Positions 1 to 64,000 of a stretch of 64,000 nt of DNA are shown here, piece by piece. The position numbers and the translations under genes were made by a program. Below the pieces are notes generated by a model. The model saw only the letters and a program-made list of their open reading frames with translations, made no database searches and was not told where the DNA came from. This DNA comes from a virus, in the IMG/VR virus record IMGVR_UViG_3300049846_001597, positions 1 to 64,000 of that record; one strand, given 5' to 3'. Position 1 is the first letter of the stretch; every line of letters begins with the position of its first letter.

Positions 1-697
1 GGCGCGCCTCGCGCATGGCTTGAATTTCAGATGGACTTGAGCCCCTGACCAAAAGTCTCAATGCAATCGCCCCGCCTGAAGATTCCACCGGAGGCACAAG
101 CAATAGCGGCCTGCGCTCAAGCGGATCATCCAGCGGGGATAGGCTAACAGAAGCGACCGGCGCACCGATATAACGAGCTAAGTCAGGGTCGTCTGTGATC
201 GCCCTTACCGCTGGATGACCGAGATAGATGCTATCGGCTTCAGCTGCGGCGCGGGCCTCACGCGCCGCTTCTGTGTCGCCCTGCGCTTCGATCTCAATCG
301 CATAGCGCTCGTGAACCCAAGCGGGGAGGGTGTCATTCTTGCGGGTGCGGCCAACGGGAGCTGGAATGTGCTCGGCGGCGGCGGCGCGCTGCTCGCCGTA
401 AGAGACAAAATCACGCGCGAGGGCCGCCAGTGTTTCGAGCGCCGTGCGCCAGCCCGTGTAGCCCTCCAAGAAGCGAAACACCTTGAGCGCCTTGGTGACG
501 GTGGAGCGATCACGATTGAGCAGGCGGGCGGCGTCTTCCACCTGAATATCGAAGTGCTCAACCAAAAGGTGGGCGGCCAGATAGCGACCAAAGATGAGGC
601 CGCGCGCGCCGCGCCCCGGTGCGGCGAGTGCGCCCAGCGGCAAACCAGCATCCAGCTCAATCAAGCCGGTGACGCGACGGACTAGCTCGGTGCTCAT
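1..697 (-). CDS. DnaA C-terminal-like HTH DNA-binding protein (3' end runs off the window)
   Basis: Not in ORF track because it has no stop in the window. Translated by hand from ATG at 697: MSTELVRRVTGLIELDAG...GRYLAAHLLVEHFDIQVEDAARLLNRDRSTVTKAL, resembling the Bac_DnaA_C 'R..A.YL...I...F.RDHSTV..A' pattern. Frame open to position 1. Confidence 0.65.
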   Translation of the reverse strand, partial: MSTELVRRVTGLIELDAGLPLGALAAPGRGARGLIFGRYLAAHLLVEHFDIQVEDAARLLNRDRSTVTKALKVFRFLEGYTGWRTALETLAALARDFVSYGEQRAAAAEHIPAPVGRTRKNDTLPAWVHERYAIEIEAQGDTEAAREARAAAEADSIYLGHPAVRAITDDPDLARYIGAPVASVSLSPLDDPLERRPLLLVPPVESSGGAIALRLLVRGSSPSEIQAMREAR

Positions 698-753
698 GTC
701 AAGCGCCGAGATACCGCTAGACCCTTAAAAAAGCGTGACATGCAGATTGCGTA

Positions 754-781
754 TTGACTACTAACGCGCGCCGACTATTTT
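754..781 (+). promoter_or_regulatory. Putative sigma70-type promoter in the divergent intergenic region
   Basis: TTGACT-16 nt-TATTTT upstream of RBS-like AAGGGA and GTG at 813. Confidence 0.4.
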
Positions 782-812
782 GGCTTCCGTAAGCAATACG
801 AAGGGAACGACC

Positions 813-2858
813 GTGCCGCCTACACACACCCCTAATGGAGTTCTGATTGGGTCGCCGCCGCTTTGGCGCCAACGCGGAATATACGACGCTGAACTTGGGC
901 CTGCGCCAAATGACGGCGCGGAGCTGGCGCTCCGCGCCTTGCGCAACGAACCCACTTATACGGGCGTCCGCGACAACATTACCTACATGGTGGAATGGAG
1001 CGGCACGCCGCAAGGCGAGGTTCCGCACCCGACGATTGCGCGTGGCAGCTTTCCAACCGACTTCTGGCAAGAGGAGCATTACAACTATCAGGATGGCTAC
1101 CCGCTCTCCGCCGACGCCCGCATGATTTTGGAAGTGTGGCTTGGGCTCTATCAGGAGCCAGCTGCGCCTATCGACTACCCCGGCAACATGACCGCAGATT
1201 TGGCGCGCCAAATTTTGGCGGCCCCGAACGGCGCCGAATACGAGCGGCTTCTGATGTTGTGGCGCGACCCGGACGATAATTTCCCCTACTTTGGTTCCAG
1301 CCGCAGGCTGGAACACTATGCGGCGCCGAACCGCCCGCGCGGGTGGGCGAAGGCGGCGTTGCTGGCGGCCTACGAGGCGCGCCCGCGCGACCCCGGCGCC
1401 ATGCCGCCAGACTTCCGCGAGCTGCTTGAATATTGGGCGAGCGCGCCGCAGCCTGCCGCGCCTGCCGCGCCTGCCGCTTGGGCGCCGCAACCGTGGGCTG
1501 ACTCCGCCGAGGAGCGATACTTCCGCGATCACATGAACGCCGTTCTCGGTCGCGAAGGCCGCGACGCGCGCGACAACTACGGTGAAAACCATGAGTCTTG
1601 GCCGACTTGGGCGCGTGAGGTGCTGATGGGGCCGGATGAAGACTACGACGAGGAAGACGCCTGGGTTGCTTTTGACGCGAGCCCCGCCGCTGAAGCGGCG
1701 CGCGCGGCCAGCAACGGGTGGCCGATCTATTACACCCGCCGCCGCAACGCCATCCGTGTTCTCGTAATGGGCCGCGAGCCGCTGGCTTTGCCGTCTGTGG
1801 CGCGCCGGGTCGCGCCGGAGGTGGATGTCAGGAAGCCGCTGAAGCGGGTCAATGTCGAGCGCATCAAGGCGCGGCTGCCGGGCGTCAATGGTGCAACCGC
1901 TGGCTGCTCGTGCAACGTTTGCGCTAATCTGCGCAAAGCCGTTGATGGCAAAGACCCGCTGACGGCGCGCGACGCCAATCAAGTCGCTGCCGCTAAAGAG
2001 TACGCCGAAAAGGGGCGCACGTTTGGTGTCGAGATTGAGGGCTTCTTGCCGAAGGCCGAAGCGGCTGAAGCGGGCAGCCTCAACATGCACCAATATCTCA
2101 ATCTGAAGCTGGCTGAGGCGGGGTTGAAAGCGCGCGGCGCAGGCGGCGGCGCGGCCTGGGGCGTCAAGAACGATTCATCCTTGCGCGACGGCCCGCGCGG
2201 CGCGACTGCGATTGAGCTGGTGTCGCCGATCCTGCGGGGTGAAGATGGGCTTCAGCAAATCGCCAAGGCGGCGGCGGTGCTCAATGCGCTCGGCGGCTCC
2301 GTCAACAAGAGCGCTGGCCTCCACGTCCACGTGGGCGCGAAAGATTTGAACCTTGAGCAGCGTCGTAACTTGCTGTCGCAATTTGTGCGCTACGAGCGGT
2401 TCTTTGATCTGATCTTGCCTGCGTCACGCCGGTCAAACCGCTACGCCAATTCGCTGCGCGAGAAGGCCTCGGCCACCAAGAACAAGAGCTGGAAGGCGGC
2501 GGAGCACGCGATCCTCTCCATCCTGGCGGCAAAGACTGAGGATGAATTGCGCCGGGTCGCCGTCTGGGACGATCACCATGCGGCGCTTTCGGATGCGCGC
2601 GCTAAGCACGGCACGTTTGAGTTCCGCCAGCACTCTGGCTCGATGAACGGCGAGAAGATCATCAATTGGGTGCGCCTCGTGACCGCGTTTGTTGAGGCGG
2701 CCAAGGATAAGCCTGCGCTGCCCTTCTACTCGCGCAAGCTCTCGGATGAAGAGGAGATGGAGAAGTTTTTCGAGACGTTCTCCATCCCACGCGATCTGCG
2801 CGCTTACTACAGGAAGCGCCACGCGGCGCTCTACGCCAACCCGGAAGACGACAACTAG
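813..2858 (+). CDS. Putative amidoligase (COOH-NH2 ligase, Amidoligase_2-like) with a long N-terminal extension
   Basis: Motifs RTFGVEIE, DSSL, ELVSPIL, SAGLHVHVG, TFEFRQHSGS. Start moved to GTG 813 by RBS. Confidence 0.85.
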   Translation: MPPTHTPNGVLIGSPPLWRQRGIYDAELGPAPNDGAELALRALRNEPTYTGVRDNITYMVEWSGTPQGEVPHPTIARGSFPTDFWQEEHYNYQDGYPLSADARMILEVWLGLYQEPAAPIDYPGNMTADLARQILAAPNGAEYERLLMLWRDPDDNFPYFGSSRRLEHYAAPNRPRGWAKAALLAAYEARPRDPGAMPPDFRELLEYWASAPQPAAPAAPAAWAPQPWADSAEERYFRDHMNAVLGREGRDARDNYGENHESWPTWAREVLMGPDEDYDEEDAWVAFDASPAAEAARAASNGWPIYYTRRRNAIRVLVMGREPLALPSVARRVAPEVDVRKPLKRVNVERIKARLPGVNGATAGCSCNVCANLRKAVDGKDPLTARDANQVAAAKEYAEKGRTFGVEIEGFLPKAEAAEAGSLNMHQYLNLKLAEAGLKARGAGGGAAWGVKNDSSLRDGPRGATAIELVSPILRGEDGLQQIAKAAAVLNALGGSVNKSAGLHVHVGAKDLNLEQRRNLLSQFVRYERFFDLILPASRRSNRYANSLREKASATKNKSWKAAEHAILSILAAKTEDELRRVAVWDDHHAALSDARAKHGTFEFRQHSGSMNGEKIINWVRLVTAFVEAAKDKPALPFYSRKLSDEEEMEKFFETFSIPRDLRAYYRKRHAALYANPEDDN

Positions 2859-2884
2859 AAAGTCAAAACGGAGACTGTCCTACT

Positions 2885-3853
2885 ATGAAACTGCACAAAG
2901 ACTTGCTGCCTCAGCGCGGCTTCGGCGTCGAGATCGAGCACCACCAGCCACCCGGAACCCCCACGAATTTTATCGTGGATGCGCTCGCAGCCGTGGGCCT
3001 CGATGTCGATTACGGGCGCTCCAGCACCACCCAATGGCGCGTCAATCGCGAAGACCCCGATGTCGAGGTGAAGTCGCCCATCCTGCGCGGCGAGAAGGGC
3101 ATCGCTGAACTCCAGCGGGCGATGAATGCGCTTGTTGGCATCGGCGGCTACGTTAGCGCAGGCGCAGGCATGCACGTCCATTTCAGCCGCGACGATCTTA
3201 CGCCCGCGCAGTTGGCCAATTGGGCTTGGGGCTACATCCGCCACGAGCCGCAGATCGATCAGATCGTCTCAAAGATGCGGTCTGAGGAGGGGCGCATGTA
3301 TAATCGCTCCAATCTTACAAGCATCGAACGCCTGATGAGCAGGCCGACGCTCCAATGTACCTGCGGGTCTTGCGCGAGAGATTACCGCGAGCGCCTTGCG
3401 CGGTGGCAGGCCGCCACCGATGCTGGCGCGCTACCGACGCCAGCGCAATGGGTGCGTGGCGACACGCGCTCCCCAGCATCGGTGGCTGCGTGCATTGGCG
3501 ACATCAATCAAAAGGGGCCGAAGTTTTCGATCCGCGCGTTCCCGACTGTTGAAATCCGCCAACACCAAGGCACGCTCAATGGCGCACGCGCCGGTCACTG
3601 GATCAGGCTGATGCTGGCATTGGCCGAGGTCGCAAAGGATGACGGCGAGAGCGTCGAAATTGTGCGTGGGACGGATGAGAAGACGTTCAAGCGCTTCTTG
3701 GTCTACACGCGCGCGCCGCTGACGACGCAGAATTATTGGTTGGTGCAACGCCGCCTGCTGCGCAACGCAAACATTCCATTGACTGGACTTGAGCTAACCC
3801 GTTCATGCCCTGAGTGCGCGGTGAAGGCGCCGATGCTGGCGGAGGTCGCCTGA
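2885..3853 (+). CDS. Putative amidoligase (second paralogue)
   Basis: FGVEIE, EVKSPIL, AGMHVHF, TVEIRQHQGT; RBS ACGGAG. Confidence 0.85.
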   Translation: MKLHKDLLPQRGFGVEIEHHQPPGTPTNFIVDALAAVGLDVDYGRSSTTQWRVNREDPDVEVKSPILRGEKGIAELQRAMNALVGIGGYVSAGAGMHVHFSRDDLTPAQLANWAWGYIRHEPQIDQIVSKMRSEEGRMYNRSNLTSIERLMSRPTLQCTCGSCARDYRERLARWQAATDAGALPTPAQWVRGDTRSPASVAACIGDINQKGPKFSIRAFPTVEIRQHQGTLNGARAGHWIRLMLALAEVAKDDGESVEIVRGTDEKTFKRFLVYTRAPLTTQNYWLVQRRLLRNANIPLTGLELTRSCPECAVKAPMLAEVA

Positions 3854-4836
3854 TGAGCTACCCCTATCAATCCATCGACTACAGCAAGATGCGTTGGGAC
3901 GTTCGCTTGCAAAAATTCGTGCCGAAGACGCTGCCGTCTGACGACAGCGGCATCGGCAAATCCAAAGAGCGACGCAACAAGAGCCAAAGGCAGCGTGAGA
4001 TGCGCAACAAGTTCAAGAACGCCTTCGGCAAGACCCCCTACCAAGCCTGGGACAGCCAGACCCGCTCCTGGCGCTGGTTTGGCGGCACCTGGGATAAGGC
4101 GCGCAAGCGTTGGCGTGAAGCACGTAAGAATTGGGAGGCGAGTGCGCCGCTCTATTTTGCCTACGGCTCCAATCTGAACATCAAGCAAATGGAAAAGCGC
4201 GCGCCAGAGGCGACGCTGTTTGCCTCGATGCGGATGCAGGATTGGAAGCTCGTCTTCCGTGGCGTGGCCGACATCGAGGCGGCTCCCGGCGACTACGTTG
4301 AAGGCGGCCTCTGGCGTATCACGGGCGCCGATGAGCTGGCGCTTGACCGTTACGAGGGGGTCAATAGCGGCATGTACATCAAAGATTACTTTACCGTGGG
4401 CTACACCAACAAAGCCGGTGAGCAGGTAGAGGAGCGGTGCTTGGTCTATTTAATGAACCGAGATCGTGGACAGAACGCGCCGTGGAAGTCATATTTCGAC
4501 TCAATTGTTGAAGGCTACGAGGACTTCGGTCTTGACCCAACCAAACTTCACGAGGCGCGGGCGGCGGCTGAAGCCATCGAGGCGGTTGCGAAAGCTGAGC
4601 GAGAAGCCAAGTACCGCGCCGCCTACCGCGCCAACCCGAAGCCAAAGACCGGGCGCGGCTTCTACGACGACCATCAGGACTACTACCCCAAGAGCTACTA
4701 CAACCACCAAGGCAACTACTATGACGGGCCGAGCTACGACCAAGACGAAGACGAAGCGCCCGGCAAGCGGGAGCCGAACAAAGTCGAGTTCGATGAGTGG
4801 GTCCGCGCGTTCTACGGGCTCGATGGGGCCGACTAA
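3853..4836 (+). CDS. Gamma-glutamylcyclotransferase (GGCT/AIG2-like) with basic N-terminal and Tyr-rich C-terminal extensions
   Basis: LYFAYGSNLN...QM, LDRYEG motifs; TGATG overlap with upstream gene. Confidence 0.85.
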   Translation: MSYPYQSIDYSKMRWDVRLQKFVPKTLPSDDSGIGKSKERRNKSQRQREMRNKFKNAFGKTPYQAWDSQTRSWRWFGGTWDKARKRWREARKNWEASAPLYFAYGSNLNIKQMEKRAPEATLFASMRMQDWKLVFRGVADIEAAPGDYVEGGLWRITGADELALDRYEGVNSGMYIKDYFTVGYTNKAGEQVEERCLVYLMNRDRGQNAPWKSYFDSIVEGYEDFGLDPTKLHEARAAAEAIEAVAKAEREAKYRAAYRANPKPKTGRGFYDDHQDYYPKSYYNHQGNYYDGPSYDQDEDEAPGKREPNKVEFDEWVRAFYGLDGAD

Positions 4837-5050
4837 AGCGCAGCAGCGTTGGCGGGACAGTTTCCCCGTCAACGCTGCGATCTTTGACGTAGCGGCTGAA
4901 ATGACGCCGGAGGAGATCGCAGCCGCGCTCCGGGTTAGCGTGCAAACGGTTTACTCCTGGCGGCGCACGAAGGCGGTGCGTGCGCCGAAGTCGGCTTTGG
5001 CGCTGCTCTGCCACGAGATCGGCGCGCCAAGTCACCCACTATCGCGCTAG
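4823..5050 (+). CDS. Small HTH DNA-binding protein
   Basis: MTPEEIAAALRVSVQTVYSWRR; start uncertain (4823 or 4901). Confidence 0.65.
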   Translation: MGPTKAQQRWRDSFPVNAAIFDVAAEMTPEEIAAALRVSVQTVYSWRRTKAVRAPKSALALLCHEIGAPSHPLSR

Positions 5051-5589
5051 GTTTCGGCGGCTACTTTAAACTCATCTTCGTTTACGCCAAACGTCCAGGC
5101 TCTGGCCTGACGCACTGACCGCATCGACGGCGGCACGCAAAGCACGTGCTTGGTTTTCTTACTCGGACACGTCACGACCAGCACCGCCGCTGGGAACTCC
5201 GGGTGCGTAAAAACCAGCGAGTCAAACCTATAGAGCGCGCCTTCGCGCGTCTTATCGATCACCCACACGCGATAGTAGGGGCGATGATTCCGTACGCCGT
5301 AGTCGTGCATCCGAGGTGTTGAGAGTAAGCGATCCGCCATCTGATAGAGACGCCAAGCCCGTATATCGAGCGCGGTCGGTTGCCGTCCCCCACGTCGCGC
5401 CACGTGCAGGGAGGTCTTCGCACCTCGCTTTGTCATGGCGATCACCTCAGCCTCAAGCGTTTCTCGCAAATCGTTTATCTCTGCGGCCTTGAGTCCGCGA
5501 CACGGGCGTGGGCGGTCGCGCCACGCATCCAGATGCGCGTTCAGACTTCTGAACGGCGCATCCAGCCAGCGCGCCAGAAACCAACTCAT
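5047..5589 (-). CDS. DUF6745-like phage protein (paralogue 2)
   Basis: C-terminal VTCPS...H.LCVPP.M....QARAWTFG motif. Confidence 0.65.
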   Translation of the reverse strand: MSWFLARWLDAPFRSLNAHLDAWRDRPRPCRGLKAAEINDLRETLEAEVIAMTKRGAKTSLHVARRGGRQPTALDIRAWRLYQMADRLLSTPRMHDYGVRNHRPYYRVWVIDKTREGALYRFDSLVFTHPEFPAAVLVVTCPSKKTKHVLCVPPSMRSVRQARAWTFGVNEDEFKVAAET

Positions 5590-6281
5590 GTTTCGATCTC
5601 CAGGGCTTCAAAATCTTCCGGCGCGAGGCCGAACGTCCAGGCGCGCGCTTGCTTGGCGGTCTGCATCGTGACCGGCACGAAGAGGACATGGGGTTTGTTC
5701 GTGGAAGGGCAGGCGACGAGAAGCGCGCGCGCCGGGGCGTCTCTAATCTCAAACAGCCGCCCATGATCGTCTTGGCCCCGCAGGGCAACCGCACCCATCC
5801 CGAAGTCACCGCGCGCCATACGCAGGCTGCGCCGCGTTAGCTCGTAGCGGCGCTCCAGGGCGGTTTCTTCTCTTATCGGTTCATAGACCGCCATGCCGTA
5901 TCGGCGTTGCTCTATGGCGAGGCCAATCTTGGTGTAGGATAGGCCGAGGTCGCCGTGCGGGGATTCAATCAGCTCGACGCGCCCGCTCATGTCCTTCAAT
6001 TCGCTAATGAGGGCGTCTACGAGGTCTGGGAAGACTGCAGTGCTGATGTGCGCCGTGGCGCGGAGGATGTCAGTCGCGCGGGCAAAACGGTAAGAGTCGT
6101 AGCCGTATAGTGTTGACGTGCGCACGTTGATGGAGGCCCAGCGGCGCTCGGCGTTGCGTATCAGCTCGCGCCTTGCTGCTTGACGTTGACGTTCGGCTTC
6201 TTGCTCCAGAAGCTGGCGCTCGCGGTAGTTGCGCATCCAGATGTCGCTCCAATCAACGTGGCCGCCGTAATCGTCATCCAT
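5586..6281 (-). CDS. DUF6745-like phage protein (paralogue 1)
   Basis: C-terminal VACPST..PH.LFVP..M.TA.QARAWTFG motif. Confidence 0.65.
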   Translation of the reverse strand: MDDDYGGHVDWSDIWMRNYRERQLLEQEAERQRQAARRELIRNAERRWASINVRTSTLYGYDSYRFARATDILRATAHISTAVFPDLVDALISELKDMSGRVELIESPHGDLGLSYTKIGLAIEQRRYGMAVYEPIREETALERRYELTRRSLRMARGDFGMGAVALRGQDDHGRLFEIRDAPARALLVACPSTNKPHVLFVPVTMQTAKQARAWTFGLAPEDFEALEIET

Positions 6282-6295
6282 TTCCGTGGCTCCGA

Positions 6296-6333
6296 AAAGA
6301 AAAGGGGGCAGGCGACTGGAGCCCGCCCCCTGG
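6296..6333 (-). terminator. Rho-independent terminator/attenuator hairpin
   Basis: Minus strand GGGGGCGGGC-loop-GCCTGCCCCC followed by TTTTCTTTT. Confidence 0.6.
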
Positions 6334-6358
6334 CAGTGTTTGACTTCGATGACGGCGT

Positions 6359-6742
6359 TTAATCGAAGGCGCGCACCGCCATCTCGTCGCCGATCTCTTC
6401 GCGTTGCTGGACGACGCGATATGCGCCGGGTTCGACGGTGATCGGGTTGTGGTCGGCTTGCTTGCCGCTTTCATATTCGTGGCGCAGTTCCGCGCCGCCG
6501 CCGCCAACAACAATGAAGTCGGTCATCGCACGCAGCTCAGGGCGGATGCCTGCGGCGGCGGCCAGCTCCGCCGTCTCGGCGCGGAAAGAGGTGACGTTGC
6601 TGGTGAAGCGATGGAGGTGGCCCGATTGCTCGCCTTCTGCGAGCACAACAGTCGAAGCGTCTTGTGCTTCGATGCCGTCTGGCACCTTGTCCACCGGGAC
6701 CAAGAGTACGTCGCCTTGGCGGATAAGCTTACGTGAGTTCAT
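6359..6742 (-). CDS. Conserved phage His-motif protein (RQGDV...GE.SGH.H...HE...QRE family)
   Basis: Motifs IRQGDVLL, LAEGEQSGHLH, LRHE, DHNPI, YRVVQQRE; recalled as a usual neighbour of DUF6745 genes. Confidence 0.7.
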   Translation of the reverse strand: MNSRKLIRQGDVLLVPVDKVPDGIEAQDASTVVLAEGEQSGHLHRFTSNVTSFRAETAELAAAAGIRPELRAMTDFIVVGGGGAELRHEYESGKQADHNPITVEPGAYRVVQQREEIGDEMAVRAFD

Positions 6743-6938
6743 GCGATTCTCCTCGCGGTCTGAGATTTCGTAGTCTTTAGAAGATGCGCCTTGGCGTCAA
6801 GCTGACGTGGGGAGGATCACGCCGGGGGTGAGGGTGCTTGAGCCAAGGCGCGCGAACCCAAGGCGGGTGAGTGCGGTGAAACCCTGGGTTCGTTGTCGTA
6901 CATCGATAGTAATCGAGACGCTTTCGCTTTACAAGCGA

Positions 6939-7169
6939 TTAGCGGCGAAGATTCTTGTTCACTGGCGGCGGCGCGCCATTGATGAGGTTTGACTTCACCA
7001 CGTAACGCTTCTCGACATCATCGTAAGTGGCCCACACGACGACATGGTGTTGGCGTTCTTCCTCGCGCCAATAGCGTTGCAGAATTTGCGCCTCGCGGAC
7101 GGCCTGGGCGCGCTGGGCGCGCGCATTAGCTTCACCGAGAGGGCGGGCGACATAGGCTCGTTTGGTCAT
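6939..7169 (-). CDS. Hypothetical protein
   Basis: ORF MTKRAYV..., co-oriented in array. Confidence 0.45.
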   Translation of the reverse strand: MTKRAYVARPLGEANARAQRAQAVREAQILQRYWREEERQHHVVVWATYDDVEKRYVVKSNLINGAPPPVNKNLRR

Positions 7170-7279
7170 GGGATTTAGTCTAGCGAACGCCTGCGTCTCG
7201 CTGCTTTTGGGAACGGCGTAGCAGCAAGACGCAGGTTCCACCCCGCGCGAGAGGGGTTAAATCGCGCGCGGGAGCCGGG

Positions 7280-7792
7280 TCACTTGCTTTCGTCTTCGTC
7301 GTTGGCGAAGTAGCGTGTGTTGTCCCACGCGCCGAGGCCGCCCATGATCTGCGGGTCGCCATACTTCACGGCGCGCGCGGGGAGGGCGTCGGCTGCCTGT
7401 GGCGCGGGCGGCGACACAAGCATCTTGTCCATGACCTTTTCAATGACCTGATCTGTGAACTCGCTGATCGGGCGCATTTCGCCACGGACGCTGACCTGAT
7501 CGGCGGCCACGTGCTTGGCGGTGATGCCGAGTTGCTCGGCGACTGCCGCGCGCAGCGCATCGTAGGCTAACTCGCTCAAGTCGCCGGTCGCATCGAAATC
7601 CTCGTCCTCGTCTTCCTCCTGTCCGTGATATGACAGATAGTAATCGTAAGAGAGGTTCTTCAGTTCGTTCATCCAAAACTTGCTGTCGCGCAGCGCGTCG
7701 TAGCCGATAGCGTCTTCAAGATGCGCGGCGTCTCCTTCTCCGTCCAGCAGCGCAACAGCTGCTGCCAGATCAGCAATGACAATGGTTTTCAT
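7280..7792 (-). CDS. Hypothetical acidic protein
   Basis: Good RBS (AGGAGACTGAGATG), typical codon usage. Confidence 0.65.
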   Translation of the reverse strand: MKTIVIADLAAAVALLDGEGDAAHLEDAIGYDALRDSKFWMNELKNLSYDYYLSYHGQEEDEDEDFDATGDLSELAYDALRAAVAEQLGITAKHVAADQVSVRGEMRPISEFTDQVIEKVMDKMLVSPPAPQAADALPARAVKYGDPQIMGGLGAWDNTRYFANDEDESK

Positions 7793-7802
7793 CTCAGTCT
7801 CC

Positions 7803-8357
7803 TTACGTCGCTTCCGTATCGCTTACTAGCGTCGATTCGTCAAGCGCTTCTCGCTTGATGGCTCGGATCGCACAACGGAGAGCGTCGCGATTGAGTTGGT
7901 AGTTGCGCGCGGCTTGTGCAAGGGAAATGTCTTTGCCTTTCGCGCGCGCCTCCAAAACTTCGCGTGCGGCGAAGCGCGCTTTTAATTGGCGGAAGGTGAG
8001 GTCGCGCTTGGAGCGCTTGTTTGTCTGTGGGCCGAGATCGATTTTGACGCCTAGCTCGCGCTGGATCATGCGCTTTGCGCCGCGCGCAGAGACGCCAGCG
8101 CGGCGGCAAATCTCGTCAAACGGATCGTTGCGCAGGTAGGCGCGCACGAGGTCGCGTCGTCGTGCGGTGACAGCGTGAATACGCTTGTCGTGACACGGGC
8201 GGCGACGGATGATGTAGACGCCAGCCTTCAGGCAAGCCGAGCGGAGGGCGGCTTCTGTCACGCCGAGCTGCGTAGCGGCCACTACAACCGGGGAGCCGAG
8301 CCGCACCAGCTCCACGCCGCGCTCAAATTTATCCTTTAGCGCCTCGCGCTCGGTCAT
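7803..8357 (-). CDS. Multi-HTH DNA-binding protein
   Basis: Three HTH-like segments (AATQLGVTEAAL; ICRRAGVS; LAQAARNYQLNRDAL). Confidence 0.55.
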   Translation of the reverse strand: MTEREALKDKFERGVELVRLGSPVVVAATQLGVTEAALRSACLKAGVYIIRRRPCHDKRIHAVTARRRDLVRAYLRNDPFDEICRRAGVSARGAKRMIQRELGVKIDLGPQTNKRSKRDLTFRQLKARFAAREVLEARAKGKDISLAQAARNYQLNRDALRCAIRAIKREALDESTLVSDTEAT

Positions 8358-8515
8358 CCTGAAACTCCTCGGTCAAGGGTAGCTCCTGAGGGTTACTGTG
8401 GAATAAACGAGTGAGCTGCCGACCGCAGGCGGCGCACGGGTAAAACCAGCGGACGTTTACTTGAGGGAGTTCAGAATGCGCGGCGTAATAAGCCAGAACG
8501 GCGCGCCAGTTGCGT

Positions 8516-8713
8516 TCAGCTGGGCAGGGTAGGCGGTTGCACATCCTGATCTGATGATGCGCTTGATTCGGTCTGTGCGCGATACGCCGCCTCTACGCAG
8601 AGGTCGCAGACGTAGGCATATTCCCGACGCTCGCAGCCCTCGCGCGCATTCGACCAAAGTTTACGCACTTCGTATCGAGTGCGCTCACAGAAGGAGCAGC
8701 GCGGCTCGGTCAC
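8516..8713 (-). CDS. Stand-alone ClpX-type C4 zinc-finger protein
   Basis: CSFC.R....VRKL.....VCDLCV matches the ClpX zinc-binding domain pattern. Confidence 0.65.
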   Translation of the reverse strand: MTEPRCSFCERTRYEVRKLWSNAREGCERREYAYVCDLCVEAAYRAQTESSASSDQDVQPPTLPS

Positions 8714-8714
8714 A

Positions 8715-8990
8715 TCAATCCTCTCCCGTCGCCTGCTTGATGCGCTCCGCGAGATCGCAACCCATCTTGTTCATCCGTCCACCGAGCGCTAGCTCGATGT
8801 TCTCGACGCGACGGATTAGCGTCATTGTGTCGAGCGTAACGCTGTCAACGCCACCAGCGAACGCAGCGCGAGGCCGCAGGCCTTTAGCGTGAAGTCGAGC
8901 GATCATGCAGCAAGGGCAGAGTAGGCCGCTGTCGTCTCCGTTGGTGGAAATCTGCACGTAGGGGCGGTCGCAATCCTCGCACGCGCTCAT
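8715..8990 (-). CDS. Hypothetical Zn-finger protein
   Basis: CxxC...CxxC; overlaps neighbours by ATGA. Confidence 0.5.
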   Translation of the reverse strand: MSACEDCDRPYVQISTNGDDSGLLCPCCMIARLHAKGLRPRAAFAGGVDSVTLDTMTLIRRVENIELALGGRMNKMGCDLAERIKQATGED

Positions 8991-9286
8991 CCTTCCCTCC
9001 CATTCGCATCATCCTGACCGGCGCAAAGATCGCCGTTGTTCGATCCGCGCTGATTGCACGCGTAACAAGCCAGCCGCAGATTACCGAAAGCGCTCGTCCC
9101 GCCACGCGACAACTGCACCACGTGCTCAATCGTCAGGCGGCGAGGATTGTCGGAGCGACCGTGCTGGATCAGCTTGATCCCGCAGTGGTAGCACGTCTTG
9201 CCGTACTTGCGGATCAAGTCTTTTCGATAGCCGCGAGCGCGCTTCCGTTGCTGATGTCTGCGGGCCGTTACGCTTTTTGCCATCAA
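8987..9286 (-). CDS. HNH endonuclease
   Basis: CYHCG...LTIEHVV..SRGG....NL..ACYACN. Confidence 0.85.
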   Translation of the reverse strand: MMAKSVTARRHQQRKRARGYRKDLIRKYGKTCYHCGIKLIQHGRSDNPRRLTIEHVVQLSRGGTSAFGNLRLACYACNQRGSNNGDLCAGQDDANGREG

Positions 9287-9335
9287 GCATCATCCTGACC
9301 GGACGTCGCTCTCGATAGGCCGTACTCTGGTGCGG

Positions 9336-9827
9336 TCATGCGCGCTTGTTCCACGGCTTGAACGCGGCGATGGCGTCATGGTCGGGCCACGTCCCATCAA
9401 ACTGGTGGGCACGATCATCGATGGTGTAGAGCGCAGGCGGCTTGAAGATTGGCCACATGATTGAGCGAACCACCAGCTTCGACGCGCTGTGCGTCTCGTG
9501 CCACCACGGCTCCATTGCCGACTGCTTGTGAATGAAGTCTGCCCACCAGCGCGGCAGTTCGAACTCAAATTGACCGCCCTGCGGATCGCAACCACCGAGC
9601 CCCATCAGATGCGTGTAGAGCCAGCGCTTCATTGCCGGGATGCCGCCCCACTGATGGCTGCGCGACGACAGGATTGCTGGCTGAAAGCGTTCTAGTGAGC
9701 GCACTAGGTGCTCTAGCGCCCCCGGCACAGGTGGATCATTGCAAACACCAGCGCCTTCCCAGCCGCGCGCATACGTGCTGAGGGTGCCGTCGAAATCGTA
9801 GACGATGATGGGCTTACGCTTCTTCAA
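9336..9827 (-). CDS. HAD-superfamily phosphatase-like phage protein
   Basis: YDFDGTL (DxDGT), PVPGA, LSSR, KP.A...IDDRA; start moved to TTG 9827. Confidence 0.75.
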   Translation of the reverse strand: MKKRKPIIVYDFDGTLSTYARGWEGAGVCNDPPVPGALEHLVRSLERFQPAILSSRSHQWGGIPAMKRWLYTHLMGLGGCDPQGGQFEFELPRWWADFIHKQSAMEPWWHETHSASKLVVRSIMWPIFKPPALYTIDDRAHQFDGTWPDHDAIAAFKPWNKRA

Positions 9828-10114
9828 TTTGGAAGCTCCTGACAGGGGATCATGACAGATCGCGGATCGTCTGGGCGACCAGCGGTTGTGATCGCTACTC
9901 GGTAGCCACAGCGCTTGCATGTGACGATGTATGCGCCGCACCGACGCGCCGGGTAAGGGAGCGTGCTCCGGCATGCTGGCCGCTGGCCGAGCGTGACATC
10001 AGCGTCGATGCCCTTTGGAAAATCGGGGTTCGGTTTGCACTGTGGCTCGCGCTCGTGGTCGATCCAGATCAAATCGAAGCGCTCCTCATCCAGCTTCTGC
10101 GTGCGTTCTTTCAT
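9824..10114 (-). CDS. Hypothetical Cys-rich protein
   Basis: Coupled ORF with CxxC. Confidence 0.55.
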   Translation of the reverse strand: MKERTQKLDEERFDLIWIDHEREPQCKPNPDFPKGIDADVTLGQRPACRSTLPYPARRCGAYIVTCKRCGYRVAITTAGRPDDPRSVMIPCQELPN

Positions 10115-10826
10115 GGCGACTTCTCTCCCTGTGTCCTTGGCTGCAGAAAAGCTGCGCAGTCAGAGCCGTGCGTTCCGTGCGTGAGCACGCATGGGTTCGA
10201 CGGCACAGGCAATTGCGTCGGGCTCCACGGCGTCATCCAGAATGGGTTCTCGGCAGGCTTCGCAACGCAGCGCCCGTAGCGCGGCTCTCTGCGATGCCAC
10301 GGCAGGCGAGGTTGGCGCGTCCACTGAGCGCAATCCTTACACATCGCTTCCGCTTCCATCGTCAGCCTTGAGAGAGAACTTTTGGCGCAGGTTTTTGATA
10401 CGCCGGTTGCGCTTGATGATCGCTAAGTTCGCTAAGCGTAGCTGCTCGCGAAGGGTCGCCATTTCGGCATGGTGAGCATACGAAACGCGAACCTGTAGCT
10501 TGAAGTTGAAGTCGAGAAGTTCAAGTTTGCGCGCGGCCTCCTCATGGAGAGGGGATGGGTCAGCGCGGAGGTCTTTGACGATCCCTTCCGTACTGCGCTC
10601 TGACATGCATCCGTCAGCCATCGTCATTCACCCTCTCCGGGTGCAGCCTCGATAGAGACGTTGCCTGCGCCGCTGAACTTGTGCCGATAGTCAGCAAGAG
10701 CGCCGCCGCAACGTGGGCAATAGGCGGCTGTTGGCTCCACAAAAACCCACACGCTGCTCTTTGAGGATCGGCTAGATTCCTCTACCTGAAGGCATGAGTA
10801 GCGCCGCATAACTTCGGGCCAGTACA

Positions 10827-11090
10827 TCATTCTTCTCCGGGCGTTACTTCTGGAGAGCCATTCTCTTTCGCGAACGGATGGTGCTTGATGATGTCGTGCA
10901 CAGCATCTGCGCCGTGCGCTTTCGCTCGCTCCGGCCATGTGTGGCGCAGCACGAAATCTACGAAGGCTCTAGCGTCGTCACGCGCCGCTCGCTGCGTCAT
11001 GGCCAGAACTTCGGTTGTGATGGGGCCGATGCCGACCTCATTGCGAAGGCCGGATTTGATCAGCGCCTCGACACGATCTCTCAAAGCCAT
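10827..11090 (-). CDS. Hypothetical protein (paralogous to C-terminus of 12254..13150)
   Basis: FVDFVLRHTWPERAKAHGA...II.HHPFA. Confidence 0.55.
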   Translation of the reverse strand: MALRDRVEALIKSGLRNEVGIGPITTEVLAMTQRAARDDARAFVDFVLRHTWPERAKAHGADAVHDIIKHHPFAKENGSPEVTPGEE

Positions 11091-11269
11091 GTTCAGTCTC
11101 CGTGCGTTACGTTATCCGGGCCGTGTACGGCTGCGATCAGCGCCTTGCGCGCCGTCAGGCATCTTTCCCGATCCTCATAAGTTTCGCGATCAATCGCGCT
11201 CAACGACATGAAGTTCTCGCGTGCCTCCAAGTACGCATCCAGCGCATCCACGAAATTGTCCGCATCCAT

Positions 11270-11509
11270 TCACTTCCGCTCCTGTACGTTTACGCTCGCG
11301 TCTGCCGCCGCCTTGAAGTCGCTTCCAGCTTGAGCACGAAGCAGCGCGACGAGTTCGGCCAACGCGGTGACGAACAACTGAAACCCGCGCGGATCGGCGT
11401 TAAAATCGAGAGCGGCGAGAAAGGACCGCTGCATGCGCTTGTGCATGCTCGAAAGATGCGCGTTTGCGTCAAATTCGCGAAGCGCGCGCGTCACCATATC
11501 ATCACTCAC
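11270..11509 (-). CDS. Hypothetical protein
   Basis: GGAG RBS plus GTG start inside a 22-bp repeat. Confidence 0.45.
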   Translation of the reverse strand: MSDDMVTRALREFDANAHLSSMHKRMQRSFLAALDFNADPRGFQLFVTALAELVALLRAQAGSDFKAAADASVNVQERK

Positions 11510-11635
11510 GGCCATCTCCAGGGTTAGAATACAGACCCGCACGCAAACGCGACGATGAGAACGACGAGCGCGACCAGACCAAGAACAGCCCCGCCAAAAC
11601 TAGGATCAGTCTCCACGGCCATCTCCAGGGTTAGA
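11507..11635. repeat. 22-bp perfect direct repeat CACGGCCATCTCCAGGGTTAGA (11507-11528, 11614-11635)
   Basis: Read directly; each copy is stop+RBS+start on the minus strand and they flank a ~30-aa membrane-peptide ORF. Confidence 0.85.
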
Positions 11636-12253
11636 GGGTTTCTTGGCGGCGCGTTTCTCGGTTGCGCGAAGGCGCTGCTCCAGCTCTTTGATGCGAGCTT
11701 CATTTGCGCGCTTCCATGCGTCATTGAACTCAGCGGTATTCATTCGCCATCGCCCTTGAGAGAGCGGATGCGTTCCGCAATCCTGCGAGCAACAGTTACG
11801 CCGGATGCGTCTTCATGCGACCACAGCGTATACTCATCCGCGATCTTTGCAGCTTGCTCAGTCGCATCGGCGCGGGCGCTCTTGAGAAGCGCGCTAATCG
11901 CCAGCACATCCTTGTCGCTTTCGCTCAAACCACAATCGCCCTCAGCCATCTTCCCGATCTCCATTGTCCTCACTCAGGCGATGCGAACACCAGCATCAAC
12001 GGGACCGCGATCATCGCAATCGACGCGCCCGGCGCACCAAGCGTAAGCAAGCAAATCATGTGCGGTTGGCGTTCTCACGTTTCACCTGTCTGTTCTGGTT
12101 GCCAGAAGTCGTCGGTTTCTTTCTTGAAGCGTGCGTAGTCGCGCGCCGTCATGCGCCAGCTCAGATGCAAAAAGCCGATGTGCAACAGCGCGTCACCGCA
12201 GAAGGGGTGAATCTCGCGCCCCCATGACCATGGAAGTCCAATGTGAACGCGCA

Positions 12254-13150
12254 TCACTCGGCCTCCGCCTTGCTCGGGCCATACGACTGCGCGAACGGAT
12301 GGTGCGCGATGATGCTGTAAACCTCTTCGGCCCCGTGTGCGGTCGCGCGTTCAGGGAGCGTGTGGCGCAGCACGAACTCCACGAACGTCCTCGCCTCTTC
12401 GCTCGCGCTTCTGATGTGCGCTGCCTGGGCCGTCGCAGAGCGATTTGAGCGCAGAAAAACTTTGAGGGTGCGCCCATCGTCTTGTAGTGAAAGTTCAAGC
12501 GTCGCATCTGGCTCAAGCCGTTTCGTCATGATCCGGCCGTCACCAGTCACATGGTCGATCACTTCAAAGCGCGTCACCTTGTCGAAGATCACTGCTTGCC
12601 CTCCACCTGTTTCGAGAGCGCGGGAGAGAGCGGCGCGTGCGGTTGACTTGGCAAACGCAGCAATCTGGACGTACGGGTCTTTCCCGCAATTCTGATCTGG
12701 CGCAAACTCCGCTATCGCGTTCAGCGCCTCGTACAGATCAGGCGCAGCGGCGATCAGAGCGGCGTTGGCTTGGATGCGCTCCCATGATGCGCGCGAGCCG
12801 CCGTGTGTCGCCATGAAGCAAACGCGGTTCGCGTCATCGCTATGAATGACAAGGCTGTCGCCGTCACCGTATGGGACGACAGACCACGGCCCATCTGCGT
12901 GCTTCATCTCACCCATCTCTTCTCTCCTTGCTTTCTTCTTACTGCCGCTCGCGTTCGCCTTCTTGAAAGATAACCCCACATCCCCTCGCGAGCGGGGATC
13001 AGTCCTGTGCTCAGGACGCGCGTACATTCGCGTGGCACGCGACGCAGAGGCGGGGGCCTTGTTCTGTTTCATGTCGTCGTCTTCGCGCCACTCCCACGGC
13101 CCCTTAGTGTGCCCGCTCATTCGTATTCCTCTTCTTGGTGAAGGGTTCAA
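12254..13150 (-). CDS. Mosaic hypothetical phage protein
   Basis: Contains two 'H.xGPW' starts, the common phage motif ANAALIAAAPDLYEAL and a paralogous C-terminal module; true start uncertain. Confidence 0.5.
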   Translation of the reverse strand: MNPSPRRGIRMSGHTKGPWEWREDDDMKQNKAPASASRATRMYARPEHRTDPRSRGDVGLSFKKANASGSKKKARREEMGEMKHADGPWSVVPYGDGDSLVIHSDDANRVCFMATHGGSRASWERIQANAALIAAAPDLYEALNAIAEFAPDQNCGKDPYVQIAAFAKSTARAALSRALETGGGQAVIFDKVTRFEVIDHVTGDGRIMTKRLEPDATLELSLQDDGRTLKVFLRSNRSATAQAAHIRSASEEARTFVEFVLRHTLPERATAHGAEEVYSIIAHHPFAQSYGPSKAEAE

Positions 13151-13356
13151 ACAGACAGAAGCACGTATTCGAGCGCTTCCATTGCGATCAGTCGGCGCTT
13201 GTGTTGCGAGCGCCCACAGTGCGGCGGGATGATGATTTTCACACCCGTCTCGCGATGCGTGACGACCATGATCCCGGCGTCCATGCCGACATGCTGACCG
13301 CCCGCAGAGTGCGCACGCTCAACAGTCACATCGAAATCTTCCACCGGGATCGCCAT
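13147..13356 (-). CDS. Stand-alone class-I release factor GGQ (peptidyl-tRNA hydrolase) domain
   Basis: SAGGQHV....VVTHRETG......RSQHKRR..A..AL parallels RF1/RF2 'GAGGQHVN...VRITHLPTG...ERSQH.N...A'; RBS GAGG. Confidence 0.8.
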   Translation of the reverse strand: MAIPVEDFDVTVERAHSAGGQHVGMDAGIMVVTHRETGVKIIIPPHCGRSQHKRRLIAMEALEYVLLSV

Positions 13357-13407
13357 TTCCTCTCCATTTCATTTTCTTGAAGCGCTAAGAGCGCTAGGGG
13401 TTAGGAG

Positions 13408-13824
13408 TCAGCCACCGAGAATGATCAGGCCTGAGCGGGAGCCGAACGTGACGTTCTTGCGAGCGCTCATGTCGGGGAAGTCGATTGGCTCTAGGCCAGT
13501 CGTGTTCTCGTAATCATCGTCTGGAATTGCCTTTGCGCACGGCATGTAATGGCCCGCGCGGTCGTCCCAGACCTCGCCGTCGAAGAACCAGTACGAGCAA
13601 TCAGTCGTGCCGCTGTCGTCCCACGGCCACGGCCAGCCTTGCTCGGGCGCCGTCCAGTCATCGCGGGTCGCTGCGAACGATGTCACCGCCGCGCGAAAGT
13701 CTTCCTCGGTCGTGGCATCCTTGATGGGATCGTCAATGCCATCGCGATAGCCATCCCACGCGATGCTCCCGAGCCATTCGGCGCCCGCGCCCTTGCCAAC
13801 GTAAAAGTCTGCTCGCGTTCCCAT
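13408..13824 (-). CDS. Conserved hypothetical phage protein
   Basis: MGTRADFYVG...WLGSIAWDGY; strong RBS GAGGAG. Confidence 0.7.
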   Translation of the reverse strand: MGTRADFYVGKGAGAEWLGSIAWDGYRDGIDDPIKDATTEEDFRAAVTSFAATRDDWTAPEQGWPWPWDDSGTTDCSYWFFDGEVWDDRAGHYMPCAKAIPDDDYENTTGLEPIDFPDMSARKNVTFGSRSGLIILGG

Positions 13825-14128
13825 CGAAATCTCCTCAGATCAAAGTTCAGTTGAAGCGGTTAGAAGCAGGCGTCACAGGTGCAGTGCGGACGCTTGCCGC
13901 TTTCGCAGTAGCGTGAGGCGGTGTGGCTCGGGTGGAAGGACGTGCCGACTGCGCGGTAGCGGTCGCACTCCGCACACTCACCCGGAGCGGCCAGTCGGCG
14001 CGACGCGGCCTCAGGCTTCAGCAGAGCGTTCGCTTGCGCCACAAGATCAGGTTCGTCGGTCACGGGCTTCCTCTGATAAGATATATTATGTGAAATCAAT
14101 GACTTAGCGCCCTCCACAGATGGGTTCG

Positions 14129-14350
14129 CTAGTCATAGCGATGACCTCTAATGTGCGGCCAGCGCATCGCGAACGTGTAAAGCACCTCGCGCGGCAGCGA
14201 CGGATGCGCCGCAAGAATTTCCTCCATCGTGTTTCCGGCGCGCAGGCATGCGACAATATCCACGCAGCGCACGCGCGTGTCGTAGAACACGGGATCGCCG
14301 CCAAGGATGTCCGGGTCGCTGTGGACTTCAGAGGTGGGGTCAGTGTTCAT
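14129..14350 (-). CDS. DUF433 antitoxin-like protein
   Basis: DPDILGGDPVF..TRV....I...L..G.T.EEIL..HPSL. Confidence 0.8.
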   Translation of the reverse strand: MNTDPTSEVHSDPDILGGDPVFYDTRVRCVDIVACLRAGNTMEEILAAHPSLPREVLYTFAMRWPHIRGHRYD

Positions 14351-14577
14351 CGCTTCCATCCATTCGCAACGTAAGTCGTCACGTAATACTCGACCGGCAT
14401 GTTGCCGGGGTCGAGATAGGTTTTCTTCAGCCACGTGCGGTGACACTTCACGCACGAGACGCCCTCTGATGGCCCGGTGAACGAAACGTCCCACGGGCCG
14501 CCTTCGTGCTCACCGAAAGGGCAAGGATCATCGATGCCGAGTTCGGAGAGCTTCATGTCTGCCTCACTGTCGGACAC
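14347..14577 (-). CDS. Hypothetical Zn-finger protein
   Basis: Coupled ORF, CP..H/CxxC. Confidence 0.45.
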   Translation of the reverse strand: MSDSEADMKLSELGIDDPCPFGEHEGGPWDVSFTGPSEGVSCVKCHRTWLKKTYLDPGNMPVEYYVTTYVANGWKR

Positions 14578-14825
14578 TCGTGCGGGATTACGAACGCCTC
14601 AAACGTGCTCCCCAGCCCACTAGCCGGGCGGTCGCGAAGCGCGCGCGCAAGTGTTGAGTTCGCAAACCCCAGCGGGATGGCCGCACCCGAAATCTCAGCA
14701 TGCAACGCATCTTCAAGGTAACGTCCGCTCGACGCGCCGCACTCGCACTTGCGCTCAGTCATGGCGAGCTTCACTACGTCCTGACACTTGGGGCAGAAAA
14801 TCAGCTTCACAGCGCCCCTCCCCAA
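14553..14825 (-). CDS. Conserved Cys-rich phage protein
   Basis: KLIFCPKCQDVVKL...RKCECG..SG.Y. Confidence 0.6.
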   Translation of the reverse strand: MGRGAVKLIFCPKCQDVVKLAMTERKCECGASSGRYLEDALHAEISGAAIPLGFANSTLARALRDRPASGLGSTFEAFVIPHECPTVRQT

Positions 14826-15532
14826 TCGGTCATGGCGTAGTCGCGGTCGCGCTCGATCTCAGCGGCTTCCATCAAGATGCGCTCACGCCGCGCGGCGCTG
14901 TAGCACTCAAGACGCCCAATGTCGTCAGCCGCGTTGACTACCTGAAACCCCATCTGAGCGACGCGCTCTACCGCCGCATTACTGCCAATCGCTGCGTAGC
15001 CAGTCGTCACCTGCGGCAGCGGCGCGCCGCGATCAAACATCCAGACGTTGCCGATGCCGGGCATGGCTTCACCAACGGCGGCAGCGCCGCCTAGGCCGAA
15101 GAAGCGTAAGAGCGAGCGGCGGTTCACCGCTTCCATCCTAAGGCGCGGCGCAGCAGCTCGTTGGCGCGATGCAAATAAAGCACGCCGAATTGCGTAAACA
15201 AGATGACGACATAGGCCAGCGCGATGAGCAAAAGATCGAGCCAATTTTCCGGCTCAAGATAGTAACGCCAAGCGCACGCTCCAATCTGCGCTAGTGCAAT
15301 GACGATCATCGTCCAGGCGATTATCATGTGCTCTCCATCAGTGCGGTCACGAAGTCCATGATCTTGAGCGGCTGGCGCTTGGGCTTCGCGCGCGCCTTCT
15401 TCGCCAGCGCACGGCCTGCGTCGGTCATCGCCGCAATCGTGTCGCTGACGCCTTCGATGTAGCCTGCGGTGTGGCCTGCTTTGCGGCCACGCTCGTACAT
15501 CTCCAGCTCGCGCTCGTTGTAACTGCTATCGC

Positions 15533-15805
15533 TCACGGCTTCGCTTTCTTTAGCTCAACCTTGCCTACCGCTTGGTAAAGATCGTGCATCTCCGTGCTGA
15601 TTTTCTCGGCGCGCAGTTTGAGTTTCGCCTTCTGCGCCACAACCGGGTGATCCAGCATGTAGCCGTCGAAGACTTCGGCAAAGAAAAGCGCGCGCGACAG
15701 CGCCTCTTGTAAATCGAACTCGGTCAATTTCTGCGCTTTGACGCTGACTTGCGGCTCGATCTTCGCCATCCGTTTGGCGAGACGCTTCTTGGCTTTCTTG
15801 CCCAT
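15533..15805 (-). CDS. Hypothetical protein
   Basis: Coupled ORF with RBS GAGGAG. Confidence 0.55.
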   Translation of the reverse strand: MGKKAKKRLAKRMAKIEPQVSVKAQKLTEFDLQEALSRALFFAEVFDGYMLDHPVVAQKAKLKLRAEKISTEMHDLYQAVGKVELKKAKP

Positions 15806-16203
15806 CAGAACCCCTCCTCAATCGGCCCGCCAGCAGCGACACGCTCTTGTGTCTCGGCAGCCAGTTGCTTGGCGCGGCGGGCAATGAAGCTGAAGTCATC
15901 GGCCACCGGGTCGCCAGCCTTGCGGACGTGCGGCGGCGGCGGCGGCAGCGGTTGGCCGTCTTCACCACGCACGGGCGGCGGCAGATCGTGCGCGGAGCCG
16001 GGCTTCGGCGCGATAGCGCGGTGGCCGGTGCTCAGCGGGCCGCTAACATGCACAGGCGCACCCGGCTGCTTTACGCCATTGGCGAGGTAGTTGCGGCGCG
16101 AATCCGGCACGCTAATGCTGACCCGGCACGCGGGGCAAATGCAATGCTTGCTGTATTGGGTATCCCACTGATGCTGACAGCGAATACAACGAATGGTCTG
16201 CAC
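15805..16203 (-). CDS. Zn-ribbon and Pro-rich hypothetical protein
   Basis: CIRC...CPAC, poly-Pro tract. Confidence 0.5.
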   Translation of the reverse strand: MQTIRCIRCQHQWDTQYSKHCICPACRVSISVPDSRRNYLANGVKQPGAPVHVSGPLSTGHRAIAPKPGSAHDLPPPVRGEDGQPLPPPPPHVRKAGDPVADDFSFIARRAKQLAAETQERVAAGGPIEEGF

Positions 16204-17583
16204 TTACTTGTCTCCCTTATTCCGGCCTCGCGAGCGGCGCTTCGACCACCCGCGATACTTCGCCTCGCTTGCGAGGCCCATACTTTCCCCGGCGCTGCGC
16301 ATCCGCTGAAGCTCCTGCTCCACAAGATGTTCGGATGCGCCGGGTATTTTCGCGGCGGCCTCCTTGGCCGAGAAGCCTAATGTAGTACATAACACCACGG
16401 CTTCAAGAGATTTCTGCGCTTTCTCGCTCAGCGGCCTCTTGCCTCTCCGTCCGTCACCCTTTGTTGGCACGACTTTCACCTCACCTTTGTAGGCATCGAT
16501 GGCGGCGCGCTGCTCGGGTGTCATGCGACTGCGGGCGGCCTCTTCTTTCGTGTCGGCCACCGCCTCCATCTGCTCAGTCGTCATCTCTTCAATGCGCGGC
16601 AACTCGCCACTGCGGTTCATCTCCGCCAGTCGCTCTTGCGTGACAGGCTTCGTAAAGCGAGCGGCCTTCAGCAACGCCGCGAACCGGCGTGCGGCCTCTT
16701 CCGGTGGAAAGTAGTCGTCTGGATTGGCGACTTGATCTTTGGCGATTTCCGCATCGGCATCGATCTTGTCGATTTTCTTCACTTGCTCGCGCGTCAGCGC
16801 GGCAGCCTTCTTTGGGCGGCCAGCCTTCTTTTTGTTCGGTCGCATCTCATCCCAATAGAACGTGTCTCGTTTGCGCGCAGGCGGCGCAGGCGGCGCAGGC
16901 GGCGCGGAAAACGAGACTTGTTGACCTCGATAGGTGATGTCGCGCTGACACGCCTTGCAGCGGAAAGTTGGCCTCCGCTTGGCGATGCTTTCAGCGTGCA
17001 GCGTCCAAAACTCTTCGCCGCCGCACTTGCACTTAAGCCCAACAACACGCGCCTCACGCTTCGCAGCGGCAGCCGCCGCCAAGCGCTCTTTGTTTGCCTC
17101 CAAATGCGCGGCTTTTTCTCGGCGAACAGTGCGCAGCTCCGCCGCGCCGCGCTCAAGCAGAAGTTCAAGCATCGGCTCATTCCAGATCGTGCCGCGCTTT
17201 ATCGCGCTCGGGATCGAATGCCACCAGCGCGCCGCCACGCGCGCTGTGATGCCTCCTGCAAGCGCCAGCTTGCCTAGAGACGGCTGCGGCCCCAGGCAAG
17301 CTTGGCACATACGGATGATCTGGCTCCACGTCAGATTAGTGGCGCCCTGAAAGATGGTTCCCATCTTGGTGGAGAAGCTGGCGCGGCAATTACGATCCGC
17401 GCAGCGATAGACAGCAGCCCACTCAGACGTGGGGCGCGAAATGCGGTAGGCGTTGTTGACCCCGCCACACTTCACACAAACCGGCCCAGCGGGCCACAGC
17501 AGCCGCTCAACCGCCGCTACAGCTTCGGAATCGGTCGCCGCGACAATGGCGGCTAATTGAGCGACGGTGACGGCGGGGCGCAT
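16204..17583 (-). CDS. Protein with IS1595-transposase-like N-terminal Zn ribbon/HTH, no DDE domain recognised
   Basis: LWPAGPVCVKCG...YRC..RNCR..FS.K.GTIF; second CxC...CxxC; C-terminal HTH-like segment. Confidence 0.65.
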   Translation of the reverse strand: MRPAVTVAQLAAIVAATDSEAVAAVERLLWPAGPVCVKCGGVNNAYRISRPTSEWAAVYRCADRNCRASFSTKMGTIFQGATNLTWSQIIRMCQACLGPQPSLGKLALAGGITARVAARWWHSIPSAIKRGTIWNEPMLELLLERGAAELRTVRREKAAHLEANKERLAAAAAAKREARVVGLKCKCGGEEFWTLHAESIAKRRPTFRCKACQRDITYRGQQVSFSAPPAPPAPPARKRDTFYWDEMRPNKKKAGRPKKAAALTREQVKKIDKIDADAEIAKDQVANPDDYFPPEEAARRFAALLKAARFTKPVTQERLAEMNRSGELPRIEEMTTEQMEAVADTKEEAARSRMTPEQRAAIDAYKGEVKVVPTKGDGRRGKRPLSEKAQKSLEAVVLCTTLGFSAKEAAAKIPGASEHLVEQELQRMRSAGESMGLASEAKYRGWSKRRSRGRNKGDK

Positions 17584-17606
17584 GGGTAGGACAATTCTCC
17601 ATCCCC

Positions 17607-17635
17607 ATAGTAGCGACTACTAACGCCGCCGACAA
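17607..17635 (-). promoter_or_regulatory. Putative sigma70 promoter
   Basis: TTGTCG-17 nt-TACTAT upstream of the 17583 start. Confidence 0.55.
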
Positions 17636-17639
17636 CCCC

Positions 17640-18008
17640 TCATGCGACGAGAGTGAGTTCCGTTCCAGCCGCCGTCTCCGCCAGCAGATGGTCAACAACG
17701 GCTAAGCCCTTGCTGGTGATTTCGATGTCGCGCAACCTGAGGTCGCCCTTGCGACCCTCGCGGGGGCGGCGCGCTTCGCTACGGATGAGGCCGTGGCGGG
17801 CCATCGTCGTCATAGCGCGGGTGATGGTCGGCTTCTGCACCTTCAGCGCCCGCGCCAACTCGCCCGTTCCCCACGGCTCGTCGCGGCCTTTGCGCTGCTC
17901 GTTGGTCATCATCACCAACAGCGCCAGATCGCGCACCGTGAGCAGCGTCGTCGCCTTGTCCTCGGCGGCGCGCAGCAACAGCATCGTCAGCGGTTCAAGT
18001 TTGCTCAC
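17640..18008 (-). CDS. MarR-like winged-helix regulator
   Basis: GELARALKVQKPTITRAM..M...GLI...D.R...IEIT.KG. Confidence 0.8.
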   Translation of the reverse strand: MSKLEPLTMLLLRAAEDKATTLLTVRDLALLVMMTNEQRKGRDEPWGTGELARALKVQKPTITRAMTTMARHGLIRSEARRPREGRKGDLRLRDIEITSKGLAVVDHLLAETAAGTELTLVA

Positions 18009-18916
18009 GGGTTCAGCCCCTTCGGTTCAACCGGACGCGGCCCCCACTCTTCGCGCCACTTGCCGGTTAGCTCGTAGTAGCGACGTTTCTGCGATTCGGG
18101 CATCCCGTCACCAACTGATTTTCCGTTTTCCAAATACGCTTCGACGGCGGCGTCAAGCTTGCCGTTCAAAAACACCTCCGCCAGCACGCAGTAGCGCCAG
18201 CCATCCTTGGTGACGTCTGGCCGCGACAGGTAGTGGCGCGCCGCGCCCATCAGCGTCGGCGCATCCCACTCAGCCCGCGACCAACGCTCAAACGCCTTGC
18301 GCTTATCGCTCAACTCGCGCCGCGCCTTCGGCCAAGATTTCCAGAACGCTTCAAACTCGGGCGTGTAGGCCGCCCGCTTGTGGGCGCCAGATTTAGGTTT
18401 CGATGGCGTTAGCGTCTCGCCAAACAACTCGCCTGTCGTCCCAAACGGCGCAGCCGCTTTGGGACAAGAGTCTTTAGGTTCAATGGTTGGTTCTAACGAA
18501 GTGAGTCCGGCAAGATTTGCCGCTGGGTTTGGTCGTATCTTGCCGTTGGCAGGATTTGCCGCTGGCAAGATTTGCCGCTGGCGACGTGGATTTTTCGCCT
18601 TCGGCAAATCTTGCCGCTGGACACTATTAGTGGTGTTTTGGACCGACAGGTTGAGGACGATGCCGTCTGTGGAGAAGCTACCGTTTGGACGCTTTCTTTG
18701 CGTCCGCGTGATGAGGCCAGCCGCCTCCAAATCCGCCAGCACAGTACGCACGGTGCGGTCGCCGCAACGCGCCTCGGCTGCAATGGTTTTTTGCGACGGC
18801 CAGCAATAGGCGTTCTCGTCGGCGTAGTTGCCGAGCAGAATCAGAATGCATTTGTGCGTGGGCGACTTCACGACATCACGCAGGCCAATGGCCCAGGTTA
18901 CAGCTTGAACGCTCAT
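18005..18916 (-). CDS. Phage replication initiator (N-terminal wHTH)
   Basis: L..L.NYADE...CWPSQKTIA......RTV...L..LE..GLI.R; internal iterons; adjacent to DnaB. Confidence 0.85.
   Translation of the reverse strand: MSVQAVTWAIGLRDVVKSPTHKCILILLGNYADENAYCWPSQKTIAAEARCGDRTVRTVLADLEAAGLITRTQRKRPNGSFSTDGIVLNLSVQNTTNSVQRQDLPKAKNPRRQRQILPAANPANGKIRPNPAANLAGLTSLEPTIEPKDSCPKAAAPFGTTGELFGETLTPSKPKSGAHKRAAYTPEFEAFWKSWPKARRELSDKRKAFERWSRAEWDAPTLMGAARHYLSRPDVTKDGWRYCVLAEVFLNGKLDAAVEAYLENGKSVGDGMPESQKRRYYELTGKWREEWGPRPVEPKGLNP
18509..18620. repeat. Replication origin iterons, consensus GGCAAGATTTGCCGCTGG
   Basis: Copies at 18509, ~18535 (partial), 18548, 18564, 18603 inside the initiator gene, as for lambda ori in gene O. 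Confidence 0.8.
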
Positions 18917-18917
18917 T

Positions 18918-20336
18918 TCAGCCCCCGCTCACGTCCAAGATCAAATCGTACTGCACAAGCGCCTTGAAGCTGTCGCTGCCTACGGGGCCTTGGCGCTGCT
19001 TGGCCGTAATGATCTCCATCACGTCGCGCGCGCGTTCTTTGCGTTCCATCCATTCGTGCAGTTTGCCTCCGCCGCCATCGTCGCGGGGCTCACTGCGGTC
19101 GAGATAATATTCCTCACGGTAAGCGAACAGCACCACATCGGCGTCCTGCTCGATATTTCCGCTTTCGCGCAGATCGGAAAGTTGTGGACGCTTATCGTCG
19201 CGACTTTCGAGCTGGCGCGACAATTGACTGAGCACCAGCACGGCGACATTGAGCTTGCGCGCCATCACCTTCAGCGCCTTCGTCGCCTCGCCAATCACCG
19301 CTGACAAGTTGAGGCCGCGCGCGTGTGGCAAATCGAGAATTTGCAAATAATCGATCACGACAAGATCGAGGCCGCCGAGTTTGCGACGTATCGCGCGCGC
19401 AGCATGCTCAATCTGCGCCACACTGAGGCCAGCGCGATCATCGATCTCAAGCTTCAAGCCCAGCAAATCTTTTGCCGCCGCCGCCAAGTGCGAGCGATTG
19501 ATGTTGGGCGCGCCTTGGCGTAAGTGCGCGTACGCGAAGCGATCAAACGCAAATTCTGTGCGCCAGTATTGCGCCGCCGCCAGCGCCCGCATGGCGAGGC
19601 TTTCCGCCGTCATTTCCGCCGAAAACATCGCCACTCGCAGCCCGCTCTTGGCGGCGCAGCGGGCGATATTGTTGGCGAGCGCAGTCTTCCCCATGCTGGG
19701 TCTGCCGCCAAGGATTACGAGGTCGCCGCGAAACAGACCCCCGCCCAGGCGCTTATCGAGCTTCGGCAGCCCGGTGGTGATGGCTTGCGCTTTTGGCTCA
19801 TCAAGCGAAAGCAGAAAATTCTCCGCCGCTTCGGCCAGCGAGCATGAGTGCGCGGCAGACGGCGGCTGCGCCGTATCGAACCCCGCGACGGCGCGCGCGA
19901 CCAGCGCATCACACGAAACCTCATGCGGGGGGTGTTTGCCAAGCATGATGGCGTTCTCCCCCGCTTCAACAATGCGACGGCGCACCGCCAAATCACGGAT
20001 AAGCTCGGCGTAGTTGAAAGCGTGCGTGGAAAGCACCGCTGCGTTTTCTAGCAGCGTCATCAGATATTTTGCGCCGCCAATTTCTGCGATGCCGCCATCT
20101 TTGGCGAAGTGCTCTTTTAGCGTGATGGCATCGGCCAATTCGCCTTGCGCGATCATTGCGCGCAGTTGCGCGAAGATGCGGCCATGCACAGGATCGTAAA
20201 ATTCTTCCGGCGCAAGATCGATGACGCGGTTAATCGTCTCGTTGTCGAACAGGATCGCGCCTAGCAGCGCTTGTTCGGCCTCAAGTGAGGCAATCTTGTT
20301 GTGCGCAGGCGCGGTGCGCGCTATATCGTGTGTCAC
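18918..20336 (-). CDS. dnaB: Replicative DNA helicase
   Basis: EAEQALLGAIL, GRPSMGKT, IDYLQ, LSQLSR, RPQLSDLRESGNIEQDAD, KQRQGPVG. Confidence 0.95.
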   Translation of the reverse strand: MTHDIARTAPAHNKIASLEAEQALLGAILFDNETINRVIDLAPEEFYDPVHGRIFAQLRAMIAQGELADAITLKEHFAKDGGIAEIGGAKYLMTLLENAAVLSTHAFNYAELIRDLAVRRRIVEAGENAIMLGKHPPHEVSCDALVARAVAGFDTAQPPSAAHSCSLAEAAENFLLSLDEPKAQAITTGLPKLDKRLGGGLFRGDLVILGGRPSMGKTALANNIARCAAKSGLRVAMFSAEMTAESLAMRALAAAQYWRTEFAFDRFAYAHLRQGAPNINRSHLAAAAKDLLGLKLEIDDRAGLSVAQIEHAARAIRRKLGGLDLVVIDYLQILDLPHARGLNLSAVIGEATKALKVMARKLNVAVLVLSQLSRQLESRDDKRPQLSDLRESGNIEQDADVVLFAYREEYYLDRSEPRDDGGGGKLHEWMERKERARDVMEIITAKQRQGPVGSDSFKALVQYDLILDVSGG

Positions 20337-20430
20337 GAGGGTTCGTTCTCCAGCTGGCCCTCGTCGCGAGGGGGCTTAGTCTCCACCCTCGCCCCGCAAA
20401 GCGACTTCCAAGGGAAGCGCCAAGCAAATC

Positions 20431-20473
20431 AGAGGGGCCGGTGCATAGGACACACCGGCCCCTCTTTCTTTTT
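20431..20473 (+). terminator. Terminator-like hairpin oriented antisense to the replication operon
   Basis: 13-bp perfect stem AGAGGGGCCGGTG/CACCGGCCCCTCT followed by TTCTTTTT on + strand. Confidence 0.55.
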
Positions 20474-20503
20474 CGTTACGGCTGAGTCGCGCAAGCGCGG
20501 GTT

Positions 20504-21025
20504 CTAGTTGTTCACAGCAAGCGCATAAACGCGATGGCGCATTTGGCCGTGCGTCGTCACTTTGCCTATTTGATACATATGAATAAGCGCACGGCGAGTG
20601 CGTGGGTTGGCGGCAATGCGCGGCGGCAGTTGCGCACGCAGTTGTGGCCACGTCAGCGGCTCCGGCGACGCCGCAAGCGCCCTGGTAATGGCAAGCGCGG
20701 CGGGCGACGATAGTCTGAAGCCCCTGCCGCGCGGTTTCAAACGGAGGCGTTTTGCCGCTACCGATACCGATGATGTATTCGAGAAATCAAACTCGTCACG
20801 CAATACGCGCAGCGGCGCGCCGCTGCGCCAGCGCGCTGTAAACGCCGCAACCCGCTCTGGCGTCCAGCGCAAATACCTCCTCTTGATGCCGCGCACCTGA
20901 CAGCGTTGATCGATTTGCTGCCTCGTGCGCCCAGGCAGGCGCGTTGCAGCAATCTCCGCCGAAGTTTCGTTCGCTGCCAAGCCTTCATCCAGAGCCGCGT
21001 CTTCAGCCGCCGTCCAGCGTCTCAT
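20504..21025 (-). CDS. Myb/GcrA-like HTH-repeat protein
   Basis: WT.AED..L, WTPERV....W..G repeats plus C-terminal wHTH. Confidence 0.6.
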   Translation of the reverse strand: MRRWTAAEDAALDEGLAANETSAEIAATRLPGRTRQQIDQRCQVRGIKRRYLRWTPERVAAFTARWRSGAPLRVLRDEFDFSNTSSVSVAAKRLRLKPRGRGFRLSSPAALAITRALAASPEPLTWPQLRAQLPPRIAANPRTRRALIHMYQIGKVTTHGQMRHRVYALAVNN

Positions 21026-21870
21026 CAGCGCACCAATTGGTAAGCGCCACGCGCGGGCGAGGTGATCGTGTTGGCTCGCCGCAGCTGCTTGATCGCCGCG
21101 CGTACGAGGTCGCTGTCGCGGATATTCAAGCGATTGCGGATCAACTCAAACGAAACCGGCTCCGTCTGTGTCGCTAAAAAAGCGGCGATTTGAGGCGCGA
21201 TGGTTTCCGGCAGCACCCGCCCGCGCTTGGCGGCGCGCGACAAGCCGAGTGCGCGAATACGTTGATCTATGCCGCCCTTATCGCGCAAGGCGAGTTTCGG
21301 CGAGTTAGCAATTTGCGCTGCGGTTGCGCCCTTCATGTAGAGGCGGCGAATTTCCGCATCTTCTTCGGGTGAATAATGTGCGCCTTTGGGTATGTCGGCG
21401 GCGCGCCGTGGCCACCCCGCGCGACGGCGATAGTATTCCAAATTCTCTGCTGAACGCCCATACTTTTTGACAAGTTCGTTCATGGGAACATCAGCACGCC
21501 AATCTGCTTCAAACTCGGCGCGCCGTGTATCATCCCAATGAACCTTTTTGGTTTCAAAATCGATGTTGCGGAGCGGCAGCTCTAAAGCGCGGATGCGGTC
21601 GCGGATGGAAGACGGTGAACATTGCGTGCGCGCGATGATTTCGTCCAAGGGAACCCCTTCAGCCCACCACGCGCGCAATTGTGGCGCCCATGTCGCATTG
21701 ACGCCGGAGCCCACGTAATTCACGCCGACACTATTGGCGAGCCGCTTTATGAGCCTGGGGGAATTTGCGGCGAACCCGTACTTTTCCGCGAGTGCCCGTA
21801 TATTGAGCCCTATCAAGAGGTCTTGTTTGAACTCAGCGTGTTTCTTCTTTGGAAGGACAAACTTAGCCAC
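21025..21870 (-). CDS. GcrA-like HTH-repeat protein
   Basis: Four repeats of 'W/Y....L...W..G....I.....S....R...L.L..R' plus C-terminal wHTH. Confidence 0.6.
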   Translation of the reverse strand: MAKFVLPKKKHAEFKQDLLIGLNIRALAEKYGFAANSPRLIKRLANSVGVNYVGSGVNATWAPQLRAWWAEGVPLDEIIARTQCSPSSIRDRIRALELPLRNIDFETKKVHWDDTRRAEFEADWRADVPMNELVKKYGRSAENLEYYRRRAGWPRRAADIPKGAHYSPEEDAEIRRLYMKGATAAQIANSPKLALRDKGGIDQRIRALGLSRAAKRGRVLPETIAPQIAAFLATQTEPVSFELIRNRLNIRDSDLVRAAIKQLRRANTITSPARGAYQLVR

Positions 21871-21976
21871 GTCCGACTGTCTCCTTGTTGACGAACGATC
21901 AATCGTTCTCTAAATATGCGGCTTCCGCAATCCCGACAAGCCCCGGCTCGCGTCGGCATCGATTGCCTAAGGAGAC

Positions 21977-22921
21977 TTGATGAAAACGTTTGTGACCCCG
22001 GAGATGGCTCGCGATTGGCTATCCCGCAATGATGCAAATCGCAACCTCAGCCTCGCCCGCGCCCGTGAGTATTCGGGCGATATGCTTGCTGGACGCTGGA
22101 ACTCTGACAACCGCCAAGGCATCCAGCTCGGCAGCGACGGCACCCTGGTGGATGGCCAACACCGCCTTATGGCGGTCTGTCTGGCCGCCAACGAAGACCC
22201 CGGTTTCAAGGGTATCGATATGTGGGTTTACGAGAACGTCCCGCCCTCTGTGCGCGGCGTCGTAGACTTCAATCGCGTCCGCTCTGTGGGTGACGTTCTT
22301 CACATCGAAGGCCACAAGCACGGTCAGCTGGCTGGCGCAGCTTCTGGCTACGTTCTGAACTGGCTCAACGGCGAGAAGATCAACGCGATGCGGTCAAAGA
22401 CCGAGAAGCACGAGTTTATTCTCAACAACCTCGATCTCATCAACTACGCCGCCCTCGCCTCTGCGACGCGCGGGTATGCGGTGCCATCCGCTCTGGCGGC
22501 GATCCTGTTCCTCGCCAGCCGCAGCAAAGACCGCGAGGGCGCAAGCCTGCTCGACACCCACGCTGAGGCATTTGTGGACGGCATCGCCAATGGCGCCATG
22601 CTGAAAGCGCGTGATCCACGCTTGGCGCTGCGCACGTGGATGTTCAACCAGCGCAATGGCAAACAGGTGCAAGCTGCGGCGTTTGCAGCGACGGTGCAAG
22701 CCTGGAACAACTTCGTTGCTGGTCACGAGGTCGCGCAAATCCGCACGGTCGTCGGCGATGACGGTCAAATCGACATCAAGCCAATCGTCGGCGCGCCAGA
22801 TCGCGGCGCAGGCTTGGGCGCACTGAAGGGCGTTACCTTGCCCGGCCCCGTGCGTACCCTGATCGAAGAGGCGCGCCAAGCCCTCTTGCGTGAACGCGCC
22901 GCCGCGACCGCCGCCGAATGA
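21977..22921 (+). CDS. ParB/Srx-like (DGQHR) domain protein
   Basis: VTPEMA..WL..N..NR.L.....Y..DM..G.W...G.LVDGQHRL.A. Confidence 0.75.
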   Translation: MMKTFVTPEMARDWLSRNDANRNLSLARAREYSGDMLAGRWNSDNRQGIQLGSDGTLVDGQHRLMAVCLAANEDPGFKGIDMWVYENVPPSVRGVVDFNRVRSVGDVLHIEGHKHGQLAGAASGYVLNWLNGEKINAMRSKTEKHEFILNNLDLINYAALASATRGYAVPSALAAILFLASRSKDREGASLLDTHAEAFVDGIANGAMLKARDPRLALRTWMFNQRNGKQVQAAAFAATVQAWNNFVAGHEVAQIRTVVGDDGQIDIKPIVGAPDRGAGLGALKGVTLPGPVRTLIEEARQALLRERAAATAAE

Positions 22922-23310
22922 CAACGCGCCGGGCGCTCACGCCGACTGAGAAATCGATTGTGCGTGAGCGCCAGGGCGGATTGTGCGGGTGCGGGTGCAA
23001 ACGCCTGCTTGCTGAGCACCCGCATGACTTCGATCACGAACTGGAAGTCTGGGAATTTGGCCCCGAGGCCGACCCGGCTGAAGTCAACGCTCTCTCAAAT
23101 TTTCGGGCGCTGGTCAAAAAACCTTGCCATCAAGCCAAGACTGCACGAAAAGCAAAGGAGCGCGCCAAGGTGCGGCGCAACGCCAAGAAGCACGCAGGCA
23201 CGTTCAAAAAATCCCCTTCTCGTTGGGGTAATCGCAAGTTGGAAAGCAGGAGTTCATTCGACCAATGGCTGAACATGAGGGGCGAGAAGAAAACGAAGAA
23301 GAAAACGTGA
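22918..23310 (+). CDS. HNH endonuclease family protein
   Basis: Q.G.CGCGC...FDH.....N...L...CH..KT. Confidence 0.75.
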   Translation: MTTRRALTPTEKSIVRERQGGLCGCGCKRLLAEHPHDFDHELEVWEFGPEADPAEVNALSNFRALVKKPCHQAKTARKAKERAKVRRNAKKHAGTFKKSPSRWGNRKLESRSSFDQWLNMRGEKKTKKKT

Positions 23311-24236
23311 CAAACACGCAAATTGCGACGCCCTCGGCGCAACGCAGCATCGTCGCTGCAACAGCTGCTTTCTACGGCATGGAACCTGGGCCGTTTGAGC
23401 AGACGCTGCGCGCAACAGTGTTTCCGGCCAACGGCACGCGCGAGCAATTCGCCGCGTTCTTGATCGTCGCCAAAAACCACAACCTCAACCCCGTCACGCG
23501 CGAGATGTTCGCGTTCCCAACAAAGGGCGGCGGCATCGCGCCGGTTGTCTCTGTGGACGGCTGGTTGAAGCTCATCAACTGCAATCCGGCCATGGACGGC
23601 CTGACCTTCGTCGATGAGACGGACGACAAGGGCAACCTTGTGTCTGTTACGGCCAATCTCTATCGCAAGGATCGCGAGCATCCGATCTCGGTTACGGAAT
23701 ATCTGGCCGAGTGCAAACGCGACACCGACACGTGGCGGCAGTGGCCGAAGCGCATGCTGCGTCACAAGGCAACGATCCAAGCGGCGCGCTATGCGTTCGG
23801 CTTCGCGGGCATCTACGACATCGATGAAGCCGAGCGGATGAAAAACATTCAGGGCGCAGGCCTCGGCGGCGGCACGTGGGAAGAGATCGCGCCCGCAGAA
23901 AATGACGATACCTCTGGGCAATTCCTGAACGGCGAAGTCGCTGACCTGCTGCGCGCCGATTACATCCGCCAGATGAGCGCCTGCACCACACTGGAGGAGC
24001 TGGCGAAAGTCTGGAAGTCGTTCCACCGTCGCTACTACAACAACACCCGCAAGCGCATCTCAGACGCCTTCTACGGCGGGTTGGAGGAAGAACACGCCCG
24101 CATCGAAGAAAAATTGAGTGAGCAAGAGTTTGAGGCGCACCAAGCCAAGACCGACATCACGGCGCATATCGCCGCGAAAACACCCAAGACGAAAGCTGCG
24201 CAAAGGCGCGCCCGCAAGATTGTGAAGCGCAAGTGA
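23307..24236 (+). CDS. bet: RecT/Bet single-strand annealing recombinase
   Basis: LNP.TREMFAFP.KGGGI.PVVSVDGW, RKDR.HP...TEY..EC, W...P.RMLRHKA.IQ.ARYAFGF.GIYD.DEAER. Confidence 0.9.
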   Translation: MTNTQIATPSAQRSIVAATAAFYGMEPGPFEQTLRATVFPANGTREQFAAFLIVAKNHNLNPVTREMFAFPTKGGGIAPVVSVDGWLKLINCNPAMDGLTFVDETDDKGNLVSVTANLYRKDREHPISVTEYLAECKRDTDTWRQWPKRMLRHKATIQAARYAFGFAGIYDIDEAERMKNIQGAGLGGGTWEEIAPAENDDTSGQFLNGEVADLLRADYIRQMSACTTLEELAKVWKSFHRRYYNNTRKRISDAFYGGLEEEHARIEEKLSEQEFEAHQAKTDITAHIAAKTPKTKAAQRRARKIVKRK

Positions 24237-24643
24237 GTAAGCGTCGCTCCTATCGCATCACCGACAAGACCCGCGCCGCTATCGAACAGGCGGTGCGGGA
24301 GGCGTCAAACGGTGCGTTCGTAGACATCACCACGGAGGAGCGACGCACCGAGGAGCAAAACGAGCGCATGTGGTCGATGCTGGACGATATTGCCGAGCAG
24401 CTGCCGTGGCGCGATTGGCAGGGCCGCGTGATCCGTATGGACAGTGAAGAGTGGAAGAATTTTTTTCTCGCCCTCCTCTGGCGTGAACAGAAGATGGTGA
24501 TGAACCCTGAAGGCACAGGCATGGTGCTTGTGGATCGACGGAGCGGCAGCTCGACGCTTCGCATCAGTGAGATGAGCGATCTGATGGCGCTTATCGAGGC
24601 GTTCGCAGCCGAGCGTAATGTAAGGCTCAAAGTGTGGAGCTGA
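24233..24643 (+). CDS. ninB: NinB/Orf family recombination mediator
   Basis: RT.EQN..MW.ML.DIA.Q..W....EEWK..F...SS.L...EMS.L...IEAF.AER. Confidence 0.85.
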   Translation: MSKRRSYRITDKTRAAIEQAVREASNGAFVDITTEERRTEEQNERMWSMLDDIAEQLPWRDWQGRVIRMDSEEWKNFFLALLWREQKMVMNPEGTGMVLVDRRSGSSTLRISEMSDLMALIEAFAAERNVRLKVWS

Positions 24644-24655
24644 AGGAGAAGGAAG

Positions 24656-25279
24656 ATGCCGAAACCAAGTTTAAGTGACCCAAAGATTCAGGCTAAGGCG
24701 GCGACCGCACGCAAAGCCGCCAGTCAGGCGCGTGGCGGCCTCGGCTACGGCAGCCTCGTAACCGCCATTGTCGCGCTCGCGGCGGCGGCGCGCGGCCACG
24801 TGCCGACCGCGCGTTTGATGGCGGAGCTGCTGGGCGGAGACTTGGTGAAGCACCAAGCCCGCCTCGCCAAGCTAACGTCGCTTGGCTTCCTGACGCGCCC
24901 TGGACGCGGCATCTATGCCCTGACCGACAAGCGCGTGGATGAAGGGCTGCTGCGTCCTAAGGATCGCAGGGACGTGGCCGCAGCCATCTCCAAACTGGAC
25001 GCGCCGCAGTCACAAGTGATCCCGGCCTCGCCGCCCGCCAACATCGAACGCGCCCTGCAACAGGCGTTGAAGGCGCTCGCGCCTTTTGCCCGCTATGGTG
25101 CGCGCCTTAAGGATGCGAAGCCGGAGGCGGTGCCGATGCTCTTGCGTAGCGACGGGTTGTGCAACGAGGACTTCCAAAACGCGCATGCAGCGCGCGTCGA
25201 GGTGCTGAGGTTGAGCGCGCCGGAGACGGAGGCTAAGCCCCAGACAGAGGCGGTAGACTTTAGCCGCTTTATCAGCTGA
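24656..25279 (+). CDS. Hypothetical wHTH protein
   Basis: RLAKL...GFL.RPGRGIYAL; RBS AGGAG. Confidence 0.6.
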   Translation: MPKPSLSDPKIQAKAATARKAASQARGGLGYGSLVTAIVALAAAARGHVPTARLMAELLGGDLVKHQARLAKLTSLGFLTRPGRGIYALTDKRVDEGLLRPKDRRDVAAAISKLDAPQSQVIPASPPANIERALQQALKALAPFARYGARLKDAKPEAVPMLLRSDGLCNEDFQNAHAARVEVLRLSAPETEAKPQTEAVDFSRFIS

Positions 25280-25283
25280 ACCC

Positions 25284-25487
25284 CTATGAACGCCGCCCTC
25301 CGGGGCGGCGTTTCTTTAGCGGACGCTCGTCGTCGTGGCGCTCCAGCAGCGTGCGGAAGAACTCGCTAATCCCCATCCCCTCCTCTTTGGCGTGCGCCAG
25401 CGCCAGCGCCTTCATATTAGGCGACAGGCGGATCGATACAGGCAGAGTTCCGGTGGTACTGTCGCCGGGCGGCAAGATTCGCTTCAT
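25284..25487 (-). CDS. Ribbon-helix-helix (CopG/Arc-like) regulator
   Basis: VSIRLS..MK......A..EGM.ISEFFR.LL. Confidence 0.7.
   Translation of the reverse strand: MKRILPPGDSTTGTLPVSIRLSPNMKALALAHAKEEGMGISEFFRTLLERHDDERPLKKRRPGGRRS
25290..25317 (+). terminator. Rho-independent terminator
   Basis: AACGCCGCCC-TCG-GGGCGGCGTT followed by TCTTT at the end of the recombination operon. Confidence 0.6.
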
Positions 25488-25543
25488 GGCGCGTATGTAA
25501 TACCTGATGCGCCCGCCGACAAGGGCGATAAGCTTCTTGCATC

Positions 25544-25590
25544 GGGTACTACATTTTCCCATTGCAACGCCCAACACCGTGTAGTACATA
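25544..25590 (+). promoter_or_regulatory. Divergent promoter region with two GTA(C/G)TACAT operator-like sites
   Basis: GGGTACTACAT 25544, GTGTAGTACAT 25579; TTGCAA-17-TACATA. Confidence 0.7.
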
Positions 25591-25640
25591 GGTCTTGTCC
25601 TAACCCGGAGATGGCGCGCGGTTTGGAGGAGGAGACTGAG

Positions 25641-25865
25641 ATGCAAGAACCGACTGACAAGGAGCGTCTAACGATCTGGAGCGCGCTCGATGTAGCAGCC
25701 CAGGCTTACGATAAGGACGCCGCCACCTTTGGTGAACTGGAGGAGGCTGCTCGCGCGAATGGCGGCGAAACCGGCGAGCGGCAAGCCGAGATGATGGGCC
25801 GCTTACGCCAGACGTTTGAAGAACAAGCGGCGGATGCACGCAAACTGATGGAGCGGTACGAATGA
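25641..25865 (+). CDS. Hypothetical protein
   Basis: RBS GGAGGAGGAG, ATG 25641. Confidence 0.65.
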   Translation: MQEPTDKERLTIWSALDVAAQAYDKDAATFGELEEAARANGGETGERQAEMMGRLRQTFEEQAADARKLMERYE

Positions 25866-26089
25866 CCCGCATCAAACGCGACATCCAACGCGCCCTCTGG
25901 CGCGCTTACCCTGGCGCGGCGATCACCTTTGAGAAAGGCAAGAAGCATGATTTCGTCGTCGTGCGGCTGCCGGATAATCGCGCCGCCCGCGTCAGCTACG
26001 CGGGCTCGCCGTCCGCACCGGACATCACGGTGAAAAACGTGGTGCGAGACATCCGCTCTCTCTTTCAGGCGCCGCTGCGGCATTCGTAA
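25862..26089 (+). CDS. HicA-like small protein
   Basis: GKKH...V.L.......SPS......N...DIR pattern. Confidence 0.45.
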   Translation: MTRIKRDIQRALWRAYPGAAITFEKGKKHDFVVVRLPDNRAARVSYAGSPSAPDITVKNVVRDIRSLFQAPLRHS

Positions 26090-26096
26090 TAACTAC

Positions 26097-26125
26097 TTGC
26101 ACGGCGCGAGATGCCGTACTACATC
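26097..26125 (+). promoter_or_regulatory. Promoter with operator-like site
   Basis: TTGCAC-17-TACATC, CCGTACTACAT. Confidence 0.65.
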
Positions 26126-26144
26126 GCTTTCAACGGAGACTGAA

Positions 26145-26531
26145 ATGACAACCGCAGCAACTCCCGCCCCGCCCCCGTGGCAAGATACCGTTGCACAGGA
26201 GGGCTCGCGCCTGCTCGACGCCATGCGCGAAGTGGCGCCGCAAATTACTGAGGCGGTGGTCCGCTATGTGTGGGCGCAGGGTGTGGCGGGGCTCGTCGTC
26301 GCCGGTAGCTTGGGCGTCGTAACCCTCATTGCGTGGTGGATTTGCTGCAAGGTAGCAACAAAAATACACCCAGGAGACGATGAGATGGGGATTGTCGTGA
26401 TTTCTGGCTTCATTGGCCTCGCTTGCCCGATTGCGATTATCTTTCTTGTTCAAGACAATCTCCCTAAGGTGCTCGCCCCTGAGGGCGCAGCTGCGATGAT
26501 GGCGTTGCAAGCGTTGGGAGGCGGCCAATGA
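26145..26531 (+). CDS. Membrane protein (2 TM)
   Basis: Two hydrophobic helices; RBS ACGGAG. Confidence 0.65.
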   Translation: MTTAATPAPPPWQDTVAQEGSRLLDAMREVAPQITEAVVRYVWAQGVAGLVVAGSLGVVTLIAWWICCKVATKIHPGDDEMGIVVISGFIGLACPIAIIFLVQDNLPKVLAPEGAAAMMALQALGGGQ

Positions 26532-26917
26532 TCCGGCTCCTCGCCCTCTTCGCGACGTGCATACTGGCGGCGGCGGCTTCCGCCGAGGCGTTCGACCGAC
26601 CCGTATCGTTGATTGTCAGCGGCGCCTTCGGCCTCGCCCTCGGGGTGTTCTGGGATGACATCTGGCCGCGCAAGCGCGACAATGAAAATGTCGAGTACGT
26701 CGATCTCTCCGGCCTGAGCCGCGAGGCCAATTTGCCGGAGGGCTACATCGTACTCTGGGTTGAAACCCAGATGCGTAAAGACACCCATGAAATCGTCGGT
26801 TGCAAGGCCATGATCGGCTCCCTGCGCGAAAGCAAGCGCTACGAAGGCAACGGCGCCACTATCGAGGCCGCCATTCAGCATGCGGCGATGCGCGCCAGAT
26901 TTGCAGGCGCAAAATGA
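26528..26917 (+). CDS. Hypothetical membrane protein
   Basis: Hydrophobic N-terminus; ATGA coupling. Confidence 0.5.
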   Translation: MIRLLALFATCILAAAASAEAFDRPVSLIVSGAFGLALGVFWDDIWPRKRDNENVEYVDLSGLSREANLPEGYIVLWVETQMRKDTHEIVGCKAMIGSLRESKRYEGNGATIEAAIQHAAMRARFAGAK

Positions 26918-27526
26918 ATGGCGCGCGATTGGATCATCCTTCCGTCTAGTCCCGCGCCCGGCGTCAGCCGATCTCTTTCAGGCGCAGCCAAGGTGCGGAT
27001 GCTGGCCGACGGTTCGCGTACGGCCAGAGAAATCGCCGAGATGACCGGCTGCCACCTAAACTATATTTACGTTTTAGCGCGCACTGAGGGGTTGACGCTG
27101 AAGCGCGGTCAGCGCGGTGTTCAGCCGGGATCGAAGCTTGGCTCCGAGCCGCTTGTGGCGCGAAACAGTGAAATCGTGCGCCGGGTGATTGAAGGCGAAG
27201 AAACGTTGGAGGCGGTCGCTAAAGACTACAAGCTCACGCGCGAGCGAGTACGGCAAATCGTCTGGCGCGCCACCCGCATCTCACTGATAGGTCGCAAGAA
27301 CAAGATGGCGGCGAAGGCCAAGCTCGCCACAGAAAAACGCGCGGCCAAAGCGGCTCAGGAAAAAGAATGGGGCGAGAAGATGCTGGCCCTTGTGAGTCTG
27401 GGCGTCTCGATTCGCGCCGCCGCTAAGCGTGCGGGCGTCACCAAGCAAAGCATGGCGGACAAGCTGTCGCGCCGCTATGGCTTGGGGAAGCTCACCCATC
27501 ATGGCCGCTGGCGCAAGAAGCGTTAG
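26918..27526 (+). CDS. Sigma-70 region-4-like HTH protein
   Basis: TLEAVAKDYKLTRERVRQI plus two further HTHs. Confidence 0.7.
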   Translation: MARDWIILPSSPAPGVSRSLSGAAKVRMLADGSRTAREIAEMTGCHLNYIYVLARTEGLTLKRGQRGVQPGSKLGSEPLVARNSEIVRRVIEGEETLEAVAKDYKLTRERVRQIVWRATRISLIGRKNKMAAKAKLATEKRAAKAAQEKEWGEKMLALVSLGVSIRAAAKRAGVTKQSMADKLSRRYGLGKLTHHGRWRKKR

Positions 27527-27566
27527 TGGGTTTTTAACCGTCCCGGCTCACATGCTGTAAGCTCCT

Positions 27567-28262
27567 ATGAGCTACACGACGAGCCTCGATTACGAACCGG
27601 CCCAGGAGCCGGATGAACTCGCCTCCTGGCTCGCCTGGGCCATCGTGGCGGCGTTCGCCATCTGGGCTGGCTGGGGCTGGCTCAATGACGGGATGACGGC
27701 CCTGAGCCTCCTCCTGGCCGTGGTCTTCGGCCTCTTTCAGGTTGCCACCAACATTTTGGCGGTGAAGGTGCGTGAGCTGGCGCGGCGCGGCGCGTTCTTG
27801 ACCATGTTGGCCGCCTTTGCGGCCATGATTGCAACCGGCCTCTTGACCCACGAGAGCTTAAACCACGCCTACGCTGAGGCGGTCGAGGACGGCCACGTCA
27901 CCGCTGACGCCGAGCTGATGAGCTGGCTGCTGCTTGGGGTGCCGTTTCTTGAGCCGCTTTTGTTTTGGATCAACAAGCTGCTGACTGAGCCCGCCCATAC
28001 CGCGCCAGCTGGCTTAGGGCTCATCCCGACGCTGATGATAATCTTGTTTGGGCCGTCAGCTGTCGCGCAGCCGCCTCAAACGCCGCCGCCGCGAACCGAT
28101 CCTGTAGTCCGCACGCTGCCTAAGCCTCAGGCGCGCAATCTAGATGAGCCAGCCCGCGCGCAAGCTAAGCTCCTGGCGTCTCAGGGCATGAAGGCTGGAG
28201 ACATCCATCGCGCAACCGGGGTGCCGCTGGCTACCTGTAAGCGTTGGGTGAAGGCAGCGTAA
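27567..28262 (+). CDS. Multi-TM membrane protein with C-terminal HTH
   Basis: 4-5 hydrophobic helices, Pro-rich linker, IHRATGVPLATCKRW. Confidence 0.65.
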   Translation: MSYTTSLDYEPAQEPDELASWLAWAIVAAFAIWAGWGWLNDGMTALSLLLAVVFGLFQVATNILAVKVRELARRGAFLTMLAAFAAMIATGLLTHESLNHAYAEAVEDGHVTADAELMSWLLLGVPFLEPLLFWINKLLTEPAHTAPAGLGLIPTLMIILFGPSAVAQPPQTPPPRTDPVVRTLPKPQARNLDEPARAQAKLLASQGMKAGDIHRATGVPLATCKRWVKAA

Positions 28263-28416
28263 GCTCGCGCTCGTCATCGAGCCAATCGTCTTCGTCGTAG
28301 CAGCCTTCTTTTAATTTGCGCTCGATCTCGCGCAGTTGCCGCTTGCGCTGCTTGCGCAGACGCAGGCGCTCATGGCGTTCAATGGCGCGCTGGACATCTG
28401 TATCGGCCACCGTCCT

Positions 28417-28854
28417 TCACTCCCTGTAGGTTTTTCCTGAGCGTATCTCTGAGATTGTTGAGCTGCTGACGCCGTACTGGCGAGCCAAGGCTGAACCCGT
28501 TGCAGGAGAGACACGGATGGATAGGGCGTCCTTGTATGAGAGTTTTTCAGCGCCAAACTTTCCAACAGCACGGTTGTGCTGCGCGTACCGTTGATCGTTG
28601 TTTTCCGCGACCGTCGCCCAGCGCAAATGAAGCGGATTGACGCAGGAACGAACGCCACAGCCGTGCGCCGCGACATGCTTTATCGTGGGCCTCGATCCGT
28701 TGGCGCGGAGGCAAACATAAGCATGAGCGTTCACGCCTTGCGAAATCGACCCGTAGCCATGTTTGTTGAGCTTGTAGGGCCAGATGAGGCAAGTGCTTCC
28801 GCGATGGCGGAGCGCTATCTCTTCAACAAATTCCAGCCGGTCGATCACAGACAT
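28417..28854 (-). CDS. HNH homing endonuclease-like protein
   Basis: CLIWP...GYG...AH...AAHGCG...CVNP.HLRWAT..EN; C-terminal HTH. Confidence 0.85.
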   Translation of the reverse strand: MSVIDRLEFVEEIALRHRGSTCLIWPYKLNKHGYGSISQGVNAHAYVCLRANGSRPTIKHVAAHGCGVRSCVNPLHLRWATVAENNDQRYAQHNRAVGKFGAEKLSYKDALSIRVSPATGSALARQYGVSSSTISEIRSGKTYRE

Positions 28855-28855
28855 C

Positions 28856-29185
28856 TCAATCCTCGCGAATCAAAACGTTGTGAGCTTGCACTACGGAGAC
28901 GATCTCGTCGCGCTGACGACACGCAAGCCGCGTCACCGCGCTCGCCTCAACAATTTCACCCGCCCAAAAGCGACGCTCGACAAGCTGGGCTTCCCCGGCT
29001 TCGCCTTCGGCCAACGGCGGCAACTCACTCTCAGCCGGTAGCTGATAGCGCGCGCACGGATCGATAAGCTCCTGCCGGATTGGGATTTCGAGGCCGAGCG
29101 GATCAACGTCCGGTTTCGGGATCAGCCCACACGCCGTCAACCCCAGCAACGAGGGCAGCATAAATATCAGCGGCGGTTTCAGCAT
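28856..29185 (-). CDS. o-spanin (Rz1-like lipoprotein)
   Basis: Lipobox LLGLTAC, Pro-rich, overlaps the i-spanin gene. Confidence 0.65.
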   Translation of the reverse strand: MLKPPLIFMLPSLLGLTACGLIPKPDVDPLGLEIPIRQELIDPCARYQLPAESELPPLAEGEAGEAQLVERRFWAGEIVEASAVTRLACRQRDEIVSVVQAHNVLIRED

Positions 29186-29447
29186 TGGCGATCTCTCGTT
29201 GCGCGGCCTCAACAGCTTCGCGCGTTTGATCTTCGATACGCTCGGTAGTTTGCGCCTCAGTGCTTGCCACTTCGTTTAAGGCCAATTTATCTTCGGCGGA
29301 GGCCCGCAGCGCACGTTCGCTGTCCAGTGAACTTTGCAGCTTCTCGGCGTCGGCCTCCAGAAGCTGAAATCGCACCCACACTGACGCCACGATGGCGAGC
29401 ACGAACATGCCGCTGATGACGCGCCAGTTGCCAAGCAACGCCAGCAT
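29103..29447 (-). CDS. i-spanin (Rz-like)
   Basis: N-terminal TM followed by coiled coil. Confidence 0.65.
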   Translation of the reverse strand: MLALLGNWRVISGMFVLAIVASVWVRFQLLEADAEKLQSSLDSERALRASAEDKLALNEVASTEAQTTERIEDQTREAVEAAQREIANAETAADIYAALVAGVDGVWADPETGR

Positions 29448-29725
29448 TATGAGAGCGCAACATTGTTGACGAGGCCGCCACCTGCGGCACGATCTCGTGC
29501 GACCTGCTCAACGCCCCGGCTGACAAACGTGGTGACGACGAGGCCGAGATAGACGTTCACCGCCGTGTAATCGACGGCGATCTGATGCAGCGGCGCATAG
29601 ACGAACGAGAACATGGCGACAATGAAGCCGCTCCAGCCGAGTGCGCGTCGCCAGCCTTTTTCGCTGAGGCGGTCCAGGCGATTGATGATGTGGTTGTAGA
29701 TCGGAAGAAAAGCGGCGGCTTGCAT
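29447..29725 (-). CDS. Holin (GTA 3TM-holin-like)
   Basis: GWRRALGW plus two TM helices, upstream of spanins. Confidence 0.6.
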   Translation of the reverse strand: MQAAAFLPIYNHIINRLDRLSEKGWRRALGWSGFIVAMFSFVYAPLHQIAVDYTAVNVYLGLVVTTFVSRGVEQVARDRAAGGGLVNNVALS

Positions 29726-29761
29726 GCGATAATGATGCGCGCAGCGCCACGCATGCGGGGC

Positions 29762-30247
29762 TCAGTTTTCTTCGCGCTCGCCGCCTTTCGGCACAAGGTC
29801 AATCGGATCGGTGGAGTTGCCGCCTGAATAGACATATTGCGCCGCGAACGTGAACGTATCTATGGCGGCCCCGCCGTCGCTGTCGTTGGTGACAGTGACG
29901 GTGCCGGTGTCGTAGTTGCCGGATGGGAACGTGTAGGCGACATAGACGGCAAAGTAGAGTTGGTCGCCCACGCTTGCGTTGACAGTGATTGGCGTCAGTG
30001 TCGGCGACTGCACCGCAACACCGTTCTTAAACCACTGACCCTTGGCGGGGTTGCCGGATGTTGAGGTCCACGCCGCGCGCAGCGTAATGACGTTATCGAT
30101 AGCGGCGAGCGTTTGCACGGAGGCCGAATTGTTTTCGTAGCCGGTGCTGGTGTCGGTGACGCTGATGTTGCCCCAATTGAGCGCGCTTGGGGTGAAGTCG
30201 GAGCCGCCGCCTGCGGCGCGGCTTTGCACAAAGATAATTGTCGCCAT
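29762..30247 (-). CDS. Tail fibre-associated beta-rich protein
   Basis: Thr/Ser/Gly-rich, coupled to the fibre gene. Confidence 0.5.
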   Translation of the reverse strand: MATIIFVQSRAAGGGSDFTPSALNWGNISVTDTSTGYENNSASVQTLAAIDNVITLRAAWTSTSGNPAKGQWFKNGVAVQSPTLTPITVNASVGDQLYFAVYVAYTFPSGNYDTGTVTVTNDSDGGAAIDTFTFAAQYVYSGGNSTDPIDLVPKGGEREEN

Positions 30248-31263
30248 CAGCTGTTTCGCTTGTAACCGATGAGCGCAAGCTTGACGCCGGTTGCGCCAGA
30301 GGTGCCGACTTGATCGAAATCCACGGTGATGAGCGAGTCATCCGTCACCGACACAACTGAGCTGGTGAGCACCGCTGCGGTCGCCGCTGTGGTTGACGTG
30401 GTTTCGTTGTTGTCAATTGTGAGCCGGGTGGAGAATACGGATGCAGAAGCGATATTGACGTCAAAGGTCAGGATGGAGCCGCCCGGCTGCGCTGTCGTCA
30501 GCGAGCCGCGCACTTCGGTCAACTCAAACGCGCACGGCGCGCGGGTGGTGATCTTGGCGTTGCCGCTGGTGATGGCGGTGCTCTCGTCGCCGATGCCCAT
30601 CTGATAGATGAAGCTCTCGAAAATCGCCTTGCCGGTGGCGGTCATGCCGCCGATCAAACGGGTGACGCCGCCGCCTTCGCCGATGAAACGCAGGATCATG
30701 CCCGCTTGCGTGGTGATGTTTGCGCCGCCGAGGAGGAGGTTAGCGGAATGTGCTATCGTCAGGACGCCATCGAACACCACGATGCGCTCTGCGCCTTGCG
30801 CCAACGTGATGGTGGAAATGTTTGTCGTGCCGGTGATGTGCAAGAAGTTGCCGGTGGCGGCGTCGAGATCGATAGCGGACGCGGACGCGATAGCTGCGCC
30901 TTCCGCCCAGCGCAGCGGCCCCGTCATCGCGCCGCCCGCTTTTTGCAAGTACCCCGAGAGGTCGCTGGCGACGAGGAAGCCCGCAGCTTTGTAGATTGGA
31001 TTGATGGTGACGATGGTTGAGCCGCCAGAATCCTTCAACACCGCCTTGTAGTCGAGGTCGTCTTTGAAGAAGGCTTTCGGAAAACGCCCGGCGCTGTTGG
31101 CGGTCAACACGCCTGCGGTTGAGGCGGGCGTCACCCAATCAATGTCGGTGTAGACCTCTTGCAGCACATCGGCGAGCGAATAGAAGGTGAGGGTGCAGCC
31201 GCTCTCCACTTCGCTGGAGGCGTCAATAACGGAGGCGAGGGCGTCGGCGACCGGACGATGCAT
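30247..31263 (-). CDS. Tail fibre/spike protein
   Basis: N-terminal head-binding-like region (L.FY......VYTD...LTANSAGRF), YLQK.GG.MTG repeat, beta-rich C-terminus. Confidence 0.7.
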   Translation of the reverse strand: MHRPVADALASVIDASSEVESGCTLTFYSLADVLQEVYTDIDWVTPASTAGVLTANSAGRFPKAFFKDDLDYKAVLKDSGGSTIVTINPIYKAAGFLVASDLSGYLQKAGGAMTGPLRWAEGAAIASASAIDLDAATGNFLHITGTTNISTITLAQGAERIVVFDGVLTIAHSANLLLGGANITTQAGMILRFIGEGGGVTRLIGGMTATGKAIFESFIYQMGIGDESTAITSGNAKITTRAPCAFELTEVRGSLTTAQPGGSILTFDVNIASASVFSTRLTIDNNETTSTTAATAAVLTSSVVSVTDDSLITVDFDQVGTSGATGVKLALIGYKRNS

Positions 31264-31277
31264 GCCCAGATTATCGG

Positions 31278-32354
31278 CTACGCCGCCTCATCGCGGCCTT
31301 CCGCCGCCAGAGCCGCTTGCAGCGCCGCCAGGAGGCCAAGCAGCGGGCCTTTGCCACGGATCATCTCGCTCAGAGCTTGCTCGAAAGATTGGCCGCGCTG
31401 CTCAGCCGTTTCGCGAATGCGATCCACAAGATGCTTCAAGAACGGGTCTGCGCCAGATTGGACGCCCGTGATGTCGCCGCCGCCAACCCATGCTGCGGCC
31501 TGCGCCTGGGGGCCGGTGAGGCCGCGCTCTTTGCCGAGTGACTTGTAGTAATCGGCAAGCGCGCCATACTCGCTGTCTAAGCCTTTGCCGCCCCACCATG
31601 ACGGCTGCTCTAGCGCCTCATCTATGTCGATGAGGCCCATGTGGTAAGCTTGGCGCGGATTGAATTGCTCGCCCTCAAACGTCACCGGATTTTTGCCGTT
31701 CTTCAAAAAACGCGGGTCGGCAGAAAAGATCGACGGCAGCGCCAGCGCGTGACTGTCTATGGTCACTGGTTCATGGTTGCCTGCAAGGTTCTCAGCGTAG
31801 CTTGCGGTCTTCGGTCCAGTGATCGGAGAGAAGCCGCCATCGTCCATGCGGTCCATCAGTTGCCGGTGGACGCCGCCTGCAAAGTGACCGTAGCCTTCAG
31901 GCGGGACCGGGCGCGACTCACCTGCGCGATCTGCGCCATAAAACAGTGAGGCGCGTTTGATCTGAGTCGCTACATCAGAGCGCGGACTGGTGGCGGCGTT
32001 GAAGTCGATAAAGCGCCGAAACGCCGTTTGTCCTTCCTCGGGGCCAAGCTCAGCGATGAACGCTGCTAGAAGCGGGCGCGTGTCGTACCATTGATCTGCG
32101 CCCATCTCGACGCCGCGATCAATAGTGTCGAGCATGCGGGAGCGAACGTTTGAATTGTTGATGAGGTCGAGCATGCGATCCGGCACGCGGCGCGGACTCG
32201 CATAAGCCAGCGCCTTTTGTTCGCCGAAGGCTTGGCCGGTGAGATTGTCGAGCAGCGCCGTGTCGGCGCCGCCATACTCAATAGCCTCACGCAACGCGGC
32301 TACGAGGCGCGGGAGGGAGGGGGCTTTAGGCATCTTCGCTCGCTTTCGCGCCAA
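31278..32354 (-). CDS. Putative virion-delivered protein, HhH-glycosylase-like/DUF7178-like domain
   Basis: WY, AATSPRS, GPKTASY..NL, VTIDSH, QAAAW motifs. Confidence 0.6.
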   Translation of the reverse strand: MARKRAKMPKAPSLPRLVAALREAIEYGGADTALLDNLTGQAFGEQKALAYASPRRVPDRMLDLINNSNVRSRMLDTIDRGVEMGADQWYDTRPLLAAFIAELGPEEGQTAFRRFIDFNAATSPRSDVATQIKRASLFYGADRAGESRPVPPEGYGHFAGGVHRQLMDRMDDGGFSPITGPKTASYAENLAGNHEPVTIDSHALALPSIFSADPRFLKNGKNPVTFEGEQFNPRQAYHMGLIDIDEALEQPSWWGGKGLDSEYGALADYYKSLGKERGLTGPQAQAAAWVGGGDITGVQSGADPFLKHLVDRIRETAEQRGQSFEQALSEMIRGKGPLLGLLAALQAALAAEGRDEAA

Positions 32355-33231
32355 CGCCTGCGCCCGCCAACGCGATCAGCAACATCGCGAGGCGCTTGCG
32401 CAATTCCTCAAGCGAGATTTTGCGACCGTCTACACCTTCGTTGTAAACCCATTCGGGCAGGAGGCCGACTTTCTGATCGGCATAAACCGTATCTTCCTGA
32501 CTGGCGGTGCGGTTCTTTGCGCCGAAGGGGCCGTAATTCACCCACGAGTTTTGCCCGCGCGTTTCAGCGGTCAGCGCAGGCAGCGCCATATCGGAGAACA
32601 TGCCGCGATGATGGCGGAAGGCGTTCTCTTCGCCGCCAGCGCGGAAAGTCGCGCCAATCGGCGCGTGACCGAAGGCGTCATGCACGGCGCGGAACGCATC
32701 GTTTCGGGTAAACGGCGCGCCGCCGAATGCGCGCCGCCCAAAACCGCGCACCGGCTCCAACAGCGGATTGAGCACCGCCTCATTGATCGAACCGAAACCG
32801 TCTTCGCTGGGAAAGACAGAAAGATGCTGGTTCTCGCGCAAATCCGCGAGCGCTGCTGCTGGCGTGTCGTAGGGGCTGCCGCCCTTCGGGATGAAGTCGA
32901 ATTTGTAACCTTTGTCGAGCAACAGATCGAGCTGATCCAAGGTTTCGTCGCCCATCGCGCCCCAGGAAGCGCGCACCAGCGGGTCGGATGGATCGTTGAC
33001 CATCGCGTCATAGGCGGCGGCGATGCGCGCGCCGCGTTCAGGATCAGCCGCAGCCCAATGCGTCGGGCGCTCGCCGCCGAGGCCCATGCCATCGGCGTAG
33101 CTGTCTGCAATCAAGCGTAGCCGTGCATTTGGACGCACATGCGTAGGCGAGCCAACGAGCGGCGCCTTGGCCGCCAGGACAGCTTCCAGCGCCGCCCTGA
33201 GGCTAGACCCGGAGGGACGCATACCAACCAC
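32326..33231 (-). CDS. Putative virion-delivered protein with FRAVHDxFGH domain
   Basis: NDAFRAVHDAFGH...F...GEENA...H..MFS..A..A...ETRGQNSWVNYG, recalled from phage polyvalent proteins. Confidence 0.6.
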   Translation of the reverse strand: MVGMRPSGSSLRAALEAVLAAKAPLVGSPTHVRPNARLRLIADSYADGMGLGGERPTHWAAADPERGARIAAAYDAMVNDPSDPLVRASWGAMGDETLDQLDLLLDKGYKFDFIPKGGSPYDTPAAALADLRENQHLSVFPSEDGFGSINEAVLNPLLEPVRGFGRRAFGGAPFTRNDAFRAVHDAFGHAPIGATFRAGGEENAFRHHRGMFSDMALPALTAETRGQNSWVNYGPFGAKNRTASQEDTVYADQKVGLLPEWVYNEGVDGRKISLEELRKRLAMLLIALAGAGVGAKASEDA

Positions 33232-34274
33232 TAGGTCGCCTCGCTTTCCATCTCACGCTGAAGCGCTTGGCGCACTGCGCCCATCGAGAGGCCGAGGCCG
33301 CCCATAGCGGTGGCGATCTTGAAGAAATTGGCGAGACGCTGCACCTCGCTATTGTTGCGGCGGTCGCGATACTTGCCCCACAAGCCCTCGCCGCGCACCA
33401 GCGTCTTGGCGAGCGGCGTATCGAGTGCGGAGAAGGGGGCGGGGCCAGAGCGAATGTCGGCCAGCGACTTATAGGCGTTTTTCTCGGCCCAACGCGCCAG
33501 CGCCTCGCCAAGCTCGCGCTTGTAGACGCTCAACGCGGCGTGATCGCGGATAACTTCTGGGTTGCTGAGGGCGTAGTCGTAATACTGACGCATCTCAACC
33601 ATCGCCGCTTTATTGGCGGGCGTCGGGTCGCTCCAGTAGGCTTCCTCGGCGTCGGCAAGCATCCGCTTCAGCGCGGGCATCTTGTCGTCCACCGACTCGG
33701 TGACGATGCGGGAAGCGCGAGCGCTATCGATGGAGGTTCCCCACGGAACGCCTTTGCGATTGTACGCGACGGCGTGCTGGGCCTCATGCGCAAGCTGATA
33801 AGGCACTTGTTCGCCGGGCTCCAAGCGCGCACGCTCGGTGCCAAGGCGAATGTTGATGTCACCATTGTCGTACACCTCGGCTACGCCGCCGCCGCGTTGC
33901 TCTGGATCGAGAATGAGCTGAATGCGGTCCCGTAAGCTCTTAGGCAGCGGCGCGCCCGTCACAAACGCATCGAGGTCGCCTGCATTGAAGCCTGCGAGAT
34001 CGGCCTCCGACATATCGGTTGTCATCCGCGCATCGGCCCACGAGCGCGGGCCTAGCCAGACGCCGGTATTGTCGAGGTCGGGCGACAGCGTGAGGCCGGT
34101 TTCATCCCAGACGCGATCTTGGTCCCAGCCGCTTTCCAGCATGCTTTGCGCCCGCTGGGCGGCGCGCGAACGCGGGCTCACCGGATAAAGCATGCCTGCG
34201 GCGTTGGGATCGACCGTGGTCGCCTCCAACAGCGCACGCAGGGCGCTCATAAGCGGACGAGGGGCGGCGGCCAC
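33231..34274 (-). CDS. LPD23-like domain plus zincin-like metallopeptidase
   Basis: AQSMLESG.D.D.VWDETG (LPD23-like); LAHEAQHAV (HExxH); Y.R.LGE..AR. Confidence 0.65.
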   Translation of the reverse strand: MAAAPRPLMSALRALLEATTVDPNAAGMLYPVSPRSRAAQRAQSMLESGWDQDRVWDETGLTLSPDLDNTGVWLGPRSWADARMTTDMSEADLAGFNAGDLDAFVTGAPLPKSLRDRIQLILDPEQRGGGVAEVYDNGDINIRLGTERARLEPGEQVPYQLAHEAQHAVAYNRKGVPWGTSIDSARASRIVTESVDDKMPALKRMLADAEEAYWSDPTPANKAAMVEMRQYYDYALSNPEVIRDHAALSVYKRELGEALARWAEKNAYKSLADIRSGPAPFSALDTPLAKTLVRGEGLWGKYRDRRNNSEVQRLANFFKIATAMGGLGLSMGAVRQALQREMESEAT

Positions 34275-34784
34275 TTACGCGCCTCCAGTTGGCGGCGCAG
34301 GCTCGACATAGAGCGCGCCAATGACCCTGCGCCCGGCTGCTGTAACCACCGATACATCGGTCGAGGCGAGGTAGGTCTGCGACCCGCCCGCGTTCCCGGC
34401 GTCGTCGTAATAGACGTAATAGGTCTGGCCTCGGGTCACGCCGGTCACACTCCCAGCCGCCAGTGTAGCAGCGGCGGTCGAGCGGGTGTGCTCGGCCACG
34501 GTGATGGTGGCGGAGCTGGCGGAGGTGGCCTCGTAATCCAAAATCTGGCTCTCAGCCGGGGTGTGATAGTAGCCGGTGGTCATGCCAAACATCGCCGCGC
34601 GCAGCATCGCTTCCGCTTCAAACGCAGTCGCGCGCGCTTCGCGCACATGATCTTCGCGCTGGCCGCCGAGGCGGCGGATGATGTCTGTAAACAGACGCAC
34701 GACATGGCGCTCAAATTTGCCGCCTCTATCCACCACGCGAATAGCGGCGTTCGGGATGTCGAGGTTGATGAGGGGGTTACTCAC
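34275..34784 (-). CDS. Virion tail-associated protein
   Basis: Beta-rich C-terminus (TYYVYYDD); follows the tail hub gene; start GTG 34784 or ATG 34802. Confidence 0.55.
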   Translation of the reverse strand: MSNPLINLDIPNAAIRVVDRGGKFERHVVRLFTDIIRRLGGQREDHVREARATAFEAEAMLRAAMFGMTTGYYHTPAESQILDYEATSASSATITVAEHTRSTAAATLAAGSVTGVTRGQTYYVYYDDAGNAGGSQTYLASTDVSVVTAAGRRVIGALYVEPAPPTGGA

Positions 34785-34947
34785 TGGCGCGCTCGGCAGC
34801 ATAGGCGGCGAGGCCTGCGGGTGCGCCAGCGGAAATCAGGCTCGCAAGATCAAAAACTCTCTCTACGCCGCGCGGCAACGGCACTTCGGGCGCAAGCCGC
34901 CCAAGCATATCGCGCAAGGCGACGCGGAGGAGATCACTGCGGCTCAT
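34777..34947 (-). CDS. 56-aa mini-protein consisting of the shared N-terminal motif plus a hydrophobic tail
   Basis: Hand-translated MSRSDLLRVALRDMLGRLAPEVPLPRGVERVFDLASLISAGAPAGLAAYAAERASE; TAATG coupling; fills the intergenic gap exactly. Confidence 0.6.
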   Translation of the reverse strand: MSRSDLLRVALRDMLGRLAPEVPLPRGVERVFDLASLISAGAPAGLAAYAAERASE

Positions 34948-35567
34948 TAGTAACGAAACGCTCCGAACTTAGCGGGTTTAAGCTTCACTGTTTTCGCCGC
35001 GCGCGGCTGCTTTAGAAGCGCGCGCTCGGTGCGCGCCTGCTCAATCGTTGTCTCCATCACGCCAGATGGCTCGCGTGTGTGGCTGCGCAAAATCTCTACG
35101 CTGTCAGCGACACGATCAGGAAACACGACCCTGTGGGTGGCGCGGTTTCGCGACACAAGCGGGTCATCGAGGATATTGACGAAATCGACGCCATCGTACC
35201 CCTCGCGGCGGGCGGCGGATGTTTCTCTCAACATCCAGTCGCGCTGCTTGCCGAGGCTGCCGCGCTGCTTTTCCAGCGCCGGAACATCTACTGCTTTGAA
35301 CCGGCCACGGATGCGCGCCTCGATCACGCGCCCATCGTTTTTATCGCGCGGCGTGTCGCTGTATTTGAGCGCCAAGCGACGGAAGTTGTCGCCTTGCTGA
35401 CGCGAATTGGTGAAGAAGACGCCAGCAACAGACCCCGTTCCCATGCGCTTGTCAGCGAGGTTGGGGTCGAAGCTAGTGAACTCCGTATCGCCCGTGCCGT
35501 GATACCACGGGCCGCCATCATCAAGCGCGTCAGCCAGTGCGCGGCGCAGGGGGGCGCTGTCGCTCAT
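34947..35567 (-). CDS. ADP-ribosyltransferase-like protein (ART-PolyVal-like)
   Basis: WYHGT...F.SFD......G.FFT.S, GYDGV.F.N..D, VVF. Confidence 0.65.
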   Translation of the reverse strand: MSDSAPLRRALADALDDGGPWYHGTGDTEFTSFDPNLADKRMGTGSVAGVFFTNSRQQGDNFRRLALKYSDTPRDKNDGRVIEARIRGRFKAVDVPALEKQRGSLGKQRDWMLRETSAARREGYDGVDFVNILDDPLVSRNRATHRVVFPDRVADSVEILRSHTREPSGVMETTIEQARTERALLKQPRAAKTVKLKPAKFGAFRY

Positions 35568-37018
35568 GTCGGGTCTTCGTTGATCCAGACGCCAGAGAAG
35601 GCGAAGTTGATGGGGTCGGTGATGCGGATTTTGAGAATGACGCCATCTGCGGCGCGCGCCATACCCATACGCCAGAGCGTCGGACGCTCATCAAAAGCCC
35701 CGCGCTTGCCGAGCTGCACACGCCGCTCGACCCCGCGTTCGGAGAGACTGTCACGCGAGCCGCCATCAGTGTAGAACGTGAGGGTCGCCACCGGATCGTA
35801 GCCGCGCTGGCTCTCCGCCAGAGGCACATCCGTGCATTTCAAGTCGAGCGTGACGGAGTTAATGATGGTGCGCGCAGCCACCGGCACATGCAACGTCACA
35901 ATGCGCTCGTGCGGGTCGCCATCGTCGCTATAGACGTTTTCTTCCCAGCTCCACACCACGTCGCTCTCATCGGAGGCGACAACGTGTTTTCCAGCGGCGT
36001 GGAAGAACGTGTAATAGGTCGGCGCATAGCGCATAGCGACGCCTGGGTCGCTCCAGCTGGTGCGCTCGCTCCACGTTTGCGTCAGCGTGTCGTAAGCATA
36101 AGCTTTGCCAATCGGGAAGCGCAGCACCCAGGTAAGGTGCGAGCCTTGTGCGTAAGCAAAACACTGCAGCGCCTGCGCTTCGGTGTCGGAGAGGGCGGCC
36201 AGCGCCATTTCGATCTCGCGGTTCGACACGCGCACAGGGGTGTAGCCATTGAGCATGTAGACGACACGATCATCGGCCACCCACATAGCGGAGCTGTCGA
36301 GCTTAGCAATGGCGTCGCGACCGACGATGCCGCGATCTATGACGATGGTGAGGATGTCGAAGGCGTCGGCGTCGTCGCCGCCCATAGCGCGCCAGACTTG
36401 AGTGGAGTTTGCGCCAAAGTGCCAGAGATCGCCGCCGATCACGATCTGGCTGCGGATTTCATCCGGTAGACGAGCTGATGAGGCAAACCCTGACGGGGGC
36501 CAATCAAGCGGGTTACCGACGCTTGACCAATCGAACTGATCTGATCCTTCGGCGTTGGTGATTGCGCGATCCGCGAGCGACGCAAGTGTGTAAGCATTGA
36601 GTGGGAAGTCTTCGTCGGTGCAAATTGAGAGGTCGGTCCCGTCATATTTGTAGAGGGAGCCGCCCGCGAGCAGCACCAAGTTGGCGCCGACGCTATCAAA
36701 CAACACCGTGCCGGTTGCGCCCTGAATGGGGCCAAGCGCGGTCGCCGTCCAGCTGCTGGTGACGCGATAGAGTTGTGAGCCAGCCGCAACGAAGAGGTCG
36801 CCGTCGAGTACGCCAGGACGCGAGAAGACGCCGCGCACGAGGTCGCCCGCAGAGGGCGTCACCCGCTCTTGGCGGCCCATGCACGGCGCGATCAGATATT
36901 TGCTGCGCTTGGCGTTGCCGAGCGGCTGCGGCTCGACAACGCAGTTGCGCAGCACCAAAGGCGTACAACCCTTCGTGCTGCGGTCGTCAGAAGAGGGGGC
37001 GACCGGAAAAAATGGCAC
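35564..37018 (-). CDS. Packaged-DNA stabilisation/tail hub protein (P22 gp10-like)
   Basis: Beta-propeller-like; FASS...PD, LW.FG..S.QVW, RVSN..IE, YD..T..W.ER, G.RG....R..W..G. Confidence 0.8.
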   Translation of the reverse strand: MPFFPVAPSSDDRSTKGCTPLVLRNCVVEPQPLGNAKRSKYLIAPCMGRQERVTPSAGDLVRGVFSRPGVLDGDLFVAAGSQLYRVTSSWTATALGPIQGATGTVLFDSVGANLVLLAGGSLYKYDGTDLSICTDEDFPLNAYTLASLADRAITNAEGSDQFDWSSVGNPLDWPPSGFASSARLPDEIRSQIVIGGDLWHFGANSTQVWRAMGGDDADAFDILTIVIDRGIVGRDAIAKLDSSAMWVADDRVVYMLNGYTPVRVSNREIEMALAALSDTEAQALQCFAYAQGSHLTWVLRFPIGKAYAYDTLTQTWSERTSWSDPGVAMRYAPTYYTFFHAAGKHVVASDESDVVWSWEENVYSDDGDPHERIVTLHVPVAARTIINSVTLDLKCTDVPLAESQRGYDPVATLTFYTDGGSRDSLSERGVERRVQLGKRGAFDERPTLWRMGMARAADGVILKIRITDPINFAFSGVWINEDPT

Positions 37019-37024
37019 GGCTTA

Positions 37025-37123
37025 TTATGCCGGAGCGCTGCATAGTGCGATGATGAGCGCCAGACCGGCGAGCATCAGCCACTTCCACGGAACCAGCTGA
37101 TGCCACGGATACCTAGTACCCAT
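37025..37123 (-). CDS. 32-aa single-TM peptide
   Basis: Hand-translated MGTRYPWHQLVPWKWLMLAGLALIIALCSAPA. Confidence 0.35.
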   Translation of the reverse strand: MGTRYPWHQLVPWKWLMLAGLALIIALCSAPA

Positions 37124-38387
37124 AAGCATCCATCAGCTCACGCTCGTAGTCGTTTTCGCGGCGTGCAAGAATTGGGGTGTCACCGAAGAAAGCAGCGTTG
37201 CTGAAGCCTTCGCCCACGGCTTCGGGACCGGCGCGACCGAGGCGGCCAGTCTCGCGATGCGAGAGGAGGCGAATAAGCTCCTGCGTGAGCTTGGAATTGG
37301 CTGGCGCATTAAGCGCGTCGAGGACACCTTGGTTTTCGGCGACATCAATGCTCGTGAGCGGACGGAAGTTGCCGCGTCCGCGCCGAATGATGTTTGAGGC
37401 AGCCGAACCGTAATTGTGCATCAGCACGTCGCGCACCAATTCGAGATTGTTGTCGCCGGTTGTGTTGCGCAGCCGCGCCGCCTGCGCCGCGCCTTGTGGC
37501 AAGTCGCCGCCAGCCGCCTGCCATTGCGCGCGATAAGACGGCGGCGCATTGGGCATTTCGAGCGCCTCTATCACGCGCGCGCCCTCAGGGGCGCGATTGA
37601 TGCGTTGTGCGACGCCAGCGATGTCGTCGCCTGCCGCGCCCATTGCGCGGTCCAGTGCATTGACGGTGTGACCGTTCACGCGCGGCGCGCCGGGCGTACG
37701 ACCAAGCCCTATTTTCATGCCGATAGCGTGAGCCGGAATGCGCGCTAGTGCGTTGATGGCGGGGCCGAGCAACGCAGCGCTCCCGCCTGAAAACGCTGCG
37801 TTGAGCGGCATATTGGCGAGCCTATTATCGAAGCCTCGCTGACCCGGCAGCATGCCGCCTTCGGCGGAGCCGTAGCCATAAAGTGCGCCCATTGGCGCGC
37901 CAACCAACCCCGCCGTCAACGCTTGCCGACGCCAGCCCGCGAACCCACGTTGCGCGCCGCGCGACAGAAAGTTGGCAATTGGGCGACCTAGCCGCCCAGC
38001 TTGCGCCGCGCGCCCTAACGCTGCGCCAGGAAACACAAAGCTTCCCGCTGCGCCAATAAAGGCGCCAGCGTTCGTCCACCCCTCTCGTGTTGCGCGGTAG
38101 TGAGCAAGATCATTGCGCGCGCGACGGACGCCATCGCGGAAACCGCTTTGGAAGTCGCCGCCAGACGCCATCGAGAGGAGGCCATTAAGTCCGCCCATAG
38201 CTTCGTCGCCTAAACCGAAGCTAAAGGCATCCATCGCGCCAGCGCGAACAGCGTGCGCGCGATCAACCCATTCGGAGCGACGGGGGGTAGGTGGGCCGCC
38301 GTCATCAAGCCACTGCGTTTGCGCAGGTCCGCGCGCTGGCGGCGCAACCTGCGGTGGCTGCTGTTGATCCAACCATTCCGTTGTCAT
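37113..38387 (-). CDS. DNA ejection/internal virion protein
   Basis: D.FSFG.GDE, Gly/Ala-rich GALYGYGS.EG segments; third gene of the ejection trio. Confidence 0.7.
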   Translation of the reverse strand: MTTEWLDQQQPPQVAPPARGPAQTQWLDDGGPPTPRRSEWVDRAHAVRAGAMDAFSFGLGDEAMGGLNGLLSMASGGDFQSGFRDGVRRARNDLAHYRATREGWTNAGAFIGAAGSFVFPGAALGRAAQAGRLGRPIANFLSRGAQRGFAGWRRQALTAGLVGAPMGALYGYGSAEGGMLPGQRGFDNRLANMPLNAAFSGGSAALLGPAINALARIPAHAIGMKIGLGRTPGAPRVNGHTVNALDRAMGAAGDDIAGVAQRINRAPEGARVIEALEMPNAPPSYRAQWQAAGGDLPQGAAQAARLRNTTGDNNLELVRDVLMHNYGSAASNIIRRGRGNFRPLTSIDVAENQGVLDALNAPANSKLTQELIRLLSHRETGRLGRAGPEAVGEGFSNAAFFGDTPILARRENDYERELMDAYGY

Positions 38388-40477
38388 CGGCTGCGCGCCC
38401 CGTTCGCGCGCACGACGCCCCGGCGACCGTCGCGGGTGCGGAAATAGATGTCACGCCCGCTGCGATTGGCGCGCGCCTGCATATCGCGTTCTTCGCGGCT
38501 GCCTGCCCATGCATCGGCATTGACCGGCACCTCAACCGGGTAGCCCTCAACCGCGCCTTGCTCTTGTGCGTCGCCGTGACGAACGAAGGCCCAATGCGGT
38601 TCCGATGATTGCGCATCGAAACGGAAGAAATCGCCGGTTTGCGGAACCTGTACTTCACGACCGTCTTGCGGCGCATCCGCCAAAATCGCCCAATTGGCTT
38701 GCGTGTATGGACGCAGCGCCGTGCGTTCGACCTCTGACCAGCGGCGACCTTGCGCATCAACGCCGCGCTGAAGCGAGCCCGCTTCGTAGATGAACTGACG
38801 ACGCGCGGAAGATAGCGCGCGCGAACCGAGGAGGGCGGCGCGTGATTTACGCAAGAAATTGATCGCAGACTCCAGCGTCCATTGGCCGGAAACGATGCCG
38901 CGCAAAGCCGCCTGACGTTCGCCTTCTGAGATCGGCTGCAAGCCTTGCAGTGCTTGCAGCAACAGCGGCCACGTATTAGATTGAATGTCTTCCAGTAGCG
39001 CTTGGCGGCCCGTTGAGCCAGCAAGGCGCGCCAAATCTGTGTTCATGTTATCCGGCAGGATAGTGCCGTTTTCGCTATTACGGGCGAGCGACATAAAAGC
39101 CGCCTCAAGCGAGTCAAGGCTGTAAAGCGCCTGTTCACGCTGATCTTCCGCCGCGAAATTTCGTTCGTAAATTTGAATTTCACCCGGCGTCGGCTCCGCG
39201 TACCCAGGCGACTGACCGGCGCGGGCGCGCTGCCCTTCCCGATTGCGGTAGTTCTCATCGAGGCGCTGCGCGTAGGTCAGCGTCATCTGCTCAAGCGCAT
39301 CGAGTTCGCTGTCTTGGATGCCGTCGCGACCAAGGTTTTGCAGCATCGGCATGATGTCATCGGCGAGCAGCGGTTGACCGTTGGTGTCATAAGCATACGG
39401 CGTGTTTTGCAGCCAATGCATCGCCACCGGCAGACGCTGCTGCTCGGGGATGCGACGCAACGCCGTCACCATCTGTTGCGAGAACTGTAAGCGCGCGCCG
39501 AAAAGATCGACAGCGGTGGCGCGCTCATCGTCCATCAGCGCCGAGATGCGCTCTAGGCCATCCAGGTCGCCCATCGACATGGCTTCCTCGCGCAATCCAG
39601 CGAGGATGCTCATGTTTTGAGTGAGCTGCGGCGGAGCCGCCTGCATGATAGCTTGCTCTAAACCTTGGAAGCCACCATCAGCAGGCGGGCCGGTGGGTGC
39701 GGGTGCGGCTGCGGCGGCAGGCGTCGGCCCGCCTGTAATGGGGCCGGTCGGCGCGACGGCTTGCGCTTCCAGGGGTCGAGCGTTGTCCAGCAGTATGCGC
39801 GCAGCATCGTCGCCGTTATATGTGCTTGGGCCAGCTTCTGGCTCATAAGGGTTTGCATACGGCGTGGGGTCGGGCTGAGCGGCGCCCGGTGACGCCGTGT
39901 TCACGCCGGAGCGCGCCCGCAAAGCCGCCGCAGAGGGCGTGTCAAAGACCATGCCGTCGCCGCGTGCGCCGCCCGGCTGGTAAGCCTCATTGAACTGCAT
40001 TAGCCCGAGGCGCTCCGTCCATGACGGCGCAAGCGGCGTCTGCTGAATATCGGTTTGCGGCGGCGGCGCAGTCACGACTTGCGGCTGCGCCGAGGGTTGC
40101 GGTTGCTGCGGCAAGCCGGGGCCACCCGGTTGGCCGGGTGCGATTTGCATCTCGGGGCCAGAGTAGGGCGTGGCCGGGACTTGCGGCAGCTGCGGGGCCT
40201 GCGGGGCAGGCGCCGTCTTCAGCAACGCATTGCGCTCATTATCCGCGCGCCAGTCATAGCGGTTCGGCAGGAACACATTCTGGCGCGCCCAGGCATAATG
40301 ATCGGGCTCGTTGACGTCCAAGAAGCTGTTGAGGCTGTCTTCCAGTTGACGCGGGTCGCGCGAAGCGAGCGCGTTGCGCATGCTGCGCATGGCGCGACCC
40401 TGGTTGGCGCGTCGTTGACGCCGCTCGCCGTGGTCGTAACCTTCGCGGAAGGCGCGGCCATAATCATAGACTGCCAT
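38384..40477 (-). CDS. DNA ejection/internal virion protein
   Basis: Pro/Gln-rich linker, helical C-terminal half, position after pilot protein. Confidence 0.65.
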   Translation of the reverse strand: MAVYDYGRAFREGYDHGERRQRRANQGRAMRSMRNALASRDPRQLEDSLNSFLDVNEPDHYAWARQNVFLPNRYDWRADNERNALLKTAPAPQAPQLPQVPATPYSGPEMQIAPGQPGGPGLPQQPQPSAQPQVVTAPPPQTDIQQTPLAPSWTERLGLMQFNEAYQPGGARGDGMVFDTPSAAALRARSGVNTASPGAAQPDPTPYANPYEPEAGPSTYNGDDAARILLDNARPLEAQAVAPTGPITGGPTPAAAAAPAPTGPPADGGFQGLEQAIMQAAPPQLTQNMSILAGLREEAMSMGDLDGLERISALMDDERATAVDLFGARLQFSQQMVTALRRIPEQQRLPVAMHWLQNTPYAYDTNGQPLLADDIMPMLQNLGRDGIQDSELDALEQMTLTYAQRLDENYRNREGQRARAGQSPGYAEPTPGEIQIYERNFAAEDQREQALYSLDSLEAAFMSLARNSENGTILPDNMNTDLARLAGSTGRQALLEDIQSNTWPLLLQALQGLQPISEGERQAALRGIVSGQWTLESAINFLRKSRAALLGSRALSSARRQFIYEAGSLQRGVDAQGRRWSEVERTALRPYTQANWAILADAPQDGREVQVPQTGDFFRFDAQSSEPHWAFVRHGDAQEQGAVEGYPVEVPVNADAWAGSREERDMQARANRSGRDIYFRTRDGRRGVVRANGARSR

Positions 40478-41250
40478 TAGATGCGCCCAGGTTTAGGCGT
40501 GACGCCCTTGGTGGACGTGACGGTTTGCGTGGGGCCGCCGCCAAAGAAGTTGCCGACCGCCTTGCGGGTGTTATTCCAATTGAAGCCGCCATTGGCGATC
40601 TTGGCGCTGATGCCGCCCAGCGCATTCGAGATCGCCATGCCGCCAGTGGCGGCGGCGTCCTGCAAGCCTTGGCCGCGTTGCAGCGCAATTTGACTAAGCG
40701 CGTTGCCCTGATTGGCGAAAGCATTGGCGGCCTGACTACCGACACCCATTGCCGCGTTAGCGATGCCGGTGCGTGCGGCGTCGCCGCGATCCACGTAGCC
40801 CTTGAGGCCAGTCAGGTGCGCTTCACGGCCAGCCATCGCCAACTCGTAACCTTGTTGGCCCGCCGCGCGCAGCGCCTTGCCTGAATTGATTGCGCCGCCT
40901 TTGCCAAGTGCGGCGTTGGTGGAAACCAGCGCGTTGTGCGCTTTGGCCGTGTTGTAGTCGGCTTCGTTCTTGTAGAAGGAGCCGTTGTAAGCCGTATTGT
41001 ACGCGCCCGCTTGCGAGGGATCGATGCCGAGCGCGCCACGCACCAAATTGTTGGGCGTGGTGCTATCGTTCACCATCGGCTGCATTTGCGCGGTGGCGCG
41101 GTCGTAGCCGAGATTGAGTTGTTCGATTTGCTTGTCGGTGGCGTACTTCTGCGCATCCGCCGCCATTGCAGCAGAGTCTTTGACGGCGTTGGCTTGGGTC
41201 TTGGCGTTAGCCGCGCCGAAGATGCCCTGGATTACGTCCCCGATGCACAT
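40477..41250 (-). CDS. DNA transfer/pilot protein (P22 gp7-like)
   Basis: MC start, Ala/Gln-rich, AA..GG..SG..LRA motif. Confidence 0.75.
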   Translation of the reverse strand: MCIGDVIQGIFGAANAKTQANAVKDSAAMAADAQKYATDKQIEQLNLGYDRATAQMQPMVNDSTTPNNLVRGALGIDPSQAGAYNTAYNGSFYKNEADYNTAKAHNALVSTNAALGKGGAINSGKALRAAGQQGYELAMAGREAHLTGLKGYVDRGDAARTGIANAAMGVGSQAANAFANQGNALSQIALQRGQGLQDAAATGGMAISNALGGISAKIANGGFNWNNTRKAVGNFFGGGPTQTVTSTKGVTPKPGRI

Positions 41251-41695
41251 AAGAAAACAGTCTAAAGGGGTGGCCGTTTATGCTGGCTTCGCCTAGCCAG
41301 CTGAAGCCGCAGGCCTCAATAAAGCGATGATGCATGACGTTACGCTTGTCGGAGGCATTGAGCAGGCAACCCCATTTGCACCCCCACGCACGCACCCAAC
41401 GCGGCACATGCTTGAGGGTGAAGTAGCGGGCGCGGCTGACATCATCCGCGCAGAGCATCCAGGGACTTGCGCCGTAAGCGGTTTGCTTCGCGCCAAGAAT
41501 GGCCAGCACCCGGCCCGTGGCCACTTCAACCATTGCGCGCGCGTCGCCGGGTTTGGCGAGGTCATCGGTCAGGCGCGCGTAGATGTCGCTCGCGCCAGCC
41601 GCTTCTGCTTCGCGCGCATCTTCAGGCCGCAGCCGCAAAAGCAGATTGACGACATCTTCTTGGTTGGCGCGCCGGAAGGTGAACTTAGCCGCCAA
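41207..41695 (-). CDS. GNAT-fold virion protein (T7 gp13-like)
   Basis: LR.ED.RE, PWML, L.N..D.RN..H.RFI..CGF. Confidence 0.8.
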   Translation of the reverse strand: MAAKFTFRRANQEDVVNLLLRLRPEDAREAEAAGASDIYARLTDDLAKPGDARAMVEVATGRVLAILGAKQTAYGASPWMLCADDVSRARYFTLKHVPRWVRAWGCKWGCLLNASDKRNVMHHRFIEACGFSWLGEASINGHPFRLFSYVHRGRNPGHLRRG

Positions 41696-42194
41696 GCTGC
41701 TGGAGCTGCTGCTGGAGCTGCTGGATCATCATGTCGATTTGCTGGGCGCGCGGATCGTCTTCTGGCAGAGATTGGCGCATCTGCGTCAAACGCTCTAGTT
41801 GCTCCATGAGCTGCATCGGGCGTTGCATGACGGTCTGCTGAGGGCGCTGCTCGCGCAAGGCGCGCTCAATCGCCACGCGCAGAGCGCGTGCGCCGCCGCG
41901 TGCGCCGCCTGCGAGCGTACCACCCGCCACACCTAAGACGCCACCCGTCGCGCCGCCCGCGATGGCGTTGCCCATCGTGTCGGTTTCGGAGCCGCCGTTC
42001 ATGGCGTTGACATCAGAGTAGCCCGCGCCCATCGCTGCGCCTAAGCCGACGCCGCCTGCGGCTAAGCCGCGCCCGTTGCGACCCATGAACTCTTCTGCGC
42101 CGCCGCGCACGCCGCGCGTGGTTTGTTCACCAATATCGCCCATTGCTTCACGCAGGAAGCGCAGGAACGTTGAGGATGGAACTGTATCAGCCAT
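41685..42194 (-). CDS. Glycine-zipper protein, candidate ejected protein
   Basis: Two GxxxG-rich hydrophobic stretches, Gln-rich C-terminus. Confidence 0.6.
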   Translation of the reverse strand: MADTVPSSTFLRFLREAMGDIGEQTTRGVRGGAEEFMGRNGRGLAAGGVGLGAAMGAGYSDVNAMNGGSETDTMGNAIAGGATGGVLGVAGGTLAGGARGGARALRVAIERALREQRPQQTVMQRPMQLMEQLERLTQMRQSLPEDDPRAQQIDMMIQQLQQQLQQLGG

Positions 42195-43759
42195 TAGGCA
42201 CCCATTTCACGCATGATAGCGCCACGACGCGCCTCGCGGTCTGCAACCGTTGAAATCGCTGCGCCGACCCCGCCCGTTACGAGATAGGGGAGGACAATCG
42301 AGAGGGCGTCAGGCTTCCGCGCCTTTTTGCCTAACCCCGCCTCGCGCAGCGCCGCGTAGACGGTTTGCTCGATGCTGTTGTCGGTTGAGTCGCGGAAGGA
42401 TGGGTCGCGGCGCAATTCAGCAATCAGACGCCGCGCGTCGGTCATGCCGCCAGCAATCAGACGCCGCGCTTGATTTTTGGTTGAGAGCTTGTTTCCGCGC
42501 CACGGGCGCTGCGCAAACAGACGCACGCGATCTGGCGTGACATTCCATAGCTTCGCAAGGATGGCCACCGCAGGTTCGCCCGCCGCAACAGCGCGGTCAG
42601 CGTACTTAAGCAGCCGATCCAACTGGACGCCGATAATATTTGCGCCTTCACCCTCATCGTCTCGCAACGATGCTGAGATGTCGGCGCGCTTCGGGTAGAA
42701 GCCGCGCTCGTTCATTGTCGTGGCTTCGTTGACAATATCGGCTTCGTTATACTGCCCGCGTGTTAGCTTGAAGACTTTTTTGACCCCAATCGCCTCGCCA
42801 AGTTGCGCCCGCTCAGCCCGATCTTGCGCTCGCCCTTGTGCGCGCGCGTAACGCTGTTGCGCGGCCTCCGAGTGAGAGGCGCGCTTGGCTTCGATACGCG
42901 CAAGTCTGGCGCGCGCGGCTTCCAGCGCCGCCGCATCGGACGGCGGTCGGTTGTCAAATGCAGGACTTCTGGGTCGATCTGGGATCGGGATGCCCAAGCG
43001 CTTGCGCGCATACGTCATCGCACCTTTTAGCGCCTCCATCGTCGGAAGCTCGGTGGCGTTGAGCACCTGCTCCATTGTATAAACAGGCCGCCCATCGGGG
43101 TGGCGGGCGCTATACATGATGATCGCGCGCGCTTTGTTGGCCTTACCTTTCAGCGAAGGATAGCGGTCGAGTAAGACCTTAAAGTCTTCGGGATTGGAGG
43201 GTAGCGGCTCCGCCTGTCGCCCAAGGCCAGCCGCACGCCGCATGCGGCGCGGATCAAACGCAGCGCCGCCAAACAGCACGGAGCCCGCCGAATCTTCATC
43301 GAGGTCTTGGCGCGCAGAGTAGGGGCCAAGATACTCATCGAACATCTCGTCCGATCCGCGCTGGCCTGACTCAAGCACGTCCGCCATGCGAACGGGCGGC
43401 AAACCCTTGAGGGTGTTGACGTCATCCAGCATGCGGCTGGTGTGCTGCGCGAGCGGGCGCGTGGCGTCAGCGACCCGCCGCTGGACGCGCGACATCGATT
43501 GTGCTTCCGGGTCACGGATGTGCATCGCAGGCGAGCGGATGTCAGCTGGCAACGAAGGGCGCAGCGCATTGCGGGCGAGACGCGACAAAACTTGCCGCGC
43601 GCCATAGCCGCCCATCGCTCCGATCATTGCGCCGCCAAGCGCGCCGCTTGCATCGTTCTCGCCAAGCGCGACGCCACCGGTTGCGCCAGCGAGGCCGCCA
43701 AGAAGAGGAAACGCCGCCTCATCGATTGCGCGGAGGAGCGCGGAACGCAGCGGGTTCAT
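42194..43759 (-). CDS. Candidate ejected protein with N-terminal glycine zipper and HTH-like segments
   Basis: MNPLRSALLRAIDE, Gly zippers, basic HTH-like regions, C-terminal hydrophobic helix. Confidence 0.6.
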   Translation of the reverse strand: MNPLRSALLRAIDEAAFPLLGGLAGATGGVALGENDASGALGGAMIGAMGGYGARQVLSRLARNALRPSLPADIRSPAMHIRDPEAQSMSRVQRRVADATRPLAQHTSRMLDDVNTLKGLPPVRMADVLESGQRGSDEMFDEYLGPYSARQDLDEDSAGSVLFGGAAFDPRRMRRAAGLGRQAEPLPSNPEDFKVLLDRYPSLKGKANKARAIIMYSARHPDGRPVYTMEQVLNATELPTMEALKGAMTYARKRLGIPIPDRPRSPAFDNRPPSDAAALEAARARLARIEAKRASHSEAAQQRYARAQGRAQDRAERAQLGEAIGVKKVFKLTRGQYNEADIVNEATTMNERGFYPKRADISASLRDDEGEGANIIGVQLDRLLKYADRAVAAGEPAVAILAKLWNVTPDRVRLFAQRPWRGNKLSTKNQARRLIAGGMTDARRLIAELRRDPSFRDSTDNSIEQTVYAALREAGLGKKARKPDALSIVLPYLVTGGVGAAISTVADREARRGAIMREMGA

Positions 43760-44355
43760 TGGCGACCTCCACGATTCCGCATCTGCCGCAGCATCGCTTC
43801 CGCGATGAGGCGGGTTTCCTCTTCACCAAGCCGCTCAGCGCGCGCAATACGACGACGAACATCAGCGTGATGCGGCGCACGCTCCATGCGCTCAAGAGTG
43901 CGGGCGGCATTAAAGCTGTCGCCTTTGCCGATGGCCCACGCCGCCTCCGCGCGCGCCGCCTCTTCGCGTAAGCCGATGCGGCGCAAATGGCGGATGTATT
44001 TCTGAAAAGCTTTGACGCTCTCTTTTGCACCCATGCGCAAAAACGAGCTGCGACCAGCCGCCATCCCGCTTAGCGCGCCCAAGGCGGCGGCCCCGCCCAC
44101 TGTCGCGCCAGCAAAATTGCGGAAGCCTTCATGCTCGCCCTCAGTCAAATCATAATCAGACAAAGCGCTAACGCCGCCTGCGATGGCGTAGGGGTAAAGC
44201 CCAACGGGCAATCCGAGCATGCCTCCAACTTGTGCGCCGCCCGCGAGCGCGCCTTCGGCCCGGTCTAGCGCGCCAGACGCCGTGCGTTGCACGCCGCGCA
44301 TGGCGGCGCGGGCGCCGTCTTGCAACGCCAATTGGAGGGCGGCCCGCAGACTCAT
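43756..44355 (-). CDS. Glycine-zipper protein, candidate ejected protein
   Basis: MSLRAALQLALQDG; two hydrophobic Gly-rich stretches. Confidence 0.6.
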   Translation of the reverse strand: MSLRAALQLALQDGARAAMRGVQRTASGALDRAEGALAGGAQVGGMLGLPVGLYPYAIAGGVSALSDYDLTEGEHEGFRNFAGATVGGAAALGALSGMAAGRSSFLRMGAKESVKAFQKYIRHLRRIGLREEAARAEAAWAIGKGDSFNAARTLERMERAPHHADVRRRIARAERLGEEETRLIAEAMLRQMRNRGGRQ

Positions 44356-45029
44356 CGCATCACATTCAAATCGACGTCGCCCCAGCGGTCGAAGCCCATG
44401 ACTTGCTCGTAGAGGGTTTGGGCGCGCTCACGGATGCGCTGGCTGTTGGTGTCGATCAGCTGATAATCTTCACACAGACGCGCCGCGAGGCAGATGACAA
44501 TCGCCTCAGCAAACTCCTCAGGGACGTCGATCTCGTCGTTGCCGGAATCGACAGTCTCGATCACCCGCTCGTAGCCAACTTTGAGCGTGTAGGTTCCGCT
44601 GCTAAAGGAGGGGATGGGCCACAGTGTTACTGTTGTTGAGGTGCGCTGCTTGTCGAGCACGTAAGCGACAGGTTGGCCGGTATTGGCTTTGAAGATAAAC
44701 CGATCCCAATCCTGACGATCCCATTCGGTGAGCGGCAGCCGCTCCTCGCCATCCTCCAGCCAGCGCACATTGTAGACGAGGCGCGGGCGCGGGTTGAGCG
44801 TGTAGGTCTGCGTCCCAGAGACAAGCGTCACCGTTTGCTCGGCGCGCGTCCACAGATTGGGGCCTTCCGTTGACCACGACTTCAACATCTCGTTGAAGAC
44901 ATCGAGGCCGTTGCTCAGCTCATCAGCTGACGCCTCAAAACCTTGGCCGAGGACGCCAAGCTTCTGCAACGCGCGCGACACGTAATGGGCGGCGGTTTTT
45001 TGATAATCGATGACGCCAGAGAGGGCCAC
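44352..45029 (-). CDS. Head-tail adaptor protein
   Basis: AL..LG........A......L...N.ML..W...G.NLW, G.P..Y, LWP.P, P.E...A....LA..L. Confidence 0.8.
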   Translation of the reverse strand: MALSGVIDYQKTAAHYVSRALQKLGVLGQGFEASADELSNGLDVFNEMLKSWSTEGPNLWTRAEQTVTLVSGTQTYTLNPRPRLVYNVRWLEDGEERLPLTEWDRQDWDRFIFKANTGQPVAYVLDKQRTSTTVTLWPIPSFSSGTYTLKVGYERVIETVDSGNDEIDVPEEFAEAIVICLAARLCEDYQLIDTNSQRIRERAQTLYEQVMGFDRWGDVDLNVMR

Positions 45030-45032
45030 GGC

Positions 45033-45242
45033 TTACATGCCTCCCTTGCCGCCAAAGAGGCCCTTGGGGTTCATAAAAGCGTTCTGCGTCACGCCGGTCG
45101 TTGGGCCGCGCGGATTGGCGCTGGGCGGCTTGATTGCGCCCCCGCCATTACGGCGCTTGCCGCCTTGCGACGGCGCGCCAAACATCTCCGGGTTCTGCAT
45201 CCAGAATTGGCGCAGCAGGTGAGGCGGCCACTGATACATCAT
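45033..45242 (-). CDS. Small Gly/Pro-rich hypothetical protein
   Basis: Coupled ORF in virion operon. Confidence 0.45.
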   Translation of the reverse strand: MMYQWPPHLLRQFWMQNPEMFGAPSQGGKRRNGGGAIKPPSANPRGPTTGVTQNAFMNPKGLFGGKGGM

Positions 45243-45781
45243 GGACGCTCATCCCATTCATCGGGGTGGTCGTTGCCGGAGTAGCCAACGTAGTCGGTGT
45301 TCAGTCTGCTGATGATGTCGCGCATGCGTTGTTCGCGCGCGTGCTGGCGGCGGAAGTTGTCGAAGCGCATGCGCCACGTTGAGCGCGAGAAATTCGGCGC
45401 ATCGTCGGAGAGATGCTCGGTCACCGCCTCGTTGCCGCTATTGGCGACGGACAGCTCCGTCATAAGCGCCTCAAGCAAACGGCGTTGCTCGCGGACGGCG
45501 CGGCGCTGTTCGCGCAACGGATCATTGCGCTGTCGCGCATACTCAAGCGCGGCGGTTTGGCCTAAAACCGTCCCGCCAAGAGCAACCGCGAGCGTCGGGC
45601 GGATGTCGCGCTCGAAACTATAGACGCCTCGCTCGCGCTCCATATCGGCAACCGCACGGGCGCGATCTCTTTCGGTGATGTGTCTGCGCCAGCCGCGCCC
45701 GAAAGCGCCTCGGCCATAAGCGCGACGCGGCATATTAGAAAGCGCGTTGTCGGCGGCGGAGCGAAGCAGGCGGCCAATCAC
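45239..45781 (-). CDS. Hypothetical protein, candidate ejected protein
   Basis: MIGRLLRSAADNAL; central hydrophobic segment. Confidence 0.5.
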   Translation of the reverse strand: MIGRLLRSAADNALSNMPRRAYGRGAFGRGWRRHITERDRARAVADMERERGVYSFERDIRPTLAVALGGTVLGQTAALEYARQRNDPLREQRRAVREQRRLLEALMTELSVANSGNEAVTEHLSDDAPNFSRSTWRMRFDNFRRQHAREQRMRDIISRLNTDYVGYSGNDHPDEWDERP

Positions 45782-46008
45782 AGGTCGTCTCCGGTGATCG
45801 GGTCGTTATCGTCAGTGAAGGTGTAGTTGGTGTTGTCGAGACGCACGTTCTTGACCGGCGCGCCCTCGGCTGGGTTTACATAAGGCGTCGTCAAATAGAC
45901 AAGCGGCGGGTCATAGCACTGGCGGCACACAAACAATTGCGTCCACTCAATGCGGCAGTCGTCGTGCTTTACGGTGAACCCGCAGCGGTCGCAGATCGCC
46001 TTTACCAT
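45778..46008 (-). CDS. Conserved Zn-finger protein of the head-completion region
   Basis: AICDRCGF......EW..L.VC..CYD. Confidence 0.7.
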   Translation of the reverse strand: MVKAICDRCGFTVKHDDCRIEWTQLFVCRQCYDPPLVYLTTPYVNPAEGAPVKNVRLDNTNYTFTDDNDPITGDDL

Positions 46009-46058
46009 CGCATCAGTGTAGGCGAGAGCAGCTTTCTGCTGCCCTCAAACCCACCGGG

Positions 46059-46781
46059 TTAGCGTTCAAACAGGATTTCGAGGAAATCCACAGAAAGCGT
46101 GCGGGCGTTGGCGTCACCAGCCTGCACCGCGATGGTGACGGCAAGTTCTTCATCGTCAACAATATTGGTGGTGGAGGTGATGTCTGTACCAACCGGCACG
46201 CCATCAAGCATCGCGGTAAGCGTGCTCTTGCCGTCGAAGTACATTTCGGCAGTGACGTAAGTGTCATCGACCATCGAGCCCATCGTGATCGTGGATGCGG
46301 TCGAGTTCTTGGCCGCAGCCGCAACCAAAGTCGTCGCGCCATCAGCCTTGTAAAAGGCGATATAGTCGCTCGGAAGCGACTGCAGTGGCGAAGTGTCGGT
46401 GATTGCGAGGCCGATGATGACATCTGACTCGGTCGCGTTGGATACCTTGAAGCGGGCGCGTATCCAGAACTTCTTGGTGGCCGTGAACTTGAAACTCTCG
46501 ACGGTTGCGCCTGAGCCGCCAGCCCATTGCAGCGAGTTGACATCGTTGTCGGTTGACGTGTTGACGAGCGAGAGGATGCCGCCGTGACCCGCAGCAGCAG
46601 CAGCCTGAGTTGCGCCAGCTTGGGTTTCAGTGACAACCCAATCGCCTGAAGTGTAGCCGTGGAAGTCATCGAACCAGCGCACGTAACGCGTCGGGTCAGG
46701 TTGAGGGTAGAAGCGGCCCATGCCTGCGTTGCCGGAGGCATGGTCATTGATCCCGTTTGGATAACGGACAGGTGTCGTCAT
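46059..46781 (-). CDS. Virion structural protein (beta-sandwich)
   Basis: TRY/FPNG...P.P.....FDDF..Y..GDW; Thr/Ala-rich. Confidence 0.7.
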   Translation of the reverse strand: MTTPVRYPNGINDHASGNAGMGRFYPQPDPTRYVRWFDDFHGYTSGDWVVTETQAGATQAAAAAGHGGILSLVNTSTDNDVNSLQWAGGSGATVESFKFTATKKFWIRARFKVSNATESDVIIGLAITDTSPLQSLPSDYIAFYKADGATTLVAAAAKNSTASTITMGSMVDDTYVTAEMYFDGKSTLTAMLDGVPVGTDITSTTNIVDDEELAVTIAVQAGDANARTLSVDFLEILFER

Positions 46782-46867
46782 GGCGCGAACTCCATAGTGG
46801 TTCCCCGGAATGGGGCTTTCGCAAAAACGACACTCCGCTATCGATGTGAATAAATTGCTAAAGGGGC

Positions 46868-46899
46868 TTGCGTCTTCGTCTTCAATGTACTACATTGAA
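46868..46899 (+). promoter_or_regulatory. Promoter with extended palindrome TTCAATGTA-C-TACATTGAA
   Basis: TTGCGT-17-TACATT; 9-bp perfect arms 46881-46899. Confidence 0.75.
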
Positions 46900-46921
46900 C
46901 TTATCGAAGGAGACTGTCCTC

Positions 46922-47140
46922 ATGTTTGACGTACAAGTTATCAATCACGGCTCGCTCATCGGCTTCCTGCCGATGACCCAGGAGGCCAAGGATTGGATCG
47001 ATGAGAAGGTCGATCCTGACGCCCAATATCTGGGCCGCCAACTCATGGTCGAGCCGCGCTACGCGGGCGACATCGTGCTTGGCATGGCCGCCGATGGCCT
47101 GGAGATCGACGGCGATTTTGTCGGCGGAACGGGAGACTGA
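46922..47140 (+). CDS. Hypothetical protein (island)
   Basis: RBS AAGGAG; MFDVQVINHGS...VEPRY. Confidence 0.7.
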   Translation: MFDVQVINHGSLIGFLPMTQEAKDWIDEKVDPDAQYLGRQLMVEPRYAGDIVLGMAADGLEIDGDFVGGTGD

Positions 47141-47143
47141 GCC

Positions 47144-47515
47144 GTGGCTGCGAAGAAGACCAAGAAGCGCGCGCAACCTCTGCTCATGGCGACCGCGCCG
47201 ACCCTGCGCCAGCAGCTGGAAGACTCGCTCGTCATCACCGAGCTGGCTCCCCGCGCTCTGAAGGCGAAAGTGGATCGCCTGGGTGACCTCAACGCCGAGA
47301 TCGCCCGCCTGACGGAGAAGGCTGACGAGCTGAAGGCGGAGCTGAAGGCGACGGGCCGCACCGAGATCGTCGGTAGCCGCTTCCGTGCTGTCATCAGCAC
47401 CCGCGAAAGCACCCGCCTCGATACCGCGATAGTGAAGGGCTTCCTCACCGTCGAGCAGATCATCGCGGCGTCGAAGACACAAACCTCAACCGCGATCAGC
47501 CTCTACGACCGCTAG
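47144..47515 (+). CDS. Hypothetical coiled-coil protein (island)
   Basis: VDRLG.L.AEIA.L...A..LK; strong codon bias. Confidence 0.7.
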   Translation: MAAKKTKKRAQPLLMATAPTLRQQLEDSLVITELAPRALKAKVDRLGDLNAEIARLTEKADELKAELKATGRTEIVGSRFRAVISTRESTRLDTAIVKGFLTVEQIIAASKTQTSTAISLYDR

Positions 47516-47533
47516 AAAGAGAAGGAGAAACGC

Positions 47534-47562
47534 AAAAGGCCCCGGAGTGATCCGGGGCCTTC
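47534..47562. terminator. Bidirectional terminator
   Basis: AAGGCCCCGGA-GTGA-TCCGGGGCCTT between convergent genes. Confidence 0.75.
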
Positions 47563-47621
47563 CGTTATCGCCACGCCCGAGACTTAAGGTTTGAGCATGG
47601 GTGAGGGGTGGCGAAATTGCG

Positions 47622-48158
47622 TTACAGACGGAAGCGCACGCCCACCGTCAACTCGTCAGCGGCGACGTCGAAGCCGCCGAAGTCGCTATCCATATCGGCT
47701 TCGATGCGGCGGAACTGCACCTCGCCAATCATGCGCTCGCTGAGCCGGTAAGCTCCGCCAACCGCCCAATGATAACCTTCACCGGAGGCGTTCACGGAGC
47801 CGAAGCCGAAACTGGCTTCGCCATCCACGTAATCGATGCCGACGCCGCCAAACACCGAAGCGTTGTCGCCGACAGGCAGATCGAGGTAGGCGGTGGCGTG
47901 ATAATCAAGCGCATCGGCGTTGATCGCGCCCGCGAAGTCGCCGGAGAGGCGCGCGACGCCAGCCTCAACACGCACCGGCCCGACGCCCGTGCCGATAGCC
48001 GCCCCGTAGGCCAGCCCGTCATTCAGTGTAAGGCCGCCTACATCCGCCGAGGATTGGCCGATGGAGAGCTTGCCATACCACTCGTCGGCGTGCGCGTTGG
48101 GTGCGATAAAGACCGGCCCAAGCAACGCCGATGCGATCAGGAGTTGAGAGATTTTCAT
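47622..48158 (-). CDS. Outer-membrane beta-barrel protein (OmpA-TM/Ail-Lom-like)
   Basis: Signal peptide ending AHA, alternating beta strands, C-terminal VGVRFRL. Confidence 0.8.
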   Translation of the reverse strand: MKISQLLIASALLGPVFIAPNAHADEWYGKLSIGQSSADVGGLTLNDGLAYGAAIGTGVGPVRVEAGVARLSGDFAGAINADALDYHATAYLDLPVGDNASVFGGVGIDYVDGEASFGFGSVNASGEGYHWAVGGAYRLSERMIGEVQFRRIEADMDSDFGGFDVAADELTVGVRFRL

Positions 48159-48220
48159 GGTTCCCCGCTTCAATTGAAGTCCGGGGAGGGTTGAGCGGGT
48201 TCGGTTAAGAAGAGGTTACG

Positions 48221-48463
48221 TCACCAATAATAGCTATGTGGCTTATGATTTCCAAGCGGCCACGCAATGCTATCTGGATCAGCGCCAGCGCGCAGTTTTG
48301 CCAAGAGCATGCGGTTATGCGCGCGCTTTGGTCTTGTGTGATAAACGATGTCCCACCAGCGCGGCCAGTTGCCCATCCAGTTGTAATATTTCGCGCGGTC
48401 GTGCTTATCCAGGCTGCGGCCTGATGAAGACGTGCGCGGGCGGCGGCGTTTGAAGTTCGCCAT
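48221..48463 (-). CDS. Small basic Trp/His-rich protein
   Basis: MANFKRRRPR...WPRWWD..YHTRPKR...KPHSYYW; RBS GGAG. Confidence 0.65.
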   Translation of the reverse strand: MANFKRRRPRTSSSGRSLDKHDRAKYYNWMGNWPRWWDIVYHTRPKRAHNRMLLAKLRAGADPDSIAWPLGNHKPHSYYW

Positions 48464-48508
48464 GACAATGTGGCTCCGTTGTTACCTACATTGTCATGGC
48501 GTTCTCCT
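48458..48508 (-). promoter_or_regulatory. Leader hairpin with Met-Thr-Met-stop minigene
   Basis: AGGAG-6nt-ATG ACA ATG TAG (48497-48486); 14-bp stem 48458-48471/48488-48501 pairs both start codons. Confidence 0.7.
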
Positions 48509-48514
48509 GTGAAT

Positions 48515-48590
48515 TGGGGATAAGGGTTGGATTCGCACCAACGGCCTCCGGGGTATGAACCCGGCGCTCTAACTGCTGAGCTACCTTATC
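48515..48590 (-). tRNA. tRNA with CAT anticodon (Met or Ile2), atypical loops
   Basis: Cloverleaf: GATAAGG/CCTTATC acceptor, GCTC/GAGC D stem, CCGGG-TTCATAC-CCCGG, GTTGG-TGCGAAT-CCAAC, encoded CCA; 76 nt. Confidence 0.9.
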
Positions 48591-48672
48591 AAAACCGCCA
48601 GTCTTTTCCCCTGCCGGGGTTCATGTTCGGGGCGCTGGCTTCCCCTAGCGGTTGGCTAGGCCGCGCGGAGGG

Positions 48673-48759
48673 TTAACCCCAGCCTTCGATGCCAGCAGAA
48701 CCGCCGTCGTCAATCTTCACGGTGCCGCCCCAGCCCTCAATCAAATAACCTTTGCGCAT
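48673..48759 (-). CDS. 28-aa peptide with repeated IEGWG
   Basis: Hand-translated MRKGYLIEGWGGTVKIDDGGSAGIEGWG with RBS GGAGG. Confidence 0.5.
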   Translation of the reverse strand: MRKGYLIEGWGGTVKIDDGGSAGIEGWG

Positions 48760-48806
48760 GCGCTGCCTCCGATAACACGCGACGCTGCCGCCGCGTGTCC
48801 GACATA

Positions 48807-48838
48807 GAAAAACTCCCCCGCCTTTACAAGCGGGGGAG
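48807..48838 (-). terminator. Rho-independent terminator
   Basis: CTCCCCCGC stem with TTTTT tail on minus strand. Confidence 0.6.
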
Positions 48839-48960
48839 AAGTAGACGTTGGGTTACTAGGAAGGGAAGAAAGCAAAAGATAGAGTCTCTTGCAAGATCAA
48901 CCCTTGCGCCGGTTCGGTTAAGAAGACGTAAACGCGACAGGCGACTTGTCATAAGTAGGT

Positions 48961-48994
48961 AAAAAGAAGGAGCCCCGCCGTTTCCAGCGGGGCG
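48961..48994 (-). terminator. Terminator after the major capsid gene
   Basis: GCCCCGCTG-GAAA-CGGCGGGGC followed by TCCTTCTTTTT. Confidence 0.7.
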
Positions 48995-49053
48995 CCTAAG
49001 TATTGCGTATCGCAGCCAAGCGATAACCGAGCGCCCGTAGGCGTCAGCTAGAC

Positions 49054-49971
49054 TTAGCCTGCGCCTTGCGTGCCGTAAATGGCGCGCCAGTCGCTCCAGC
49101 CGGTCGAGAAGCGCATCGTGCTTTTGGCGCGGGCGTTCTCGGTGCCGAAGTCTTCGTCTTTGCCGAAGTCGAGCTTACGGCGCTCAAACAACTTCAGACC
49201 CTTGTCGCCGCCGATGTCCACCGTGATGAACCACGCATCAGCGTCCGTAAGATACGGGCTGACGAGCGGGCCATCCGAGAAGATGCCCATCGACTTGATG
49301 GCGTTGAGGTCGTTGTTGCCGGTGCCGGGACGCAGCGTCGAGTTCAGGTAGCGCTCGGCGTTGAACATCTCGTTGACCGGGATGACCAGCCGCTTCGGCG
49401 ACGCTTGGATGCGCAGACCACGCGCATTCTTCATGTTGGTGATGTCCTTCACCGCGTCTTCAAGCGATGCTTCAGACAAGTCAGCGTCGGTCGCTGGGCG
49501 GTTGGCTTGGTTGCCAGAGCGGGTGACGTGCGCCGTCGAGCAGAGCACAACACCGTCGCCGCCAAGGTAAGACGAGTTGAACGCGCGGTTGAGCACGTTC
49601 CAGCACACCGTCTCTTTCGTTTTGCGCATCGAGAAGGCGAGGGCGCGAGCACGTCCGCGCGAAAGCGCGTCGTACTGGCTGTCTTCCATCTCTTCGCGCG
49701 TGACGATGTAACCGAGCGCGTAAGACGAGTGGATGAACGAAGACTTGATGCCTTCGCGCGCTTCGTCGTACGTGATCGGCGCGCCTTCCGCCTTCAGCGG
49801 CGCGAGGCCGAACTGAGTGCTTTCAGCGATGACTTCCATGTGCTTGCTTGACGAGTTGACGTCAAACAGCTCTTTGTAGGTTTCCGGCTGCTCCTTGTAG
49901 GAGAGGCCAAACCATTCGTACACGCCCGGCCAGAGAGCATCTGGGTGGGCTGAACGGGTAATAACTGACAT
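49054..49971 (-). CDS. Major capsid protein
   Basis: L.PG....FG..Y, K.EG..I.YD, ALG..VT.E..ED..Y, LA.SM..TKE, GDGV.L.ST.H, YLTD.DAWF, R.S.GWSDWR; high-expression codon bias. Confidence 0.9.
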   Translation of the reverse strand: MSVITRSAHPDALWPGVYEWFGLSYKEQPETYKELFDVNSSSKHMEVIAESTQFGLAPLKAEGAPITYDEAREGIKSSFIHSSYALGYIVTREEMEDSQYDALSRGRARALAFSMRKTKETVCWNVLNRAFNSSYLGGDGVVLCSTAHVTRSGNQANRPATDADLSEASLEDAVKDITNMKNARGLRIQASPKRLVIPVNEMFNAERYLNSTLRPGTGNNDLNAIKSMGIFSDGPLVSPYLTDADAWFITVDIGGDKGLKLFERRKLDFGKDEDFGTENARAKSTMRFSTGWSDWRAIYGTQGAG

Positions 49972-49984
49972 CGTTCAATCCCCC

Positions 49985-50566
49985 TTAGACGCCAGCTGAG
50001 CCAGGACGGTAGCTGTGCATGTTGATCTTCACGATCACATCCACGCCGGTCGCGTTGATCTCGTTGTCGGGCCGCCCTTCTGGGAAGCCGATAACGAGCA
50101 ACTGATCGGTGTTTGTGGTTGCGAGTTCGGAAGCGTCGAGCTGGAAGCCCGACAGACCCGTGTAGGCGTTGAGGGAGCCAGAAACGATTTGGCAGGTGTT
50201 GCCTACGTTGGTGACATCAACAGCCGCGTCAGCTTTGACGAGATAAAGCTGCTCGGGGTCGTCAGAGACGAGCAAGTTATAGGCGGTCGAGGCCGCGCCA
50301 TACTTGAGCGAAGGGATCGGTTCGGTCGGCACGAAACCAACGACGACGCCCGTGATGTAATCCGTGGTCACAGCGGTGCCGACCGTCGCGCGGATTACAG
50401 TGGGGTAGCCGTTCGTATCGGCTGAGCCAGCGAGAACTACCGGGTCGCCAACCGCGAGAGCCGTGCCGTCGCCAGACGCATGCGCGTATTGACGGACACG
50501 ACCAACAAAGTTGCCGCCCAGAAGATCAACCGGCTTGAAACCGAAGGCCGTAGTAGAGTTAGCCAT
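49985..50566 (-). CDS. Capsid decoration/cement protein
   Basis: MAN....FG.KP, GD.V, V.DDP; directly upstream of the capsid gene. Confidence 0.75.
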   Translation of the reverse strand: MANSTTAFGFKPVDLLGGNFVGRVRQYAHASGDGTALAVGDPVVLAGSADTNGYPTVIRATVGTAVTTDYITGVVVGFVPTEPIPSLKYGAASTAYNLLVSDDPEQLYLVKADAAVDVTNVGNTCQIVSGSLNAYTGLSGFQLDASELATTNTDQLLVIGFPEGRPDNEINATGVDVIVKINMHSYRPGSAGV

Positions 50567-50590
50567 CAGGATTTCTCCAGATCAAAAGGG

Positions 50591-51070
50591 TTAGAGCTTG
50601 TTGTCTGCGTCGCGCGGCGTGTAGACGCGGGGGTCGCCCGCTTCCAAACCCGCGCCGTTAGGTCCGTTCAAAACCTTCTGGCCCAATTCGGCGGCCTTCA
50701 TTTCCTCGTCCAACCGTTTCTGATTGGCGGCATGGTCTGCTTCAAAAAACTCTACCGGCTTCTTCATTAACCGAGTGTTTAGAGCGAGACGATTTTGCGC
50801 CACGTCTGCGTGGCGCGTAGCTGGGACGGCTGCGCCGAGTTCGTCGTCGGTCACCAAGTCCCAATCTTGACGATAGAGCTGATCGATGCGGCCCGGCTGA
50901 TCCACGACCCAGCGGTAGCGGAAGTTCGGGTCTTTCGATTCAGGCGGCACGTGCAGGCGCTTGACGATGCCGTTGTCGTTTGGATCACGGCGGCGGCGCA
51001 CGTTTGCATCTTCAACCGCGCGCGCGACGCGGCCACGTGAAGCCGGTTTCGGCGCTTCAGTCGAGGACAT
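50591..51070 (-). CDS. Conserved head-region protein
   Basis: DP.F.YRWV.D..GRI......W, LMKKP.E. Confidence 0.7.
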   Translation of the reverse strand: MSSTEAPKPASRGRVARAVEDANVRRRRDPNDNGIVKRLHVPPESKDPNFRYRWVVDQPGRIDQLYRQDWDLVTDDELGAAVPATRHADVAQNRLALNTRLMKKPVEFFEADHAANQKRLDEEMKAAELGQKVLNGPNGAGLEAGDPRVYTPRDADNKL

Positions 51071-52157
51071 TGCCAGTATCTCCATTGTAGATTTTTGCGA
51101 AGCGAACGATGTCGCCTTTGAAGGAGCCGTTTTTCTTTTGCTCTTGGTAAACGGCGCGCGCCTCGGGCGGCAGCGCGTTCCAAGCTTGCGCTTCGGGGCT
51201 CGCCATGCGGGAGCTGGACGGCATGCGGGAGCCGCTCTGGACGTTGGCAGCCGGGCGACGCTGTTGCTGGACCGGCTGCTCAAAGGCTTCGTCTTTTTTG
51301 ACGAACTTGCCTGTCACCGGGTCTTGCGGCTGCGCCGCGCGCGGCTGACGCTCGCTCTCCATCTCCCACGGCGCATCCTCAAGCTCATCGTCTTGCGGAG
51401 CAACTTGCGGGGCAGGGCGCGCTTGGGATTGCGCGCGACCCTTAAAGTAGTCGGGGTACTCTTCGCGCAGCGCCGCCTTGACGGCTTGAATCTGCATGCT
51501 CTTTGGGTAGCCCGCGTCGGCGTAATCTTGCGCGATGGAGAAGGCGTAGGAGTACGCCTCTTCGTCTTGTACGACCCACGGATGCTCTTTCAGGAACTTG
51601 CCGACAATCGGATCGGCCAGCATCTCTTGCGCTTGCTGGGTGTAGTTGATTTCCGGCTCCTGCCGGAATTTCTCATCGAGCGCGGCCTGCGCCTGATGCT
51701 TTTGGGCGTCGAGTTCTTCGTAGAGTTCGTCGTTGCCGTCTTTGGCCGCCTTGCGCTTCTCCGACTCGAAGTAGCGCTCGATCTCGGCGCGGTGGCGGGC
51801 CTCTTGCTCTTGCGCCAGCTGCGAGGTGGTGCGCGTTAAGCGCTCCATCCGCTGCTGCAACTCATCGTAGGAGCGCTGGCTGGCGCGCAAGTGGCGGGTC
51901 GCCTCTCTGGCGCGCTCAGCAGCAGCTTGTTGTTTGGCGTGTGTGGTGCGCAGATACTGATCTGCGGGGGTCCAGCCTTCTTTCGGACCCTTCCACTGGC
52001 TCTCGGGCTTCCAGCCTAGTTCGCTGGCGAGCTTCTCGATCTCATTGAGTTCTGGCGCTTCGATGGCCGCCCCGTCATCAGCGGGGAGATTCGGATCGGG
52101 CTGATTTTCAGCAGCCCCGGTATCAAGCGCCCACTCTTCTTCGTGGGCTGCACTCAT
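51057..52157 (-). CDS. Capsid scaffolding protein
   Basis: A..LGWKP..QWKG....W..A..Y, coiled coil, C-terminal LPPEAR. Confidence 0.75.
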   Translation of the reverse strand: MSAAHEEEWALDTGAAENQPDPNLPADDGAAIEAPELNEIEKLASELGWKPESQWKGPKEGWTPADQYLRTTHAKQQAAAERAREATRHLRASQRSYDELQQRMERLTRTTSQLAQEQEARHRAEIERYFESEKRKAAKDGNDELYEELDAQKHQAQAALDEKFRQEPEINYTQQAQEMLADPIVGKFLKEHPWVVQDEEAYSYAFSIAQDYADAGYPKSMQIQAVKAALREEYPDYFKGRAQSQARPAPQVAPQDDELEDAPWEMESERQPRAAQPQDPVTGKFVKKDEAFEQPVQQQRRPAANVQSGSRMPSSSRMASPEAQAWNALPPEARAVYQEQKKNGSFKGDIVRFAKIYNGDTGNVLD

Positions 52158-52255
52158 TGTGTTTCTAACACGCTCCTCAAGGCACGCGGAATGCGTGCTG
52201 GATTGTGAGAGAATACGAGAGGCTTAAAGCACGCTGGCTTCAGCGTTATTGACGC

Positions 52256-52495
52256 TCAGTCGAGATCGCGCGCAAGCGCCTCGCACGCCTCTTGGACATA
52301 TTGACGTGGTTCATTGCGAACTGCGCTTACATGATCGAGGAGGGCGTTATAGAGGCCGGGATTTCCAGCGCGCAGCGGATGCGAGAGCGGCAGCTTCAAC
52401 AGCGTGACGTAGGCGTGGACAACCTTCACGTCATGGGCGGCGAGGCCGCCCATCAGGCCGTTAGCCTTGTGCGTGATGGCGTAGTCGTCGCTCAT
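52256..52495 (-). CDS. Hypothetical protein
   Basis: Coupled ORF. Confidence 0.45.
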   Translation of the reverse strand: MSDDYAITHKANGLMGGLAAHDVKVVHAYVTLLKLPLSHPLRAGNPGLYNALLDHVSAVRNEPRQYVQEACEALARDLD

Positions 52496-52670
52496 CGGCT
52501 TCGCACCAAAGCAAGGCGCGCCGCATGCGGCTGGCAGGGCGGCGCTTCAGCCCGCATCGCGTCTTTGAAGCGGCTGATCTTGGTGGCGCGGAATGGGATG
52601 GCGGAGTAGTCGCGGCAGGTCTTGCCAGCGGCTTCGCCGCAGGTTGGGCATTTAGGAAGCGGCTGGTCGT

Positions 52671-53000
52671 TCAAAACACTTCGCCTTTGGCCATTGCGAC
52701 AGCTTCCTGAAAGCGCTCGTCGCGCTCCAGCATCTGACACAGCATCTCGTCGGCTTGGCGATTGTAGCGGTTCAACACCCGCAAATGCGGCGCGATGAAC
52801 TGCTCCTCCACGATGGCGTAAAGCTCGCGATCTGGCGCGCTAGGGAAGCCGCCAACCTTAGCGACGCCCTTGGCGATGCGGAACAGATGCTCGCGCGCGC
52901 CGAGCGGGCTCTCGATGTGCTCAGGATCGGAAGATGTCGCCGGGGCTTTCTTCCCAGCTGCGGACTTGCGCTTCGGCTTCGATGATGGTGCTTCGGTCAT
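52671..53000 (-). CDS. Hypothetical protein
   Basis: RBS GAGG, MTEAPSSK. Confidence 0.5.
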   Translation of the reverse strand: MTEAPSSKPKRKSAAGKKAPATSSDPEHIESPLGAREHLFRIAKGVAKVGGFPSAPDRELYAIVEEQFIAPHLRVLNRYNRQADEMLCQMLERDERFQEAVAMAKGEVF

Positions 53001-53186
53001 GTGTGCCTCTGGCGACAGTGATAAGATTGTTGCGCGCGGTGTAGAGCGCCGCAAGCGCATCCCGCGTCTCACTTTTGATTTCATGCATGCGCCGCTCAAT
53101 CGCGCGCCCTTCTGCGTTCAGCGCATTGAGATCATCAAGCGCCGTGCGCAGTGTCGCCACCGCCTGCAGGAGAGCGGGCAACTCGC

Positions 53187-53582
53187 TCATGCGGCCTGCG
53201 CTTTCGCCCAAGCCGCTTCGATACGGCGACCGCCGATCTCTTTGTCTTTGACGGCCATGTAGGTGCGTCCGTCTGCGCCCACGATGTATGAGCCCGCTGG
53301 ATAACGTTTGGTGTAAACGAGGTCGCCGGGTTGATATTGCGGCTTCTGATCGATGGCGTCCCAATCGGCGGAGCGAAAAGCGACGGGTGACATGGCGACG
53401 ATGCGCGCAAGCACGGACGCGCCCGTCTCATCAGCCTTGGTGCTGTCATGCAGAATAATGCTGCCGATCTTGTCGTCAGGCACGGCCTGCAAGATGATGA
53501 CATCGAAGTCCCAACCGGGCTCGTAGCCGAAATTCAGCTCCGAGAGCGGCGGGATGGGTTTGTAGCGTTGGAGTGTTGTCAC
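53187..53582 (-). CDS. GroES-like co-chaperonin
   Basis: D..I......K.GSIIL.D, ARIVAMSP, PGD.V...RY.G.....DG..Y...KD..I; located between portal and scaffold. Confidence 0.75.
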   Translation of the reverse strand: MTTLQRYKPIPPLSELNFGYEPGWDFDVIILQAVPDDKIGSIILHDSTKADETGASVLARIVAMSPVAFRSADWDAIDQKPQYQPGDLVYTKRYPAGSYIVGADGRTYMAVKDKEIGGRRIEAAWAKAQAA

Positions 53583-53592
53583 TGAAAACTCT

Positions 53593-53838
53593 TCACCGTT
53601 TGCCGTACAGAAATTGCATCGTTTTGGCGCGACCCGCTTTGCACCACTTCAAACGCTGCTCGGTGCTGACGGGCTCCAGCCCCATGCGATTAGCCTTGCC
53701 GATGCAGGCCATGTTGGTCTTACCGACGATGTCGGCGATCTCAGGCGAGGGGAGCTTGCCCCAATAACGTACAAGACCCTTAACTTGGGTAAGCGACCAC
53801 TTGTCATTAACATGGTCGATCAATTCTTGCTCGGTCAT
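53593..53838 (-). CDS. GcrA-like HTH protein
   Basis: W....V..L...W.....EIA..VG.T..ACIGKANRMGL. Confidence 0.75.
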   Translation of the reverse strand: MTEQELIDHVNDKWSLTQVKGLVRYWGKLPSPEIADIVGKTNMACIGKANRMGLEPVSTEQRLKWCKAGRAKTMQFLYGKR

Positions 53839-54128
53839 TGCGTGCTTCCCGCTCTCGCGACCCAAGTGCCGTCGAGATCGTGCTCAAGCTCACCTGATTC
53901 GTGCATGTTGACTACACTCTCGTAGGTCAGCTCCTGCGGGGTGAGCCGCATCAGCGCAAAGAATTGGCCGCGCAAGTAACCTGCATCGTGGGTGTCGCGC
54001 TCGCTGCCATAGAAGAAGCGGCCAAGATATTGGTCGCGCGCGTCGTCAGCGGCGGCGACGATGGCGTCGAGCACCCATTGTGTGATGGGGGAGCTGCGCC
54101 ATTGTTCAAATTCTTCTTTGTCGATCAT
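53835..54128 (-). CDS. Conserved portal-downstream protein
   Basis: EEF..W...P.T.W pattern. Confidence 0.6.
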   Translation of the reverse strand: MIDKEEFEQWRSSPITQWVLDAIVAAADDARDQYLGRFFYGSERDTHDAGYLRGQFFALMRLTPQELTYESVVNMHESGELEHDLDGTWVARAGSTQ

Positions 54129-54547
54129 TGGCTGCGTGTGTGAGAGGGGGCGAGGCGGATACGCCCGTGTCGGATTTGGCTTAGGGTGGAGCGCACCACG
54201 TTGTCGGTGGTGGGTTCCAGGCCGATGGATTGGCGATAGGCGTTCAGACGCTCACGCAGCACCTGGGAGGGGAGGCCTTTGCCCATCATGCTGGCGAGGA
54301 AATCGCGGTTGACCGGGCGCCCCGGCAGGCCGCGCAGGCGTTTCGCTCGTTCAGCCGCCTCCGGCCCGATGCGTCCGCTGCGAATATTGGTCATCATTGT
54401 TTTGACGGAGCCCGAGGTGTAGCCGGTGATCTCGGCCAACGCCTTCGGGTAGCCGCGCAAGTCGCCTTTGCGCAGCTCCGCCCAAGCCTCCGCCGCCTCC
54501 AGCAGACGCCAGAAGCCGCCGTCGCCCCAGGTTTTCTTGTGGCTCAC
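54125..54547 (-). CDS. HTH protein
   Basis: LAEITGYTSGSVKT; second HTH-like segment. Confidence 0.5.
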   Translation of the reverse strand: MSHKKTWGDGGFWRLLEAAEAWAELRKGDLRGYPKALAEITGYTSGSVKTMMTNIRSGRIGPEAAERAKRLRGLPGRPVNRDFLASMMGKGLPSQVLRERLNAYRQSIGLEPTTDNVVRSTLSQIRHGRIRLAPSHTRSQ

Positions 54548-54653
54548 GGCTTCGGCTTCTTAAGCCGGGGGAGGGTCGGCCACTTGCCGGTTACGACCCT
54601 GTAGCCGCCAATACAGATGGCGGCGAGGCCGAGGAGGATGGCGAAAGTCTCGA

Positions 54654-54941
54654 TCATGGCAACTTCTCGTAGTCGGCGAGGCGAGTTGTCGCCCGCTCCT
54701 CGGGTTTAGGGATGTCGATCTCTTCTGGATCGGGCGGCTGCAGTTTCGACGTTTTGTCGATTAGTTCTTCTAAATCAATGACATCCGGCGCAGAACTCGG
54801 GCTCGGCTGCGTCAGGTGATTTTCACCAAAGACCCACGCCTCGTAGGACTTGGCCGCCGACAAAATCGCTGTCGGCGTGCTGGCGTGGCGGCAGGCGATC
54901 TCCAGCAGGTAGATGCGTTGGCTTGGGTCGGCAGTCATCAA
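54654..54941 (-). CDS. Hypothetical protein
   Basis: RBS AAGGAG; R..LLE.A........A..YE.WV. Confidence 0.55.
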   Translation of the reverse strand: MMTADPSQRIYLLEIACRHASTPTAILSAAKSYEAWVFGENHLTQPSPSSAPDVIDLEELIDKTSKLQPPDPEEIDIPKPEERATTRLADYEKLP

Positions 54942-55080
54942 AACTCCTTGCTGACTTTTTGCACGCCCCGCAGCCAGCGGCGGGTAGACGCGCGCACGGG
55001 GCGACCCTGGCGGGAAAACCGTAAGCGTCGTGCAGGCGAAAGCATCCGCGATTCGGCGTTAAAAAAGTCTTGCATAGGGG

Positions 55081-55109
55081 TTGTCAGCCGATCTTCAATG
55101 TACTACATG
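55081..55109 (+). promoter_or_regulatory. Promoter with ATGTACTACAT palindrome
   Basis: TTGTCA-17-TACATG. Confidence 0.7.
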
Positions 55110-55135
55110 AATAATACGGAAGACGGAGACGGAAG

Positions 55136-56020
55136 ATGACCAACGCCTGGGATCGCCTGATGGAGCAATCGACGCTGGAGGACGACGCCGCCCCCACGCA
55201 AGCGCCGCTTGAGCGTTTCGCCCGGTTGCAGGCAGAAGTCACCACCTCGGAAACCTATAAGGAAACCTGCCCGAAGTGCCGTGGCACGGGCCGCTTCCGC
55301 AGCTACGGCGCGTGCTACACCTGCAAGGGCGTCGGCCACCGCGAGTACAAGACCTCGCCGCAAACCCGCCAAGCTAACCGCGACCGCGCGCACGCCCGCC
55401 ACGCCGCCAAAATCGAAGGTTTTGCCCGCACGTATCCCAATGAGGTGGCTTGGATGAACGCCAAGCAAGCCACCTTCGGCTTCGCAGGCAAGATGCTGCA
55501 AGCGCTGATGCAATACGGCGAGCTGACCGAGCGCCAACTCGAAACCGTGCAGCGCCTGATGACCCAAGACGCCGAGCGCGCCGCCGCCCGCAAGGTCGAA
55601 GCGGAAACCCGCGCCGCCGCCGCCTCGACGGTTTCGGTCGAAGCTCTGGAAACCGCTTACGCCACCGCGCGTGAAAACGGCATCCGTTTCCCGAAGCTGC
55701 CGCTGACGTGGCAGAACCCGGAAGACAAGGATGACGCGCAGACCTTCCTGTTCAAAACGTCGCAGAAGGGGCCGATCTACGTCACCGAGTCGGGCGAGTA
55801 CCTGGGCAAGATCACCGAGGGCAAGTTCTTCGGCGTGCGCGCCTGCTCGAAGCAAACCGAGGAGCGCATTGTCGCCATCTGCGCCGATCCTAAGCAAGCC
55901 GCTATCGCCTATGGCCGCCGCTTTGGCGTCTGCTGCAAGTGCGGTCGCGAGCTGACCAACAAGGCCAGCATCGAACTCGGCATCGGCCCGATCTGCGCAG
56001 CAAAGTACGGGTGGGCTTGA
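55136..56020 (+). CDS. DUF6011-like Zn-finger protein with DnaJ-type CxxCxGxG repeats
   Basis: CPKCRGTG, CYTCKGVG; C-terminal G.CC.CGRELT...SI..GIGPICA.K. Confidence 0.75.
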   Translation: MTNAWDRLMEQSTLEDDAAPTQAPLERFARLQAEVTTSETYKETCPKCRGTGRFRSYGACYTCKGVGHREYKTSPQTRQANRDRAHARHAAKIEGFARTYPNEVAWMNAKQATFGFAGKMLQALMQYGELTERQLETVQRLMTQDAERAAARKVEAETRAAAASTVSVEALETAYATARENGIRFPKLPLTWQNPEDKDDAQTFLFKTSQKGPIYVTESGEYLGKITEGKFFGVRACSKQTEERIVAICADPKQAAIAYGRRFGVCCKCGRELTNKASIELGIGPICAAKYGWA

Positions 56021-56045
56021 CGCTCCAGCATCCGTGTACTACATT
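56017..56045 (+). promoter_or_regulatory. Promoter with GTGTACTACAT site
   Basis: TTGACG-17-TACATT. Confidence 0.7.
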
Positions 56046-56070
56046 CATCTCATCGGAACGGAGACGCCTT

Positions 56071-56403
56071 ATGACCCACACCGCCGCTCAACTCGCCGCC
56101 ATCGAAGCGTTCGTGCAAGCGCTGCAAACTAAGTTCGACGCCGAAGGCCCAGGCTACGGCCCAGGCGAGCTGCACCACACGGTTTTCTCGGTCGAGTACG
56201 GCCCGAAATACGCGCGCATCGTTGAGACGAAGTACGCTGGCAGCCGCTCGGTCTATTGCTTCGTTGAGATCGCAACCGGCGACATCCTGAAGTCGGCGAG
56301 CTGGAAGGCTCCGGCCAAGGGCGCGCGCGGCACCATCCTGACGCCGACCTTCGGCGTCGAGTTCTGCGACCGCTTCGGCGGCTCGCTCTACAAGCGCCGC
56401 TAG
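56071..56403 (+). CDS. Conserved phage early protein
   Basis: G.KYARIV......SVYCFV....GDILK.ASWKAPAK.ARG. Confidence 0.75.
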   Translation: MTHTAAQLAAIEAFVQALQTKFDAEGPGYGPGELHHTVFSVEYGPKYARIVETKYAGSRSVYCFVEIATGDILKSASWKAPAKGARGTILTPTFGVEFCDRFGGSLYKRR

Positions 56404-56414
56404 GAGGAACTGAC

Positions 56415-56723
56415 ATGCCTAAACTTTGGATCAAACGTGACGCGCCGGGCGCGTATTTCAGCCCGCTCATTGACGGCAAGCGCTATTGGGCTTGGCGCAA
56501 CAACGAAGAGGGCGGCTGGTGGCGCGTTGATATGGTTGATGAGCGCCTCGACGGCAAGCCGGTGATCGGTACGGCGTGCTTCCGTCTTCTCAAAGACGCC
56601 GACGACTTCATCCGCGCCATTCCTGTGCGCCGCCGCAACATCATGTCGGGCGACTACTTCATCGAGCGCGTCGACACCCCGTATTATCTCTCGCCGTCGA
56701 GCGAGACGTATTGGAGTTCGTAG
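56415..56723 (+). CDS. Conserved hypothetical phage protein
   Basis: RNIMSG....E..DTPYY.SPSSETYWS. Confidence 0.7.
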   Translation: MPKLWIKRDAPGAYFSPLIDGKRYWAWRNNEEGGWWRVDMVDERLDGKPVIGTACFRLLKDADDFIRAIPVRRRNIMSGDYFIERVDTPYYLSPSSETYWSS

Positions 56724-56779
56724 AGCTTGCGCTAGCACTATTCGTGTAGTGCATATCTTGCTGGGAACGGAGGCTGAAA

Positions 56780-57151
56780 ATGATCGACACACGCAAACCC
56801 TATCGCCAATTCGACCGTAAAGACGAATATGGCGGCGGCGAAGACCGCGTCACCGTTGGCCTGAATTACGGCAACGACACGCGGCTCATCGTAGAGTCCA
56901 GCCACAAAGGCCGGGTCGAACGCTATCGCAGCGACTCGAAGCTCGAAATCCACCCGTGCTGGCGCGATGACGGCAGTGTGCTGATCGAACTCAGCGTCAC
57001 CAATTACTCGCGCAATGGCGCGCGCCGCACGTCCTACCAATCGTTGGTGCTGCCACGCGATGCGGCTGACGCCATCGCCAAGGTGCTCAACAACCGGCCC
57101 GCCAACGAAGCCTTGGCGGAAATGCCAAACACAACGAAGATCGAACGATGA
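56780..57151 (+). CDS. Hypothetical protein
   Basis: RBS ACGGAGG; preceded by degenerate operator GTGTAGTGCAT at 56744. Confidence 0.65.
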   Translation: MIDTRKPYRQFDRKDEYGGGEDRVTVGLNYGNDTRLIVESSHKGRVERYRSDSKLEIHPCWRDDGSVLIELSVTNYSRNGARRTSYQSLVLPRDAADAIAKVLNNRPANEALAEMPNTTKIER

Positions 57152-57316
57152 GCTACGTCCTACGCCACCTCAAGACCGGCGAATACTTGAAGCGCCCGTT
57201 TGCGCGCACCACTGATATTGCCGAAGCGCAGCGCTTTTCCAACGCAGGCGAGGCCGCGCGCTACAAGCGCACGCAGGTGCGCATGCCGCAGAACTGGACT
57301 GAGGACAAAGCCGACG

Positions 57317-57640
57317 ATGAGTGACGTAAAAGAGAAGACCAAGCCCGGCGACTCCATCACCGACCTCATCCGCAAGCATGGTGCGGACACCAAGCGCGAG
57401 GAAGAAAAGACCGAGACGCCGAAGAAGAAGTGGCGCAACGTCTTTCAAGCGATGGAGGATGGGCTAGTGTGGCAAGGCCCGCCGACGCCGGGCGAGCCGC
57501 TCAAGTCTGGCGACATCGTGTTCGGCAAGAACACCTATCGCACGGCGGAGGCGGCGCGCAAGGCTTGCATCGCTGGCATCATGGCTGGCCGCTGGCACCC
57601 GCTGGCGTTCTTCTATCTTGGACCGGAGGAAGTGGAGTGA
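57317..57640 (+). CDS. Hypothetical protein
   Basis: Coupled ORF MSDVKEK. Confidence 0.5.
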   Translation: MSDVKEKTKPGDSITDLIRKHGADTKREEEKTETPKKKWRNVFQAMEDGLVWQGPPTPGEPLKSGDIVFGKNTYRTAEAARKACIAGIMAGRWHPLAFFYLGPEEVE

Positions 57641-57812
57641 GCCCGATCACGCTCTACTTCGCCATCCAATTCTTCATCATGGCGCAGAGCATGTCCGAAG
57701 ACGCCGCCGTGCCAGAGGGAGAGCGCCTGTGGTGGTTCCTCGGGCTCAACGTACTTGGCTTGCTGCTGCTTGTCGCCGCCAATGAGCGGAGGGAGAAGAA
57801 ATAAGCCTCAGC

Positions 57813-58259
57813 TTAAGCCGCCAACAGCAACGCAATCGCCTCGTCATCATCATTGGCGGGGCGCTTAGCGGCGCGCTGGTGGGCGCTGATCGCAGCCTCT
57901 AGGCGGACCAACTCGGCCACCGCCGCTTCGCGCGTCATCTCTTGCGTTGGCGCTGGAGCGCCAACAGCCTCGACCACACCGGCGCTGACGGAAGCACGCT
58001 GCGCCACCGCAAGCACCGCCATCAACCCCGCCATCGAGACGCGCCGGTCGTCTTGCTCGTAAACCAATGAGCCAGCGAGGCGCACCACGCCAGAGCGCGT
58101 CGTGACCGCAACCGCTGCGTCTTCAAGTGTACCCGTCGCCGTGGCGACGCCAGCCGCCGATCCGGCCAGCGCACCCACGATTGCACCGCCGCCGCCGCTT
58201 GGGCGGAAAAACTGGTTGAAGTAATCTTCAGGCCAGTAGGGGGTGTTGAACGTGCTCAT
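57813..58259 (-). CDS. Virion-module hypothetical protein
   Basis: F...YW...YF N-terminus; C-terminal DDDEAIALLL. Confidence 0.55.
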   Translation of the reverse strand: MSTFNTPYWPEDYFNQFFRPSGGGGAIVGALAGSAAGVATATGTLEDAAVAVTTRSGVVRLAGSLVYEQDDRRVSMAGLMAVLAVAQRASVSAGVVEAVGAPAPTQEMTREAAVAELVRLEAAISAHQRAAKRPANDDDEAIALLLAA

Positions 58260-59023
58260 CAGTCGAGATCATAACTCAAGCTGGTGCGGTTGCCGTCCAC
58301 ATCGACGGTCGCCGTGATCCGATCTTGGTCATCAGCCACAGCATTGCGGAACGTGATGGTGGTCGTGCCGCCGCCAGAAACCTTGCCACCTGTAGCCGCC
58401 GCAATGAGACGCAGTGCTTGGCGAAGCGTCAGGCCCGTCTCAACGTCTTCCTCGTCCAACAGGTAGGTTGAGAAGATGGCCGCATCCAACTCAACCGCTG
58501 GCGCAATCGAGCCTATAAGCTCGCCTGTGGCGTAACGCACCGCCGAGGTAGTAGCGACGCCCGCGCTCGCGCCGACGCCCCACGCCTTAGCTGTGATCGA
58601 TCCAGACGCAGTAGCGACGCCTGCCGCCGCAGCGGAGCCAGAGAGCGCCGCGATGACGTTGCCTGAAACCGTCGCGACGCCCGCCGCCGATCCGACGCCA
58701 GAGGTGACAAGCTGACCGCTGCCGGTGGCGGTTGCGACCCCATCGGCGGTTGCGGCGATGTTGCGGCCAGACGCCATCGCGCCACTGGCGGTGGCGACGC
58801 CTTGGGCTGAGTTGTGCGAGGAGAGGCCGCCCGTCTTGAGCGGCAGCACCCAGCTTGACGGCGCAAGGTTGCCTGATGGGATGCCAGATTTCGCCGCCCA
58901 GCCGCCTGCGCCCGCAAACACATTGCGCCGGTTGCCGCGCGCGACAAACGCGCGCTCTTGCGTCGCACCGCGCGGGTGAAGCGGATACTGCGCTGCGATG
59001 GCGTTATTTTGAAGCAGCGCCAC
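58259..59023 (-). CDS. Ala/Gly/Thr-repeat fibre-like structural protein
   Basis: Repeated (A/S)xGVAT.SG; C-terminal TLRQALRLIAA...GK.SG...RITATVD..GNR. Confidence 0.7.
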   Translation of the reverse strand: MALLQNNAIAAQYPLHPRGATQERAFVARGNRRNVFAGAGGWAAKSGIPSGNLAPSSWVLPLKTGGLSSHNSAQGVATASGAMASGRNIAATADGVATATGSGQLVTSGVGSAAGVATVSGNVIAALSGSAAAAGVATASGSITAKAWGVGASAGVATTSAVRYATGELIGSIAPAVELDAAIFSTYLLDEEDVETGLTLRQALRLIAAATGGKVSGGGTTTITFRNAVADDQDRITATVDVDGNRTSLSYDLD

Positions 59024-59026
59024 GCA

Positions 59027-59920
59027 TCAGCCCCAACCGAAATCGACGGAGCCGTAGAAGTTGGTCGAGGCCGCGACCGCCGCGCCCGTGAACAGAAGCC
59101 ACGTCAAGCACGCATCATCCGGTATCTTCGGCAAGCTTGGCAGCTGGTTCATCAAGTCGCGCTCTGCGCCAACTGACACGGTGGTCAGAGGCAGCGTCAG
59201 AATCGGGCGGCACAGAACAAGCGCGGCGAGCGGCGCGGTGCCAGCCGATGAGGCCGACATTGTAACCGACGCCACGTTGCGGATGCCGTAGTCGCCGTTC
59301 GCCAACGGCAGGAAGGGGCCGTAGTTGTTGGCGGCGGTGCCTGAGTGCGTGATGTGCGGGGTGATCGCTGACGCGGTGCAAGCCACAGTCACAGGCAGCG
59401 TGTTGCCGGTGTTGCCGTCTTGGTCGGTGTAGCTGATGTTGATGTTGTGCGCGGTCGCGCCCACCGTGCCCGAGTACGGCACGAGATATGCGCGCACGCC
59501 GACGCCATTGGTGTAGCGCAGCGACGGCGTACCCGAGAGGTTTTGCGCCACGGCGGAGTTGAGCGAGATGTTATTCCAGTAGCCGCACATATCGACCAGC
59601 ATCAGCACCGATGGAACGCCGGTCGCAACGCCCGTAACTGCGGCGACGTTCAAGACGTGCTTGGTGTCGGTTGACACGTTGCCGCCATGACGGAGGCCAA
59701 AAATCTGCGTGCCGTTGCCGCTGGTTTCCGTGCAGGCCGTCCACGTCAGCGACGTGCCAGCCCAGGCGTTTGCAACCGGCGTGCCGCCAAGTGCGCTCAT
59801 ATCGTACCAGCGGCCAGCAGTGTAGGCGGCAGCGCCCGTGATCTTGTTCCAGTCGTTGCGCCAGAACTTGCCGTTGGTGGTGACTTCGGTGATGAAGTCG
59901 TCGTGCGATGACCAGCCCAT
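59027..59920 (-). CDS. Virion structural protein (paralogue B)
   Basis: L.L.D...Y, RYT.G.GV, SYT...G, F.PLA.GD.GIR.V.S.T, ACL, WG end. Confidence 0.7.
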   Translation of the reverse strand: MGWSSHDDFITEVTTNGKFWRNDWNKITGAAAYTAGRWYDMSALGGTPVANAWAGTSLTWTACTETSGNGTQIFGLRHGGNVSTDTKHVLNVAAVTGVATGVPSVLMLVDMCGYWNNISLNSAVAQNLSGTPSLRYTNGVGVRAYLVPYSGTVGATAHNINISYTDQDGNTGNTLPVTVACTASAITPHITHSGTAANNYGPFLPLANGDYGIRNVASVTMSASSAGTAPLAALVLCRPILTLPLTTVSVGAERDLMNQLPSLPKIPDDACLTWLLFTGAAVAASTNFYGSVDFGWG

Positions 59921-59923
59921 GTG

Positions 59924-60790
59924 TTAGCCCCAAGCAAAGGTGACGTGGCCGCGCACCACGGATGATGTTGATGACGCGCCAGACGTGAAGATATGATTGA
60001 GGCACGCGCCGGATTGGACTTCCAGCGTGCGGCCATCGTGAATGTATGGCGTCTTTTCAGAAGCCGTCGAAGTCTCGCGCAAGATTTGCTGAATAAGCGG
60101 CTTCACCAAAACCAGCGAGATGAACCCGCCAGCCGATGCGCTCAGCGTGATCGATTGCACAGAGCGCACGCCCGCGTCGTTATCCGCAAGCGGAATGAAC
60201 GGCGTGCGCTGGCCTGCGCCAGCCGTTGAGTTTGCCGCGCAATTGATCGTGCCAAGGTTTGCGGTGTTGAGGTAAAACGTCGCCGTGCGACCCGAGACGC
60301 CAGCGCTGTTGGTGTAGCTCACCGTCGCTGTTGCCGTCGCCGTTTGCGGCACGGTGCAGACGGCCATTATTTGCACGCCTTCGCCGCTCGTATAGCGGGT
60401 GAGGCTTGCCGTGTTGTCCAAGTCCTGCTGATCGGTCGAGTCCATATCGAGCAGCGGATAGTGACCGAGGTAGTCGCAGAGAATGTAATAGGCCGGGGCC
60501 ATGTTGGCCGTGGAGCACTGAAGCTGCGCGTCCACGATCACCTTATCTTCGCCGGAGGCGGGCGAGGGGCCAGCATAGATGCCGAAGTTGCCTGCGCCCG
60601 TGAGCGGCGTAAATTCGCCCTGGACGCCAACGTAGGCGTTGTAGCGCGGGATGCCTGCGCCGACGCTTAGGTCAGCCCAATTGGCCGCCGCGCCAAGCAC
60701 GGGCGAGGTTGTCTTGTGAATGAAGCTCGTCCAGCTCTTGCCGCCATCACTGGCTGAATTGGCAAGCTCGACAAGGCGATCAAAGGACAC
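59924..60790 (-). CDS. Virion structural protein (paralogue A)
   Basis: Same motif series as 59027..59920. Confidence 0.7.
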   Translation of the reverse strand: MSFDRLVELANSASDGGKSWTSFIHKTTSPVLGAAANWADLSVGAGIPRYNAYVGVQGEFTPLTGAGNFGIYAGPSPASGEDKVIVDAQLQCSTANMAPAYYILCDYLGHYPLLDMDSTDQQDLDNTASLTRYTSGEGVQIMAVCTVPQTATATATVSYTNSAGVSGRTATFYLNTANLGTINCAANSTAGAGQRTPFIPLADNDAGVRSVQSITLSASAGGFISLVLVKPLIQQILRETSTASEKTPYIHDGRTLEVQSGACLNHIFTSGASSTSSVVRGHVTFAWG

Positions 60791-61222
60791 TTAGTCCTCC
60801 GTGATGTCGAGGTCGCCCGCTGCAAACTGAGGCTGGATGCCAGACGAGACAGCAAGCGATGACGTCAGCGCGCCCTTGTAAAGCACCTTGCCGGTCGAGC
60901 TTGAAGCCGTGCCGACTGCGAAGTGCGTGACCGTCTCCGAACCCCCCGTGCATTGGGGAAACTGAATGATTGCCGTGTTGCTGACGGCGTTGCCGCTAAC
61001 CGTCCAACCGCCGCTGTCTCGCGTCACCGCCACGCGCGCATAGGACGTGTAAGCACACTCGCTGGTGGTTTGCGAGCCAGCTTCACCTGGGTCAGCGGTG
61101 TGCAAGCTCACATAGAGGCTCGTCAGTGGCGACGATGCCGCATTGTCTGCGATGTTGGCGATGGCTGTGCCATTGAAGATCAGCTTCAGCAGATCGTTCT
61201 CGAATGTATTGCCCTTGCTCAT
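60791..61222 (-). CDS. Conserved virion fibre-base-like protein
   Basis: FEN.LL.LIF....LYVSLHTADPGE.G...T.E..Y..YAR.AV.R. Confidence 0.75.
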   Translation of the reverse strand: MSKGNTFENDLLKLIFNGTAIANIADNAASSPLTSLYVSLHTADPGEAGSQTTSECAYTSYARVAVTRDSGGWTVSGNAVSNTAIIQFPQCTGGSETVTHFAVGTASSSTGKVLYKGALTSSLAVSSGIQPQFAAGDLDITED

Positions 61223-61233
61223 ACGTCTTGATC

Positions 61234-64000
61234 CTATGCCGGTTCTGCGCCGATGATCTTACCTTCATCATCACGCACGATGCGCTTGGGGCCGCTGCTG
61301 CGCTCAACCGCTTTCGCCATAGCCTTGATGGCTTCCGCCGTTGCGGATTGAGCTGAGGCTTGAGCTGAGGAGGACGCAGCGTTGGATGAGGCGGCGGCCT
61401 TCTTTTCCCCATCCTTTTTGGCCGCAGCTGCGGCCTGCGCTTTGGCTTTCTCTTTGTCAGCCTTGATACGCTCCGCCTCTAGCGTGGCGTTGACCCTGAT
61501 CTCCTCGGCTTGGAGCAGGCGATCTTTGTCGCCTTCGCGGGCGCTGTGCTCGCGCTCGGCCTTCTTGTCTTCGGCGTCTTGCACAATCTTACGCAGCTGG
61601 GCGAGAAGGTTATCCTTCGACGTCGCTTGCTCGTGCGCTAAGCGCAAGCGCTCCAGCGTCGTCTTCTCCGCCTCGCGTGCGTGCGTTTCGCCGCGATCCG
61701 CTTCATCGACAGCGGCTTTGTGCGCCTCGATGTCTACGCGACGGCTCTCAATGTTGACCCGCTCCGATTCGAGCATGGCGTTGTGCTCGTTGAGCTGCAT
61801 CGCCGCTTGCGCCTGCAGCTCAGCGGCGGCCACTTCACGCTCACGCAGCGCCAGCTCCTTGGCGCGAAATTGCGTTTCGGCCATCGCCGCTTGCGCCTTG
61901 GCTTGCTCGGCTTGGAGCCGCTGCTGGATTTCTTGCTGCTTGGTCGTTGCTTCCTGCATGCGGAGTTGCGGCTCCTGCGCCGCGCCTCCTACTTGCGCTT
62001 CCAACAACGCCGCTTCAGCATGCACCTTGCGTGCTTCGCCTTGCTCTAGATTGAGCTGCGCTTGGGCTTGCGCATCCATCATCGGGTTCGGCTTCGCCAT
62101 CAGCTTCTCAGGCTCAGTCATGCGGCTATCGACAAACGCGCGCTTCAGCAGCTCCGCTTGATCGACGCCGGGGTTGCCCAAGAATTGGAGCGCAAATTGC
62201 AGCTTCGCCAGACGCTGCGTCTCAGTCACCGCGCTCGGGTCGGCGACTGGACGGATGTCCATGTCAGAGAGATCGAAATCCTTGGCCGGATCGAACATCT
62301 CTTGTTGCGGCTGCTGCGGCATCTGCGCCGCAAGCGCCGCCTGCATCTGCGAGGGATCGAAACCCGGCGCGCCTTGTTGTGCGTTCTGTGCGCCCTGCGG
62401 GACCGGCAATTGGGATGGGTCTGATCCAACCGGCAAACCCATCCCAACGCCAGCGCCGGGTGAAGGAGAAACACCCGGCTGAGGCCCCCCGGCCCCAACT
62501 TGCCCCGCTGCACCCTGAGAGGCTGGAGTAGGGAACGGCAGCACTTGACCCATCTGCGGCTGCGGTGCAGCTGGGCCTTGTTGCGGCGCGCCCACTTGCT
62601 CTGCGCCCGGCAAGTTAGTCGGCGCTTGGCCTGCGCCCGTGTCGTTGCCAAACTCCGGCAACGGCGGCTGCGCATCCAAGAATCGGTTGTAGTCTTCGAC
62701 GCTGAGATAGCGTGCGTTGAGCCGATACAGCAACTCAAATTCGCGCGTCATCGAACGATAGATGCGCTTGTAGATTGCCGAGAACACCTGCAAGCCTTGT
62801 TCGATCAAAGCGAGCGTGGAGGTTGCGGGCTGCGTGCCGGGCGCGTCGCCTGTGAGCACGTCTTTAACGCTGGTGATGTCCTTGGCGGAGCCGATCAGAA
62901 ACTCAAGCAGCGAGAAGAGTGTCGGGTTCGGCCCCGGAAACTCCATCATATACACAACGTCTTTGACGTTGTGTGCGCCGGGGATCATCTTGAGTTTATT
63001 GGGCTCAAGGTCAAGCTGACCCGAGCGGGTTTTCACCTGCGCGCCGAGGAAGCCGGTCATCGTGTTGGCGAGGTGGCCTGCGTCGATCAGCTCATTGATG
63101 GTGGTGTCGATCACCGCCGAGATCGGCGCGAGCAGCTGCCCGAAACCCATGCCGTAGTAGTTGCCCTCAGGATCGGGCAGGAAGTTGTAGTCAATCCAGG
63201 GGATCACCCGCTTGATCGAGAGAATGTGTGGATAAGTTTGGCCGCTGGCTTGATCGAACGCCTCGACCACCTCGACATCTTCAATGTCGTACGCCGGGTC
63301 GATCCGCACCACCTTGCCGGTGTCTTTGTGGACAGTGACGATGTAGGGCTCAGCGAGGTGATCTTCATCGAGGTCTTCGTAACGGCACTGTTCGAGGTAG
63401 TCGCACGGCTTCTGGCTGTCGCCGTCATCGTGCGGGTAATCGTGCTCCAGCCAAATCGGTTGCTCGCCGCGCGTCAGGCGCTGGACTTCGTAGGGGTACT
63501 TCTTGAGGATGTGGGTGATGCGCGGCGCAAGCTCCAAGCTCGGCGCATCACACGGCACGCACACATCGATGGCCGAAACGAAATCGAGACGCACGCGATT
63601 GAGCGTCGTGTCCCAATAGACTTTGCGGAAGCCGTGACCAACAGCGGGGAGGGCGTGCAGCAGCGTGTCGGTGCCGGGCTCCCATTCGGTGCAGCGGTAC
63701 ACCAGCTGATCGTTGGCGAAGGCCGCCGAACGCTGCGCGCGCTTGGTCTTCTCGCCCGCTGCATCGTCACCCACCACTTTGGCTTCGATCACTTCGTCGC
63801 CGCGCATCAGTTGCGGCGCTGCGCGCGCAGCGAATTGCATGCAGGCCGTGGTTAACAGCGGGTACTTGATATTTGAGGCGCCTTTGTAGGGCGTGTTCTT
63901 GGCTTCAGGTTTGCGCTGGGTCGCCGTCTTCAAATATTCCTTGGCGGCGTCGCGCCAGTCGCTGCGACTGGCTTCATCGATCTCAAACTCGCGCACGACA
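61234..64000 (-). CDS. Portal protein (5' end outside window)
   Basis: ID..SR..W, K..P..GASN.KYPLLT.A..QF.AR, G..F.KVY, F.P.P.G..YG.G.G, NELIDAG.L.N, A..EQGL.VFSAIYKR.YR. Confidence 0.9.
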   Translation of the reverse strand, partial: VVREFEIDEASRSDWRDAAKEYLKTATQRKPEAKNTPYKGASNIKYPLLTTACMQFAARAAPQLMRGDEVIEAKVVGDDAAGEKTKRAQRSAAFANDQLVYRCTEWEPGTDTLLHALPAVGHGFRKVYWDTTLNRVRLDFVSAIDVCVPCDAPSLELAPRITHILKKYPYEVQRLTRGEQPIWLEHDYPHDDGDSQKPCDYLEQCRYEDLDEDHLAEPYIVTVHKDTGKVVRIDPAYDIEDVEVVEAFDQASGQTYPHILSIKRVIPWIDYNFLPDPEGNYYGMGFGQLLAPISAVIDTTINELIDAGHLANTMTGFLGAQVKTRSGQLDLEPNKLKMIPGAHNVKDVVYMMEFPGPNPTLFSLLEFLIGSAKDITSVKDVLTGDAPGTQPATSTLALIEQGLQVFSAIYKRIYRSMTREFELLYRLNARYLSVEDYNRFLDAQPPLPEFGNDTGAGQAPTNLPGAEQVGAPQQGPAAPQPQMGQVLPFPTPASQGAAGQVGAGGPQPGVSPSPGAGVGMGLPVGSDPSQLPVPQGAQNAQQGAPGFDPSQMQAALAAQMPQQPQQEMFDPAKDFDLSDMDIRPVADPSAVTETQRLAKLQFALQFLGNPGVDQAELLKRAFVDSRMTEPEKLMAKPNPMMDAQAQAQLNLEQGEARKVHAEAALLEAQVGGAAQEPQLRMQEATTKQQEIQQRLQAEQAKAQAAMAETQFRAKELALREREVAAAELQAQAAMQLNEHNAMLESERVNIESRRVDIEAHKAAVDEADRGETHAREAEKTTLERLRLAHEQATSKDNLLAQLRKIVQDAEDKKAEREHSAREGDKDRLLQAEEIRVNATLEAERIKADKEKAKAQAAAAAKKDGEKKAAASSNAASSSAQASAQSATAEAIKAMAKAVERSSGPKRIVRDDEGKIIGAEPA

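Follow-up and report, generated by a model that had tools for sequence, protein, structure and literature searches.

The window analysed here comprises 64,000 nucleotides (positions 1 to 64,000 of the viral record IMGVR_UViG_3300049846_001597) of a phage genome of 72,312 bp, with 61% G+C and 98 predicted proteins (21,463 aa). This phage, new and 72 kb in size, is a podophage whose head–tail joint is of the P22 type. Ten of its small genes encode proteins that start with a similar short leader; nine of these carriers are found in the tail/ejection region and one on the terminase side. The nine carriers of the window belong to a single co-oriented late operon, between the genes for the head–tail adaptor, the gp10-like protein and the tail fibre, and stop and start codons of neighbouring genes frequently overlap in this operon. 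It was among tail and ejection genes that an earlier note, made from the letters of the window, had placed them, and every one of the nine N-termini it quoted is present, on the minus strand.

The first of these carriers in the direction of transcription (180 aa; 45239..45781, minus strand, as for all genes of the window described below) has LLRSAADNAL as a weak leader (residues 5-14) and is hydrophobic internally at 63-79; PHROG and Pfam scans gave no family match for it. The 199-aa carrier (43756..44355) starts with MSLRAALQLALQD (residues 2-13) and contains two hydrophobic Gly-rich stretches. In the 521-aa carrier (42194..43759), the leader PLRSALLRAIDE (residues 3-14) is accompanied by hydrophobic segments at 15-33 and 485-506 and a charged C-terminal end, and a homologue search found no relative. 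The 169-aa carrier (41685..42194) combines a loose leader, FLRFLREAMGD (residues 10-20), with a Gly-rich middle and a Gln-rich C-terminus. In the 206-aa carrier (34947..35567), the leader PLRRALADALDD (residues 6-17) precedes an ART-PolyVal ADP-ribosyltransferase-like core, and there is no hydrophobic tail. A predicted ORF of 56 aa (34777..34947), which is under the 60-aa limit of the ORF list and shares ~26 nt with the beginning of the ORF that follows, comprises only the leader LLRVALRDML and a hydrophobic tail, charged at its end, with a linker in between. In the 347-aa carrier (33231..34274), the leader (P)LMSALRALLEA is accompanied by a stretch resembling LPD23, by a HExxH that is invariant and by a C-terminal tail, GGLGLS.GA.R.AL, that is conserved; database gene calls start this protein at M9, with the helix then at the very end. 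The 301-aa carrier (32326..33231) is built of the leader SLRAALEAVLAA (residues 10-21), a FRAVHD core (PHROG 3170; ~34-268) and a C-terminal hydrophobic tail. Database gene calls start it 39 residues later and thereby exclude the leader, over which AlphaFold confidence is high (blocks 77 and 93); such confidence could mean that the leader packs on the domain and does not stand free. The 358-aa carrier (31278..32354) has a loose leader, LVAALREAIEY (residues 17-27), a DUF7178 core (~51-342) and a C-terminal hydrophobic tail. The tenth carrier (163 aa; genome 70455-70946, outside the window) bears SLRQALLRTLER and lies directly upstream of the small terminase gene, adjoining the terminase genes away from the ejection module; a family scan gave it no functional assignment.

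The structural genes interspersed with the carriers or close to them encode proteins without the leader. The head–tail adaptor (44352..45029) matches PHROG 637 / 12985 and Pfam SU10_adaptor (E 3e-15), and an internal virion protein (PHROG 308) is encoded at 41207..41695. Next come the canonical ejection-type proteins, three in number (257, 697 and 424 aa; 37113..41250); the 257-aa protein has a weak match to PHROG 598 ‘DNA ejection’ (E 0.003), while the 697- and 424-aa proteins, which have no family match in the scans, are putatively assigned to this type by position. Since none of the three carries the leader, it is not required for every internal protein. No leader-bearing protein matches ejection-protein families of the gp7, gp20 or gp16 type, the sole and weak match being that of the leader-less 257-aa protein. 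The P22 gp10-like head closure/DNA stabilisation protein (35564..37018) is assigned by PHROG 578 (E 1e-58) and matched by 42 phage records at identities of at most 30%. A putative scaffold, so named from its position and composition, is the charged helical protein of 366 aa (51057..52157) encoded two genes upstream of that for the major head protein; it has no family match and is a candidate receptor for the leader.

The leader is an amphipathic helix with the consensus L-R-x-A-L-x-x-A-L/I-x-D/E. Six carriers (301, 56, 206, 521, 199 and 163 aa) contain the exact LR.AL, starting at residues 3-11, and the 180-aa carrier has LRSAADNAL. Matches are thus strong in some carriers and loose in three, the 358-, 347- and 169-aa proteins (LVAALREAIEY, LMSALRALLEA and FLRFLREAMGD), where only the hydrophobic register is kept. 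In the 98 proteins, LR.AL occurs seven times, six N-terminally and once internally; a longer form, LR.A[LA]..[AMVT][LIM], occurs seven times N-terminally and never internally, and a loose pattern 10 times N-terminally and once internally, the sole internal match being the C-terminal tail of the 358-aa protein. Means over 300 shuffles were 0.15, 0.013 and 0.157, respectively. The strict motif was not found outside the late operons in any gene of the 98-protein set. Beyond the leader, no similarity among carriers was detected (all pairwise E > 0.1), and the codons beneath the motif vary synonymously from carrier to carrier, so that the leader is a protein-level signal; GC3 over codons 2-26 of the ten genes is coding-like (0.70, against 0.72 for all genes). 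The helix that the earlier note had described on unrelated proteins is therefore specific to N-termini and conserved as protein. A motif search against a background, which it had also proposed, was carried out in crude de novo form without supplying the motif, and recovered the leader with a score of 74.5 over nine sites, six of them carriers; of 12 shuffled controls, eleven stayed at or below 17.3 and the twelfth reached 50.5, and one internal control gave 23.2.

The note had itself cautioned that Leu/Ala/Arg-rich helices are common in high-GC genomes; at 61% G+C, the grouping could on this view be an artefact of the reader. Three of the ten matches are indeed loose and fitted post hoc, one of the 12 shuffles scored 50.5 beside the real 74.5, and single pairwise N-terminal scores are unexceptional. 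However, this explanation is contradicted by the positional bias (6/7 for LR.AL, 7/7 for the longer form), by 443 non-gene ORFs of the same DNA (LR.AL at 2 of 8,860 N-terminal positions, one of which may be the 56-aa ORF, and at 4 of 32,514 internal ones) and by 138 other phage or prophage loci (1.84 Mb), where the longer form is N-terminal in only three of 9,750 ORFs. Carriers are, in addition, clustered in one operon, and the motif is associated with a C-terminal tail. Chance is consequently considered highly improbable, and the shared leader is a real feature, far above chance.

The bodies behind the leaders were compared with known domain families. Those that the note had named fared unequally: the ART-like, LPD23/metallopeptidase and FRAVHD assignments stood, together with DUF7178, as members of the polyvalent repertoire, but neither the glycosylase-like 358-aa protein (family scans) nor the HTH-like 521-aa protein (family scans and homologue search) found support. 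ART-PolyVal in the 206-aa protein is short of the Pfam cut-off (E 1.7e-4), with PF18760 in five of eight homologues; LPD23 in the 347-aa protein is also short of it (E 0.007), and the same site aligns to a protein of locus L104 with an LPD23 match at E 7e-12. Elsewhere, such domains are found within very large proteins. The FRAVHD core is inside ORFs of at least 1,000 aa in 34 of 53 bacterial-genome loci (about 2,000-4,000 aa in these) and in 21 of 80 viral loci, and in a T7-like Octadecabacter virus the protein that contains it, 2,986 aa long, takes the internal-virion slot of gp16. More generally, carrier cores in other phages occupy the gp16 slot or a position immediately after the portal. 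FRAVHD and DUF7178, neighbouring genes here and adjacent genes in L055, make up a single polypeptide, with their order unchanged, in L043, L032 and L053; ART-PolyVal and FRAVHD occur together in a 3,689-aa protein (L007), and relatives of ART-PolyVal and LPD23 are in giant proteins of the same kind or are their neighbours. Alignments with relatives in other phages span the cores only (34-268 of 301; 51-342 of 358), leader and tail excluded. From these sequence comparisons, at least four bodies (ART-PolyVal, LPD23 with HExxH, FRAVHD and DUF7178) are stand-alone versions of giant-protein domains. The idea of a split polyvalent protein is likewise supported, by the Rosetta-stone argument that the fusion of FRAVHD and DUF7178 in gene order provides.

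Conservation of the leader among homologues is partial. Sixteen of 437 FRAVHD matches, chosen among the best 120, were aligned: the nine closest all keep the tail and seven of them an Arg/Leu/Ala N-terminal helix, a three-part build (leader, body, tail) thus being conserved among the closest homologues aligned, while the tail is absent from all seven more distant ones. Among eight ART homologues, four have a clear helix, two a short ambiguous stretch and two, one of them from a 71-kb contig, start directly at the domain; one of two 347-aa homologues is devoid of the leader. Such missing leaders could reflect wrong start calls. Two more lineages have a shared N-terminal leader of their own on adjacent proteins, making three different leaders in three lineages. 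In L009, a FRAVHD protein of 303 aa and the protein of 578 aa that follows it are unrelated except over their first ~28 residues (E 7e-5); in L104, L086 and L088, a FRAVHD protein and the LPD23/HExxH protein that follows share PSKYAAALQYLQQMRDRA, the L104 pair being nearly unrelated outside it. Whatever the function, the comparison of sequences is a result in its own right: tagged genes that are neighbours here are a single polypeptide elsewhere, and two other lineages have shared leaders of their own.

All five C-terminal tails quoted in the note are present. By a fixed rule, an uncharged hydrophobic stretch followed by charges at the C-terminus was found in four of ten carriers and in three of the 88 other proteins (Fisher p 0.0017); the tail of the 347-aa protein is under the threshold of this rule, yet conserved in both homologues. 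This association of N-terminal tag and C-terminal tail is what would be expected if the two were docking helices that join the pieces, or oligomerise them, into a non-covalent ‘polyvalent’ complex, in the manner of the docking domains of polyketide synthase subunits, with head entry relying on one member or on another feature. In the same sense, a gene ending in a tail directly precedes one starting with a leader in three cases (521 to 169, 347 to 301 and 301 to 358 aa), leader-like stretches occur within C-tails (LRKRLAMLL, VRQALQREME, LLAALQAALAA) and the same pieces are fused in other phages. However, half of the carriers are without a C-tail, the 56-aa ORF consists of the two ends without a body between them, and the leaders are all similar, so that no pairing specificity is evident. 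Docking, which would in any case be compatible with a loading function, is judged rather unlikely as the explanation of the leader.

Hydrophobic stretches raise another question, namely whether the accessory proteins act in the membrane of the producing cell (in phage exclusion, envelope remodelling or lysis timing) and not in the virion. Counted anywhere in the protein, an uncharged hydrophobic stretch is found in six of ten carriers and in 23 of 88 other proteins (p 0.06), and accessory genes are frequent among phage tail genes. Membrane-binding helices usually have a Lys/Phe/Trp face; on this general ground, the leader, which lacks such a face and is acidic at its end, is a poor candidate. 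Moreover, hydrophobic segments are entirely missing from the ART-like carrier, the carrier genes are tightly coupled within a structural operon, and the same cores are found in the internal-virion slot or right after the portal elsewhere. Action in the producing cell is therefore regarded as improbable.

With a common leader on proteins of which several are stand-alone pieces of giant multi-enzyme proteins presumed to be injected by other phages, the leader is most likely a tag that loads accessory proteins into the phage head, a reading that is given about an even chance. Each accessory protein has a short amphipathic leader, a variable body and often a Gly/Ala-rich hydrophobic C-terminal helix with a charged end, and about ten such small proteins are encoded in addition to the core ejection proteins, which carry no tag. 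In a giant protein, a single determinant would be enough for incorporation into the procapsid; after its split into separate genes, each piece would require its own, namely the common leader. By analogy with P22, the binding partner of the leader would be a component of the procapsid, the scaffold being the most likely one. Leader-bearing pieces would be enclosed during head assembly and exit with the DNA at infection, when the hydrophobic tail would keep the enzyme close to the site of entry, on the host membrane; alternatively, the tail may serve for retention in a hydrophobic bundle of ejection proteins within the head. As a tentative general design rule, which is rather doubtful, every piece of a split giant injected protein may gain a lineage-specific leader that addresses it to the interior of the procapsid, possibly by mimicking the N-terminal helix of scaffolding proteins; scaffold-like proteins beside the head gene start with DLRSALEEAM in L119 and DLRGAIESAV in L009.

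A leader at this position could also be a propeptide or chaperone handle, which a protease or assembly chaperone would recognise and which would be cut off or released at maturation. Head proteins of the staphylococcal phage 80alpha share an N-terminal cleavage motif, and T4 protease sites follow (L/I)-x-E, which resembles the hydrophobic-x-D/E ends of several leaders (ALDD, AIDE, ALQD). In P22, 20 N-terminal residues of gp7 are removed by a host protease (PMC8402733). Nevertheless, the acidic end is variable (LAA, GRL, ERN), and no prohead protease is among the ~35 proteins scanned against PHROG and Pfam, leaving a T4-style cleavage step without a candidate enzyme, though a host protease is possible. 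This function, which overlaps with loading and does not replace it, is held to be distinctly improbable.

How accessory proteins enter heads is understood in detail for only a handful of phages, T4 above all and, in part, P1 and P22, and injected proteins are mostly guessed from gene position. If the leader is a loading tag, the injected set would be predictable from sequence alone, and tagged genes would be a readable list of the injected arsenal of the phage. For loading a protein of choice into the head of a podophage and delivering it to a bacterium, an 11-residue tag would then be enough; it would also explain why delivery survives when giant polyvalent proteins are split and reshuffled.

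Several known systems follow comparable principles. N-terminal regions of the phage P1 Dar antirestriction proteins steer their loading into the head, in an ordered manner dependent on other Dar proteins, and N-terminal leaders steer effector cargo into contractile injection systems such as PVC; the delivery principle is similar, the particles are different, and the comparison is one of described behaviour. It extends to the capsid targeting sequence of T4, a short N-terminal peptide on the non-essential internal proteins IPI-III and Alt, one of which is an ADP-ribosyltransferase; here too, a short N-terminal peptide is common to otherwise unrelated proteins (ten carriers). Ten N-terminal residues of T4 IpIII are enough to load fusion proteins (PMC8402733, citing Mullaney & Black 1996). 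T4 is, however, a myovirus with a prohead protease and not a P22-type podophage, and differs in that about ten carriers are found here, many with a C-terminal hydrophobic tail, their loading being a prediction. P22 has the same kind of head–tail joint with a gp10-like protein, and its ejection proteins gp7, gp20 and gp16, dispensable for assembly, enter the procapsid via their N-terminal parts in a scaffold-dependent, portal-independent manner (PMC8402733). These three have a binding site each and no common motif reported in the accessible part of that source, whereas here it is an additional set of about ten proteins that has a leader in common, and the canonical ejection-type proteins have none. 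In polyvalent proteins, between two and fifteen effector domains are combined within a single polypeptide (Iyer et al. 2017, PMC5512222). The carriers resemble them, as far as the accessible part of that article describes them, in repertoire (ART-PolyVal, LPD23, HExxH peptidase-like) and in being set among virion genes. Smaller ORFs with polyvalent-type domains lie beside a giant gene in Verrucomicrobium, and the accessible text mentions no common leader on such ORFs (PMC5512222). The present phage differs in having no giant multi-domain protein: each domain has its own ORF of 206-358 aa, with stop codons between, under a common leader.

The leader, a short N-terminal amphipathic helix, is common to ten small proteins, here called carriers and named by their length in amino acids. 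They belong to a gene set obtained with a self-trained codon-usage caller, which yielded 97 genes on the 72,312-bp phage contig (~61% G+C; the window is its bases 1-64000); one added open reading frame (ORF) of 56 aa brings the set to 98 proteins and 21,463 aa. All nine N-termini listed in the earlier note are present in the sequence. A tenth carrier of 163 aa, without family match, is encoded beyond the window (genome 70455-70946, or L001:10455-10946 in locus numbering, minus strand), directly upstream of the small terminase gene, and bears its leader, SLRQALLRTLER, at residues 6-17. Aligned without gaps, the leaders give the consensus L-R-x-A-L-x-x-A-(L/I)-x-(D/E): six carriers have an exact LR.AL from residues 3-11, one has LRSAADNAL and three keep the hydrophobic register alone, i.e. 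three of the ten matches are loose.

LR.AL occurs seven times in the whole proteome, six of them N-terminal, and the longer form LR.A[LA]..[AMVT][LIM] also seven times, always at the N-terminus (7/7); the mean counts in shuffled N-termini are 0.15 and 0.013, respectively. The caveat raised earlier, that such helices are common at high G+C, is answered by two controls, namely 443 non-gene ORFs of the same DNA, in which LR.AL is found at 2/8,860 N-terminal and 4/32,514 internal positions, and 9,750 ORFs from 138 other phage or prophage loci, in which the long form is N-terminal three times. The leader claimed from reading the sequence is also recovered by a motif search without prior input (crude de novo score 74.5; of 12 shuffles, the highest scored 50.5 and the other eleven <=17.3). 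Pairwise scoring of N-termini, within the genome and across all loci, was too noisy and was dominated by spurious Arg/Pro-rich non-coding ORFs. Weighing the three loose matches and these control counts, an origin of the motif by chance is hardly credible. Compared with each other, the carriers have no detectable similarity beyond the leader, and the codons beneath it vary freely (CTC/CTG/CTT, CGC/AGG/CGT/CGG and GCG/GCC/GCA/GCT). The conserved entity is therefore the peptide and not a DNA or RNA element, which rules out a nucleic-acid element beneath the motif.

Some uncertainty attaches to the start codons of the carriers. For the 301-aa protein (window 32326-33231), the public gene call begins 39 residues downstream of the longest ORF start and omits the helix; for the 347-aa protein (33231-34274), it begins at M9, 8 residues downstream, which leaves the helix at the extreme N-terminus. 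In automatic annotation, the leader would therefore be lost from view or displaced. Third-position G+C over codons 2-26 of the ten carrier genes is coding-like (0.70 versus 0.72 genome-wide), and the closest homologues, as called, contain the equivalent N-terminal stretch. At the opposite end, the five C-terminal tails (a hydrophobic Gly/Ala segment followed by a charged end) quoted in the earlier note all exist; by a fixed rule, a tail is found in 4/10 carriers and 3/88 other proteins (p 0.0017). A membrane function in the producing cell is rated improbable for these proteins.

The row of leader-bearing genes lies inside a long minus-strand late operon, laid out from family scans. Beyond the window are the small terminase (genome 69630-70268), the large terminase (68127-69629) and a 1,075-aa tailspike-like protein (64581-67808), the gene of which is unusually placed between large terminase and portal. 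The portal (genome 61234-64218) extends past the window end at 64000 and is unusually long at 994 aa, with portal profiles matching residues 337-509 only. Then come, in the window, a charged scaffold-like protein of 366 aa (51057-52157), the major head protein (49054-49971), the adaptor (44352-45029; Pfam SU10_adaptor), an internal virion protein (41207-41695; PHROG 308), three successive proteins of 257, 697 and 424 aa, the first of which matches ‘DNA ejection’ weakly, a head-closure protein resembling P22 gp10 (35564-37018; E 1e-58) and a tail-fibre-like protein (30247-31263). The gp10-like protein is at most 30% identical to those of the nearest phages, and for the large terminase, identity is 59% with Rhizobium phages and 58% with Xylella phage Xfas53. 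The phage, a new podophage, has a head-tail joint of the P22 type. Rhizobium phage RHph_N2, which has the closest large terminase (59% identity), shares just the terminase genes and, over 53 residues, a single weak match to the tail-fibre-like protein; by eye, no such leader was seen on its 26 late proteins listed. The search for related loci returned none for the gp10-like protein, and none through the ART alignment in viral, metagenome and genome collections.

Several features of the operon stand apart. A 183-aa protein encoded between structural genes (47622-48173, minus strand) has a signal-peptide-like start and an outer-membrane beta-barrel domain (Pfam PF13505, E 2e-15), and appears to be a phage-borne surface protein of host type. 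From this gene and the terminase relatives, our guess is an alphaproteobacterial host. At 46013-46781 (minus strand), two long same-strand ORFs overlap in different frames, one of 244 aa (Ser/Arg/Pro-rich) and one of 240 aa, and codon usage favours the latter. The GroES-like appearance of a 131-aa protein (53187-53582) was not confirmed by Pfam.

Beyond the leader, the bodies of four carriers can be related to families. The 358-aa protein contains DUF7178, above the Pfam cut-off. The 206-aa protein has a weak ART-PolyVal match (E 1.7e-4, under the cut-off), and PF18760 is found in 5/8 of its homologues (55-71% identity), which include proteins of relatives with contigs of 67-71 kb (67,444 and 71,129 bp). 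The 347-aa protein combines an invariant HExxH with a weak LPD23 match and aligns at the LPD23 site to a protein of locus L104 with a solid LPD23 (E 7e-12) and HExxH; among 1.84 billion representatives it has just two true homologue clusters, a fourth match having been dismissed as a repeat protein aligning over 58 residues. The 301-aa protein corresponds to PHROG 3170, and its core is named FRAVHD after a conserved motif. Its AlphaFold model is confident (pLDDT 89.9), and a fold search of the PDB gave no match at E 0.001 or better. This core is a widespread domain without assigned activity, with a conserved HD..GH motif, and very common in phages (437 matches at E 1e-10 or better; 562 viral stretches). 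The 521-, 199-, 169-, 180- and 163-aa proteins have no family match and, where searched, no homologue; for the 521-aa protein, a word-indexed search (8,000 candidates scored) gave no homologue and the Atlas no usable match. Searches of phage records by tblastn with the 521-, 206-, 347- and 697-aa proteins gave no match.

Alignments to other phages span the cores alone (residues 34-268 of 301 and 51-342 of 358), and elsewhere these cores reside in giant chains. FRAVHD is part of a protein of 2,986 aa that occupies the gp16 internal-virion slot in the T7-like Octadecabacter Antarctic BD virus 1, and of the ‘large polyvalent protein’ (2,772 aa) encoded by Planktothrix phage Pag-Yong1. It lies within ORFs of 1,000 aa or more at 34/53 bacterial-genome loci and 21/80 viral loci. 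It shares one 3,689-aa protein with ART-PolyVal and LPD22 in locus L007. In Microcystis phage MJing1 and Roseobacter phage CRP-212, proteins containing DUF7178 directly follow the portal. The suggestion of a ‘split polyvalent protein’ is supported by FRAVHD and DUF7178, which are encoded by neighbouring genes in the window and form one polypeptide, in the same order, in L043 (1,156 aa), L032 and L053, with adjacent ORFs again in L055. Since these cores are fused in giant proteins elsewhere, the tagged gene row at 31-35.6 kb is read as a polyvalent protein in pieces. Between its two cores, the fused L053 protein (L053:9605-12247) contains a diguanylate cyclase domain of the GGDEF type (E 3e-13). 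Exactly at the break points, a tail is found on one of the separate pieces and a leader on its neighbour. Such ends might be docking helices that re-join the pieces, which is judged unlikely, though the least so of the alternatives to loading into the procapsid.

Conservation of both ends was followed in homologues. For FRAVHD, 16 of the 437 matches, picked from 120 listed, were aligned: among them, ‘ELR..’ with the Gly/Ala hydrophobic stretch and charged end is kept in 9/9 of the closest (49-68% identity), and an Arg/Leu/Ala helix precedes the conserved R.P..GAP core entry in 7/9. The seven more distant stand-alone homologues of this alignment have a different N-terminal extension of ~150 aa, and none has the tail (0/7). 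The tail is retained in the two homologues of the 347-aa protein, of which one has a leader-like GLRQAIMAGL and the other no leader. Among eight ART homologues, the helix is clear in four, a short unclear stretch in two and absent from two; two of the four helix-bearing ones have a second, upstream helix (VLAALARELKGY, RMRALAREIKGY) resembling the leader of another cargo in the window, LVAALREAIEYGG. The leader is thus kept in kind, fast-evolving, and sometimes missing or missed by gene callers.

Other lineages have leaders of their own. In L009 (a 12.5-kb contig; 4287-6931), a 303-aa FRAVHD protein and the 578-aa protein that follows have only their first ~28 residues in common (50% identity, E 7e-5); their genes are directly upstream of those for a scaffold-like and a head protein. 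In L104 (747-3468), L086 and L088, the first 27 residues of the FRAVHD protein and of the LPD23/HExxH protein that follows are almost identical (..PSKYAAALQYLQQMRDRA...); in L104 weaker similarity extends to about residue 160, so that in this locus a small domain may be what is shared. By pattern search, 13 other loci of this family have the leader on the FRAVHD protein alone, and it was not found in L106. In L115, the gene next to FRAVHD is the large terminase. That different leaders recur in the same arrangement argues for an N-terminal module which has a function and is linked to cargo of this class.

A giant protein would need one determinant for enclosure in the procapsid and each separate piece its own, to which a shared leader would be the simplest answer. 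According to PMC8402733, ten N-terminal residues of T4 IpIII load fusion proteins, and P22 ejection proteins enter procapsids via N-terminal parts, with scaffold needed and portal not. On these precedents, our proposal is a leader that would bind to some component of the procapsid, scaffold being the first candidate, and a hydrophobic tail that would be a membrane anchor after ejection, or part of a hydrophobic ejection-protein bundle in the head. Two of the three background matches of the long form are N-termini of scaffold-like proteins adjoining head genes (DLRSALEEAM, L119:16474-17547; DLRGAIESAV, L009:6933-8093). Four further scaffold-like homologues (L115, L125, L095 and L108) keep R-x-x-L-x-x-x-h there, leader-form starts including DDRRAMLEQGF, and by this resemblance the leader may imitate a scaffold helix. 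The 366-aa scaffold-like protein of the window has no detectable kinship to the L119 family and no motif at its N-terminus. Complex prediction for the putative scaffold, head protein and ART protein, without control runs, scored 0.30 (mark, 0.32) and is counted neither for nor against binding.

Counted against loading are the canonical ejection-type proteins (257, 697 and 424 aa), which have no leader, the homologues without one, the carrier beside the terminase genes, and the 301-aa leader itself, which is modelled with high confidence and so might pack on its domain. A leader serving as propeptide or chaperone handle is very unlikely.

No paper joining ‘polyvalent protein’ and ‘capsid targeting’ was found among openly available articles, a broader search matched only one on contractile injection system effectors, and in the same literature we found no earlier account of split polyvalent proteins with a leader in common. 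Under the loading reading, the leader would work like the T4 capsid targeting sequence; the phage type differs, however, no protease was found among the ~35 proteins scanned for families, and membership of the T4 family is not claimed. Compared with polyvalent proteins, as described in Iyer et al. 2017, the carriers lack the joining of many domains in a single chain by which that class is defined, but have the same domains and occur in the same setting.
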